From positions 1,890,001 to 1,922,000 of the forward strand of contig NC_011979.1 of NCBI RefSeq assembly GCF_000022265.1: a stretch of 32,000 bases of DNA, written 5' to 3'. A program made the translations under genes and the position numbers. This document shows, piece after piece, positions 1 through 32,000 of the stretch (within the stretch, counting starts at the first letter, position 1; every line of letters begins with the position of its first letter). Source of the DNA: Geotalea daltonii FRC-32. GTDB taxonomy: Bacteria > Desulfobacterota > Desulfuromonadia > Geobacterales > Geobacteraceae. The notes below the pieces were generated by a model, which was not told the DNA's origin, ran no database searches, and was given only the letters and a program-made list of their open reading frames with translations.

Positions 1-1403
1 GAACAATCAACCAAGTGGAGCAGCAGATCGGCATCCTGCAATTCTTCCAGGGTGGCCTTGAATGCACCCATCAGCGACTTGGGAAGCGAGCGGATGAAAC
101 CGACGGTGTCGGTGATGATTACTTCCCGGTCACGGGGAAAGCGGAGCCTCCTGGTGGATGTATCGAGGGTGGCGAAAAGCAGGTTTTCAGTGAAGACATC
201 GCTCTGGGTAAGGGTGTTGAGCAGGGTCGATTTGCCGGCATTGGTGTAGCCGACGATGGAAATGATCGGCAGCCCGGCCTTGACCCGTTTTTGCCGACGC
301 TGATAGCGTCCGTGGGAGAGTTCCTTCAGTTCCTTTTCCAGGCGAGCGATCCTGTCGCGGATCCTTCTTCTGTCCATTTCCAGCTTTGTCTCACCCGGCC
401 CACGGCCGCCTATGCCCCCCATCAACCGGGACATCTGTACTCCCCGCCCGGTGAGGCGCGGCAGCAGGTATTTGAGCTGCGCCAATTCAACCTGCACCTT
501 GCCGTCAAGGCTCTGGGCCCGCCGGGCGAAGATATCCAGAATAAGCTGGCTGCGGTCGATGACCTTAAGTTCGGTCATGGCGGAAATAGACCTTATTTGG
601 GTCGGACTGAGTTCCTGATCGAAAACGAGAAGTGATGCCCCGAGCTGGAGAGCGCGGATCACCACGTCGCGCATCTTGCCTTCTCCCATGAGAAAGCGGG
701 GGTTGAACTGACGTGGGCGCTGAATGACCGTATCGAGCACCTCTACACCTGCAGTTCTGGCTAATTCCTTCAACTCCTCTATGGAGTCCTCTGCCTCATC
801 AAGGGATGCCTTTGTTACCGAAATGAGAATACCCCGCTCTTCTCCCTTCATTATCACCCGCGTCCCGTTGGCAGCTTGGTGAAGAGAGGACTCGAGAGTT
901 TCGACAAAGCTGGCAAAGTCAAGCTCGAAGCGGCTGAATGGCTGCGGGCGCTCGGTTCTGTAAGGGGCTTTGCCAGGGGTGTGGGGGGCGAGGTAGGCGG
1001 TTTGAATGGAAAACTGCCCCTCCACCGGGGAGATCTGCAAGGCGGCTATCAGGTCGAGCCGGAGCAACGCCAGGTCGGTAAGATCGTCATCGGTCAGCGA
1101 TTCTCCCTTCAGGTGGGTATGGATCAGGCGCAATTCCCGCAGGAGCTTCTTGCCCAGTGGGTAGTCGGAAAGTTCAGGGATGTAGAGCCCCCGTTCATCG
1201 CCGACGATGACGTATTCCACATCGCCGGAACGGTTGACCAGCAGCCCCAGTTGGCGTCGTATCTCCCTGGATAGTTCCACCAACTCCCTGGCAAGGTCCA
1301 GGGTTATTACTTCTTCCGGGGGGACGCGTCGGCGGTAGAGCCTTTCCAATCCTTTATGCTGGCTCGGTTTCAAGCCGGTGAGATTGCCATGCAGTTGTTT
1401 TAT
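1..1403 (-). CDS. hflX: GTPase HflX, long N-terminal form; 3' end lies beyond the window
   Basis: My minus-strand translation gives ISIVGYTNAGKSTLLN (G1), DTVGFIRSLPKSLMGAFKATLEEL (G3 and the HflX signature) and GGIGGRGPGETKLE. It is missing from the ORF track because its stop lies left of position 1. No ATG or GTG occurs in frame after the fabI stop. Candidate starts are ATA 1403 (GGGAGA sits 6 nt upstream), CTG 1394 and TTG 1373. Confidence 0.85.
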   Translation of the reverse strand, partial: MKQLHGNLTGLKPSQHKGLERLYRRRVPPEEVITLDLARELVELSREIRRQLGLLVNRSGDVEYVIVGDERGLYIPELSDYPLGKKLLRELRLIHTHLKGESLTDDDLTDLALLRLDLIAALQISPVEGQFSIQTAYLAPHTPGKAPYRTERPQPFSRFELDFASFVETLESSLHQAANGTRVIMKGEERGILISVTKASLDEAEDSIEELKELARTAGVEVLDTVIQRPRQFNPRFLMGEGKMRDVVIRALQLGASLLVFDQELSPTQIRSISAMTELKVIDRSQLILDIFARRAQSLDGKVQVELAQLKYLLPRLTGRGVQMSRLMGGIGGRGPGETKLEMDRRRIRDRIARLEKELKELSHGRYQRRQKRVKAGLPIISIVGYTNAGKSTLLNTLTQSDVFTENLLFATLDTSTRRLRFPRDREVIITDTVGFIRSLPKSLMGAFKATLEELQDADLLLHLVDC

Positions 1404-1433
1404 GTGAGTTCTCCCGACAGCGAGGAATAAAAA

Positions 1434-2204
1434 TCAGAGACCAATTATATTATACCCGGAATCGACGAAATGTATCTCCCCGGTGACACCGCGGGCCAGG
1501 TCGCTGGAGAGGTAGATTGCCGCTCCGGCCACATCCTCCTGGGTGATATTGCGGCGTAGCGGCGCCTTTGATGCCACGTGGCCTGCTATCTGGTTGAAGC
1601 CGCCGACACCCGATGATGCCAAAGTGCGCAACGGACCGGCGGAAATGGCATTGACCCTTACCCCTTCCGGTCCCACTGCTTCGGCAAGGTAGCGGATGCT
1701 CATTTCCAGTGCGGCCTTGGCGACTCCCATCACATTGTAATTGGGGAACACCTTCTGTCCGCCATAATAAGTGAGCGCCAGGATGCTGCCGTTGCTCTTC
1801 TCAAGTAGCGGCATGGCTTCCCTTGAAAGGGCGATGAGGGAGTAGGCGCTGATGTCCAGAGCCATGGCGAAGCCTTCCCTGGTCGTATTGAGAAATGATC
1901 CTTTCAGTTCATCCTTGTTGGCGAAGGCGATCGAGTGGACTAGGATGTCGAGCCCTCCCCACTTCTTTTCAACCTTGGCCATGACAGCCTTTATGTCATC
2001 GTCGTTCCTCACATCACATGGCAATGTCATTGCTGCATCGATACTTTCAGCGAGGGGAATCACCCTCTTGGCCACCGCTTCATTGGCATAGGCAAGGGCA
2101 ACTTCTGCTCCCTGCTGCCGGAAAGACTCCGCTATGGCCCAGGCGATGCTCTTGTCATTGGCTACGCCGAATATCAGCGCTTTTTTCCCTTTCAATAAAC
2201 CCAT
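1434..2204 (-). CDS. fabI: Enoyl-[acyl-carrier-protein] reductase (NADH), FabI
   Basis: The 256-aa ORF has an SDR fold. The N-terminus GKKALIFGVANDKSIAW, ISAGP and the overall sequence are typical of FabI. Confidence 0.95.
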   Translation of the reverse strand: MGLLKGKKALIFGVANDKSIAWAIAESFRQQGAEVALAYANEAVAKRVIPLAESIDAAMTLPCDVRNDDDIKAVMAKVEKKWGGLDILVHSIAFANKDELKGSFLNTTREGFAMALDISAYSLIALSREAMPLLEKSNGSILALTYYGGQKVFPNYNVMGVAKAALEMSIRYLAEAVGPEGVRVNAISAGPLRTLASSGVGGFNQIAGHVASKAPLRRNITQEDVAGAAIYLSSDLARGVTGEIHFVDSGYNIIGL

Positions 2205-2473
2205 TCTGCACCCTCCTCAAATCTACTTTCAGATGAGGCCCTACAAAACTCTGGCGGGGCCGATGCTTATTGCCTCTCGCTTTAAGGTCAGGTCGATCCG
2301 GTACGCTGTGCTGTCTCTTGCTTGCACCGTTCATATCGGCCGGCCCATCATGTTTTGTAAAGCCTCAGATTTATCTGTCATTTCCACAACGAACGGCGAT
2401 ATTAGTAAAAAATCACCTTTTTGGCAAGAAATATGGCCGCATTGTGGTTTAATAACATTGGAGGAGACCGGCT

Positions 2474-4090
2474 GTGGGTGAAAAGTTTTCCGAGATTGTG
2501 GAGGAAACCGAGAAGCGTGCCCGCATTGCCCATGTGGACAATGCGGTGCTGAGCCTTTGCCGGTTGCTGGCTAAAATGGCAGGCTGCAGCTGGGCCATTG
2601 TTTACCTGCTTGATCGGGAACGCCGGGAATTCACCCAGGGACGTTCCTGCGATTTCCCTTCCGCGCGGCTCGACCTGCTCAAGGACATTCCCTTGATGCC
2701 TGGCAAGGCCCCTCTTCTGAAAAAGCTTTTACGGGAACGGGGCCACCTTCTCCCCGATGAGCCGGCAGGCGCGTTGCTGTTCACGCCGCTGCTCAATCGG
2801 TTTAAAGAGGAGTTCAATCTGCTTGTGGTGCCGATGAAAGTGAACAATCAGATGACGGGTGCTGCCCTGGTCGCCAGGGCGCTGGTTCAACAACCCTTCA
2901 GCGGGTCCGACATAGGTCTGATCCAGGATATTGTTGCCAATGCCGCACTTGCGGTCAGCTATTCAACCCTGTTGGATGAATCGCTGGATCTGGCCGTTGA
3001 CATGGGCAGACGGCTGGATATCATCTTTGCCCTGGACGAGATCAACAAGGCGATTTCATCTTCCCTGAGCCGGGAAAAAATCATTGCCTCGGCCATGCAG
3101 AACATCGAACGGCTCATTCAGTGCGATCTGGTGGTCCTGTTCGGAACGGAAAACGGCTCCTTGTCGATTATGGCATCAGCCTGTTTTTCTGCAGAACTGC
3201 CCCATGAGCTGAAGAGCGGAGCTCGTCCGGAATTGGGCGGAAGTTGCGTTGATCAAGCATATGTCAAGGGGGAGAGCTGCTATATAAGCAGCCTGAGGGA
3301 CTTGAAGAAGCTGCCTTACCTGGACAACCTCCTCCGGGAGACGGGCATGCAGTCTCTGATCGCTATTCCCATGGTCAGCAAGGAAAAAGTCAATGGCGTG
3401 CTGCTTCTTGGCGATTGCGATACCGATCGTTTTATGCAGGATGACGTCTTTGCCGTGGAGAAGATTGCCGGGCAGATAGCTGTGGCGCTGGTGAATGCGA
3501 ACCTTTATGAAGACCTGGAGAATCTCTTTATCGGTACCGTCGCAAGCCTGGCCAATGCCATAGATGCCAAATCGGCCTGGACCAAAGGGCACTCCGAGAG
3601 GGTCATGCGCGTTGCCGGTGATCTTGCGAGGGCTCTCAAACTGGACGAAGCGACCATCGAGAGGGTGAAGATAGGAGGCCTCCTCCATGATATCGGTAAA
3701 ATCGGCATAATAGAGGCACTACTGGAAAAGCCGGAAAAAATCGCCGAGGACGATTTTCCTCCCATGCGCCTTCACCCGGAAAAGGGGGTCGCGATACTTG
3801 CTCCCATAGAGCAGTTGAAGGGGGTATTGCCCGGTATACTGCACCATCATGAGCGCTACGACGGCACCGGGTATCCAGACCAACTGAAGGGCGAGGCGAT
3901 CCCTCTGGAGGCGCGGATCATAACCGTGGCCGATTCCTTTGATGCCATGGTTTCAGTGCGTCCATACAAAAAGGGCTATACGGTGGAGGATGCCTTGCAG
4001 GAATTGCAGAGATGTGCCGGGACCCAATTCGATCCGGTGGTGGTGGCTTGTTTTTGTGACCATATGAAGCAAAAGCTCAAGAGATTATAG
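2474..4090 (+). CDS. GAF-domain / HD-GYP-domain protein (probable c-di-GMP phosphodiesterase)
   Basis: The 538-aa ORF has a GTG start 7 nt after GGAGGAG. The C-terminus carries HSERV...LLHDIGKIGI...HHHERYDGTGYP (HD-GYP). The N-terminal two thirds look like GAF domains. Confidence 0.9.
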   Translation: MGEKFSEIVEETEKRARIAHVDNAVLSLCRLLAKMAGCSWAIVYLLDRERREFTQGRSCDFPSARLDLLKDIPLMPGKAPLLKKLLRERGHLLPDEPAGALLFTPLLNRFKEEFNLLVVPMKVNNQMTGAALVARALVQQPFSGSDIGLIQDIVANAALAVSYSTLLDESLDLAVDMGRRLDIIFALDEINKAISSSLSREKIIASAMQNIERLIQCDLVVLFGTENGSLSIMASACFSAELPHELKSGARPELGGSCVDQAYVKGESCYISSLRDLKKLPYLDNLLRETGMQSLIAIPMVSKEKVNGVLLLGDCDTDRFMQDDVFAVEKIAGQIAVALVNANLYEDLENLFIGTVASLANAIDAKSAWTKGHSERVMRVAGDLARALKLDEATIERVKIGGLLHDIGKIGIIEALLEKPEKIAEDDFPPMRLHPEKGVAILAPIEQLKGVLPGILHHHERYDGTGYPDQLKGEAIPLEARIITVADSFDAMVSVRPYKKGYTVEDALQELQRCAGTQFDPVVVACFCDHMKQKLKRL

Positions 4091-4115
4091 CTTATCTCGC
4101 CGCTCCAGTTGTAGG

Positions 4116-4370
4116 TCAGTCTTCGGCGGCAAGTATTTCGGCTGGGAGGGTGGCAGCGGAGTCATTGGTCAATGGGGTCTTTTCAGCCTCCAGCCTGGCC
4201 AGCCGCGTTTCGATTTCCCCAAGTCTCCGGTCAGCCTCTTCAGCCAGGATGAGAGTCCGGTCGACCTTGCCCTTTATGCTGAAGATGACAAAGGGCAGAA
4301 TGAACCAGATAACAGTCAGGAAAAATCCGAGAATAGACGCCATCATCATAAAGCCGCCGAAGATTTCCAT
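4116..4370 (-). CDS. Small membrane protein (one TM helix plus coiled coil)
   Basis: I used the internal ATG at 4370, which is preceded by AAGGAG. The product MEIFGGFMMMASILGFFLTVIWFILPFVIF... is followed by a charged helical tail. The longer 127-aa version in the track has no RBS and a low-complexity N-terminus. Confidence 0.6.
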   Translation of the reverse strand: MEIFGGFMMMASILGFFLTVIWFILPFVIFSIKGKVDRTLILAEEADRRLGEIETRLARLEAEKTPLTNDSAATLPAEILAAED

Positions 4371-4453
4371 GCAGCACTCCTTCGTCTTGCGGGTTAGCAG
4401 GTTCCGTCCGGAAACTCCGGATGAGAAACTAGTGGTTTCCGGATGGAAACCAG

Positions 4454-4696
4454 CTATAGCAGTGCCTGTTCCAGTGCCCTGGCCAACTGATCCGGACATG
4501 AGGTGTCTCCCTGGCAGGCAATACCCTTAAGCCTTCTGATTGCCTCTTCAACGGCCATCCCCTTGACCAGTGCACCGACTGCCTGGGTGTTTCCGGCGCA
4601 ACCATCGATAAAAGCGGCTGATTGTATTACGCCGTTGTCAATTTCAATATCAATCCTTGATGCACAGGTGCCTAATGTATTATATCTTATCTGCAT
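4454..4696 (-). CDS. TSCPD-domain protein (TIGR03905-like small protein)
   Basis: The 80-aa product is MQIRYNTLGTCASRIDIEIDNGVI...FIDGCAGNTQAV...CQGDTSCPDQLARALE. The ATG at 4696 is preceded by AAGGAGAAA. The upstream 127 codons of the 207-aa track ORF look non-coding. Confidence 0.8.
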   Translation of the reverse strand: MQIRYNTLGTCASRIDIEIDNGVIQSAAFIDGCAGNTQAVGALVKGMAVEEAIRRLKGIACQGDTSCPDQLARALEQALL

Positions 4697-4839
4697 GCTA
4701 TTTCTCCTTGTCGACATCAGGATATAGCTTTGACCGCCGAAAATGTCAATGTAGAGAATTAAATTGCCTGTTTTAATTTGGAAAGTCCGGCAAATTTTGA
4801 TAAAAGATACCGCAGGAAAAATCTCACAGGGAGAGCTAC

Positions 4840-5262
4840 ATGTTCGGCTGGCTGAAGAAGAAGGATGGTCGGATACTTGCTTTCGAGAGCAACGCAGCAG
4901 CTTTCGACTATGCATGCACGAACTTGCCGAACAAGCTGCTGTTGGAATCGGTTGTCCCTGCCATGGTTGAAGCGGTCGGGGCCATTGGCTCGGAAGGGGA
5001 ACGGAATTTTCAGCTTCGCATCGCAGACAAAACCGGCGGTTGGGAAATGTGGGGCTGTACCCTGAAAGGCGCGCCATCCTGCCCCGAGGTTGGTGAGCTG
5101 GTCGGATTCAGAATTGTCAGGATAGCCTCAGAACTTCCGGCCGGCATGAATGTTATCGGATACATTGCGGTAAAATTGGCGCCGGTGCTGGTTCCGGGCA
5201 AAGGCTGGAAAATTGACCGGTCCTATGTTCCCGACAACATAAAACAAACCATTCGTTTCTAA
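4840..5262 (+). CDS. Hypothetical protein
   Basis: The 140-aa ORF follows GGGAGAG at good spacing from its ATG. Its codon usage resembles the neighbouring genes. I recognise no family. Confidence 0.6.
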   Translation: MFGWLKKKDGRILAFESNAAAFDYACTNLPNKLLLESVVPAMVEAVGAIGSEGERNFQLRIADKTGGWEMWGCTLKGAPSCPEVGELVGFRIVRIASELPAGMNVIGYIAVKLAPVLVPGKGWKIDRSYVPDNIKQTIRF

Positions 5263-5284
5263 TAACTTTCAGGAGGAGTACCCC

Positions 5285-5611
5285 ATGAACAAGTTTCTGC
5301 TTTTTTTTACTGCCTGTCTGCTTGTCGTTGGTTTTGTCGAGGCCGGCTTTGCCGTCGAATCCAGCACATGTCGCTGCACTAATGGAATTGTTTCCACTGG
5401 CGATGCCATGGTTGAAGTGATCGCCAAATGCGGTGAACCGACAATGAAGACCCAGCGCGAGGAGAAAAGGCTTGGGCCGGACAAAAAAGGTTTCAGTATC
5501 GTCACCATCGATGAGTGGAATTATAACTTCGGCCCCAATGCCTTCATGTATGCCTTCAGGTTTGTCGATGGCCGGGTTGAGCGGATCGACAGTCTTGACT
5601 ACGGATATTGA
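5285..5611 (+). CDS. Secreted small protein, DUF2845-like
   Basis: The product has a signal peptide (MNKFLLFFTACLLVVGFVEAGFA), a CGEP motif and a W.Y..G......F.F.DG.V..I tail, as I remember for DUF2845. An AGGAGGAG RBS precedes the start. Confidence 0.75.
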   Translation: MNKFLLFFTACLLVVGFVEAGFAVESSTCRCTNGIVSTGDAMVEVIAKCGEPTMKTQREEKRLGPDKKGFSIVTIDEWNYNFGPNAFMYAFRFVDGRVERIDSLDYGY

Positions 5612-5629
5612 GCTGGTTTTAGGCACCTG

Positions 5630-6031
5630 CTAAGCAAGTGCACTCAAAATAGCGTCTAATTCCGCTTTCTTGTATAGCAGTCGTTTATCTACAGCACCAT
5701 GAAAACCATGGACGGCAAAATCCTGCATTACCGGGTCGGTGGGATCACCGCTCATGACGAAACCCTTTGCTGCCGGATCAACATCCAGCAAGCGTTTCAT
5801 GGTCTCCTTGCCCCCCATACCCCCGGGGATGTTGAGATCGAGAAAAACAGCGATGTATGGCCTATCCCCCTTGCAGGCGGCAACATATGCTTTCACTGCC
5901 GCTGCCCCGTCGGCGACACAGGTTACATCATATCCGGCCTTGCTTAGCGTCTGCTCGGCGATAAAACGGATCATTTCGTCGTCGTCCATGACGAGTATCT
6001 TCCTTGCCGGTTTTGCCCCCGGGTTTTCCAT
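5630..6031 (-). CDS. Single-domain response regulator (CheY-like receiver)
   Basis: The 133-aa product has KILVMDDDEMIR, the phospho-acceptor context FLDLNIPGGMGG, and later S and K residues typical of receiver domains. Confidence 0.9.
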   Translation of the reverse strand: MENPGAKPARKILVMDDDEMIRFIAEQTLSKAGYDVTCVADGAAAVKAYVAACKGDRPYIAVFLDLNIPGGMGGKETMKRLLDVDPAAKGFVMSGDPTDPVMQDFAVHGFHGAVDKRLLYKKAELDAILSALA

Positions 6032-6174
6032 TCTCCGCCTTTCAACCCGTTAGTCGGGCCAGAAACGCTTTCTCTTTTGAATAATAAAAATTATATTTTT
6101 ACCGTGGCCGATTGCCCGGAGCGGCAATACGCTACCGGCAAAGATGTCGGTATGGAAACACAGGGAAGAGGACA

Positions 6175-6657
6175 ATGTCAAAGGAAAAAATAGCGGTAAC
6201 ACCTGCAGTGCGCATGCTTCGCGCCGAAAAAGCCCGGTTCGTCCCCCATCTATACAATTACGAGGAAAAGGGGGGCACGGCCGTATCCGCACGAGAACTG
6301 GGAGTTGATGAACATTGCATCATAAAGACACTGATTATGGAGGATGACGCCAGGCAGCCCCTGGTTGTGCTCATGCATGGGGATTGCCAGGTTTCCACCA
6401 AGGAACTGGCCAGGGTCCTGGGGGTGAAGAGTGTTGCTCCCTGCAGCCCGGAGGTTGCCAACCGGCATTCGGGGTATCTGGTAGGTGGTACCTCCCCATT
6501 CGGTACACGGCGTACCATGCCGGTTTATATGGAAGAGACCATTCATGAGCTGCCACAGATATACATCAACGGCGGCAAACGGGGCTTTCTCGTTGCCATG
6601 GACCCACAGGAGGTGGAGCGACTGCTGAAGCCCGTCCTGGTAAGGGTGGGGATATGA
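6175..6657 (+). CDS. ybaK: Cys-tRNA(Pro)/Cys-tRNA(Cys) deacylase YbaK/EbsC family
   Basis: The internal ATG at 6175 follows GGGAAGAGG. The product contains TPAVRML...KTL...STKELARVLGVK...SGYLVGGTSPFG...IYINGGKRG, matching the YbaK pattern. Confidence 0.85.
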   Translation: MSKEKIAVTPAVRMLRAEKARFVPHLYNYEEKGGTAVSARELGVDEHCIIKTLIMEDDARQPLVVLMHGDCQVSTKELARVLGVKSVAPCSPEVANRHSGYLVGGTSPFGTRRTMPVYMEETIHELPQIYINGGKRGFLVAMDPQEVERLLKPVLVRVGI

Positions 6658-6658
6658 C

Positions 6659-6756
6659 GGTGATTGGTGATTGGTGATTGGTGATTGGTGATTGGTGAGG
6701 GGTGATTGATGAGGGGTGATTGATGAGGGGTGAGGGGTGAGGGGTGAGGGGTGAGA
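6659..6756. repeat. Tandem array of 14 heptamers, GGTGATT / GGTGAGG / GATGAGG (consensus GGTGAKK)
   Basis: I read this directly from the sequence. It fills the whole ybaK-to-Sir2 spacer and ends 2 nt before the Sir2 ATG. Confidence 0.95.
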
Positions 6757-6758
6757 CG

Positions 6759-7577
6759 ATGGATGACATGTTCTTTCGGGCTGCCGAGGCTGTCAGGAAC
6801 GCCGGGGCGCTGGTGATAACGGCCGGTGCCGGGATGGGGGTGGATTCGGGACTTCCCGACTTCCGCGGGGACAAGGGCTTCTGGCAGGCCTATCCCATGT
6901 ATGAACGGCTCGGCATCAGCTTCATCGGCGCTGCCAATCCTGAACATTTCGAGCGGGATCCCGCCTTTGGCTGGGGTTTTTACGGCCACCGCACCAACCT
7001 TTATCGCCAAACCGTTCCCCATGCCGGATTCTCCCTCCTCAGGTCCTGGGTTGAGCGTTTCAATCTTGATCATTTCGTCGTCACCTCCAACGTGGACGGC
7101 CAATTCCAGAAGGCGGGCTTTCCTGAAGACCGTATTTGGGAGGTTCACGGCTCCATCCACCATCTCCAGTGCACGGCACCATGTTCCCTCAATATCTGGG
7201 GCAACCGGGAGAGCATCCCGGTAGATACGGATACCATGCGTGCCCGCTCCATCCCACGCTGCATCAGCTGCAAAGGGGTCGCCCGGCCCAATATCCTCAT
7301 GTTCGGCGACTACGGCTGGATCAGCGCCCGTACCGATCGCCAGGAAGGGCGCTTCGAAGAATTCCTGGATTCCGCCAGGCAGAAGCCCATGGTGGTAATC
7401 GAAATGGGAGCAGGAACGGCCATTCCCACCATCCGCCATCTAAGCGAGCACCTGGGCTCAAGGAAAGGCGTCACCCTTGTCCGCATAAATCCCCGTGAAG
7501 CGCAGGTTGCAGTCCCCCACCTGTCCCTGGCATGTGGAGCCCTGGAGGGAGTGACAGCCATAAACGGTTCCATGTGA
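6759..7577 (+). CDS. Sir2-family NAD-dependent protein deacylase
   Basis: The product has GAGMGVDSGLPDFRG, TSNVDG, HGS and a Zn-ribbon Cys set (CTAPC...CISC). I prefer the ATG at 6759. The track start (GTG 6744) lies inside the heptamer array. Confidence 0.85.
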   Translation: MDDMFFRAAEAVRNAGALVITAGAGMGVDSGLPDFRGDKGFWQAYPMYERLGISFIGAANPEHFERDPAFGWGFYGHRTNLYRQTVPHAGFSLLRSWVERFNLDHFVVTSNVDGQFQKAGFPEDRIWEVHGSIHHLQCTAPCSLNIWGNRESIPVDTDTMRARSIPRCISCKGVARPNILMFGDYGWISARTDRQEGRFEEFLDSARQKPMVVIEMGAGTAIPTIRHLSEHLGSRKGVTLVRINPREAQVAVPHLSLACGALEGVTAINGSM

Positions 7578-7611
7578 GACCTGGAGAAAATCTTCCGGTC
7601 CTAAAATTACC

Positions 7612-8661
7612 TTGCCTTTTCCTCTTCCTGTGTTAAAATGCCCAAAATTTAGGCACATCCAATCAGTTCACCGGTTATCATTGAAAACTTTGCTTTCTCT
7701 CGGCTCACTGCAGCTGGAAAACAACCTTATCCTCGCTCCCATGGCTGGCCTTACCAATCTTCCCATGCGTATCCTCGCCCGGGAATGCGGTGCCGCTCTC
7801 ACTTTTACCGAAATGATCAGCGTCAACGGCCTGGTCCGGGAAGGGAAGAAAACCTTCGATCTTTTGCGCAGAGATCCCATGGATCGCCCCATGGGCATCC
7901 AGATCTTCGGCGACGACCCTCAGCTCTTGGCTGAAGGGGCGCGGCTCGTGGAGCAATACGGCGAGCTGATCGACATCAACATGGGTTGTCCGGTGCGCAA
8001 GGTGGTGGGCAGCGGCGCCGGCAGTGCCCTGTTGCGAGAGCCGGCAAAGGTGGGGATGATTATCAAGGCAGTGCGCAAGGCGACTTCCCTGCCATTGACC
8101 ATCAAGATCCGCACCGGCTGGGGGGCCGCCGATCATACCTTCCTCGAGATCGGGCGAATTGCCGAGGCCGAAGGTGTTGATGGAGTGACTCTGCATCCCC
8201 GCAGCCGAGCCCAGATGTTCGAGGGTCATGCCGACTGGTCCAGGATCAGGGAATTGAAAGAGGCGCTTTCCATACCGGTCATCGGCAGCGGCGACATCTT
8301 CACTGCCGCCGACGTGGTTGCCATGATCGACCAGACCGGCTGCGACGGAGTCATGGTCGCCCGCGGCGGATTGGGTAATCCTTGGCTTTTCAGGGAGGCT
8401 CTGGCCCTGTTGTCGGGGAACGAACCAATACCCCCGACCGCTGCCGAAAAGCGGTCGCTGGCTTTGCGGCACCTGGATCTTTTCCTGGAGGCAACCGGTG
8501 AACATGTTGCGGTCAGAGAAATGCGCAAGCACCTATCCTGGTATGCCAAGGGGATGCCGGGCGCAGCCCATTTTCGTGCCATGATCAATCACATTGAAGA
8601 CAGAACGGCACTGATAGCGGCACTGGAGGATTTCTTCTCGGAGCCTGCACATGCCCATTGA
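7612..8661 (+). CDS. dusB: tRNA-dihydrouridine synthase B (NifR3 family)
   Basis: The product has LILAPMAGLTNLPMR, DINMGCP and IKIRTGW motifs. The start is uncertain. TTG 7612 and TTG 7681 are both in frame, and 7681 gives a typical-length N-terminus. Confidence 0.9.
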   Translation: MPFPLPVLKCPKFRHIQSVHRLSLKTLLSLGSLQLENNLILAPMAGLTNLPMRILARECGAALTFTEMISVNGLVREGKKTFDLLRRDPMDRPMGIQIFGDDPQLLAEGARLVEQYGELIDINMGCPVRKVVGSGAGSALLREPAKVGMIIKAVRKATSLPLTIKIRTGWGAADHTFLEIGRIAEAEGVDGVTLHPRSRAQMFEGHADWSRIRELKEALSIPVIGSGDIFTAADVVAMIDQTGCDGVMVARGGLGNPWLFREALALLSGNEPIPPTAAEKRSLALRHLDLFLEATGEHVAVREMRKHLSWYAKGMPGAAHFRAMINHIEDRTALIAALEDFFSEPAHAH

Positions 8662-9736
8662 GCATCTTGAGGAATACTATGCCAACGTCATCGACAGCGT
8701 CGGCGATGGGGTGATCGTTCTTGATATCCAGGGGCTGGTGACGCTGCTCAACCCGGCAGCCGAAGAGATGGTCGGCATTTCCCTGCGCCAGGCCCGAAAG
8801 GCGCACTTTTCAGACCTGTTCAAGGGTGAGGAGATCCTGCTGGACATGGTGCATAAGACGGCACAGACCGGCATGACCATCTCCGACCACGAAAACATCA
8901 TTCTGAAGAAGGTGGGCAGGCTGATACCGGTGAGCGCCACCACGTCGCCGCTGATGAAGGCTGACGGCGACAGGATCGGCACCATCCTTATCCTGCGGGA
9001 TCTGACCAATATCCGCGAGCTGGAAGATGCTGTCCGCCAGGCAGACCGGCTTTCTTCACTGGGGGCACTGGCTGCCGGCCTTGCCCATGAAATAAAAAAC
9101 CCTCTGGGGGGAATCAAGGGGGCGGCGCAGCTCCTGGAGATGGAGCTGCCGGACAATCCCGAGTTGCGTGATTATACCAGGGTAATGCTGAAGGAAGTGC
9201 AGCGGGTCAATCGCATCGTCGAGGATCTCCTGGCCCTGGCGTCTCCCCGCAAACTGGAACTTTCCAAGGTCAACCTGCACAAGGTCCTTGGGGACATCCT
9301 CCTTTTGCAGAAGAGGGCAGTTGACGGGCGCAGGATTACCTTTATCCAGCAGTTCGATCCCAGCATCCCTCCCATATTAGCCGATGAATCGCTGTTGACG
9401 CAGCTTTTTCTCAACCTGATCAAGAATGCCGTGGAGGCGGTGGGGGATGGAGGGCAGGTGAAGGTGAAGAGCCGCATCCTCTCGGACTACAGCATGATGC
9501 CCAAAGGGGAGGGCCGCTCCCGCCTGGTGGCCATCGACGTGTGCGACGACGGCCCCGGCATCGACAAGGAAGAGCTGGATCATCTTTTTACCCCGTTCTA
9601 CACCACAAAGAGCAAGGGTACCGGTCTCGGGCTTGCCATCTGCCAGAAGATCATCGCCGAGCACCGGGGCATGATCAGGGTAGATTCGGAGCCCGGCAAG
9701 GGGACGGCATTCACGGTGATGCTGCCGTTAATTTAA
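8651..9736 (+). CDS. ntrB: PAS-domain sensor histidine kinase, NtrB-like
   Basis: The H-box LAHEIKNPLGGIKGAAQLL is nearly identical to enterobacterial NtrB, and the HATPase N, G1 and G2 boxes (DDGPGI, GTGLGL) are present. The gene overlaps dusB by 11 nt, matching the classic nifR3-ntrB-ntrC order. Confidence 0.85.
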   Translation: MPIEHLEEYYANVIDSVGDGVIVLDIQGLVTLLNPAAEEMVGISLRQARKAHFSDLFKGEEILLDMVHKTAQTGMTISDHENIILKKVGRLIPVSATTSPLMKADGDRIGTILILRDLTNIRELEDAVRQADRLSSLGALAAGLAHEIKNPLGGIKGAAQLLEMELPDNPELRDYTRVMLKEVQRVNRIVEDLLALASPRKLELSKVNLHKVLGDILLLQKRAVDGRRITFIQQFDPSIPPILADESLLTQLFLNLIKNAVEAVGDGGQVKVKSRILSDYSMMPKGEGRSRLVAIDVCDDGPGIDKEELDHLFTPFYTTKSKGTGLGLAICQKIIAEHRGMIRVDSEPGKGTAFTVMLPLI

Positions 9737-9740
9737 AAAA

Positions 9741-9884
9741 CGTTCGGAGTTCGGCGTTCGAGGTTCGAGGTTGAAAAGCCTTCAACGTCGAACTTCGAAC
9801 TTCGAACATCGAACTTGAGGTTCGGTTCTATGGTTGAAAAGCCTTCAACATCGAACGTCGAACTTCGAACATCGAACTGAGGTT
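9741..9884 (+). repeat. Heptamer-based inverted and direct repeats (GTTCGAN / TCGAACN) forming long imperfect hairpins in the ntrB-ntrC spacer
   Basis: The left arm 9742-9775 and right arm 9781-9814 flank the loop AAGCC. A roughly 52-nt unit (9769-9820) is repeated at 9832-9882. Confidence 0.9.
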
Positions 9885-9887
9885 TTT

Positions 9888-11330
9888 ATGCCGATCAACA
9901 ACATTCTAGTCGCCGACGACGAAGAGAGCATGCGCTGGGTCCTGTCCAAGGCCCTGAAGAAAAAAGGGTTCAACGTGGACCTGGCCAAGGATGGCGACGA
10001 GGCCCTGCGCAACATCAAGATGCACAGCTATGATCTGGCGATTCTCGATATCAAGATGCCCGGCCTTTCCGGGCTGGAACTGCTGGACCGGGTGCGGGAG
10101 CTGAAGAGCGACCTTCTGGTGGTGATCATGACAGCCGAGGCGAGCATGAAGAACGCCGTGGAGGCCATGAAGCGGGGCGCCTATGACTACCTGACCAAGC
10201 CCTTCGACCTGGATGTCATCGACGCCATTGTCGAGAAGGTGAACCGGGCTAGGGAGATGACCACCCAGGTGACCCTGCTCAAGGAGGAGCTGAAGGACCG
10301 TTACCAGCTGGAAAAAACCATCATCGGCAATTCCCCTGCCATGCGGGAGATCTACAAGACCATCGGCAAGGTGGCTCCCAGCGACGTGACCGTCCTTGTC
10401 CAGGGCGAATCGGGAACCGGCAAGGAGCTCATTGCCCGGGCCATTCACTTCAACTCCAAGCGCCTCGGCAAGCCGTTCGTTGCCCTCAACTGCGCTGCCA
10501 TTCCCAAGGAACTCCTGGAGAGCGAGCTGTTCGGCTTTGAAAAGGGGGCATTCACCGGCGCCGTCGAGCGGAAGCTGGGCAAGTTCGAGCAGGCCAACAA
10601 CGGCACTATTTTTCTCGATGAGATCGGCGACATGCCCTTCGACCTGCAGTCGAAGATCCTGCGCGTTCTCCAGGAAAAAGAGGTCACCAGGACCGGCGGT
10701 AGCCAGACCATTTCCGTAGATGTACGGGTAGTGGCGGCGACCAACCAGGATCTGGAGGAAATGGTGCGGAAGAAGCAGTTCCGGGAAGATCTCTTCTATC
10801 GCCTCAATGTCATCCCCCTGCACCTGGTGCCGCTACGTGAGCGGAGCGAGGACATCCCGCTCCTGGTGGACTATTTCCTGGCAAAGGTCTGTGCCGAACT
10901 GGAAGTCCCGGTCAAGACCTGTTCACCCGATGCTATTCGCCTTCTTACCTCCTACAACTGGCCCGGCAATGTCAGGGAACTGGAAAATACCATCAAGCGG
11001 GCCGTTATCCTCTCTGTCGATCCACTGCTGACAGCTGCCGATTTCTCCGGCCTGCGGGTGCAGAAGGGTGGAGAACCGGTGCAGAGCGAAGATCTCTCAC
11101 TTGAAGGAATCGTCGATATCAAGCTGCGCGGCTCCTTTACCAACATGGAAAAGATGGAGAGCGGCGACGTCTACACCATGGTGCTGGAGCAGGTGGAGCG
11201 GCCACTTATCCGTTTTGTCCTGGAAAAAACCCGGGGCAATCAGGTGCGTGCCGCAGATATTCTCGGCATCAACCGCAATACCCTGCGCAAGAAGATTACT
11301 GAACTGGGGATCGAGGTGAAGAAGGACTGA
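9888..11330 (+). CDS. ntrC: Sigma-54-dependent response regulator, NtrC-like
   Basis: The product has a receiver domain (ILVADDEESMRW...LDIKMPG), an AAA+ domain (GESGTGKE, GAFTGA, ESELFG) and a Fis-type HTH (GNQVRAADILGINRNTLRKKITELGI). The ATG at 9888 follows GAGG. The upstream part of the track ORF lies in the repeat. Confidence 0.9.
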   Translation: MPINNILVADDEESMRWVLSKALKKKGFNVDLAKDGDEALRNIKMHSYDLAILDIKMPGLSGLELLDRVRELKSDLLVVIMTAEASMKNAVEAMKRGAYDYLTKPFDLDVIDAIVEKVNRAREMTTQVTLLKEELKDRYQLEKTIIGNSPAMREIYKTIGKVAPSDVTVLVQGESGTGKELIARAIHFNSKRLGKPFVALNCAAIPKELLESELFGFEKGAFTGAVERKLGKFEQANNGTIFLDEIGDMPFDLQSKILRVLQEKEVTRTGGSQTISVDVRVVAATNQDLEEMVRKKQFREDLFYRLNVIPLHLVPLRERSEDIPLLVDYFLAKVCAELEVPVKTCSPDAIRLLTSYNWPGNVRELENTIKRAVILSVDPLLTAADFSGLRVQKGGEPVQSEDLSLEGIVDIKLRGSFTNMEKMESGDVYTMVLEQVERPLIRFVLEKTRGNQVRAADILGINRNTLRKKITELGIEVKKD

Positions 11331-11337
11331 AACTTCA

Positions 11338-11391
11338 GTGATTGGTGACTTAAGGCAGTGATTGGTGCTTGGTGATTGGTTATTGGTGACT
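11338..11391. repeat. Second, degenerate GGTGATT-type heptamer array (GTGATTG GTGACTT ... GTGATTG GTGCTTG GTGATTG GTTATTG GTGACTT)
   Basis: I read this directly from the sequence. It begins 8 nt after the ntrC stop and ends about 20 nt before the next start codon. Confidence 0.9.
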
Positions 11392-11412
11392 TGTCTAATT
11401 AAAGGGGGGGAT

Positions 11413-11976
11413 ATGGGCGTGAAGGAAAAGTTTTTTCTCGACAGCGGTAATGCGGTACTGGTGGTGATCGATGTGCAGGAAAAGCTGTGCAAGGCCATGG
11501 ACGACAAGGTGCTGGCCAAGCTTTGCGCCAATGTATCCATCCTCCAGGAAGCGGCCGCCGAGCTCAGCCTCCCGGTCTTTGCCACCGAGCAGTACGTGAA
11601 GGGGCTTGGGGAAACCCTGCCTGAGCTGAAGGAGAAGCTGTGTTCGCCGGCATTGGAAAAAATGACCTTCAGTTGCTGCGGTGACCATAATTTCACCGAT
11701 GCGGTCAGGAAGACCGGCCGCAAGCAGATCATCATTACCGGCATGGAGACCCATGTCTGCGTCCTGCAGACGGTGCTGGAGCTCCTCGATGCAGGGTTTT
11801 ATGTGCACTTGGTGAAAGATGCGGTCATGAGCCGCAAAAAGGATAACTGGCAAGTGGGTGTGGACGCTGCCGCCGCCGCCGGAGCGGTCATCACCTCCAC
11901 CGAGGCCGTCCTCTTCCAACTGTTGCGGGTGGCCGGAACGGATGCCTTCAAGAAGCTGTCCAAGCTGGTTCGGTAA
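11413..11976 (+). CDS. Isochorismatase-family hydrolase
   Basis: The ATG at 11413 follows AAAGGGGGGG. The product has VLVVIDVQEKL, ITGMETHVCVLQT and an overall cysteine-hydrolase pattern. Confidence 0.85.
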   Translation: MGVKEKFFLDSGNAVLVVIDVQEKLCKAMDDKVLAKLCANVSILQEAAAELSLPVFATEQYVKGLGETLPELKEKLCSPALEKMTFSCCGDHNFTDAVRKTGRKQIIITGMETHVCVLQTVLELLDAGFYVHLVKDAVMSRKKDNWQVGVDAAAAAGAVITSTEAVLFQLLRVAGTDAFKKLSKLVR

Positions 11977-12000
11977 GCGCTGCCATATTTTTTCATCACA

Positions 12001-12029
12001 AAAAGCCCGGGGATCACCTGGGCTTTTTT
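12001..12029 (+). terminator. Rho-independent terminator
   Basis: The stem AGCCCGGG / CCTGGGCT has loop GATCA. It is followed by TTTTTT and lies 25 nt after the stop codon. Confidence 0.75.
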
Positions 12030-12143
12030 ATTTCCCGGGGTTTACACAGGCATGCATGGGTACCTTTATAAGCATGTTCGTATGGACAAATTTATGGTTC
12101 ATCCCGCTTTGTATTGAAAATTATGTCAGTACGGAAATCTTTG

Positions 12144-12183
12144 TTGTCTTTATATATGACTAGGCTATAGTATGTCCGTACGG
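12144..12183 (+). promoter_or_regulatory. Possible hipBA promoter with palindromic operator
   Basis: TTGTCT (12144-12149) and TATAGT (12166-12171) have 16-nt spacing. The perfect palindrome CCGTACGG (12176-12183) lies just downstream, and a half-related copy CAGTACGG lies at 12127-12134. Confidence 0.3.
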
Positions 12184-12229
12184 GAAATTTTTTTAGGACA
12201 AGAAGCATGTCATCAGGAAGGAGGCTGAG

Positions 12230-12502
12230 ATGGCCACCGATGAAGCGGATCCGGCTACCAATTACGGTAAAGTTTCCACATCCCGAGATATTGGCAGGAT
12301 TATCCGGATGAAAAGAAAGGAAATCGGCGTTCGTCAGGAAACCGCCGCCGGCATGTCGGGAGTGGGAACGAAATTTTTATCCCAGCTGGAGAACGGCAAA
12401 GAAACCGCTGAACTGGGCAAGACCCTGCAGATTTTACGAAAGCTGGGCCTTGAAGTATACGTGTTTCCCCGTTCCCGAAACCCTCTCAGGGGGGATAAAT
12501 GA
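12230..12502 (+). CDS. hipB: XRE-family HTH antitoxin, HipB-like
   Basis: The 90-aa product has the HTH segment RKEIGVRQETAAGMSGVGTKFLSQLENGK. A GGAAGGAGG RBS precedes the start. There is a 4-nt ATGA overlap with the downstream hipA. Confidence 0.85.
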   Translation: MATDEADPATNYGKVSTSRDIGRIIRMKRKEIGVRQETAAGMSGVGTKFLSQLENGKETAELGKTLQILRKLGLEVYVFPRSRNPLRGDK

Positions 12503-13737
12503 GCCGGAAACTGTTGGTGTTCCTGCAGGACAGCTGCGTGGGCGAACTGGTGCAAAGGGGAGACAGTCTCACTTTCACCTATGCCCCATCCTACTTCTCA
12601 ACAAGCGGTTCGCTTCCCCTTTCCCGTCATTTGCCTATTCGAGCGGCGTCATTTGGACATGAAGAGACCCATGCCTTTTTTGCCAACCTCTTGCCCGAAG
12701 GTGCCATGAGGGACTACCTGGCCCGGCAACTGGGAATTTCGGGCGAAAACGTCTATGCTCTTTTGGAAGCCGCAGGGGGCGATTGCATCGGTGCAATATC
12801 CCTGCGACCCGACGGAACCCCAGGTAAAGGAGGGACCTACAGGCCCATTTCCGAAGAGGAGCTTGCCCTACATCTTGACAATCTGCCGGTCTTTCCCTTT
12901 GCAGGTGAGGAAAATGTGCGCCTGTCTCTGCCCGGTGCCCAGAACAAGGTGCCTATTTATTTCGATGGTACCGGCTTCTTCGTTCCAGAGGGTGACTGTC
13001 CGTCGTCCCATATTATCAAGACACCCATAGAAAAACTGGATGACACAGTCGTTAACGAGGCCTTCTGCATGACGCTGGCAGCGAGAATAGGCCTGCCGGT
13101 ACCTATGGCCAGGCTTGCCTCCATTGCCGGCCGGCAGGTCTACATGATTGAGCGCTATGACAGGAAAAAGATCGATGGCGCTGTGATGCGGTTGCATCAG
13201 GAGGACTTCTGTCAAGCATTGGGAGTTCCACCGAGGCTTAATAAGTACGAGAAGGAGGGTGGCCCTGGATTTCAGGCCTGTTTCAGGCTTGTCGAGGAGT
13301 GGAGCGATGAGCCGCTGCTCGATACTGGAAATCTGCTGAATTGGGCCTTGTTCAATTTCCTTATTGGCAATGCCGATGCCCACGCAAAAAACCTGTCTTT
13401 CCTGTATGCCGGGGGGACCATAAGGCTGGCGCCATTTTACGACCTCATCAGTACGGCCGTATACCCGCGGGTGAACAACAAATTTGCCATGAAAATGGGG
13501 GGGCAAAAAGATCCGCGATATCTTCAGCAGACTGACCTGCAGCATTTTGCCGCTGAAACAGGCATCAATGTCCGTGCTGTCAGGTCAGCATTCCGAGAGT
13601 TGGCAATGGCTTGCGAACCGCTGGCTATGGCCGTGGCAGAGGAGTTTAGGAAAACAGCGGGTCCGGCCCCGATTATAGATGCGATTCTGAAAATCATTGC
13701 AGAACGCACCGGGAAAGTAAGAGCTTTGGCATCCTGA
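12499..13737 (+). CDS. hipA: HipA-family serine/threonine kinase toxin
   Basis: The product has a HipA N-terminal region, LSLPGAQNKVP, the catalytic GNADAHAKNLSF motif and PFYDLIST. Confidence 0.9.
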   Translation: MSRKLLVFLQDSCVGELVQRGDSLTFTYAPSYFSTSGSLPLSRHLPIRAASFGHEETHAFFANLLPEGAMRDYLARQLGISGENVYALLEAAGGDCIGAISLRPDGTPGKGGTYRPISEEELALHLDNLPVFPFAGEENVRLSLPGAQNKVPIYFDGTGFFVPEGDCPSSHIIKTPIEKLDDTVVNEAFCMTLAARIGLPVPMARLASIAGRQVYMIERYDRKKIDGAVMRLHQEDFCQALGVPPRLNKYEKEGGPGFQACFRLVEEWSDEPLLDTGNLLNWALFNFLIGNADAHAKNLSFLYAGGTIRLAPFYDLISTAVYPRVNNKFAMKMGGQKDPRYLQQTDLQHFAAETGINVRAVRSAFRELAMACEPLAMAVAEEFRKTAGPAPIIDAILKIIAERTGKVRALAS

Positions 13738-13839
13738 GCGAGCAACTGGGAGTGCCCCTGTGCAGCGTTAAGGAACAAAAATTGTTGTTTATGTATCTAA
13801 AAATTTATATAAACGAATATTATGTCATATGGAGGGTCT

Positions 13840-15600
13840 ATGAATCCCATTATCACCGTCTTTGTACTATTTGCGACCCTGTTGCCATTTACAGCATTGG
13901 GTACCACAGGCAACGACAGCTGCCGCAACTGCCATGAGAACCCAACGAGGATGCTCGAATTGGGAGCTCAGGCATTCACCATAACCCAGCAGGACGTGGA
14001 ACAGCAGAGCCACATGCCGGCCACTTGCAGCCAGTGTCATTTGGGAAATCCGGATGGGGCAAGCAAGGATGAAGCGCACCAGGGCTTGGCCCGCCTCATA
14101 CGGGTACGGAAGAAGGGCTTGACCGCGGATATTACCCCCCGCAATGCCCCTTTGGAATACGGCAGTAATGAGATGAACAAGATCTATGTAACAACTGAAA
14201 AGGACGGCAAAAGTATCAAGGATGCCAATGTTGTCGCCCTCTCATGGCATGATAAAAGGACCGACAATCTCACCCAGGACTTCGTCACTCTCAAAAAGAC
14301 CTGTGGAACTTGTCACCCACAACAGTTTGAGGAATTCAGCAGAAGCACCATGGGGACCAACGCCAAACAAACCCAGTACAAAAGCTGGATCGACAAAGAT
14401 CGCGGTCCCCACAATTGCGGAACCTGGTTCGACGGCAATTACGCGGAGATACAGGCCAATACCATGACTGCCATACCCAAAGATGGGTATGCCATCAACC
14501 AGAGGGCCTGCAATACCTGTCATGTCGGCTGCCTTGATTGCCATTTCAATCCGCAGCCGCGGAACGCGAAATTCCCGGCAATTGGTGCCCATAGCTTTGT
14601 CAAAACCCCCACATCCCAGAGCTGCTACGGCAACGGTCGTGCTTCCATCTGTCATGCCGGTCCCGAGGACAGGCGGCGCGGAGCCGGCTACTTTGGCGGA
14701 TCATTCTCTTTCCCCGAGGGGAACAAACCCGATGTTCATGTTGCCGCCAATGTGGGTTGTCTCGATTGCCATGAAAGCACAAAAACCAACAAGTCCCTTG
14801 GCCATGGCATGGTCAAACGCCAGGCCTATGATGCCTGCCCCCGTTGTCATTCCAAGGCCGTAAAGAGCCACGTCGCCTCTGTGCATAAAAACCTGTCCTG
14901 TGAAGCCTGCCATATTCAGCAGGTGGCTGGTTACCAGGGCACCTACTGGGGACCCGGCAAAATAGGGGGGGCCGAGACTGCTTTTCTGAAATACAAGGCC
15001 TATTACGGCATCATGCAGGAGCCGATTCTGATCAAGGACCAGAAAGGGAGATGGATTCCCGTCAAGCCTTTCCCCATGGCCGTCATGAACCAGAAGCAGT
15101 CACCCTACAAGCCGGGGCTGCAGTGGCGTTTTCCCGCCACATTGCCGGATCTGCAGCGGACCGACGATGCATGGGCTTACACCGGCCTCCATGGTGGCTT
15201 GCCTGAGAACAACAAGGCGCTGACCTGGCTTCAGATCGACAAGATGTCCCATAAGCTGGGAAAAGCCCGCAGCTGTGATTCATGCCATGAAGACTCGGCA
15301 GGCAGGCAGTTGCAGAAGGTTTCATGGGATTATTCCGATCCCGGTGCTGCCCCATTCAGTGGGTCCCACACGGTGATCGCGGATAAAACAGGCCTTTACA
15401 TAAAAGGGATAAAAGCAGACGAACCGATAATCCTTGAGAAGGGGTATACTCTATCCGCATTTGCGCCATGGTTCTATCTGAAGGAGATCTGGGCAGTGCC
15501 GGGGGATTTCTCCCTGCCCGCCCTTAAAGACCGGGTGAACTACGACCGGACGAAAGGCAACCTTCCCAGGCTGCGGGAAGATGGGATCGTGCACAAGTAG
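13840..15600 (+). CDS. Exported multiheme c-type cytochrome (9 CXXCH motifs)
   Basis: The ATG at 13840 follows GGAGGG, and a signal peptide is present. The motifs are CRNCH, CSQCH, CGTCH, CNTCH, CLDCH, CLDCH, CPRCH, CEACH and CDSCH. Confidence 0.9.
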   Translation: MNPIITVFVLFATLLPFTALGTTGNDSCRNCHENPTRMLELGAQAFTITQQDVEQQSHMPATCSQCHLGNPDGASKDEAHQGLARLIRVRKKGLTADITPRNAPLEYGSNEMNKIYVTTEKDGKSIKDANVVALSWHDKRTDNLTQDFVTLKKTCGTCHPQQFEEFSRSTMGTNAKQTQYKSWIDKDRGPHNCGTWFDGNYAEIQANTMTAIPKDGYAINQRACNTCHVGCLDCHFNPQPRNAKFPAIGAHSFVKTPTSQSCYGNGRASICHAGPEDRRRGAGYFGGSFSFPEGNKPDVHVAANVGCLDCHESTKTNKSLGHGMVKRQAYDACPRCHSKAVKSHVASVHKNLSCEACHIQQVAGYQGTYWGPGKIGGAETAFLKYKAYYGIMQEPILIKDQKGRWIPVKPFPMAVMNQKQSPYKPGLQWRFPATLPDLQRTDDAWAYTGLHGGLPENNKALTWLQIDKMSHKLGKARSCDSCHEDSAGRQLQKVSWDYSDPGAAPFSGSHTVIADKTGLYIKGIKADEPIILEKGYTLSAFAPWFYLKEIWAVPGDFSLPALKDRVNYDRTKGNLPRLREDGIVHK

Positions 15601-15673
15601 GCTAATTAAAGGGGAGCGTCCAATAAGCAGTCCAAGCTGGTGCGGCAGCACTGCTTAACGCAATAGGTGTGAC

Positions 15674-15705
15674 AAAGCCCGGGAGACATGCTTCTCCCGG
15701 GCTTT
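15674..15705. terminator. Bidirectional hairpin terminator between convergent genes
   Basis: There is a perfect 13-bp stem AAAGCCCGGGAGA / TCTCCCGGGCTTT with a 6-nt loop. A-rich sequence lies on the 5' side and T-rich sequence on the 3' side. Confidence 0.75.
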
Positions 15706-15730
15706 TCTATTCAAAATCCTTCTGTGTCTG

Positions 15731-16240
15731 CTATTGCAGGATAATATTTCCCACGTCCACGGTGCCGTCAGAGACAACCATGGCATAAAAGGTAGAAGTG
15801 CCAGTCACTGTCTGGGAACCGGTATCGAAACCTCCCAAGAGCGTAATCGATTTGGGAAGATCGGCAGTGAAGGTCTCGCCGTAATTGACATTGCGCATGT
15901 AAACAGTGCCCCCCTCCGGGGCATTGGCGTAAACCTCGTACAGGCTGCATTCGTTTGCACCCGCCACCGCAACACCGGCCCTGCTTGCTTCACAACTGTT
16001 CCCATAGGTGCGATTGTCGCAACCGCAGACCGGATTCCACATGGTAATGCACATCTGCGGCATGGCCGCGCATGTCCCCGGCCCACCGCAGGTCCCCGCA
16101 GGCTTGGAACAATAGTTGCCCGCTCCACATTCGCTTTTGAAGTAACACGTTGTGGCACCGGCTGCACACAGCGGTACTGCAGCGGCAAACAGGCAAACCG
16201 TTACCATCACTACCCACAGCCTTCTCACTATTCCTGTCAT
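15731..16240 (-). CDS. Secreted Cys-rich protein with a Kazal-type inhibitor-like domain
   Basis: The start follows a strong RBS (AAAGGAGGGAAC-ATG), and a signal peptide is present. C..MWNPVCGCDNRTYGNSCEA fits the Kazal core C-x-[YW]-x-PVCG-x-D-x2-TY-x-N-x-C. Confidence 0.8.
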   Translation of the reverse strand: MTGIVRRLWVVMVTVCLFAAAVPLCAAGATTCYFKSECGAGNYCSKPAGTCGGPGTCAAMPQMCITMWNPVCGCDNRTYGNSCEASRAGVAVAGANECSLYEVYANAPEGGTVYMRNVNYGETFTADLPKSITLLGGFDTGSQTVTGTSTFYAMVVSDGTVDVGNIILQ

Positions 16241-16582
16241 GTTCCCTCCTTTATGCCATTTGTAGCGGAGTTTAGTTAAATATCTTTATAGCTTTTATTT
16301 TGGGGAGATCAATAGATCTGTGGAGCTTTATTTGTGTGCCGTGTGCGGAGGGACTTTGAGATCAATTGCGCTGGCTACTTGGGCTGTTGCGGTTCTTTTT
16401 AATTTTTCCCATTGAGCTGCGTACATATTTGGTGTAGTGATTAGCATGCGCTGCAGGCGACCGGCAGTTGCAAGATGGGGAGATTTGCCTTTAGAGGCAG
16501 CGGATAAGCAGCAAAAGAGCATACCGGGCACTAAGCGTTCAATATCTAGGCAGAAATATTAATTCACTTATAAGGATAGGCT

Positions 16583-19500
16583 ATGTTCTCCTTTTATCAC
16601 AGTCAGCAGGGTGTAGATAATGTCAGTTATTATAAAGGAACTTTGTTTGAGAGCTTACTGCAACAATATTTGCTCTCAACAGGTTTCGAGGTAGAGCTAC
16701 GGAGGAAGAAGAACAGTCTCGAATATGATATTGAAGGCAAGAACGTTATTACCGGCCAGCACGTCATAGGGGAAGCTAAGGCATATGAAAACCCGATCAA
16801 AGGAAAGGAACTCAGTTCATTTGTCGGGAAGCTCGTACCGCTTGGTTTATTCCAAAATCGCGTTCATGGAATATTCCTATCAACATCGTCGCTCACCCCT
16901 GATGCCGAAGATTATTTTTCGACAGTTAAAAATTACGGTATCACCACAAAAAATGGTAGGGAGTTATACGCAGCCATTGAAGCTGCGCTGAAACTACCGA
17001 CATTTATAGGACTGTCAAAAGTAATTGACAGGGCAGGCTACACTCCGATCACCAGCAGTATTCTTACCACCGATACCGGCATTTTTATAATTGTGATCGC
17101 ACGTGCCCACAGTTCGGGCACACCGGCATATTTTACTATTTTTGACGAACATGGACATCAGATTGACGACACCACCTTCATAAGTGCCGTCCGCGAAGCA
17201 GATCAGTCACTCCAGTCGTTGCAGCCCATTCTTCCCAAGAAACAGTCTAAAAGTGTTACGGCTGAACAGGAACGCAGTATTCCCTTTGGATTAACGCTTG
17301 GTGCAGAATGGACAGACTATTGGCTTCCGGCAAGCCCTCAATACTTTGTTGGCAGGCAGAAGTTTGTTGATAAAGTTTTTTCGCTGTTGAACCAGCGACA
17401 AACGCCAAACATCATTCAAATTAAAAGCCGCTCCGGCGTTGGTAAAAGCTCGGTGTTAGCCTACATAGAAAGCTTGTATTCGACGCTTGGCAATATTACC
17501 GAAATTCATGATGCCCGTGATATCAAGTCAGTTCTTGATGTTTTTGCTGTAGTCCAGAGGTTTACTCAATCGGAGCGATTGGCACACGACTTCAAGGAGC
17601 TTGAATCGCAAATTCAAGCATTTTCTGCATCAAACACGGCCGCCCTGAAGCTGTTTTTCGTGGATCAGTTTGAGTCAACATTTCACAATCCCGAAGTTTT
17701 TCATGCTTATGAAAACGTTTTCGACGCCTTCTCGCGCATCGGAAATGGGCTTTACATTCTCATTGCCCGCAAGAACGATCAATTGACGACTTATGACGAT
17801 ACGAAGATAACTCTGGACAAGTTGAATGCAACGTCCAAGTCGTTCGAACTGAAGGATTTTACAAAAGATGAAGCTATACAGCTTATCCGTGAAATTTGTC
17901 GTGAACATACAAAACAGATCGGAAGTGACGTAAGAGCCTATGTTCTCGAATTCGCACAAGGTTTCCCATGGCTGTTGAAACGGACTATGGCGCACATTGT
18001 GCGCCTCGTGAATAAGGGGGTATCGCAAAAAGAGCTTTTCGCAACAGGCTTGAGGCTGGATGACCTGTTTGATGAGGAGTTGGAGGGGCTAGATGAGATC
18101 GAAAGGGATTATATTGCCCGAATTGCCAGTCGCTTGCCTGCAGATTACAACCAACTGCAAAGACAGTTTGATGAAGACCCGTTACTACCAAAAATTTTGG
18201 ACAAATTAACCCGCTCACGACTGCTGCGTCTAACCGGGGCTACCTATGACACCTACAATGATGTTTTCAAAGAATACCTAAAATACAACAAGCTGCCGGA
18301 GTTCAGTTACTTGTGCATCTACAGGCAACCTCCGAGCACTGTTTTAGCAGCATTCCACGATTCATTCGAAAAAGATCCCTTTACTTCGGAAGAGCTGGCA
18401 AAAATCCTGAAAAAGACCCAAGGTAGCGTTTTCAATATCGTCAGGGAGCTCCGAAGTTTTAACCTGATAGTGGCCGATGGCGACAGATGGTGCATACCGC
18501 AAACCGTCAAAGACATATACAATCGCGGCCGCCTTGGCGAATACATCAGACGCCAATTGCTGGAAAATGAGATCGTCTCTCGCCTGATTAGACACATATC
18601 CCAAGATGGCCGATTTCCTAGCGACAGGTTGACCGATTATCTGCAAGAACAATTTCCGTTTATAGAAGCAGCACCAAAGACCTGGGCCATCTATGCAGCT
18701 ATCTTGCGGGCATGGATGACTGAAACCAAGCTGCTTCAATTTACGAATGACTCATATTTAGTGCAGCCTGTCGAAGCTCGTGCCACGCAAATCGAGAACC
18801 TCGGCAATATGATTGCCACTCCAACGCTAGGAAGAAGAGGTGCATACTCACAACACCAATCTTCTTATATATTCTTGCCGAACTGCGCAAATTTAAAATC
18901 TGTGGAGCAGGCGCTTGTCTCCCTGCAAAACGGGGTGCCAATTGCTGAAATAAAGGACCGCACCACCCTGACTGACCTAAGAAATGGCGGATGGCTTATA
19001 AACAATTGCCCAACTTCCGCAACCGGGGAAGAATTTAGAACTCTGGTAAAAGAAGCGATTACGAAGGAATGCTTCAACCCGGTCTGGGAGGCAGTTAGGA
19101 CTGGCCAACCAGCATTGGTGGCTTTCCAGCAGCTGGCAGGTGGATATTCAGAGGAGACCTTGAAATGGAAACTGAAAATGTTAATCAGATGGGCTAAGGA
19201 ACTTGGCATCATTGCAAAAAGCAGGGTTTCCGTTACCACACATAAAAGGATTTCCCGGCCGCTTCATTCAACGCGAAAAGGCACTACCCCGCCTGTGCCG
19301 TCAAAGCCGTCACATCCATTTGAAGGTGTTTCCTACGAGCAAATCAAACACTACATTGAAGAACACTTCCCTAAAGTTAGGGGCGTCACCAGAATTGATA
19401 TTGCTCGCACTAATACTCATGGGTGGGAGATTAGAATCAGGCGACGAGGTAACAACATCAACGAGTTTTTCTCAGATATGGGATCTGGCGGGATCAGGGA

Positions 19501-19822
19501 GGCCTATGAAACCGCGATTGCACGGCTTAACGTTTTGGAGTTGGATGCAAACTTACGTCCATATACTCGTTCAGAGCTTTCAGGTTTGGCTTCTAAACGA
19601 AACACATCTGGCATTGTAGGGGTAAGAAAATCCAAGCGTTCAAACAAAAGCGAAGGGTACGATTCCTGGATAGCTTTTGGAGCACCTCGCCCTGGGGATC
19701 ACATAGTGAAGAGCTTCTCTATCAATAAGTATGGAGAGGAAGAGGCAAAGCGGCTTGCCATTGCGCAGAGGAAGGAATGGGAGGAGCAGATGATGGCGTA
19801 TGAACGTGAGCAAAGAAAATGA
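16583..19822 (+). CDS. Multidomain protein: Mrr-like PD-(D/E)xK nuclease, P-loop STAND/Orc-Cdc6-like NTPase, winged-helix region and two AP2-like DNA-binding domains
   Basis: The 1079-aa ORF lies in AT-rich DNA. Residues 15-130 carry FESLL...EYDIEG...IGEAKAY (D49, E64, K66). FVGRQ starts at aa 255. Walker A is SRSGVGKSS (aa 282-290) and Walker B is LFFVDQFE (aa 357-364). GFPWLL lies at aa 460-465. The AP2-like segments are GVTRI...HGWEIRIRRRG...REAYETAIA and SGIVGVRKS...YDSWIAFG...FSINKYGEEEAKRLAIAQRKEW. Confidence 0.85.
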   Translation: MFSFYHSQQGVDNVSYYKGTLFESLLQQYLLSTGFEVELRRKKNSLEYDIEGKNVITGQHVIGEAKAYENPIKGKELSSFVGKLVPLGLFQNRVHGIFLSTSSLTPDAEDYFSTVKNYGITTKNGRELYAAIEAALKLPTFIGLSKVIDRAGYTPITSSILTTDTGIFIIVIARAHSSGTPAYFTIFDEHGHQIDDTTFISAVREADQSLQSLQPILPKKQSKSVTAEQERSIPFGLTLGAEWTDYWLPASPQYFVGRQKFVDKVFSLLNQRQTPNIIQIKSRSGVGKSSVLAYIESLYSTLGNITEIHDARDIKSVLDVFAVVQRFTQSERLAHDFKELESQIQAFSASNTAALKLFFVDQFESTFHNPEVFHAYENVFDAFSRIGNGLYILIARKNDQLTTYDDTKITLDKLNATSKSFELKDFTKDEAIQLIREICREHTKQIGSDVRAYVLEFAQGFPWLLKRTMAHIVRLVNKGVSQKELFATGLRLDDLFDEELEGLDEIERDYIARIASRLPADYNQLQRQFDEDPLLPKILDKLTRSRLLRLTGATYDTYNDVFKEYLKYNKLPEFSYLCIYRQPPSTVLAAFHDSFEKDPFTSEELAKILKKTQGSVFNIVRELRSFNLIVADGDRWCIPQTVKDIYNRGRLGEYIRRQLLENEIVSRLIRHISQDGRFPSDRLTDYLQEQFPFIEAAPKTWAIYAAILRAWMTETKLLQFTNDSYLVQPVEARATQIENLGNMIATPTLGRRGAYSQHQSSYIFLPNCANLKSVEQALVSLQNGVPIAEIKDRTTLTDLRNGGWLINNCPTSATGEEFRTLVKEAITKECFNPVWEAVRTGQPALVAFQQLAGGYSEETLKWKLKMLIRWAKELGIIAKSRVSVTTHKRISRPLHSTRKGTTPPVPSKPSHPFEGVSYEQIKHYIEEHFPKVRGVTRIDIARTNTHGWEIRIRRRGNNINEFFSDMGSGGIREAYETAIARLNVLELDANLRPYTRSELSGLASKRNTSGIVGVRKSKRSNKSEGYDSWIAFGAPRPGDHIVKSFSINKYGEEEAKRLAIAQRKEWEEQMMAYEREQRK

Positions 19823-19857
19823 TCTCCAAGAGAACGAACGAAAGAGGGGAAACAAGG

Positions 19858-19918
19858 GGGTCGCATCTTCAAATTCTAATTTTGAGTTTTGGAGACGCAA
19901 CCCCATATGCCTCCTCCA
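19858..19918 (+). repeat. 61-nt structured repeat, copy 1
   Basis: The sequence is GGGTCGCATCTTC-loop-GGAGACGCAACCC-CATATGCCTCCTCCA. It matches the copy at 22451-22511 at 56 of 61 positions. Confidence 0.9.
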
Positions 19919-20010
19919 GTCAATTGTTGGTGGCAGTTCTTAGCTATTCTCTATTTGTAATGCAAGTAGTCACGGTCCTTCTCGGAAAACCGAAAGATCT
20001 ATAAGAGACC

Positions 20011-21717
20011 ATGAAAAAAATCTACCTTGTCGAGACAGAAACATTGCTGAAATGGACCTGGGCCGAAATAGAGCCCCATTATCAAAAGTTGCAAGCTTTT
20101 GAATTGAACACTGGCAATGTGGATGCCTGGTTGAAGGATTGGTCGGATCTGACCCGACGTGTTTACGAAATTCCGACCCGGCTGGTGGTGCGCACGTGGG
20201 TCAACACGGCGGATGAAGAAGGCAAAAGGCTTTATTCAAACTTTCTGGACACGATTTTTCCCAAGATCGAGGAAGCCGAAAACGGCCTGAATAAAAAAAT
20301 TCTCGATAGCAAGCTGGAGCCAAAAAACTTGAGGATTGCTTTGCGGAATATGCGTGCCGAAGCCGATTTGTTTCGCGAGGAGAACCTGCCGCTACGCTCC
20401 GAAGAAGAAAAGACTGGGCTGGAATACAACAAAATCAGGGCTGCGCAAACGATCGAATGGGCGAACGAAGAGCGAACCGTTGCTCAAATGTACCCGTTGC
20501 AACTGGAGAAGGACCGCGCCACGCGCGAAACAGCCATGCGGATGGTGCTCGAACGCCAGTATGCGGACTTTGAAGCGCTGGGCGAAATCTGGATAAAGCT
20601 GATGGAAATTCGCCGACAGGTTGCGCGCAATGCGGGCAAAGCCGACTACCGGGCCTACCAGTGGCAAAACAAGCGACGTTTTGACTATACCCCCGAAGAC
20701 GCCAAATCTTTCCACCGTGCCATCGAAGAAGTGGTCGTCCCAGCAACAGCGCGCATCCGCGAGCGAAGGCGGAAAATACTGGACGTGGCGACTCTGCGTC
20801 CATGGGATACGGAAGCTGACTCCAATGGATTGGACCCCATCCGCCCATTCAAAACGATGGATGAGTTGAACCGGGGAATGAAAAGGATTTTCGACAAGGT
20901 TGACCCGGATTTTGGCGACCGCTATCAAACGATGTTGACCGAAGGCCTGCTCGATCTGGAAAACCGCAAGAACAAAGCTCCAGGCGGCTACTGCACGATG
21001 TTCCCGGTGGCGCACCGACCATTCATTTTTATGAATTCGGTCGGTACGCATGCCGATGTGAATACCTTGCTGCATGAAGGCGGGCACAGCTTCCACGTCT
21101 TTGAAACCGCCGGGACTGATCTGTTCCACAATATCAAATACTCGCCAGCGGAATTCAATGAAGTAGCTTCAATGGCTATGGAACTTTTGGGGGGGCGCTA
21201 CTTGATGGAGAGCGGCATGTACACAGCAGCCGAAGCTGCTCAAGCACGCATCAAAGATCTTGAAACCCACCTGCTTTCCTGGCCGAGTATGGCCGTGGCA
21301 GATGCCCTCCAGCACTGGATTTATGAAAACCATCACTTGGCGAGCGACCCAGTCAGGGTCAGCGAAAAATGGAGCGAACTCTATGATCGCTACATGGTGG
21401 GATTGGATTGGAGTGATCTGGAACAGTACAAAGCAGCGTGCTGGCAAAGTATCCAACATATCTACCTTTGGCCGTTCTATTATGTAGAATACGGGCTGGC
21501 ACAGCTTGGCGCGTCGCAAATCTGGGCTAATTCACTGGCGGATTACCCGGGGGCGGTCAAAGCCTACCGCAAAGCACTCTCCCTGGGTGCAACGGTCACC
21601 CTGCCCGAGTTATTCGCGGCAGCCGGCGCCAAATTCTCTTTTGATGCCGCCACACTCAAACGCTCGGTCGATCTTATCGAACGGACGATAGAAGAACTTG
21701 ATTCCGCGCACTTATGA
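20011..21717 (+). CDS. pepF: M3-family oligoendopeptidase (PepF-like)
   Basis: The 568-aa product has the zinc motif LLHEGGHSFH and a downstream E ligand region (EFNEVASM), with the overall M3B layout. Confidence 0.85.
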   Translation: MKKIYLVETETLLKWTWAEIEPHYQKLQAFELNTGNVDAWLKDWSDLTRRVYEIPTRLVVRTWVNTADEEGKRLYSNFLDTIFPKIEEAENGLNKKILDSKLEPKNLRIALRNMRAEADLFREENLPLRSEEEKTGLEYNKIRAAQTIEWANEERTVAQMYPLQLEKDRATRETAMRMVLERQYADFEALGEIWIKLMEIRRQVARNAGKADYRAYQWQNKRRFDYTPEDAKSFHRAIEEVVVPATARIRERRRKILDVATLRPWDTEADSNGLDPIRPFKTMDELNRGMKRIFDKVDPDFGDRYQTMLTEGLLDLENRKNKAPGGYCTMFPVAHRPFIFMNSVGTHADVNTLLHEGGHSFHVFETAGTDLFHNIKYSPAEFNEVASMAMELLGGRYLMESGMYTAAEAAQARIKDLETHLLSWPSMAVADALQHWIYENHHLASDPVRVSEKWSELYDRYMVGLDWSDLEQYKAACWQSIQHIYLWPFYYVEYGLAQLGASQIWANSLADYPGAVKAYRKALSLGATVTLPELFAAAGAKFSFDAATLKRSVDLIERTIEELDSAHL

Positions 21718-21741
21718 AACGCAAGAATAGAGGATCGATCA

Positions 21742-21882
21742 ATGGATGTAGTAGGCATTGTCGCGAGCCCAAGGAAACAGATGAACACGGATACCGTGGT
21801 TCAGAGAATATTGGATGGTTGTCAGGCTTCAGGTGCCGGGATTTCCAAGATCTATCTGAGTGGCCCAGGGGAGAGAACTTAG
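21742..21882 (+). pseudogene. Remnant (46 codons) of an NADPH-dependent FMN reductase / flavodoxin-like gene
   Basis: My translation is MDVVGIVASPRKQMNTDTVVQRILDGCQASGAGISKIYLSGPGERT*. It matches the N-terminal G(S)PRK..NT loop of that family and then stops. It is too short to appear in the ORF track. Confidence 0.5.
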
Positions 21883-21933
21883 TTCGTTCATTACGAAGGT
21901 AATCAAGCAATTGCAAACAACGGAGGAGGCGCT

Positions 21934-22425
21934 ATGCAGATGAAAGCTTCTTCGGAGAAAACAAAGCCGGCAACTCCCTTTACCGACGATTTCCAGATGC
22001 TGTGTGCCTTGATCACCCATCTGGGCTCCCACGAGAAGTGGCAGTCGAGAACTCCTTCGGAAATAGGGGGAAGCCTTGCCATGCCTCCAGCGGAGGTAGA
22101 GCGGGTATTGGCTGCTTTTCCCTGTTTTTTTCGGGAATCCACAAACCGTAAAAACGGTGAGAGGCTCTTCACGGTGCATCTCCGCTATGCGCGCAGAAAA
22201 AAGGACCCGGTCTCCGGTGACAATGTTTCCGAACCGATGACCCCCGAGGAGATCGGATTGTTAATGACTCTCCTGACGCAAATGGTGTCCCTCGAAAAGC
22301 AGGAATCACAGTTTGTGGTTGAAATGCGGGAAAACAATAAGAGCCACGCCCGTACCGTTACAACAGCAATCATCGTCGCCGTTATATCCGCCCTGGCATC
22401 TCTCCTTGTTGCTCTGCTGAAATAA
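21934..22425 (+). CDS. Hypothetical protein with C-terminal membrane anchor
   Basis: The 163-aa ORF has a strong RBS (GGAGGAGG 5 nt upstream). The C-terminus TTAIIVAVISALASLLVALLK is hydrophobic. Confidence 0.6.
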   Translation: MQMKASSEKTKPATPFTDDFQMLCALITHLGSHEKWQSRTPSEIGGSLAMPPAEVERVLAAFPCFFRESTNRKNGERLFTVHLRYARRKKDPVSGDNVSEPMTPEEIGLLMTLLTQMVSLEKQESQFVVEMRENNKSHARTVTTAIIVAVISALASLLVALLK

Positions 22426-22450
22426 AGACATTGCCTGCGAGGAAAAAAGA

Positions 22451-22511
22451 GGGTCGCGTTTCCAAATTCCAATTTTGAGTTTCGGAGACGCAACCCCATA
22501 TGCCTCCTCCA
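22451..22511 (+). repeat. 61-nt structured repeat, copy 2
   Basis: The sequence is GGGTCGCGTTTCC-loop-GGAGACGCAACCC-CATATGCCTCCTCCA. It is the partner of 19858-19918. Confidence 0.9.
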
Positions 22512-22515
22512 ATAA

Positions 22516-22887
22516 TTACGCAGCTTTGGAGCCGGAGAGTGCAATATGTATCTCTATATCATCCCACGGTACCAAAACATTATTTTCCTCGTCCTTGGCA
22601 ATGAGACCAAGCTCAATCAATCTGGCGACGGAAGAGTGGACGTTGCTGTAATTGCGCCCCAGGGTTTTCGCTAGTCGATAGACAGACTGCGGTCCTGTTC
22701 TCTTCAGGGTATCAAGAAGCTCCATGCGCTTCGGTGTCAATTCGGCGAACAGTTGAGCCGCGGTGGCAAAGTTAAGACGATAATCGGCGGGAGCAAGTTC
22801 CTTGCCGCTATCCATGGCAGCCGCGAGAGCATGGAGTTCGCCGGCAGTTTCCTTGAAACTGGATATGCCAATGATTGCTTTAGTCAT
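22516..22887 (-). CDS. MarR/wHTH-type DNA-binding protein, probable antitoxin (TumA-like)
   Basis: The 123-aa product contains LTPKRMELLDTLKRTGPQSVYRLAKTLGRNYSNVHSSVARLIELGLI, which reads as a winged helix. It shares a 4-nt ATGA overlap with the upstream small gene. Confidence 0.7.
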   Translation of the reverse strand: MTKAIIGISSFKETAGELHALAAAMDSGKELAPADYRLNFATAAQLFAELTPKRMELLDTLKRTGPQSVYRLAKTLGRNYSNVHSSVARLIELGLIAKDEENNVLVPWDDIEIHIALSGSKAA

Positions 22888-23183
22888 GGTTTTTCTCCTG
22901 TCAGCCGCTCAATGTCGGCATAGAAATCCTGGACAAGCTGTCCGAAGGAGCTGAAGTGATAGGGCTGTTCCCTTGAACCGTAGTGGATATGATCTCCTTT
23001 GCCGGACTCATTGTCGTAGCGGACGATGCAGTCACCATTTCTTCCGCAGTAAAGGCGATATTTAAAGCCATGAGGCCGCTCAAGGCTCGGTTTCGGCAAC
23101 TGCCATATCACGGCTTCTATGATGAGGCCGGAAGGATATTTGTCCTTTTTTGCATATACCAGCGTAGCGTCCATGTATTGCAT
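22884..23183 (-). CDS. DUF6516 / TumE-like putative toxin
   Basis: The product has IIEAVIWQLP...PHGFKYRLYCG...IVRYDNESGKGDHIHYG...PYHFSS...LVQDFYADI, a pattern I recall for the TumE family. The start is uncertain: ATG 23183 is preferred on length, with ATG 23213 and TTG 23240 as alternatives. Confidence 0.6.
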   Translation of the reverse strand: MQYMDATLVYAKKDKYPSGLIIEAVIWQLPKPSLERPHGFKYRLYCGRNGDCIVRYDNESGKGDHIHYGSREQPYHFSSFGQLVQDFYADIERLTGEKP

Positions 23184-23382
23184 TATATGCAATATGTGGT
23201 GCTGGTGCAACATAACAAATTTGCAATGTAACCTTTCCAAAGGCGGGCGATATTAAACGACCTGATATGTATACTCTGCGAGAGAAAAGGGGGTAGGCTA
23301 CTTTTCTGCCCAGTGGCATTAAAAAACCGGGGGTGCCTCCTAACCGATTATGACGAAACTAATAACTGAGGGGGAAAATGCT

Positions 23383-23919
23383 ATGAGGATTACTAAAATC
23401 AAAATGCAAGTTAGCCCAATCTTTCTTATTTGGATTTTGTTGATGCTATTACCCGCCATTTGCTGGGCGTCTTCAATTCCAAAAGAAGCAGAGGCGGCGT
23501 CAAACCTTGTGGGCCTTAGGTACGGACCGGGTTTGCCTGAAGGATATGCATTGCAAAGAGCCGCTCTAATCGACGCAATGAATGGGAAAGAATTCGGAAT
23601 CACCCATGTGAAAAAGGGGAGTACCCAAATGGTGTGGTTTGATGTGATGACTCATCGCGTTTCAAAGAAAGCACACTGGATGATACTCGATGTTCTTGTG
23701 CTGCCATCCTTCACGATCAATGAAACCCTGGAAATCGGTCAGTGTTTTCTTAACGGCGTGATTGACTCAGAAATTGTCGCCATTGTGGAAGAGGAAAGAG
23801 ATCAGGAGTTTCTTTCTAAAATTCATCGGGCCTGGAGAGCGAACCGCGGCACTGGTAAGTTTGAGAGCATTCCGCCCATAGGGATCAAATGCACCAACGA
23901 GAACTATGGGATGGATTGA
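23383..23919 (+). CDS. Hypothetical secreted protein
   Basis: The ATG at 23383 follows GAGGGGG. The signal-peptide-like N-terminus is MRITKIKMQVSPIFLIWILLMLLPAICWASS. I recognise no family. Confidence 0.6.
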   Translation: MRITKIKMQVSPIFLIWILLMLLPAICWASSIPKEAEAASNLVGLRYGPGLPEGYALQRAALIDAMNGKEFGITHVKKGSTQMVWFDVMTHRVSKKAHWMILDVLVLPSFTINETLEIGQCFLNGVIDSEIVAIVEEERDQEFLSKIHRAWRANRGTGKFESIPPIGIKCTNENYGMD

Positions 23920-24034
23920 AGCCTACGACGAAAATGAATCTTTAACAACGAACGAATGGACCCTGTTTCGGTCACTCACAGGTCATCCACAACCCGGTTA
24001 AACGTATGAGCAACCACAACCCAAAGGAAATCCA

Positions 24035-24259
24035 ATGTCGATACATCGCTGGTGGCTGGCTCTTGTTGCGGCGTTGCTCACGCCATGGGTCGGGCCTCAC
24101 ATGGATCGGTATCTGCCCGTGGGGTGGGTGTTGATCAAGGCAAGTACCGAGACGGCCGATGCAGGATTTTGGGTTATCGCCGGTGTATTGCTCGGGCTGG
24201 GTTATGGCGTTTGGCTTTTGATCCTGAGCGGGATCGCTGCCTGGCGTTCGCGTCATTAG
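24035..24259 (+). CDS. Possible small two-TM membrane protein
   Basis: The 74-aa product has two hydrophobic stretches, and AAGGAAA lies upstream. A competing antisense ORF (23972-24454) looks less protein-like. Confidence 0.4.
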   Translation: MSIHRWWLALVAALLTPWVGPHMDRYLPVGWVLIKASTETADAGFWVIAGVLLGLGYGVWLLILSGIAAWRSRH

Positions 24260-24278
24260 CAGGTTGTACAGACGTTTT

Positions 24279-25175
24279 TCAACAACCTGGCAATACCGCC
24301 TTAATATGACTGACGAAATCGATGAGGGTGGGGTTTTCACTGTGGCGGCGTTTGAAGATGATGGTGCGGTAGCGGGTGCAGTTGAAGCCTTTGACCATGT
24401 GCTCATGGAGCTGCCCCCGTTGGATCTGGTCCTTGACCAGGCTGCGGGACACAAAGGCGATGCCGCTTCCCGCCAGAACCGTCTGAATGGTCAGGTGCAG
24501 GTCATCGTGCATGATGATCCCCTTGAAGTCATCGATGCTCCTGCCATGCTCCGCTAGATTCTTTTGCAGCAAGTGACGGGAACTGCACCCCTCACGGCGG
24601 GCGATCAGCCGCTGCTGCAGGAGCTCTTCCAGGGATAATTCGGTGGGGATGGCCAAAGACGGTGACGATATGAAAACCAGGTCATCGGGAGGCAGGGGCA
24701 TGGTGACCACATCGGCTGCTTCCACCGGGTTGCAATGTTCGATCACCGCCATGTGGAATTCGTTGGAGAGGAGCCCCTTCAATGACTGTTCGGGGGGATT
24801 CAGGACAAATTTGAAATCAAGATCGTCAGAGTTGGAGAGGAAGAATTTGTTCAGGACCTTTGGCAGGTAAACGATGCCGAAGGTTGGGGTACAACAGAAT
24901 GCCAGCCTGCTTTTTCTGCCAAGACTGTTCAATTCTGCTTCCAGCTCTTTTTCCAGCAGCAGGATCTGTTCTGTCTTTTGCAAAACAATCCGCCCTGCCT
25001 CGGTAGGGGTAACGCTTTGGCCGGAGCGATCGACCAGCGACAATCCATAGCGCTCCTCCAAGAACTTTATTCGCTGTGAGACGGCCGATTGGGTGATGCA
25101 AAGATCGCTTGCCGCCAGGGAAAAACTACCTGTCTTGACAACCGTGTGCAAAGTCTTCAGGTATTGGGTCTCCAT
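24279..25175 (-). CDS. LysR-family transcriptional regulator
   Basis: The ATG at 25175 follows CAGGAGAG. The N-terminal HTH is LKTLHTVVKTGSFSLAASDLCITQSAVSQRIKFLE, followed by a LysR substrate-binding domain. Confidence 0.9.
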   Translation of the reverse strand: METQYLKTLHTVVKTGSFSLAASDLCITQSAVSQRIKFLEERYGLSLVDRSGQSVTPTEAGRIVLQKTEQILLLEKELEAELNSLGRKSRLAFCCTPTFGIVYLPKVLNKFFLSNSDDLDFKFVLNPPEQSLKGLLSNEFHMAVIEHCNPVEAADVVTMPLPPDDLVFISSPSLAIPTELSLEELLQQRLIARREGCSSRHLLQKNLAEHGRSIDDFKGIIMHDDLHLTIQTVLAGSGIAFVSRSLVKDQIQRGQLHEHMVKGFNCTRYRTIIFKRRHSENPTLIDFVSHIKAVLPGC

Positions 25176-25307
25176 TGTCTCTCCTGTATTCCTCCGGCGA
25201 ACATCTGCCAAACAAAGAACGTCACATTGTATTCAAAATTACAAATATATCAAACCGTATTATTGCTCCTGCCTGATGAATAAGTCCTTGCACTAATTGC
25301 TGGAAAA

Positions 25308-25331
25308 GCCCGGGAGAAAACTCTCCCGGGC
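25308..25331 (-). terminator. Hairpin terminator downstream of the cytochrome gene
   Basis: The 10-bp stem is GCCCGGGAGA / TCTCCCGGGC. In the minus sense it is followed by TTTTCC. The arms are the same as in the terminator at 15674-15705. Confidence 0.7.
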
Positions 25332-25361
25332 ACTTTTCCCGCTGTTGTACTTGAAAATGAG

Positions 25362-28300
25362 TTACAGGGTTACGGTTATGTAGTTGTATTTCGTGTCCAC
25401 CAGCACGCCACCTTTGTAGACAAGGACGGTGAGCTTCTTGATGCCGGTGGTGCCATAGGTATGGGGCGCAGTTGCCGAACTGCCGGTTCCCCCCACATTG
25501 GCCAGGACGGTTGAAGTACCGTCAGCCCAGAATATCTTCAGGCTGTCGTGGTCCTTGAGGTTGGCGAAGGTATAGGTATTGGCAACCCCTCGTGTGGCGG
25601 TGGTGGGGGAAATGGTCATTCCGGTCGCCGGTGGATTGACCACATAAAACGATTTTGTTGCCGTGGCAGTTTTTCCTTCCTCATCGGTTACCTTTAGCGA
25701 AACAGTCCAGTTGCCGGTGCTGGTGAAGGTCTTGCTGATGGAAGAGGCGCTGGCCGTGGTACCGTCGGTTATGGTCATGCTGTAGGTAAAAGTCCCATTG
25801 GTGTTGACGCTGGTGTCGGCTGCCAATGTGTACGGGGCGTTGACCAGCAGCTGGTTGCCCGCCGTGTTGGGATCTGCATCGGGGAAGGCTGCGGAGAATT
25901 GGGCCACCGGATTAACCCCTATCCCTACTTTTGTCTGCTGTGCCGGGTCGCCGAAGCTGTTCAGGTAGGCAACCCATGTTTTCCTGTCATTTGTAGCAAT
26001 GGCTACCCCGGTCAGATCAGTGGCTGCGCCAGTGTATGTCTTGTCTACCCACAAAGATCCTGCCAGGCCCAGTGGTCCGACGTCACTCTGTGGATGCAGG
26101 CGGATAGTGTAACCGGGACGTGCTTCGATGAGTAGACCGGTGCCGGCAGCGTTGACCCTGATGCCGAATTCCGGCTGGCCACCGGTGTAAGCGGTGCCGT
26201 CCCAGGTGCCGGTAAAGGAAGTACCCAGGTTGGTCAACAGGCCTGTCATGTCAGTAACCAGTGCAGATACCTGTTTGGTACGGGCTACCACATCTCCCGC
26301 AGCATTCTTCGTCTCGATCTTCAACAGCCAGCCCTGGCTTGTGGTACTGGTGCTGGTAGGTGCCGGGAAGGTGATGGCGGTGCCGGTGATGCTGTTGTTG
26401 AAGGCAGTGTTGCGTGTCTTGAAGGCATTTTCATACAACCCTTCGCTTCTGTCGATGTCGCGGATGGTCGTCCCATTGGAGGCGAATTGAACGGCGATTG
26501 AGCGGACACCGCTTTTCTCCTTGACGCCAGGGTGGAAGTCGGAAGGCTGGGTCGAACCGTTAACGGAGGCAAACGGTGTCACCTGTGTGCCGGCGGTCCA
26601 GGAGATATTAAGGGTATCACCCTTGACCATGAACTTGCCGTTGTAGAAGCCTCCGGCAGCGGTGTCGCCTGCAGTTCCTGCAATTGTATTACTGGTTGAA
26701 CCCTTGTGGCAATCGGCACAACCACCTGCACCCCAGGCCTTAGCCGCCGGGGAGATGTCATGGTTGGTTTTGAAGGTGACCCCCATGAAGGAAAGCCTGG
26801 TCACATGGGTTTTGGTGTTGTCCGATGTCGACCCGGGAGATGCTTTGAGGCCCAGCTGATATTCAAGGTCACGATCAATGGCGCTGAGATGATCGGTAAT
26901 ATCAGCTGCTGTAACAGTGCCGAGCTGTGTCAGTGCCACCAGTGGCTGTCCACTTCTCGGTCCCTGGCTGTAGGTGTTGGCTCTGTTTATTTTGGCCACG
27001 TGGGTCTGGAGCAGTGCATCCATGCCACCCCCCCGGCCGTCGTTGTTGGCGTCGAAGTTGACGTCATTCTTGTCTCTCCAGAAGGCTGACGTGGAAAGGT
27101 TTGCGGCGTAGAGTTTGGTCCCCTGCCAGGACATGAAGTTGTTGTTGGTCATGTTCTGGCGCGTTACATTCTCGTTTTCATGGTCGGCAAGGCGTCCTTC
27201 TGCATCGGTACCGGTGCCGTCAACCATGGCGCCGCCGGTGAAGTTTCCTTTGCGGGAGTGGCAGGCTTCGCAAGCCATGAGGTCGATGTGGCTGGCATTG
27301 GCTACGCCGTTCATGGTGCCGCCCTGTTGGACGATCTTCGCCGTCAGCCCTTTTGCCTGGTGCGATGCTGTCGGGTTCGGTGCGTTGAGGGTGTCGTAGG
27401 TTATTACACTTTGTGTCGTCGGATCATAGTCGCCGCCATAGATATGGCAGCCGGCGCAGTTCTTCGTGCCGTTGTCCGTGCCGTTCCACAGAGACCCGTA
27501 AGGAGCGTTGCCCTTGGCAGGATCGCACTGTCCCAGTTTCTTGGAGTCGTCCCCCGGACTGGCGGCACTGATATTGTTAAAGCCATAGGTGCCCTTGAGA
27601 CCACTGAAGCCGGAAGTCCCCACTTTGGAGTAGTCGGCGTCCTTGCGCTTGTGGCAGCCCATGCAGCCTATGCTGTAATGGATCTCGGAATCGCTTCGCC
27701 AAGAGTCGCCCCGCTTTTTCCAATCGACGGCGTGCTCTGCCATATGGCAGCTGACGCAGTTGTTGGAATCGGGTGTCGACAGAATGTTGGCGGTAACGGT
27801 GCTTGCCAGCTTCAGGGCGGTAGCATCGCCATTGGCCACAACCCTGGTCGCGTCATAGGTGACATTAATGCCGTCCGTGGCAGATGCAGTGCCCAGATGG
27901 GCGCCGGTTACACGGGAGGCATCAAACTTGCCGGTACGAACTGCCTTCTTGCGCTCCTCCCAGGAATAATCCTTCAGATGGCACATGAGGCAGTCCATTT
28001 CCAGGACCCCGGTCTGGCTGTAATCGTTGACGGTAGGCTCGAAGCTGGCAGGACTACCGTCGGTGTTGAAGCCATCTCCCCTGGTGCCATAGCTGTCAAT
28101 AAAATAGTTGAAGGCCGTAACTGCTGCACCGAAGACATAATCGCGCAGGGAAGTTCGGGTTTCAGGGCTCTTGTTGGGGACATACTCGTTGGCGCCGCCC
28201 CCCACATGGCATTCGCCGCAGTCCCGCATGGAACCGGCCATGGAGTTGTCGACCTTCTGCTTGAACAGAATTGCGTCGGCATAATTGAATGGGGTATAGG

Positions 28301-28805
28301 TGCTGAACGGGACTTTTTTGAAAATGGCATTTGTTGCATCATAGGTGGTGCCGGCACCATCCTGAAATAATCTCGCCAACTGGCGAGCAGAGGGTGGTCA
28401 CCACGCCCCCACATGGCCGGGGCCCTGGACCCAGTTCTTGCCCTGGGGGCCGGCGCCGCTGACTACAGGGTCTTTTGAATCATCAGGATTCCAGCTGTTC
28501 CAGCCCCTTTGCTCGTTGGCTGCCAGCTGGGCATGGTAGCTGTGCCGCTCGATCTGGTCGTAGCTTTGCAGTGCCTTGCCTGTGGATGGGGCAATAGTTG
28601 AACCATTGTGGCAGGCTCCACAGGTGTTCTTCATACTGAATGCCTTGGTGCTGCCGGGGGCGATAATATTGCTTCCTGCATCGCGTAACAGAATGTTGTT
28701 ATGGGCAGGGTTGTAGGCCGCAGCTGTTCCGGCAACCAGCAATACTGCACCGGAAATCAGCCCGAGCCTGAATCTGCCCATGGATGAGTTGATCGTTCTC
28801 TTCAT
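25362..28805 (-). CDS. Exported octaheme c-type cytochrome with two C-terminal PKD domains, interrupted by one in-frame TGA (28398-28400): selenoprotein candidate or pseudogene
   Basis: Track ORFs 28398-28805 (signal peptide plus CGACH) and 25362-28379 (7 CXXCH, TTG start, no RBS, no signal peptide) share one frame. They are separated only by TGA plus 6 sense codons. The PKD motifs include WADGTS...APHTYG. Confidence 0.65.
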
Positions 28806-29221
28806 TATCTTGGATCTCCTTTTGTGATTCCGGTTTCAGTAACCTGTTGCCGGGTTCAGAATTGTTTTCACTTTTCAACCATTCTGAAAATCGGGTCCTC
28901 CTTCCGGAAAATGATTCCCGCTCCCGTTGGGGGACAGGATGCGGGCACTTGAGCCAAACGGAACAAGAAAGCAACTGCTGCCATATAAGCAGGAATTAAT
29001 CCAGAAGAGTGGTTGATGCGTCGTAATATTTCTTATGAATCCATTGCTTGAACTTATAATTTTGTCGTTGTTGGGGGCGTTGCAGAATTTTTAGAAGCAA
29101 ACAGCCTGCAGATTGGGAAAGGCCAAAACAGGAGGTGGGTGAAAATGTGGGGGATATGCCCCAGTTAGGATGTTCCATGGTTATAGCACCGGTAATCCTG
29201 GTGGTTTTGCCTGTAATTAAT

Positions 29222-29246
29222 AAGGCCCGGGGAATCCCCGGGCCTT
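29222..29246 (-). terminator. Hairpin downstream of the upstream cytochrome paralogue
   Basis: The 11-bp perfect stem is AAGGCCCGGGG / CCCCGGGCCTT with a 3-nt loop. It lies 27 nt after the stop. The trailing sequence is A/T-rich in the minus sense and TTTT in the plus sense. Confidence 0.6.
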
Positions 29247-29272
29247 TTGCAGCGGTGACGCTTCCTTTCTCT

Positions 29273-32000
29273 TTACTGCAGGGTAACGGTTATGTAGTTG
29301 TACTTCGTGTCCACCAGCACGCCACTCTTGTAGACAAGGACGGTGAGCTTCTTGATGCCGGTGGTGCCATAGGTATGGGGCGCAGTTGCCGAACTGCCGG
29401 TTCCCCCCACATTGGCCAGGACGGTTGAAGTCCCGTCAGCCCAGAATATCTTCAGGCTGTCGTGGTCCTTGAGGTTGGCGAAGGTATAGGTACCGGCAAC
29501 CCCTCGTGTGGCGGTGGCGGGGGAAATGGTCATGCCGGTCGCCGGTGGATTGACCACATAAAACGATTTTGTTGCCGTGGCAGTTTTTCCTTCCTCATCG
29601 GTTACCTTTAGCGAAACAGTCCAGTTACCGGTGCTGGTGAAGGTCTTGCTGATGGAAGAGGCGCTGGCCGTGGTACCGTCGGTTATGGCCATGCTGTAGG
29701 TAAAGGTCCCATTGGTGTTGACGCTGGTGTCGGCTGCCAATGTGTACGGGGTGTTGACCAGCAGCTGGTTACCCGCCGTGTTGGGATCGGCATCGGGGAA
29801 GGCGTCAGAGAACTTCGCTACCGGATCTGCGCCTATGCCCAGGGCCGCAACATTGTCACCGATGCTGAGCAGGTAGCTCAGCCACTGGCTACGTGTGTAG
29901 GACCCATTTGCTCCGGTTCCACCGGGGGATGTGCCGTCTGCCTTGAAATATCCGTCAGCATCGGGGTAGAGGGTCTCGCCACGATCCAGGTCCTTCGTCC
30001 GGGTATAGGCAATGCTGTTTTCAACGACCTCTTCCTCAAAAGCAACGCTCCGTGGCTGACCGAGCTTGTTGAAGAGTTCGGTGCCGGTACGGAGATCACC
30101 CTTGTAGGCCTTGATGGTCGGGATGAATACCGCCGGCCTCTGCATCATGGTTGAGGCGGTTGCAGGGATGATGCTGGGGGCCGGTGTCCAGGTGGCGTCG
30201 GCGGGGATGGCGGTGCCGGTCATGTTGAAGCCCCCGTCAAAGAAGTTTTGGGAGGTTGCATGACAGTCGCTGCAGCCGTAGACGGTAACCTTGCCGGAGG
30301 CATCGAAGGCGCGGGGCTTACCCAGCGCATACTGGGCGACGCCCTTGACCCCATGGGTCACCTGGTAAAGGCCGCCGATGTAATCAAGCCGGGTGCCTTC
30401 CCAGGATCTACCCGATTGACCGGGCTTATCTTTGATGCTGGTTCGGTAGGTCTTATAGTCCCTGATTTCGTCAGGGGTGGTGAAGATGGCGTTGCCGCCG
30501 TAGACCCCGACATACTTCCAGGCGCCGGTGAATGAGCCGTCGGCGTTGTAGGCGCTCTGGTACTTTCCGCCGGTTACACCATCACCTGCATTGCCGAAAC
30601 CGACCGGAATAGGAGCAAAACCTCCGGGGGCAAAATTAATCCCGGCCTTCAGGTCGCGCTGGATCCACGGGTCGAAAATGGGCTCGCCAAAGCCCTGTGT
30701 GGAATTGGCATCACCAACGGTCAGAATCTGTCCGTTGACACCGTCACCGTTAGCGTCAACGGCGGTGTTTTCATCGTTGTTGAACAGTGCCGAAACAATG
30801 GTGTTGGTCAGGTAAATCTTGCGCCTGAAATTGGGGCTGGTCTTGAGACCATTGCCGACCTTGGACCAGGTTCTAAGCGGCAGCCATTCCTGGAGCGCGC
30901 CGCCGATCACGTGGGTACCTGTCGGGATCTCGGCCTGGAAGCCGGGACCGGGCTGGCCGGTAGCCGTGCAGATGGTGCCGGGACCGCTCGATGAAGTGTA
31001 GCCGCAGTTGGTATTGATCATGGAATTCATGAAGTTGTACTGCTGTCTTGCCCCTTCGTTTGCAGCTTCAGTGGCAGGATCTTCGAACATGCCCATCATG
31101 CCTTTGCTGTAATCGAAGCCGACCATGGTCGGGTAGCGGTTGCCGCTGGTGCAATCCAGGGCGCGAACAGCCATGCTCTTCTTCTGTACGTGGCAGACGG
31201 TGCAGTCGATGACGTCCAGATGGCTGCCCGGAATGAATTTCTGTCCACCGCTGCCGTCGGGGCCCATGGCCCTGGCGATCATGGCGGTCAGACCCGCTTT
31301 CTGATGTGCTGCTGTGGCATCCGGCGCATTAAGGTTGTCAACGCTGTTGCCGTCCGGATTGGTGCCGGTAACATGGCAGCTTTCACACCGTTTGACGGTG
31401 TTGCGTGTATCGATCTTGGTTCCTATCTGTGAACCGTCCTCAATGGTGCCGGAACCGTCGAAACCACGCCCCGGGTCGCATTGATTCTTGTCGGAATTGG
31501 AGCTGTTGGTGTCCATGTGGCAACCGGCGCAGCCGAACTGGGTGTGGACATCCTGACCGGCCTGCCATGCGTCCCCACGCTTGAACCAGTCTGCCCGCGG
31601 GAAGGGAACGACCGATTTCTTCAGGACGTTCTGGTTCTGTTGCCCGGGGTAATCTGCCGTGAGTCCGATATCGGTAACGGGGGCCTCATAGAAGATGGGG
31701 CCGCTGCCACCCTGGTTGTCGCCGCCGAAGGAGGTCATGCCGTTGACGGTCGTTCTGTTGTAGACGGTGGAACCCTGGGCGGCAAGCAGCCCTTTCACCA
31801 TGTAGCTGTACAGATTGGTGGCGTCAACGAGCGGAGATTTGACGGTATTGGGCAGCCATGGCGAATTGAAGTCATAAGCGGGCATGATCAGGCCGGTTGG
31901 CCCTACCATCGGATTATTCGCGTTGGTATTGAGGATCATTGGCGCCGAGGAGAGGAAGCCGTTCATCATGTCGGGCAGATCCTTCATATTGTTCGGGCTG
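29273..32000 (-). CDS. Multiheme c-type cytochrome with two C-terminal PKD domains, paralogue of 25362-28805; 5' end lies outside the window
   Basis: The frame stays open to position 32000 (SPNN precedes the track Met). CAGCH, CESCH, CTVCH and CSDCH fall within the window. The shared blocks W.KRGD.W, QCDP..G and LNAP...A.HQ.GLTA align with the paralogue. Confidence 0.85.
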   Translation of the reverse strand, partial: SPNNMKDLPDMMNGFLSSAPMILNTNANNPMVGPTGLIMPAYDFNSPWLPNTVKSPLVDATNLYSYMVKGLLAAQGSTVYNRTTVNGMTSFGGDNQGGSGPIFYEAPVTDIGLTADYPGQQNQNVLKKSVVPFPRADWFKRGDAWQAGQDVHTQFGCAGCHMDTNSSNSDKNQCDPGRGFDGSGTIEDGSQIGTKIDTRNTVKRCESCHVTGTNPDGNSVDNLNAPDATAAHQKAGLTAMIARAMGPDGSGGQKFIPGSHLDVIDCTVCHVQKKSMAVRALDCTSGNRYPTMVGFDYSKGMMGMFEDPATEAANEGARQQYNFMNSMINTNCGYTSSSGPGTICTATGQPGPGFQAEIPTGTHVIGGALQEWLPLRTWSKVGNGLKTSPNFRRKIYLTNTIVSALFNNDENTAVDANGDGVNGQILTVGDANSTQGFGEPIFDPWIQRDLKAGINFAPGGFAPIPVGFGNAGDGVTGGKYQSAYNADGSFTGAWKYVGVYGGNAIFTTPDEIRDYKTYRTSIKDKPGQSGRSWEGTRLDYIGGLYQVTHGVKGVAQYALGKPRAFDASGKVTVYGCSDCHATSQNFFDGGFNMTGTAIPADATWTPAPSIIPATASTMMQRPAVFIPTIKAYKGDLRTGTELFNKLGQPRSVAFEEEVVENSIAYTRTKDLDRGETLYPDADGYFKADGTSPGGTGANGSYTRSQWLSYLLSIGDNVAALGIGADPVAKFSDAFPDADPNTAGNQLLVNTPYTLAADTSVNTNGTFTYSMAITDGTTASASSISKTFTSTGNWTVSLKVTDEEGKTATATKSFYVVNPPATGMTISPATATRGVAGTYTFANLKDHDSLKIFWADGTSTVLANVGGTGSSATAPHTYGTTGIKKLTVLVYKSGVLVDTKYNYITVTLQ

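What the first reader, a model, noticed from the sequence alone, without database searches (positions are those of the whole stretch)
16583..19822. Mrr-like nuclease, STAND-like NTPase, wHTH and tandem AP2 fusion: candidate undescribed single-gene defence system
Seen in the sequence: one 1079-aa ORF in visibly AT-richer DNA combines four parts. (i) An N-terminal PD-(D/E)xK module of the Mrr_cat type (FESLL, D49 in EYDIEG, E64-x-K66 in GEAKA). (ii) A P-loop NTPase with the FVGRQ lead-in, Walker A GVGKS (K288), Walker B VDQFE (D361) and a GFPWLL motif, as in Orc/Cdc6-like and STAND ATPases. (iii) About 400 aa of helical, winged-helix-like repeats. (iv) Two C-terminal AP2-like DNA-binding domains (aa ~933-985 and ~1008-1068). 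Established knowledge: antiviral STAND (Avs) and bacterial NLR-like proteins pair an N-terminal effector, including Mrr-like nucleases, with a central STAND NTPase and a C-terminal sensor that is usually TPR-like. Inference: this protein keeps the effector and switch logic but replaces the usual protein-sensing repeats with sequence- or structure-specific DNA-binding modules. That suggests an NTP-gated nuclease triggered by foreign nucleic acid. It sits among TA modules, gene fragments and repeats, as defence genes often do. I do not recognise this exact architecture as a named system.
Basis: partly seen in the sequence, partly recalled or inferred. Interest (0 to 1): 0.85.

Follow-up and report, generated by a model that had tools for sequence, protein, structure and literature searches.

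The report
Avs-like immune nuclease with AP2 tail
This Geobacter gene encodes a one-protein, NLR-like candidate anti-phage nuclease from a family already catalogued among defence STAND ATPases, and what is unusual is an extra pair of DNA-binding AP2 domains on its end, one of several DNA-directed tails this family has picked up.

Summary
Window 16583-19822 (+) is an intact 1079-aa ORF (Geotalea daltonii FRC-32 WP_012646813.1) in low-GC DNA. It has an Mrr_cat nuclease and an nSTAND1 P-loop NTPase (both above Pfam cut-offs), a tandem winged-helix array, and two C-terminal AP2 domains. D49/E64/K66 and the Walker A/B residues are invariant in 116 homologues. The best structural match is Avs4.

The first ~893 aa form a complete protein family of ~880 aa that is widespread and horizontally mobile. 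RefSeq annotates it "nSTAND1 domain-containing NTPase/restriction endonuclease". An E. coli member is a seed in the 2026 Lee et al. survey of defence-associated STANDs. The AP2 pair does not replace the sensor. It is a clade-specific add-on, found in 9 of 116 sequences that form one clade. It also exists as a free-standing ~150-aa unit (about 2,000 representative proteins) and in phage HNH homing endonucleases.

Other lineages carry 4xHA domains, AT-hook-like basic tails or clamp-binding-like QLSLF motifs at the same position. This suggests the tails direct the enzyme to DNA.

The likeliest function is an NTP-gated, oligomerisation-activated defence nuclease, with the AP2 tail acting as a DNA tether or co-sensor. 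No experiment exists. I rate it a new variant of a known kind, of moderate interest.

The parts
16572..16576 (+). Shine-Dalgarno-like AAGGA, 6 nt upstream of the ATG
   Evidence: Read directly from the sequence.
16583..19822 (+). Complete gene: 1079 codons plus stop. It encodes Geotalea daltonii FRC-32 ACM20084.1 / WP_012646813.1.
   Evidence: ORF list. Exact-sequence look-up. 270 homologues. Nucleotide homology to the closest relative covers only 16679-19829.
16583..16987 (+). aa 1-135: Mrr_cat PD-(D/E)xK nuclease, the effector. Motifs are E23, D49 and E64-x-K66.
   Evidence: Pfam PF04471, 31 bits against a cut-off of 21. E47/Y48/D49/E64/A65/K66 are invariant in 116 sequences. The model shows an alpha-beta-beta-beta-alpha-beta core with pLDDT ~90.
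16988..17332 (+). aa 136-250: small beta-rich domain (aa ~141-206) plus a linker. It has no family assignment.
   Evidence: The AF2 model shows strands 153-163, 167-175 and 183-187 and helix 197-206. No Pfam hit. Identity to short forms is lower, 31-41%.
17333..17917 (+). aa 251-445: P-loop nucleotide-binding domain of the nSTAND1 clade. Walker A is G285-x-G-K288-S-S, Walker B is D361-Q-F-E364, and R396/K397 are conserved.
   Evidence: Pfam PF20703, 39.1 bits against a cut-off of 27.1. Invariant residues. Foldseek matches Avs4, ORC/Cdc6, RuvB, RFC and Avs5. The same motifs occur in seed 191 of Lee et al. 2026.
17918..18307 (+). aa 446-575: helical domain (with the GFPWLL motif and H471) and winged-helix domain (R549, G552, YDTY 555-558). 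These complete the NOD module.
   Evidence: Secondary structure of the AF2 model. This is the most conserved part of the protein, at 67% and 77% identity to short forms.
18308..19237 (+). aa 576-885: tandem winged-helix array. It is the variable C-terminal region shared by the whole family and the presumptive sensor.
   Evidence: Separate AF2 model, pLDDT 86. The best Foldseek match is SelB WH1-4 (E 2e-3), followed by MarR/IclR/DtxR wHTH regulators. No match reaches E<=1e-3 in PDB or BFVD. It is the least conserved region, at 27-36% identity.
19238..19333 (+). aa 886-917: disordered, basic linker (net +5). The short-form family ends just before it, at about aa 893.
   Evidence: pLDDT 30-53. 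The alignment shows short forms ending at ...LGIIxxKR[YF]xY. Charge calculation.
19334..19552 (+). aa 918-990: N-terminal helix plus AP2-type domain R1. R1 is a divergent subtype with consensus I-x-R-I-D...T-H-G-W-x-V-R-x-x-R-R-G...F-S-D...G-G.
   Evidence: Three strands (935-964) plus a helix (971-986) in the model. 10 of 60 homologous segments hit Pfam AP2. hhalign against R2 gives 96.4% probability.
19553..19819 (+). aa 991-1079: AP2 domain R2 followed by a long C-terminal helix. Net charge +7.
   Evidence: Pfam AP2, E 3.3e-7, 30.9 bits, just under the cut-off of 33.3. Close relatives of the R1-R2 unit reach 67-95 bits. The whole tail aligns to an HNH homing endonuclease of phages AR9/PBS1.
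16250..20000 (.). Low-GC segment (0.44-0.47 against 0.51-0.59) that coincides with the gene. This is a signature of horizontal acquisition.
   Evidence: Composition profile. Homology to the Geobacteraceae MAG locus L015 is limited to the gene and stops 7 nt after the stop codon.

Best explanation
The gene encodes a self-contained, horizontally mobile, NLR-like (antiviral-STAND-type) immune nuclease.

Inferred mechanism, by analogy with Avs3, Avs4 and Avs7: the protein rests as an inactive monomer. The variable C-terminal winged-helix array engages an infection cue. The nSTAND1 NTPase module (NBD, helical domain, winged-helix domain) then binds NTP and drives oligomerisation. This brings the N-terminal Mrr-type PD-(D/E)xK domains together into an active nuclease that cuts DNA, which stops the phage and probably the cell.

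The two C-terminal AP2 domains are not the core sensor. They are a DNA-binding module captured once by this clade, joined through a disordered basic linker. Most likely they hold the enzyme on DNA, or bias it to particular DNA, which raises its local concentration at the substrate or at the place where the cue appears.

Shown here: the domain identities, the conserved catalytic residues, the family structure, mobility, the lack of a partner gene, and the independent origin of the tail.

Inferred: defence function, oligomerisation, the nature of the trigger, and the role of the tail.
For: - Domains pass curated cut-offs. D49/E64/K66, Walker A K288 and Walker B D361/E364 are invariant in 116 sequences at 38-92% identity.
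- The full-length AF2 model (pLDDT 83) is most similar to Avs4 (8DGF, E 1e-11, ~1130 aligned columns). EfAvs5 is also among the hits.
- The conservation profile is that of a STAND receptor: the NOD core is most conserved and the C-terminal array is most variable.
- An E. coli family member is in the curated seed set of defence-related STANDs of Lee et al. 2026. nSTAND1 was defined as a conflict-system clade.
- Contexts are defence-rich or mobile: Mrr + Eco57I-type methylase + XhoI; SIR2-HerA + nSTAND3/5; ICE or integrase islands with TIR or HEPN; IS clusters.
- 133 neighbours from 20 loci share no conserved partner.
- Distribution is patchy across at least 12 phyla. Homology between two Geobacteraceae genomes covers the gene only. 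The gene sits in a low-GC segment.
- The tail is an add-on. The AP2-tailed proteins form one clade whose sister is a true short form. A free-standing gene is 70% identical to the tail. About 2,043 representative proteins carry the R1-R2 unit.
- Other lineages carry 4xHA domains, AT-hook-like basic tails or QLSLF-type motifs at the same position.
Against: - No member of the family has a published phage-defence phenotype that I could find. The stored tables of Lee et al. are cut before the list of tested proteins.
- PADLOC v2 Avs models do not hit the protein. A family profile finds no solved Avs structure by sequence.
- The sensor is a winged-helix array rather than the TPR-like repeats of most Avs families. 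Winged helices typically bind nucleic acids, so a direct DNA-recognition (restriction-like) mode is not excluded.
- In this window the gene is not in a defence island.
- Some neighbours of homologues are housekeeping genes, and I did not quantify defence enrichment against a background.
- Several plasmid copies look disrupted.
Confidence: 0.6

Rival explanations
1. It is an NTP-dependent restriction enzyme of the type IV or Mrr kind, not an abortive sensor. In this reading the winged-helix array, with the AP2 pair in this clade, directly recognises foreign or modified DNA. The P-loop module assembles the enzyme on that DNA, and the Mrr domain cleaves the invader selectively, so the cell survives.
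For: - Mrr_cat is the catalytic domain of modification-dependent restriction enzymes, and RefSeq names the family 'restriction endonuclease'.
- The sensor folds are winged helices of the MarR/IclR/SelB type, which usually bind nucleic acids.
- DNA-directed tails recur at the C-terminus: AP2, HA, AT-hook-like and clamp-motif-like.
- One homologue sits beside Mrr and a type II R-M system.
- The Lee et al. screens found some Avs families with no protein trigger.
Against: - There is no Mrr_N or other known modified-base reader (SRA, YTH, etc.).
- The NTPase belongs to a STAND clade, not to the McrB/GTPase or helicase motors used by known NTP-dependent restriction enzymes. The best full-length structural match is Avs4.
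- The winged-helix array is only weakly basic, with net charge 0 to +3 per sub-domain.
- The only PADLOC hit is a marginal mREase_IV match (E 0.017).
Confidence: 0.2
2. The AP2 tail is an integrated decoy or bait rather than a DNA tether. In this reading it copies a common stand-alone host AP2 regulator that some phage factor targets, and binding of that factor to the tail activates the STAND switch, as in plant NLRs with integrated domains.
For: - The tail is a near-complete copy of an autonomous ~150-aa protein type that is abundant as a stand-alone gene. One free-standing gene is 70% identical to the tail.
- The tail is attached through a long disordered linker.
- Stand-alone copies sit in ordinary chromosomal contexts, like regulators.
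Against: - No phage factor that targets AP2 proteins is known.
- The Arg/Trp-rich sheet residues that contact DNA in AP2 domains are conserved in the tail (R13, W24, R27, R29, R30 of R1; R23, W37 of R2), as expected for real DNA binding.
- The other tails in the family (AT-hook-like, HA, clamp-motif-like) point to DNA targeting, not to baits.
Confidence: 0.07
3. It is a selfish, homing-type nuclease gene. In this reading the AP2 pair gives long-site DNA recognition, as in phage HNH-AP2 homing endonucleases, and the Mrr domain cuts an empty target site so that the gene can spread.
For: - The whole tail aligns to the DNA-binding part of an HNH homing endonuclease of phages AR9/PBS1 (89% coverage), and R1-R2-HNH fusions exist.
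- Homology between two Geobacteraceae genomes is limited to the gene itself.
- The gene sits in a low-GC segment.
Against: - 85 of 116 family members have no DNA-targeting tail, yet they are just as mobile.
- A 900-aa STAND switch has no role in homing.
- The gene is not inserted within another gene or an intron/intein.
- No copy occurs in 50,697 phage records.
Confidence: 0.05
4. It is a MalT/AfsR-like STAND transcription regulator, or an autoregulator. In this reading the NTPase switch controls DNA binding by the winged-helix and AP2 domains, and the Mrr domain serves only as a binding or degenerate module.
For: - STAND NTPases with DNA-binding output domains (MalT, AfsR, GutR) are a classical architecture (established knowledge; non-immune STAND regulators are also noted in Lee et al.).
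- One database source labels a close relative 'DNA-binding transcriptional regulator'.
Against: - The nuclease catalytic triad is invariant across 116 sequences, which argues for an active enzyme.
- The contexts are mobile and variable, with no conserved target operon.
- Most members lack the AP2 tail.
Confidence: 0.03

Closest known systems
Avs4 (antiviral STAND type 4; structure 8DGF)
   Same: It has the same order of parts: an N-terminal Mrr-like PD-(D/E)xK nuclease, a central STAND NTPase and a large C-terminal sensor, all in one polypeptide. It is the best structural match to the full-length model (E 1e-11, ~1130 aligned columns).
   Different: - Sequence identity is only 12%, and no sequence-profile link exists.
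- The NTPase belongs to the nSTAND1 clade.
- The sensor is a ~310-aa winged-helix array, not a TPR-like solenoid that binds the phage portal.
- The protein is about 880 aa (1079 with the tail), against about 1500-1600 aa for Avs4.
- The trigger is unknown.
Short-form Mrr_cat-nSTAND1-winged-helix family (~875-890 aa; for example E. coli WP_021536679.1 / WP_021534036.1, Vibrio P0055, Pantoea/Klebsiella P0043)
   Same: aa 1-893 of the window protein are collinear with it at 38-51% identity, and all catalytic and Walker residues are invariant. It is a mobile single gene. It is listed as seed 191 among defence-related STANDs in Lee et al. 2026.
   Different: The window protein and eight relatives add a ~185-aa tail: a basic linker, a helix and two AP2 domains. 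I found no published phenotype for either form.
Stand-alone bacterial R1-R2 double-AP2 proteins and AP2-HNH homing endonucleases (for example phage AR9/PBS1)
   Same: The tail matches these end to end, with the same fixed R1-then-R2 order. Close relatives pass the Pfam AP2 cut-off.
   Different: Those are ~150-aa proteins, concatenated units, or fusions to HNH nucleases. Here the unit is fused to the C-terminus of a STAND immune-type nuclease. I did not see this combination among the top hits of either tail search, and 'AP2' does not occur in the text or stored tables of the STAND survey.
MalT-type STAND regulators (STAND NTPase plus a C-terminal DNA-binding domain)
   Same: A STAND switch is followed by a C-terminal DNA-binding module (established knowledge).
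   Different: The window protein carries a conserved, apparently active nuclease effector. It has no LuxR-type HTH and no conserved regulon context.

Membership tests
STAND NTPase superfamily, nSTAND1 clade (Pfam PF20703) | Match to the family profile at or above the curated cut-off | tested here: met
   39.1 bits against a cut-off of 27.1, at aa 251-446. The same hit occurs in P0004, P0008, P0053 and P0055.
STAND NTPase superfamily, nSTAND1 clade (Pfam PF20703) | Intact Walker A (GxxGxGK[ST]) and Walker B (hhhhD[DE]) motifs, conserved among homologues | tested here: met
   G285, G287, K288, S289, S290 and D361, Q362, F363, E364 are invariant in 116 sequences.
STAND NTPase superfamily, nSTAND1 clade (Pfam PF20703) | Tripartite NOD module: nucleotide-binding domain, helical domain, winged-helix domain | tested here: met
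   The AF2 model shows the NBD at 251-445, a helical bundle at 448-530 and a winged helix at 535-570. Foldseek matches Avs4, ORC/Cdc6 and Avs5.
STAND NTPase superfamily, nSTAND1 clade (Pfam PF20703) | NTP-dependent oligomerisation | not testable with these tools
   This needs biochemistry or cryo-EM.
Antiviral STAND (Avs) in the broad sense | N-terminal immune-type effector, central STAND and a large C-terminal sensor in one protein | tested here: met
   Mrr_cat, then nSTAND1, then ~310 aa of winged-helix array plus the tail.
Antiviral STAND (Avs) in the broad sense | Membership of a named Avs family by profile (Avs1-5 models in PADLOC v2) | tested here: not met
   No AVAST/Avs model hit; only mREase_IV at E 0.017. 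There is no sequence match to solved Avs structures.
Antiviral STAND (Avs) in the broad sense | Listed among defence-associated STAND clades in the systematic survey (Lee et al. 2026) | tested here: inconclusive
   A family member is seed 191 in Supplementary Table 1. The clade, defence-score and tested-protein tables are cut off in the stored copy.
Antiviral STAND (Avs) in the broad sense | Association with defence or mobile islands, with no housekeeping operon | tested here: inconclusive
   Eight sampled contexts are defence-rich or mobile. There is no conserved neighbour among 133 ORFs. I did not compute enrichment against a background, and the window itself is not a defence island.
Antiviral STAND (Avs) in the broad sense | Demonstrated anti-phage activity or trigger-dependent toxicity | not testable with these tools
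   I found no publication with the accessions.
Mrr_cat PD-(D/E)xK nuclease (Pfam PF04471) | Profile match at or above the cut-off, plus the catalytic D...(D/E)xK motif | tested here: met
   31 bits against a cut-off of 21. D49, E64 and K66 are invariant and E23 is nearly invariant. The model shows the alpha-beta-beta-beta-alpha-beta core.
Mrr-type (type IV) restriction enzyme | N-terminal Mrr_N winged-helix or another modified-DNA reader domain | tested here: not met
   No Mrr_N, SRA or similar hit. The nuclease is at the extreme N-terminus.
AP2/ERF DNA-binding domain (Pfam PF00847) | Profile match at or above the cut-off of 33.3 bits | tested here: not met
   R2 scores 30.9 bits (E 3.3e-7) and R1 has no hit. 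Homologues of the same R1-R2 unit reach 35-95 bits, so the shortfall reflects divergence.
AP2/ERF DNA-binding domain (Pfam PF00847) | Three-stranded antiparallel sheet packed on one helix, with conserved Arg/Trp on the sheet | tested here: met
   Model: strands 935-964 with helix 971-986, and strands 1014-1047 with helix 1052-1078. R, W and R-x-R-R are invariant in R1, and R and W in R2. R1 against R2 by hhalign gives 96.4%. 10 of 60 R1 segments hit AP2.
AP2/ERF DNA-binding domain (Pfam PF00847) | Sequence-specific DNA binding | not testable with these tools
   This needs EMSA, SELEX or a protein-binding microarray.

The most novel reading that the evidence does not exclude
This Mrr-nSTAND1 family may be a bacterial NLR-like receptor that works on DNA or the replisome rather than on free phage proteins. 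In that reading the tandem winged-helix array senses a nucleic-acid or DNA-bound cue. Different lineages have independently added modules that dock the receptor onto DNA (double AP2, 4xHA, AT-hook-like tails) or onto the sliding clamp (C-terminal QLSLF-type motifs). The AP2-tailed clade would then be a STAND immune nuclease with built-in sequence-specific DNA recognition.
Probability: 0.2. Interest if true: 0.8.

Novelty: new variant of a known kind. Interest (0 to 1): 0.45.

Why it matters
Characterised bacterial NLR-like (Avs) receptors recognise phage proteins through large repeat sensors. Whether any of them read nucleic acids or DNA-bound states is still open, and the 2026 survey left several active families without a trigger.

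This family has a sensor built from winged helices. Its C-terminus has repeatedly acquired DNA-directed or clamp-directed modules. That gives a concrete, testable candidate for DNA-associated sensing by a STAND protein. The natural variants (no tail, AP2, HA, basic, clamp-motif) amount to a ready-made experiment.

E. coli carries the short form, so the tests are feasible. If the AP2 tail is only a tether, the finding is a modest addition to a known class.

Tried and rejected
1. Shallow profile comparison of tail repeat 1 against repeat 2 (9 sequences each) gave 2.5% probability. It was rescued only with deep alignments.
2. PDB sequence searches with the family profile and with the R1/R2 profiles gave nothing significant.
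3. PADLOC and NCBIfam on the protein gave no real hit.
4. PHROGs on the tail and on stand-alone AP2 proteins gave nothing for the stand-alone forms.
5. Rfam on the whole window gave no family.
6. Accession searches of the literature gave no paper.
7. I tried to learn the clade number, or whether the E. coli seed was tested in Lee et al. The stored tables are truncated and the Nature version holds no supplements.
8. I checked for a split two-gene version. P0293 turned out to be a contig-end fragment. P0143 is a true free-standing tail gene, but it has no nSTAND neighbour.
9. The neighbour survey through PADLOC and Pfam returns only family counts. It shows there is no conserved partner, but it gives no enrichment statistic.
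10. Foldseek of the sensor array against PDB and viral structures found no close analogue.
11. I rejected the idea that the window is a defence island.

Full report
**What is there.** Window 16583-19822 (+) is one intact ORF of 1079 codons. An AAGGA ribosome-binding site lies 6 nt upstream of the ATG. GC content falls to 0.44-0.47 over roughly 16.2-20.0 kb, against 0.51-0.59 on both sides. An exact-sequence look-up identifies the product as Geotalea (Geobacter) daltonii FRC-32 ACM20084.1 / WP_012646813.1 / UniProt B9M6M4. It is already annotated 'AP2 domain DNA-binding protein' or 'restriction endonuclease'.

**Check of the four parts.** Pfam gives the following:
- Mrr_cat at aa 20-129: 31.0 bits, cut-off 21.
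- nSTAND1 at aa 251-446: 39.1 bits, cut-off 27.1.
- AP2 at aa 1009-1066: 27.3 bits on the whole protein and 30.9 bits on the isolated tail, E 3.3e-7, cut-off 33.3.

In an alignment of 116 family members, the following are invariant: E47, Y48, D49, E64, A65, K66; the Walker A residues G285, G287, K288, S289, S290; the Walker B residues D361-Q-F-E364; R396/K397; and G460-F-P462.

An AlphaFold2 model built on that alignment has mean pLDDT 83. It shows, in order:
- a PD-(D/E)xK core (aa 1-135);
- a small unassigned beta-rich domain (aa ~141-206);
- the P-loop domain (aa 251-445);
- a helical domain (aa 448-530);
- a winged helix (aa 535-570);
- further winged-helix-like units up to aa ~873;
- a disordered linker (aa 886-911);
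- two units of three strands plus one helix (935-964/971-986 and 1014-1047/1052-1078).

**Is the first 'AP2' real?** It has no Pfam hit, and a shallow profile comparison with the second repeat failed (2.5%). A profile of the whole tail searched against 1.84 billion representative proteins found 2,043 matches, 583 of them at E<=1e-10. Most are 145-170-aa proteins that match end to end. In these proteins the two repeat types always occur in the order R1 then R2. Ten of 60 R1-equivalent segments hit Pfam AP2 on their own, and no other family recurs. With deep alignments, R1 and R2 are homologous at 96.4% probability, E 1.4e-9. Relatives with several units reach 67-95 bits on AP2. So the 'tandem AP2' call is correct, with R1 a divergent subtype.

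**The middle region.** Modelled alone (pLDDT 86), aa 572-893 has no close structural analogue. No hit reaches E<=1e-3 in PDB or in the viral library. The best matches are the four-winged-helix array of SelB (E 2e-3, 333 columns), MarR/IclR/DtxR-type regulators, and a phage TrmB-like regulator. 'Winged-helix-like repeats' is therefore a fair description.

**The family.** A homology search gave 270 hits.
- Only eight are full length (1078-1109 aa, 54-92% identity).
- The bulk are ~875-890-aa proteins that cover 82% of the query and end at ...LGIIxxKR[YF]xY, equivalent to about aa 893.
- They come from Vibrio, Pantoea/Klebsiella, Pseudomonas, Sporomusa, Bdellovibrio and many metagenomes. They are labelled 'restriction endonuclease' or 'nSTAND1 domain-containing NTPase'.
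- A scan of species-representative genomes found 28 loci in at least 12 phyla. This is a lower bound, because the scan relies on two peptide patterns.
- In E. coli the short form is in 35 of 5,426 complete genomes, always on the chromosome. In strain Z247 it lies between IS66 and IS30 copies beside the pap island.
- Thirteen plasmid records carry it or distant relatives, and some copies look broken. None of 50,697 phage records carries it.
- Conservation by domain is typical of a STAND receptor. Identity to short forms is 77% for the winged-helix domain, 67% for the helical domain, 53% for Mrr, 46% for the NBD, and only 27-36% for the C-terminal array.

**Context and mobility.** Sampled neighbourhoods of homologues:

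| Homologue | Neighbourhood |
|---|---|
| P0008 | Mrr, a 464-aa unknown, the gene, an Eco57I-type methylase, XhoI |
| P0004 | SIR2 + HerA and an nSTAND3/5 protein |
| P0007 | A PIN toxin on one side, proC-yggT-divIVA on the other |
| P0055 (Vibrio) | Integrases, a relaxase, HipA |
| P0043 (Pantoea) | TraG/TraU, a TIR protein, an integrase |
| P0053 | Integrase, TIR, HEPN_AbiU2 |
| P0072 (Sporomusa) | IS clusters |

Among the 133 nearest ORFs at 20 further loci there are 118 different Pfam families, and none occurs more than three times. They include ResIII, C-5 methylases, XhoI and integrases, but also tRNA synthetases, RecA and CobN. So there is no conserved partner and no conserved operon. 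I could not compute a formal enrichment.

The closest relative, in a Geobacteraceae MAG, shares 87.5% nucleotide identity with the window only over 16679-19829. That homology stops 7 nt past the stop codon, and the downstream DNA is unrelated. In the window itself the neighbours are ordinary Geobacter genes: sigma-54 regulators, multihaem cytochromes, a Kazal-like protein, an M3 peptidase and a LysR regulator. There are also a HipBA module (12230-13737) and a TumE-type pair (22516-23240). No other defence system is recognised.

**The tail is an add-on.**
- On a neighbour-joining tree of the core region, the nine AP2-tailed proteins form one clade. Its sister, P0009, is a genuine short form with a complete C-terminus.
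- A free-standing gene (P0143, locus L044 4424-5059) is 70% identical to the tail from its N-terminal helix through both AP2 domains. It has an upstream stop codon and no nSTAND gene nearby.
- The tail also aligns over 89% of its length to the DNA-binding part of an HNH homing endonuclease of Bacillus phages AR9/PBS1, and to small AP2 proteins on Agrobacterium/Rhizobium plasmids.
- R1-R2-HNH fusions exist. A stand-alone copy sits in an ordinary chromosomal context.

**The C-terminal slot.** Across 116 members, 85 have no extension. Nine have the double AP2. Three, forming a separate clade, have four HA domains (183 bits). At least eight have 16-48-aa tails with net charge +8 to +17, some with a GRPRKK/GRPKKK AT-hook-like core.

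Five of 133 end in Q[LMI][SDN][LI]F within the last 14 residues (QLSLF twice, QMSLF, QLNIF, QIDLF). The looser pattern is expected 0.07 times by chance, and the strict pattern occurs nowhere else in ~119,000 positions. From my own knowledge this is the consensus beta-sliding-clamp-binding motif, QL[SD]LF. Four of the five sequences look related, so this amounts to at least two lineages.

Taken together, the variable C-terminus repeatedly acquires modules that point to DNA or the replisome. That is my main reason for reading the AP2 pair as a DNA-targeting accessory rather than as the primary sensor.

**Comparison with known systems.**
- The full-length model is most similar to Avs4 (8DGF, E 1e-11, ~1130 columns, 12% identity). 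Next come ORC/Cdc6, RuvB and RFC, and EfAvs5 is also listed.
- By sequence there is no link to named Avs families.
- nSTAND1 was defined by Kaur et al. 2021 as a novel STAND clade in counter-invader systems (PMC8195603). Their 2020 paper lists Mrr-like REases among effectors of such systems (PMC7159879). Neither paper mentions AP2.
- Lee et al. (bioRxiv 10.64898/2026.01.04.697583; Nature 2026, PMC13581612) classify 589 STAND clades, 198 of them defence-associated, and at least 90 sensor families. They name Avs8 and Avs10-24.
- Their Supplementary Table 1 lists E. coli WP_021536679.1 (NTPase aa 255-480) as seed 191. Its sequence carries IKSRSGVGKSS, VDQFESTF, ARKNDQLTTYD and AQGFPWLLKRT, so it is a short-form member of this family.
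- The stored tables are cut off before the clade assignments and the list of tested proteins. I therefore cannot say whether the family has an Avs number or a phenotype. 'AP2' does not occur in the paper or in the stored tables.

**Mechanism.** The best-supported reading (confidence about 0.6) is an Avs-like, single-protein immune nuclease.
- The variable winged-helix array binds an infection cue.
- The nSTAND1 module switches to an NTP-bound, oligomeric state.
- The clustered Mrr domains then cleave DNA.
- The AP2 tail, on its flexible basic linker, keeps the protein on DNA or at particular sites.

Domain identities, residue conservation, family structure, mobility and the tail's independent origin are shown. 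Defence function, oligomerisation, the trigger and the tail's role are inferred.

The main rival (about 0.2) is a restriction-like enzyme that recognises foreign or modified DNA directly through the winged-helix and AP2 modules. Less likely rivals are an integrated-decoy tail, a homing-type selfish nuclease, and a MalT-like regulator.

**Verdict.** The effector-switch-sensor logic and the Avs analogy hold. However, the AP2 domains are a clade-specific addition to a complete, already catalogued Mrr-nSTAND1-winged-helix family, so they do not replace the sensor. The claim of an undescribed system is too strong for the core.

What does appear new is the AP2-tailed variant and the wider pattern of DNA- or clamp-directed tails in this family. 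I rate it a new variant of a known kind, with interest 0.45. The most novel reading not excluded is a STAND receptor that senses or is licensed on DNA or the replisome. I give that a probability of about 0.2, and it would deserve an interest of about 0.8.

Noticed in passing
window 19848-19918 and 22441-22511 (+): A 71-nt direct repeat (90% identical) brackets the M3 peptidase gene and a 163-aa ORF. The first copy starts 19 nt after the point where homology to the related Geobacteraceae locus ends. Each copy folds into a long imperfect hairpin on either strand (z -3.8 to -5.3), and differences between the copies preserve pairing. No Rfam family matches. It may be a REP- or MITE-like element.
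   Followed up: partly
family members P0030, P0086, P0092, P0093, P0096 (C-termini): Five of 133 family members end in QIDLF, QMSLF, QLSLF, QLNIF and QLSLF within the last 14 residues. This matches the beta-sliding-clamp-binding consensus QL[SD]LF. The chance expectation is 0.07, and the strict motif is absent elsewhere in the proteins.
   Followed up: partly
family members P0010, P0073, P0084, P0091, P0098, P0100, P0103, P0104 (C-termini): These members have short lysine/arginine-rich tails (15-48 aa, net charge +5 to +17) at the same position as the AP2 tail. Two have an AT-hook-like GRPRKK/GRPKKK core.
   Followed up: no
P0053, P0101, P0111 (~1185 aa); loci L012/L013 10001-13558: A separate clade of the family carries four HA (helicase-associated, PF03457) domains as its C-terminal tail instead of AP2. 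It sits in an island with an integrase, a TIR protein and HEPN_AbiU2.
   Followed up: partly
L044 4424-5059 (P0143): A free-standing 211-aa gene is 70% identical to the tail of the window protein (helix + R1 + R2). It lies between a YkuD and an AhpC gene, with no nSTAND nearby. This is evidence of a recent fusion or fission of the module.
   Followed up: yes
tail profile A5 against representative proteins; phage AR9 KU878088.1 151362-151823: The R1-R2 double-AP2 unit is a widespread fixed-order module (2,043 representative proteins). It occurs alone, concatenated 2-4 times, fused to HNH, and inside an HNH homing endonuclease annotated next to the RNA polymerase beta subunit gene of jumbo phages AR9/PBS1.
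   Followed up: partly
window 12230-13737 (+): A HipB-like HTH antitoxin (90 aa) overlaps a HipA kinase toxin (412 aa; HipA_C 184 bits), forming a complete HipBA module 2.8 kb upstream of the gene. A HipA/HTH pair also lies near the Vibrio homologue.
   Followed up: no
window 22516-23240 (-): A TumE-family toxin (118 aa, 58 bits) overlaps an HVO_A0114-type winged-helix protein (123 aa, 85 bits). This is a probable TA pair 2.7 kb downstream.
   Followed up: no
window aa 136-210 of the protein (16988-17212): A small beta-rich domain lies between the nuclease and the NTPase. It is confidently modelled (pLDDT ~90), matches no family, and is less conserved (31% identity to short forms). Its role is unknown.
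   Followed up: no
L001 8573-9967 and L002 173-1567: In the most distant AP2-tailed relative (P0008, Nitrospirota) a 464-aa ORF with no Pfam hit lies 34 nt upstream on the same strand, in two independent contigs. It may be a lineage-specific partner.
   Followed up: no
plasmid hits H20, H21, H23, H24 (Salmonella/Enterobacter plasmids): Plasmid-borne copies of the short form align in 2-3 pieces, or only partly, and are annotated as several hypothetical proteins. This suggests frameshifted or truncated pseudogenes.
   Followed up: no
window 13822-15600 (+), 25362-28379 (-), 29273-31987 (-): There are three large multihaem c-type cytochromes. Two have PKD domains and MtrC/MtrF-like segments, typical of Geobacter extracellular electron transfer. 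They are unrelated to the finding.
   Followed up: no

Follow-up and report, generated by a model that had tools for sequence, protein, structure and literature searches.

The window, by which we mean the whole stretch of 32,000 nucleotides of Geotalea daltonii FRC-32 DNA analysed here, contains on its minus strand two adjacent annotated genes which share one reading frame and are separated by a UGA codon. The upstream 135-aa ORF starts with MKRTINSSMGRFRLGLISGAVLLVAGTAAA/YNP..., has CGACH at aa 62-66 and terminates at ...GPGHVGAW. The TGA at 28400..28398 is followed by 1011 further codons in the same frame, which reads PPSARQ-L(TTG 28379..28377)ARLFQDG... up to the TAA at 25364..25362. Translation of the joined frame gives a 1147-residue precursor with exactly eight CXXCH motifs (aa 62, 196, 272, 350, 381, 450, 512 and 696), and its sole export signal lies in aa 1-30, none being present in the downstream part. 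This layout of a 135-aa ORF with signal peptide and first CXXCH, a UGA and a continuation in the same frame had been described in the initial annotation and was found to be correct in sequence and translation; the absence of a signal peptide and of a Shine-Dalgarno sequence (SD) from the 1005-aa ORF, as well as its TTG start, were also seen. The neighbours of the octaheme gene in the window are a paralogue and a LysR regulator, with no conduit-type cluster there. The features are collected in Table 1.

Table 1. Features of the recoded octaheme cytochrome gene and its paralogue, in positions of the window
Feature	Position	Strand	Basis
Complete recoded gene, ATG 28805..28803 to TAA 25364..25362	25362..28805	(-)	frame kept across the UGA in 55 homologous sites
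Shine-Dalgarno-like AGGAG, 10 nt from ATG	28816..28820	(-)	direct reading of sequence
Sec-type signal peptide, aa 1-30, ...AGTAAA/YN	28716..28805	(-)	cleavage site inferred from AxA pattern
Haem-binding motif 1, CGACH, aa 62-66	28608..28622	(-)	invariant in N-terminal alignment A9
Best-conserved N-terminal stretch, GKNWVQGPGHVGAW-U-PPSARQLAR, aa 122-145, selenocysteine codon at centre	28371..28442	(-)	alignment A9
In-frame UGA, read as Sec136	28398..28400	(-)	TGA in 55 of 58 aligned sites
SECIS-like hairpin: 5' arm CUCGCC 28387..28382, loop AGUU 28381..28378, 3' arm GGCGAG 28377..28372	28372..28387	(-)	sequence and folding
TTG called as start of the 1005-aa ORF, an internal Leu codon within the hairpin	28377..28379	(-)	not conserved
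Haem-binding motifs 2-8 (aa 196 to 696), cytochrome core	26706..28220	(-)	CXXCH motifs; remote octaheme tetrathionate reductase similarity
Cys427, LGQCDPAKG, sole Cys outside CXXCH	27525..27527	(-)	translation
PKD domain, beta-rich C-terminal third	25644..25874	(-)	Pfam PF18911, E = 4e-8; PDB PKD-domain matches
Tandem upstream paralogue, N-terminal part beyond the window edge	29273..32000	(-)	own UGA expected outside the window
Predicted tryptic peptide across the selenocysteine site: NWVQGPGHVGAW-U-PPSAR (G. daltonii); NWVQSPGHVGSW-U-PPSAR (G. sulfurreducens)			

It is very probable, in our judgement, that the two annotated genes are a single gene in which the internal UGA encodes selenocysteine (Sec) and a SECIS-like hairpin lies downstream of it. 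The best reading of the product is an exported eight-haem cytochrome selenoprotein of ~1147 aa with Sec136 and PKD-type C-terminal domains. Three points can be regarded as demonstrated or strongly supported by the comparisons given below: the signature of recoding, the structure as one gene and the conservation across the family.

The codon aligned with the UGA was compared in 58 homologous sites, namely 57 sites in 56 related loci together with the window. The initial annotation had left the choice among Sec, Cys and Trp at this position to an orthologue alignment, which now gives TGA in 55 cases, Cys (TGT) in one and Asp (GAT) in two, with no TAA, TAG or TGG (Trp) in any of the 58. The Sec sites form 24 clusters at <60% N-terminal identity, and the TGA-bearing lineages include Geobacter, Geotalea, Geomonas, Malonomonas, Desulfuromonas, Desulfuromusa, Desulfobulbaceae, Desulfocapsa and Desulfurivibrio, among others. 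The TGA of the window gene itself is also present in the independent assemblies L057 and L058 (two sequencing runs). For the draft G. toluenoxydans locus L002, which has frameshifts in these genes, only the local UGA sequence was used. Two Cys forms are known, one in a Desulfocapsa locus (L023, GHVGKW-C-PPSARQ, with the TGT) and the other in the full-length 1418-aa library protein P0098 (GGW-C-PSSARQ). Asp, which the alignment places in one lineage, replaces Sec in one Malonomonas paralogue and in P0105, and this argues against a strictly chalcogen-dependent role, at least in those copies.

Within the N-terminal region, conservation is highest directly around the UGA, before it as well as after it. 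In an alignment of 22 diverse fused sequences (A9) no variation is seen at the residues K, W, V, G, H, G, W, U/C, P, P, S, R and Q, and the N-terminal one-haem segment carries the invariant motif GKNWVQxPGHxGxW-U-PPSxRQ. These data bear on the GenBank/RefSeq annotation of the locus, in which the UGA terminates and there are two separate genes, one for a small monohaem cytochrome that is exported, the other for a large protein starting from the TTG, perhaps translationally coupled. The TTG is indeed found six codons past the stop in 48 of the 58 sites; nevertheless, it is replaced by TTT, GCG, CTG, TCA or TGG in 9 of them, and the six supposedly intergenic codons are invariant as protein, with variation at third positions only (columns 12, 15 and 18). 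The downstream ORF, which has seven CXXCH motifs, could not be exported alone for haem attachment because it has neither signal peptide nor SD. Moreover, there are full-length homologues in which the two parts are fused and Cys or Asp takes the place of Sec. The supposed stop is always TGA, a codon which the same genes never use as a real terminator (TAA 34, TAG 9 and TGA 0) and which makes up only 40% of the long-ORF stops in the same loci. We give the two-gene explanation very little credence.

The same division of the gene is found throughout the databases. All 59 of 59 database homologues of the N-terminal part are only 115-296 aa long, and ~24 of 30 representatives in an exhaustive search terminate exactly at ...W. 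Nearly all of 86 homologues of the large part begin just past the UGA. The corresponding GenBank/RefSeq labels are 'cytochrome c, 1 heme-binding site' and 'PKD domain-containing protein'. The family is widespread in Desulfuromonadia and Desulfobulbia, with many sulfur- and metal-respiring bacteria among its carriers; G. sulfurreducens PCA has two members and Malonomonas rubra four or more. The family is not described in the selenoprotein reviews that were consulted; the 'cytochrome c family protein' selenoprotein of a 2022 review was considered as a possible member and rejected, as a 2026 review shows that entry to be ExtKL. Cytochromes GSU3218-3233 were reported as induced by iron oxides (PMC4070692). 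They lie in roughly the same region as the G. sulfurreducens family copies, a link that is unverified.

Immediately past the UGA, the RNA of the window gene reads CCACCCUCUG CUCGCC AGUU GGCGAG. Sequence and folding confirmed the hairpin claimed in the initial annotation, i.e., a perfect 6-bp stem that begins at the 11th nucleotide, 10 nt past the UGA, and is closed by a 4-nt loop. When 39 nt were folded alone, exactly this hairpin was obtained (-10.8 kcal/mol). As a single sequence it gives z = -2.2, with 7 of 200 shuffles folding equally well, and taken alone it is only mildly unusual. Its significance rests on conservation and covariation across homologues, not on single-sequence energy. In 49 distinct sequences, 89.8% of cells were paired versus 29-65% in slid controls. 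Compensatory pair changes were observed from U-A to G-C in 10 rows and from C-G to A-U in 5 rows; in both, the 5' arm changes at a synonymous third position and the 3' arm changes to match. The conservation that had been proposed as a check on the hairpin is thus present, with compensatory changes. Part of it could be a protein-level effect, because the hairpin overlaps the peptide ARQLAR, which is conserved even in non-Sec homologues, and because the hairpin is retained in the Asp form and a shorter one is found in the Cys form. Conservation of AG in the loop is likewise not independent evidence, since AG is also fixed by the conserved Gln codon. A long-range pairing around the UGA, seen in a 96-nt fold, was not counted, its sequence being conserved only among close relatives.

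In the bacterial SECIS consensus the stem lies ~11 nt past the UGA and a small apical loop places a G ~20 nt from the UGA; bSECISearch offers a model of bacterial SECIS elements (Zhang and Gladyshev 2005). The fdhF-type element serves SelB-dependent decoding in E. coli. Like it, the stem-loop in the window lies within the coding sequence immediately 3' of the UGA, begins at the 11th nucleotide and has a small apical loop with G and U (AGUU); unlike it, the stem has no bulged U, is only 6 bp long and lacks a conserved lower helix. Rfam gave no match, either for the whole window at gathering thresholds or for 28300-28450 at E <= 10. Rfam returned no bacterial SECIS match at all, and this null result says little.

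Further support was sought in the upstream paralogue, a check already proposed in the initial annotation. Its orthologues in two other species, G. toluenoxydans and G. sulfurreducens, contain an in-frame UGA as well, in the context ...M[WY]GKW-UGA-SPSLRQVANLM, followed by a 6-bp hairpin. There are two paralogue types, W-U-PPSARQ and W-U-SPSLRQ, and the position and length of the hairpin are the same in both.

In the case of the selenium machinery, Fujita et al. listed G. metallireducens, G. uraniireducens, Geobacter sp. FRC-32, D. acetoxidans and the delta proteobacterium MLMS-1 as having it, so that Geobacter sp. FRC-32 is stated to possess Sec insertion machinery (PMC1914089), and a Sec-containing NifS-SelD fusion was described in FRC-32 (PMC2398784). 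The 135-aa ORF of the window is 100% identical to a protein of this strain. Genes for the machinery are not located in the 32-kb window, nor was a tRNA found there. The presence of the machinery in the strain rests on these two literature statements only, and there is no direct evidence for selenium in the protein, neither from proteomics nor from 75Se.

A UGA followed by C is a leaky termination context. The UGA might be read through without selenium by a near-cognate tRNA, e.g., that for Trp, to give a full-length cytochrome whose residue 136 is a standard amino acid. In favour of this, C follows the UGA in every case, a mere slowing of the ribosome by the hairpin is conceivable, and no selenium measurement exists. 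The C is, however, already fixed by the invariant Pro codon. TGG is absent from the site in all homologues, whereas two of them have Cys, the residue that usually alternates with Sec in evolution; moreover, the stem-loop fits the bacterial SECIS consensus. The family also comes from Sec-using lineages, and G. sulfurreducens inserts Sec in MccSep (PMC13510729). We hold plain read-through to be highly improbable. Taken together, the aligned codon, the conserved hairpin, the reported machinery of the organism and the UGA with hairpin in the paralogue orthologues support recoding as Sec, one of two explanations offered in the initial annotation. The other, a recent nonsense mutation (or a sequencing error or pseudogene), would take a single TGG-to-TGA transition next to a preceding TGG codon and is, as far as sequence comparison can decide, already refuted, the same TGA standing at the same codon in 55 sites of many lineages, independent assemblies L057/L058 included, with both conserved flanks under purifying selection.

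A precedent for Sec in a multihaem cytochrome is available. To our knowledge, MccSep is the only characterised multihaem selenoenzyme. MccSep is identical with ExtKL (GSU2937-2936) of G. sulfurreducens, a multihaem selenoprotein acting as polysulfide reductase, for which Sec has been proven experimentally (PMC13510729; PDB 9wt8). In 2026 it was demonstrated that elemental sulfur respiration requires MccSep. The product name remembered in the initial annotation is real and belongs to NF040886, 'multiheme c-type cytochrome (seleno)protein ExtKL'. Both MccSep and the window protein are exported multihaem c-type cytochromes of the same bacterial group, both have a single in-frame UGA, then a stem-loop, decoded as Sec in MccSep, and both were long annotated as two genes. 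In both, Sec has no nearby Cys and is followed by Pro (DG-U-PTPNR in MccSep versus W-U-PPSAR in the window), and Cys forms are rare. The remark in the initial annotation that no Cys stands beside Sec is correct for the sequence; the redox context is, nevertheless, not unusual as it had supposed, since the partner Cys of Sec in MccSep is 86 residues away in sequence (PMC13510729).

ExtKL is a precedent only. The window protein does not match the ExtKL model NF040886 (cutoff 250 bits), against which the homologue P0035 reaches 6.8 bits. No sequence relationship to MccSep was found, as the family profiles miss the MccSep PDB chains at E <= 10, and the profile of the Sec region (A9) did not find chains 9wt8/9wt9. 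MccSep has five haems and ~450 aa and is periplasmic, whereas the window protein has eight haems, ~1147 aa and PKD-type C-terminal domains. Sec325 of MccSep lies in a C-terminal Ig-like domain past all haems, whereas Sec136 lies between haem motifs 1 and 2. There was also no match of the window protein to NF041027, the model of the GSU2204 family CXXCH-containing selenoprotein.

The seven-haem core appears, from structural modelling, to resemble octaheme tetrathionate reductase (OTR) remotely. The model of the P0035 core (pLDDT 89, pTM 0.90) was compared with the PDB by Foldseek, and 1SP3 (OTR) was the sole significant match (E = 1.1e-6, 468 columns), with low TM-scores of 0.26/0.36 and an rmsd of 10 A. 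With TIGR04315, P0035 obtained 29.3 bits (E = 4.4e-7) and P0098 13 bits, the cutoff of 375 bits not being reached, and the window protein itself gave no match. Sequence profiles run against the PDB returned only PKD domains, neither OTR nor MccSep. OTR (Shewanella oneidensis SO4144, PDB 1SP3) likewise binds eight CXXCH haems and is a catalytic multihaem enzyme acting on sulfur and nitrogen compounds; it differs in having ~440 residues without a PKD or beta-sandwich extension. The active-site haem ligand of SO4144 is Lys56, with C74xxC77H78 (PMC3769277), and some members of the OTR family are listed as GenBank-annotated selenoproteins in a 2026 review (PMC13188914). In the AlphaFold model of the Asp-form homologue P0106, the N-terminal 120 residues, including Asp117 (equivalent to Sec), and the GHDPAKG loop have pLDDT <50, which is too uncertain to place Sec against the haems. 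A Foldseek search with this model gave only Ig/FN3/PKD matches.

Similarity to outer-surface multihaem cytochromes of porin-cytochrome conduits, i.e., the MtrC/OmcA type and the Ext/Pcc clusters of Geobacter, was also considered. The window protein has a weak match to Pfam PF22113, 29.3 bits and just under the 30-bit cutoff, and the paralogue scores 18.9 bits. The Ig-like/PKD C-terminal domains of the window protein suggest surface exposure, and several genomes have a DmsE-like periplasmic cytochrome and an NHL beta-propeller protein as neighbours, as in MtrC/OmcA conduits. The genes ahead of it in G. sulfurreducens, Geomonas and two other loci encode a ~680-aa protein that belongs to no known family, a beta-propeller protein of the NHL type and a multihaem cytochrome like DmsE; the large neighbour protein could be a porin. 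In contrast to MtrC/OmcA, the window protein has eight haems, not ten, and is not a lipoprotein. We know of no Sec in MtrC/OmcA proteins.

The proposed mechanism is as follows. The UGA at 28400..28398 would be read as a Sec codon, with the hairpin 10 nt downstream acting as a bacterial SECIS element that recruits SelB carrying Sec-tRNA(Sec); the ribosome would insert Sec136 and go on. The N-terminal signal peptide would then export the whole polypeptide, allowing haem attachment at all eight CXXCH motifs. The product would consist of three parts, namely the N-terminal one-haem segment, the seven-haem core and the beta-sandwich/PKD domains typical of surface proteins. Sec next to a haem may serve as the nucleophile of a redox enzyme outside the cytoplasmic membrane, and its most plausible location is inferred to be the cell surface, where it would be the outward-facing component of a porin-cytochrome conduit. 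The examples of MccSep and OTR suggest, by analogy, that chalcogen compounds such as polysulfide/S0, tetrathionate and selenite may be the likely substrates. This functional part, a Sec-assisted redox enzyme probably at the cell surface, is inferred by analogy and not shown, and we put it forward tentatively, as possible and no more.

A wider proposition is more doubtful still. In it, these proteins would add a third, independent family to the multihaem-cytochrome selenoenzymes, the first that acts at the cell surface, with Sec136 at the distal face of a c-haem of the OTR-like core, reducing insoluble or polymeric chalcogens or minerals extracellularly. Sec136 would be either a catalytic selenolate close to the loop G(Q/L/M)CDPAKG or GHDPAKG, with its lone Cys/His, or itself an axial ligand of the haem. 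The motif around Cys427 is GHDPAKG in the Desulfuromonas and Desulfobulbia branches, and Cys427 is a candidate haem ligand or Sec partner by inference only.

Geobacter and its relatives are main models of extracellular electron transfer and of sulfur/metal respiration, and their cytochromes have often been catalogued, with this family still unrecognised. Annotation pipelines have no model for an octaheme selenocytochrome family, and the gene is misread wherever knock-outs, proteomics or expression data handle its two halves as separate units. If the wider proposition is true, Geobacter, Desulfuromonas and Desulfobulbia could reduce S0/polysulfide, selenium species or minerals outside the cell, and the two types, W-U-PPSARQ and W-U-SPSLRQ, would have come to differ in substrate. 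A respiratory function not linked to selenium before may be limited by the selenium supply. As a second, larger and probably extracellular family beside MccSep, these proteins offer a testable lead on the handling of insoluble sulfur, selenium and minerals.

Translation of the UGA as selenocysteine (Sec136) would join the 135-codon ORF and the frame that continues after it on the minus strand, called as a separate 1005-aa ORF, into a product of 1147 residues with exactly eight CXXCH motifs and a single extra cysteine, Cys427. The RNA 3′ of the UGA reads CCACCCUCUG-CUCGCC-AGUU-GGCGAG. The ORF, the UGA, the common frame, the hairpin and its spacing had been described in the initial annotation, and all were found correct on re-reading the sequence.

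Features of the selenocytochrome gene and its tandem paralogue (positions are those of the window)
Feature	Position	Strand	Remark
AGGAG ahead of ATG	28820..28816	minus	
ATG start	28805..28803	minus	opens the 135-codon ORF
Signal peptide MKRTINSSMGRFRLGLISGAVLLVAGTAAA/YN, typical	N-terminus of the 135-codon ORF	minus	
Haem-binding motif 1, CGACH	aa 62-66 of the 135-codon ORF	minus	
In-frame TGA after ...GPGHVGAW	28400..28398	minus	3′ end of the 135-codon ORF
Hairpin CUCGCC-AGUU-GGCGAG	stem 28387..28382 with 28377..28372	minus	perfect 6 bp, 4-nt loop, 10 nt past the UGA
TTG, start according to ORF finders	28379..28377	minus	in frame, after PPSARQ
TAA, end of the continuing frame	25364..25362	minus	
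Tandem paralogue, directly upstream	29273..>32000	minus	cut by the window edge, N-terminus outside

Homologue searches returned the two halves apart. A query made of residues 1-581 of the joined protein gave 86 homologues, nearly all restricted to what follows the UGA, many of them starting with (M)ARLF, (M)ARIF or similar; the N-terminal part gave 59, all short (115-296 aa) and none of them a full-length fused form. When 1.84 billion representatives were searched exhaustively with HMMER, about 24 of 30 matches to the 135-aa ORF were ORFs of 100-170 aa stopping exactly at ...W. Fifty-six loci taken from GTDB species genomes and translated through the stop revealed a near-universal single-frame pattern, signal peptide ... 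GKNWVQSPGH[VF]G[KSAN]W - stop - PPS[AGS]RQ[LAFM]AR.

The initial annotation had left the choice between Sec and a nonsense mutation to the orthologues, and their aligned codon speaks against the latter. With the window included it is TGA in 55 sites, TGT in one (Desulfocapsa, L023) and GAT in two, which are one Malonomonas rubra paralogue counted twice; TAA, TAG and TGG do not occur at this codon in the related loci or the window. Grouped at <60% N-terminal identity, the Sec sites form 24 clusters, and a second Cys form was found in a full-length homologue of 1418 aa (P0098, SPGLSGGW-C-PSSARQMARLF). TGA as the only stop codon at the site, with rare Cys counterparts and strongly conserved flanks, makes up, at the level of sequence, the classical signature of a selenoprotein gene. 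The genuine terminators of the same genes in the 56 related loci are TAA (34) or TAG (9) and never TGA, whereas 40% of long ORFs in these loci end in TGA; a second UGA may be avoided in an mRNA that is decoded with Sec.

Some individual copies deserve mention. M. rubra DSM 5091 carries at least four paralogues within about 27 kb of one contig (L016/L024/L055), three with UGA and one with Asp (GAT). A distant metagenomic homologue of 852 aa (P0085) has the same N-terminal layout with Tyr at the Sec position (GRW-Y-PYAYRQLAKK) and ends in a membrane cytochrome b domain (PF01292); since it retains RQLA, this peptide is conserved as protein sequence also where Sec is absent. A typical Geobacteraceae-type copy with UGA lies on a 6.3-kb contig of a MAG binned as Thiobacillaceae (L008), possibly a binning error.

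A sequencing error at the UGA is unlikely, because independent assemblies of two sequencing runs (L057 and L058) contain the same 135-aa ORF and the same downstream ORF. Two separate genes are what the public records hold: the 135-aa ORF matches 'cytochrome c, 1 heme-binding site [Geotalea daltonii FRC-32]' with 100% identity, and relatives carry the RefSeq names 'cytochrome C' and 'PKD domain-containing protein'. The downstream ORF has seven CXXCH motifs but neither a signal peptide nor a Shine-Dalgarno sequence. Its putative TTG start is replaced by TTT, GCG, CTG, TCA or TGG in 9 of 58 sites, and the six codons from UGA to TTG are invariant at the protein level with variable third positions (columns 12, 15 and 18 of alignment A2). 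When 22 diverse fused sequences are aligned, conservation within the N-terminal region is highest at the site and its flanks (K, W, V, G, H, G, W, U, P, P, S, R, Q). The two ORFs are very likely one gene, not two.

Folded alone, the 39-nt segment forms the hairpin at -10.8 kcal/mol (z = -2.2, with 7 of 200 shuffles equally good), and in this single sequence it is suggestive, not decisive. Comparison of homologues extends the hairpin reported in the initial annotation to a conserved element. Across 49 distinct sequences 89.8% of the cells of the 6-bp stem are paired, a value reached by none of 500 shuffles and compared with 29-65% in slid controls. Two pairs vary in a compensatory way: G-C replaces U-A in 10 rows, and C-G gives way to A-U (5 rows) or U-G (3 rows). 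These changes are informative because those on the 5′ side are synonymous third positions (Ala GCU/GCG, Arg CGC/CGA), while on the opposite side it is the first codon base that changes (AGA to CGN/CAU, GCG to UCG). In more divergent members a hairpin is retained, with its register slightly shifted. Some caveats apply: the stem is made of codons for the conserved peptide ARQLAR, a Gln codon fixes the loop AG, the Asp form still has a hairpin and the Cys form has a shorter one. In the M. rubra Asp copy the 6-bp hairpin is kept with loop AGCU. No Rfam family matched the hairpin region or the window, which is uninformative, as nothing at all was returned.

The 32-kb window contains no component of the Sec machinery and no tRNA, and the evidence for this machinery in the strain comes from the literature. 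Geobacter sp. FRC-32 is presumably G. daltonii before renaming, consistent with the database protein name. Sec insertion machinery was reported in Geobacter sp. FRC-32, among others (Fujita et al., PMC1914089), and a NifS-SelD fusion with a CxxU motif only in this organism (Zhang and Gladyshev, PMC2398784). We consider it very likely that Sec136 would be inserted at the UGA by SelB and the SECIS hairpin to give a single exported octaheme protein.

In the window protein, Pfam recognises segments resembling cytochrome c7/c3, an MtrC/MtrF domain close to the threshold and a PKD domain; no NCBIfam family was assigned to this protein. The AlphaFold model of a core-only homologue that begins just past the Sec position (P0035) is confident (pLDDT 89, pTM 0.90). 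Its sole significant PDB match is the Shewanella octaheme tetrathionate reductase (OTR), 1SP3 (E = 1.1e-6 over 468 columns; TM-scores low, 0.26/0.36), and P0035 matches the OTR family model TIGR04315 weakly (E = 4.4e-7, 29 bits, cutoff 375). On the basis of these two matches, the modelled core is a distant relative of this catalytic multihaem enzyme, outside the OTR family. The C-terminal third is beta-rich and Ig/FN3/PKD-like.

We favour, as an inference, that Sec136 serves as a catalytic selenolate close to a haem and that its substrates are chalcogen compounds. This rests on the best-conserved N-terminal motif, the Pro that follows Sec, the OTR-like core and the chemistry of MccSep, the Sec-containing multihaem cytochrome of G. 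sulfurreducens, in which Sec is likewise followed by Pro (DG-U-PTPNR). In MccSep, Sec lies far in sequence from any Cys, yet it can act together with a haem-ligating Cys in cleaving S-S and Se-O bonds (PMC13510729). Cys427 (LGQCDPAKG; GHDPAKG instead in other branches) is a candidate partner of Sec or haem ligand, with no data on proximity. The Asp-form model is unreliable precisely in the N-terminal region and this loop.

In G. sulfurreducens, Geomonas paludis, a Geobacteraceae MAG and a Desulfuromonadales MAG (L059, L004, L005, L009), a conserved gene series leads up to the selenocytochrome. It consists of a protein without known family (about 680 aa), possibly a porin, followed by an NHL beta-propeller protein and a multihaem cytochrome of DmsE-like type. 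The C-terminal modules and this gene context in several genomes suggest a surface-exposed partner of a porin-cytochrome conduit. Downstream, on the opposite strand, a response regulator and a histidine kinase are found (L059, AE017180.2:3532421-3548834, and the other three). The GSU3218-3233 cytochromes are reported to be induced by hematite and magnetite (PMC4070692); their correspondence to L059 is unverified. In the window the only neighbours are the paralogue and a LysR regulator. Another multihaem cytochrome (13822-15600, plus strand; 592 aa, cytochrome c7/paired CXXCH) lies about 10 kb away, with unrelated genes between. The plus strand also encodes a HipA-family toxin kinase (12499-13737) and a 1079-aa protein with Mrr-type restriction endonuclease, STAND NTPase and AP2 domains (16583-19822), which looks like a defence gene.

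Sec recoding as a mechanism, and multihaem cytochrome selenoproteins as a general kind, are already known. The name ExtKL, given in the initial annotation as a possible precedent, is real (NF040886), and its bearer has since been characterised under the name MccSep; the window family is a different one, having no match to NF040886, and its profiles miss the MccSep chains present in the PDB library. The only cytochrome-related families in a May 2026 review of prokaryotic selenoproteins are ExtKL, the GSU2204 family and OTR-family octahaem cytochromes, none of which matches the window protein. No such family is mentioned in a 2022 selenoprotein review or the text of the BSepDB paper, and in the stop-codon mining study in which ExtKL was first flagged, it was the sole cytochrome cluster reported. 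Within the limits of the searchable literature, the window protein represents an uncatalogued selenoprotein family.

The upstream paralogue leads to a second gene type. Its G. toluenoxydans orthologue (L002, 2590-3528) reads ...AMWGKW-TGA-SPSLRQVANLM in a single frame, with a 6-bp hairpin UUCGCC-AGGU-GGCGAA. Both cytochrome genes of this draft (Geotalea toluenoxydans JCM 15764) are split into several frames, most likely by assembly frameshifts and not biology. The last ~530 nt of the tandem paralogues in the window (PKD/C-terminal; 25365-25900 vs 29279-29815) are 96-100% identical and the remainder is highly diverged, which looks like recent gene conversion between their 3′ ends. In G. sulfurreducens PCA both types occur about 6 kb apart, GHVGSW-TGA-PPSARQLARLY and AMYGKW-TGA-SPSLRQVANLM (the latter at L059 14307-14830), each with a hairpin, which in the latter has 6 bp and the loop AGGU. 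As UGA and hairpin are present in both, the family is predicted to comprise at least two Sec-containing subtypes, both in the best-studied Geobacter, and it is of considerable interest that it has gone unrecognised in such heavily studied model organisms.
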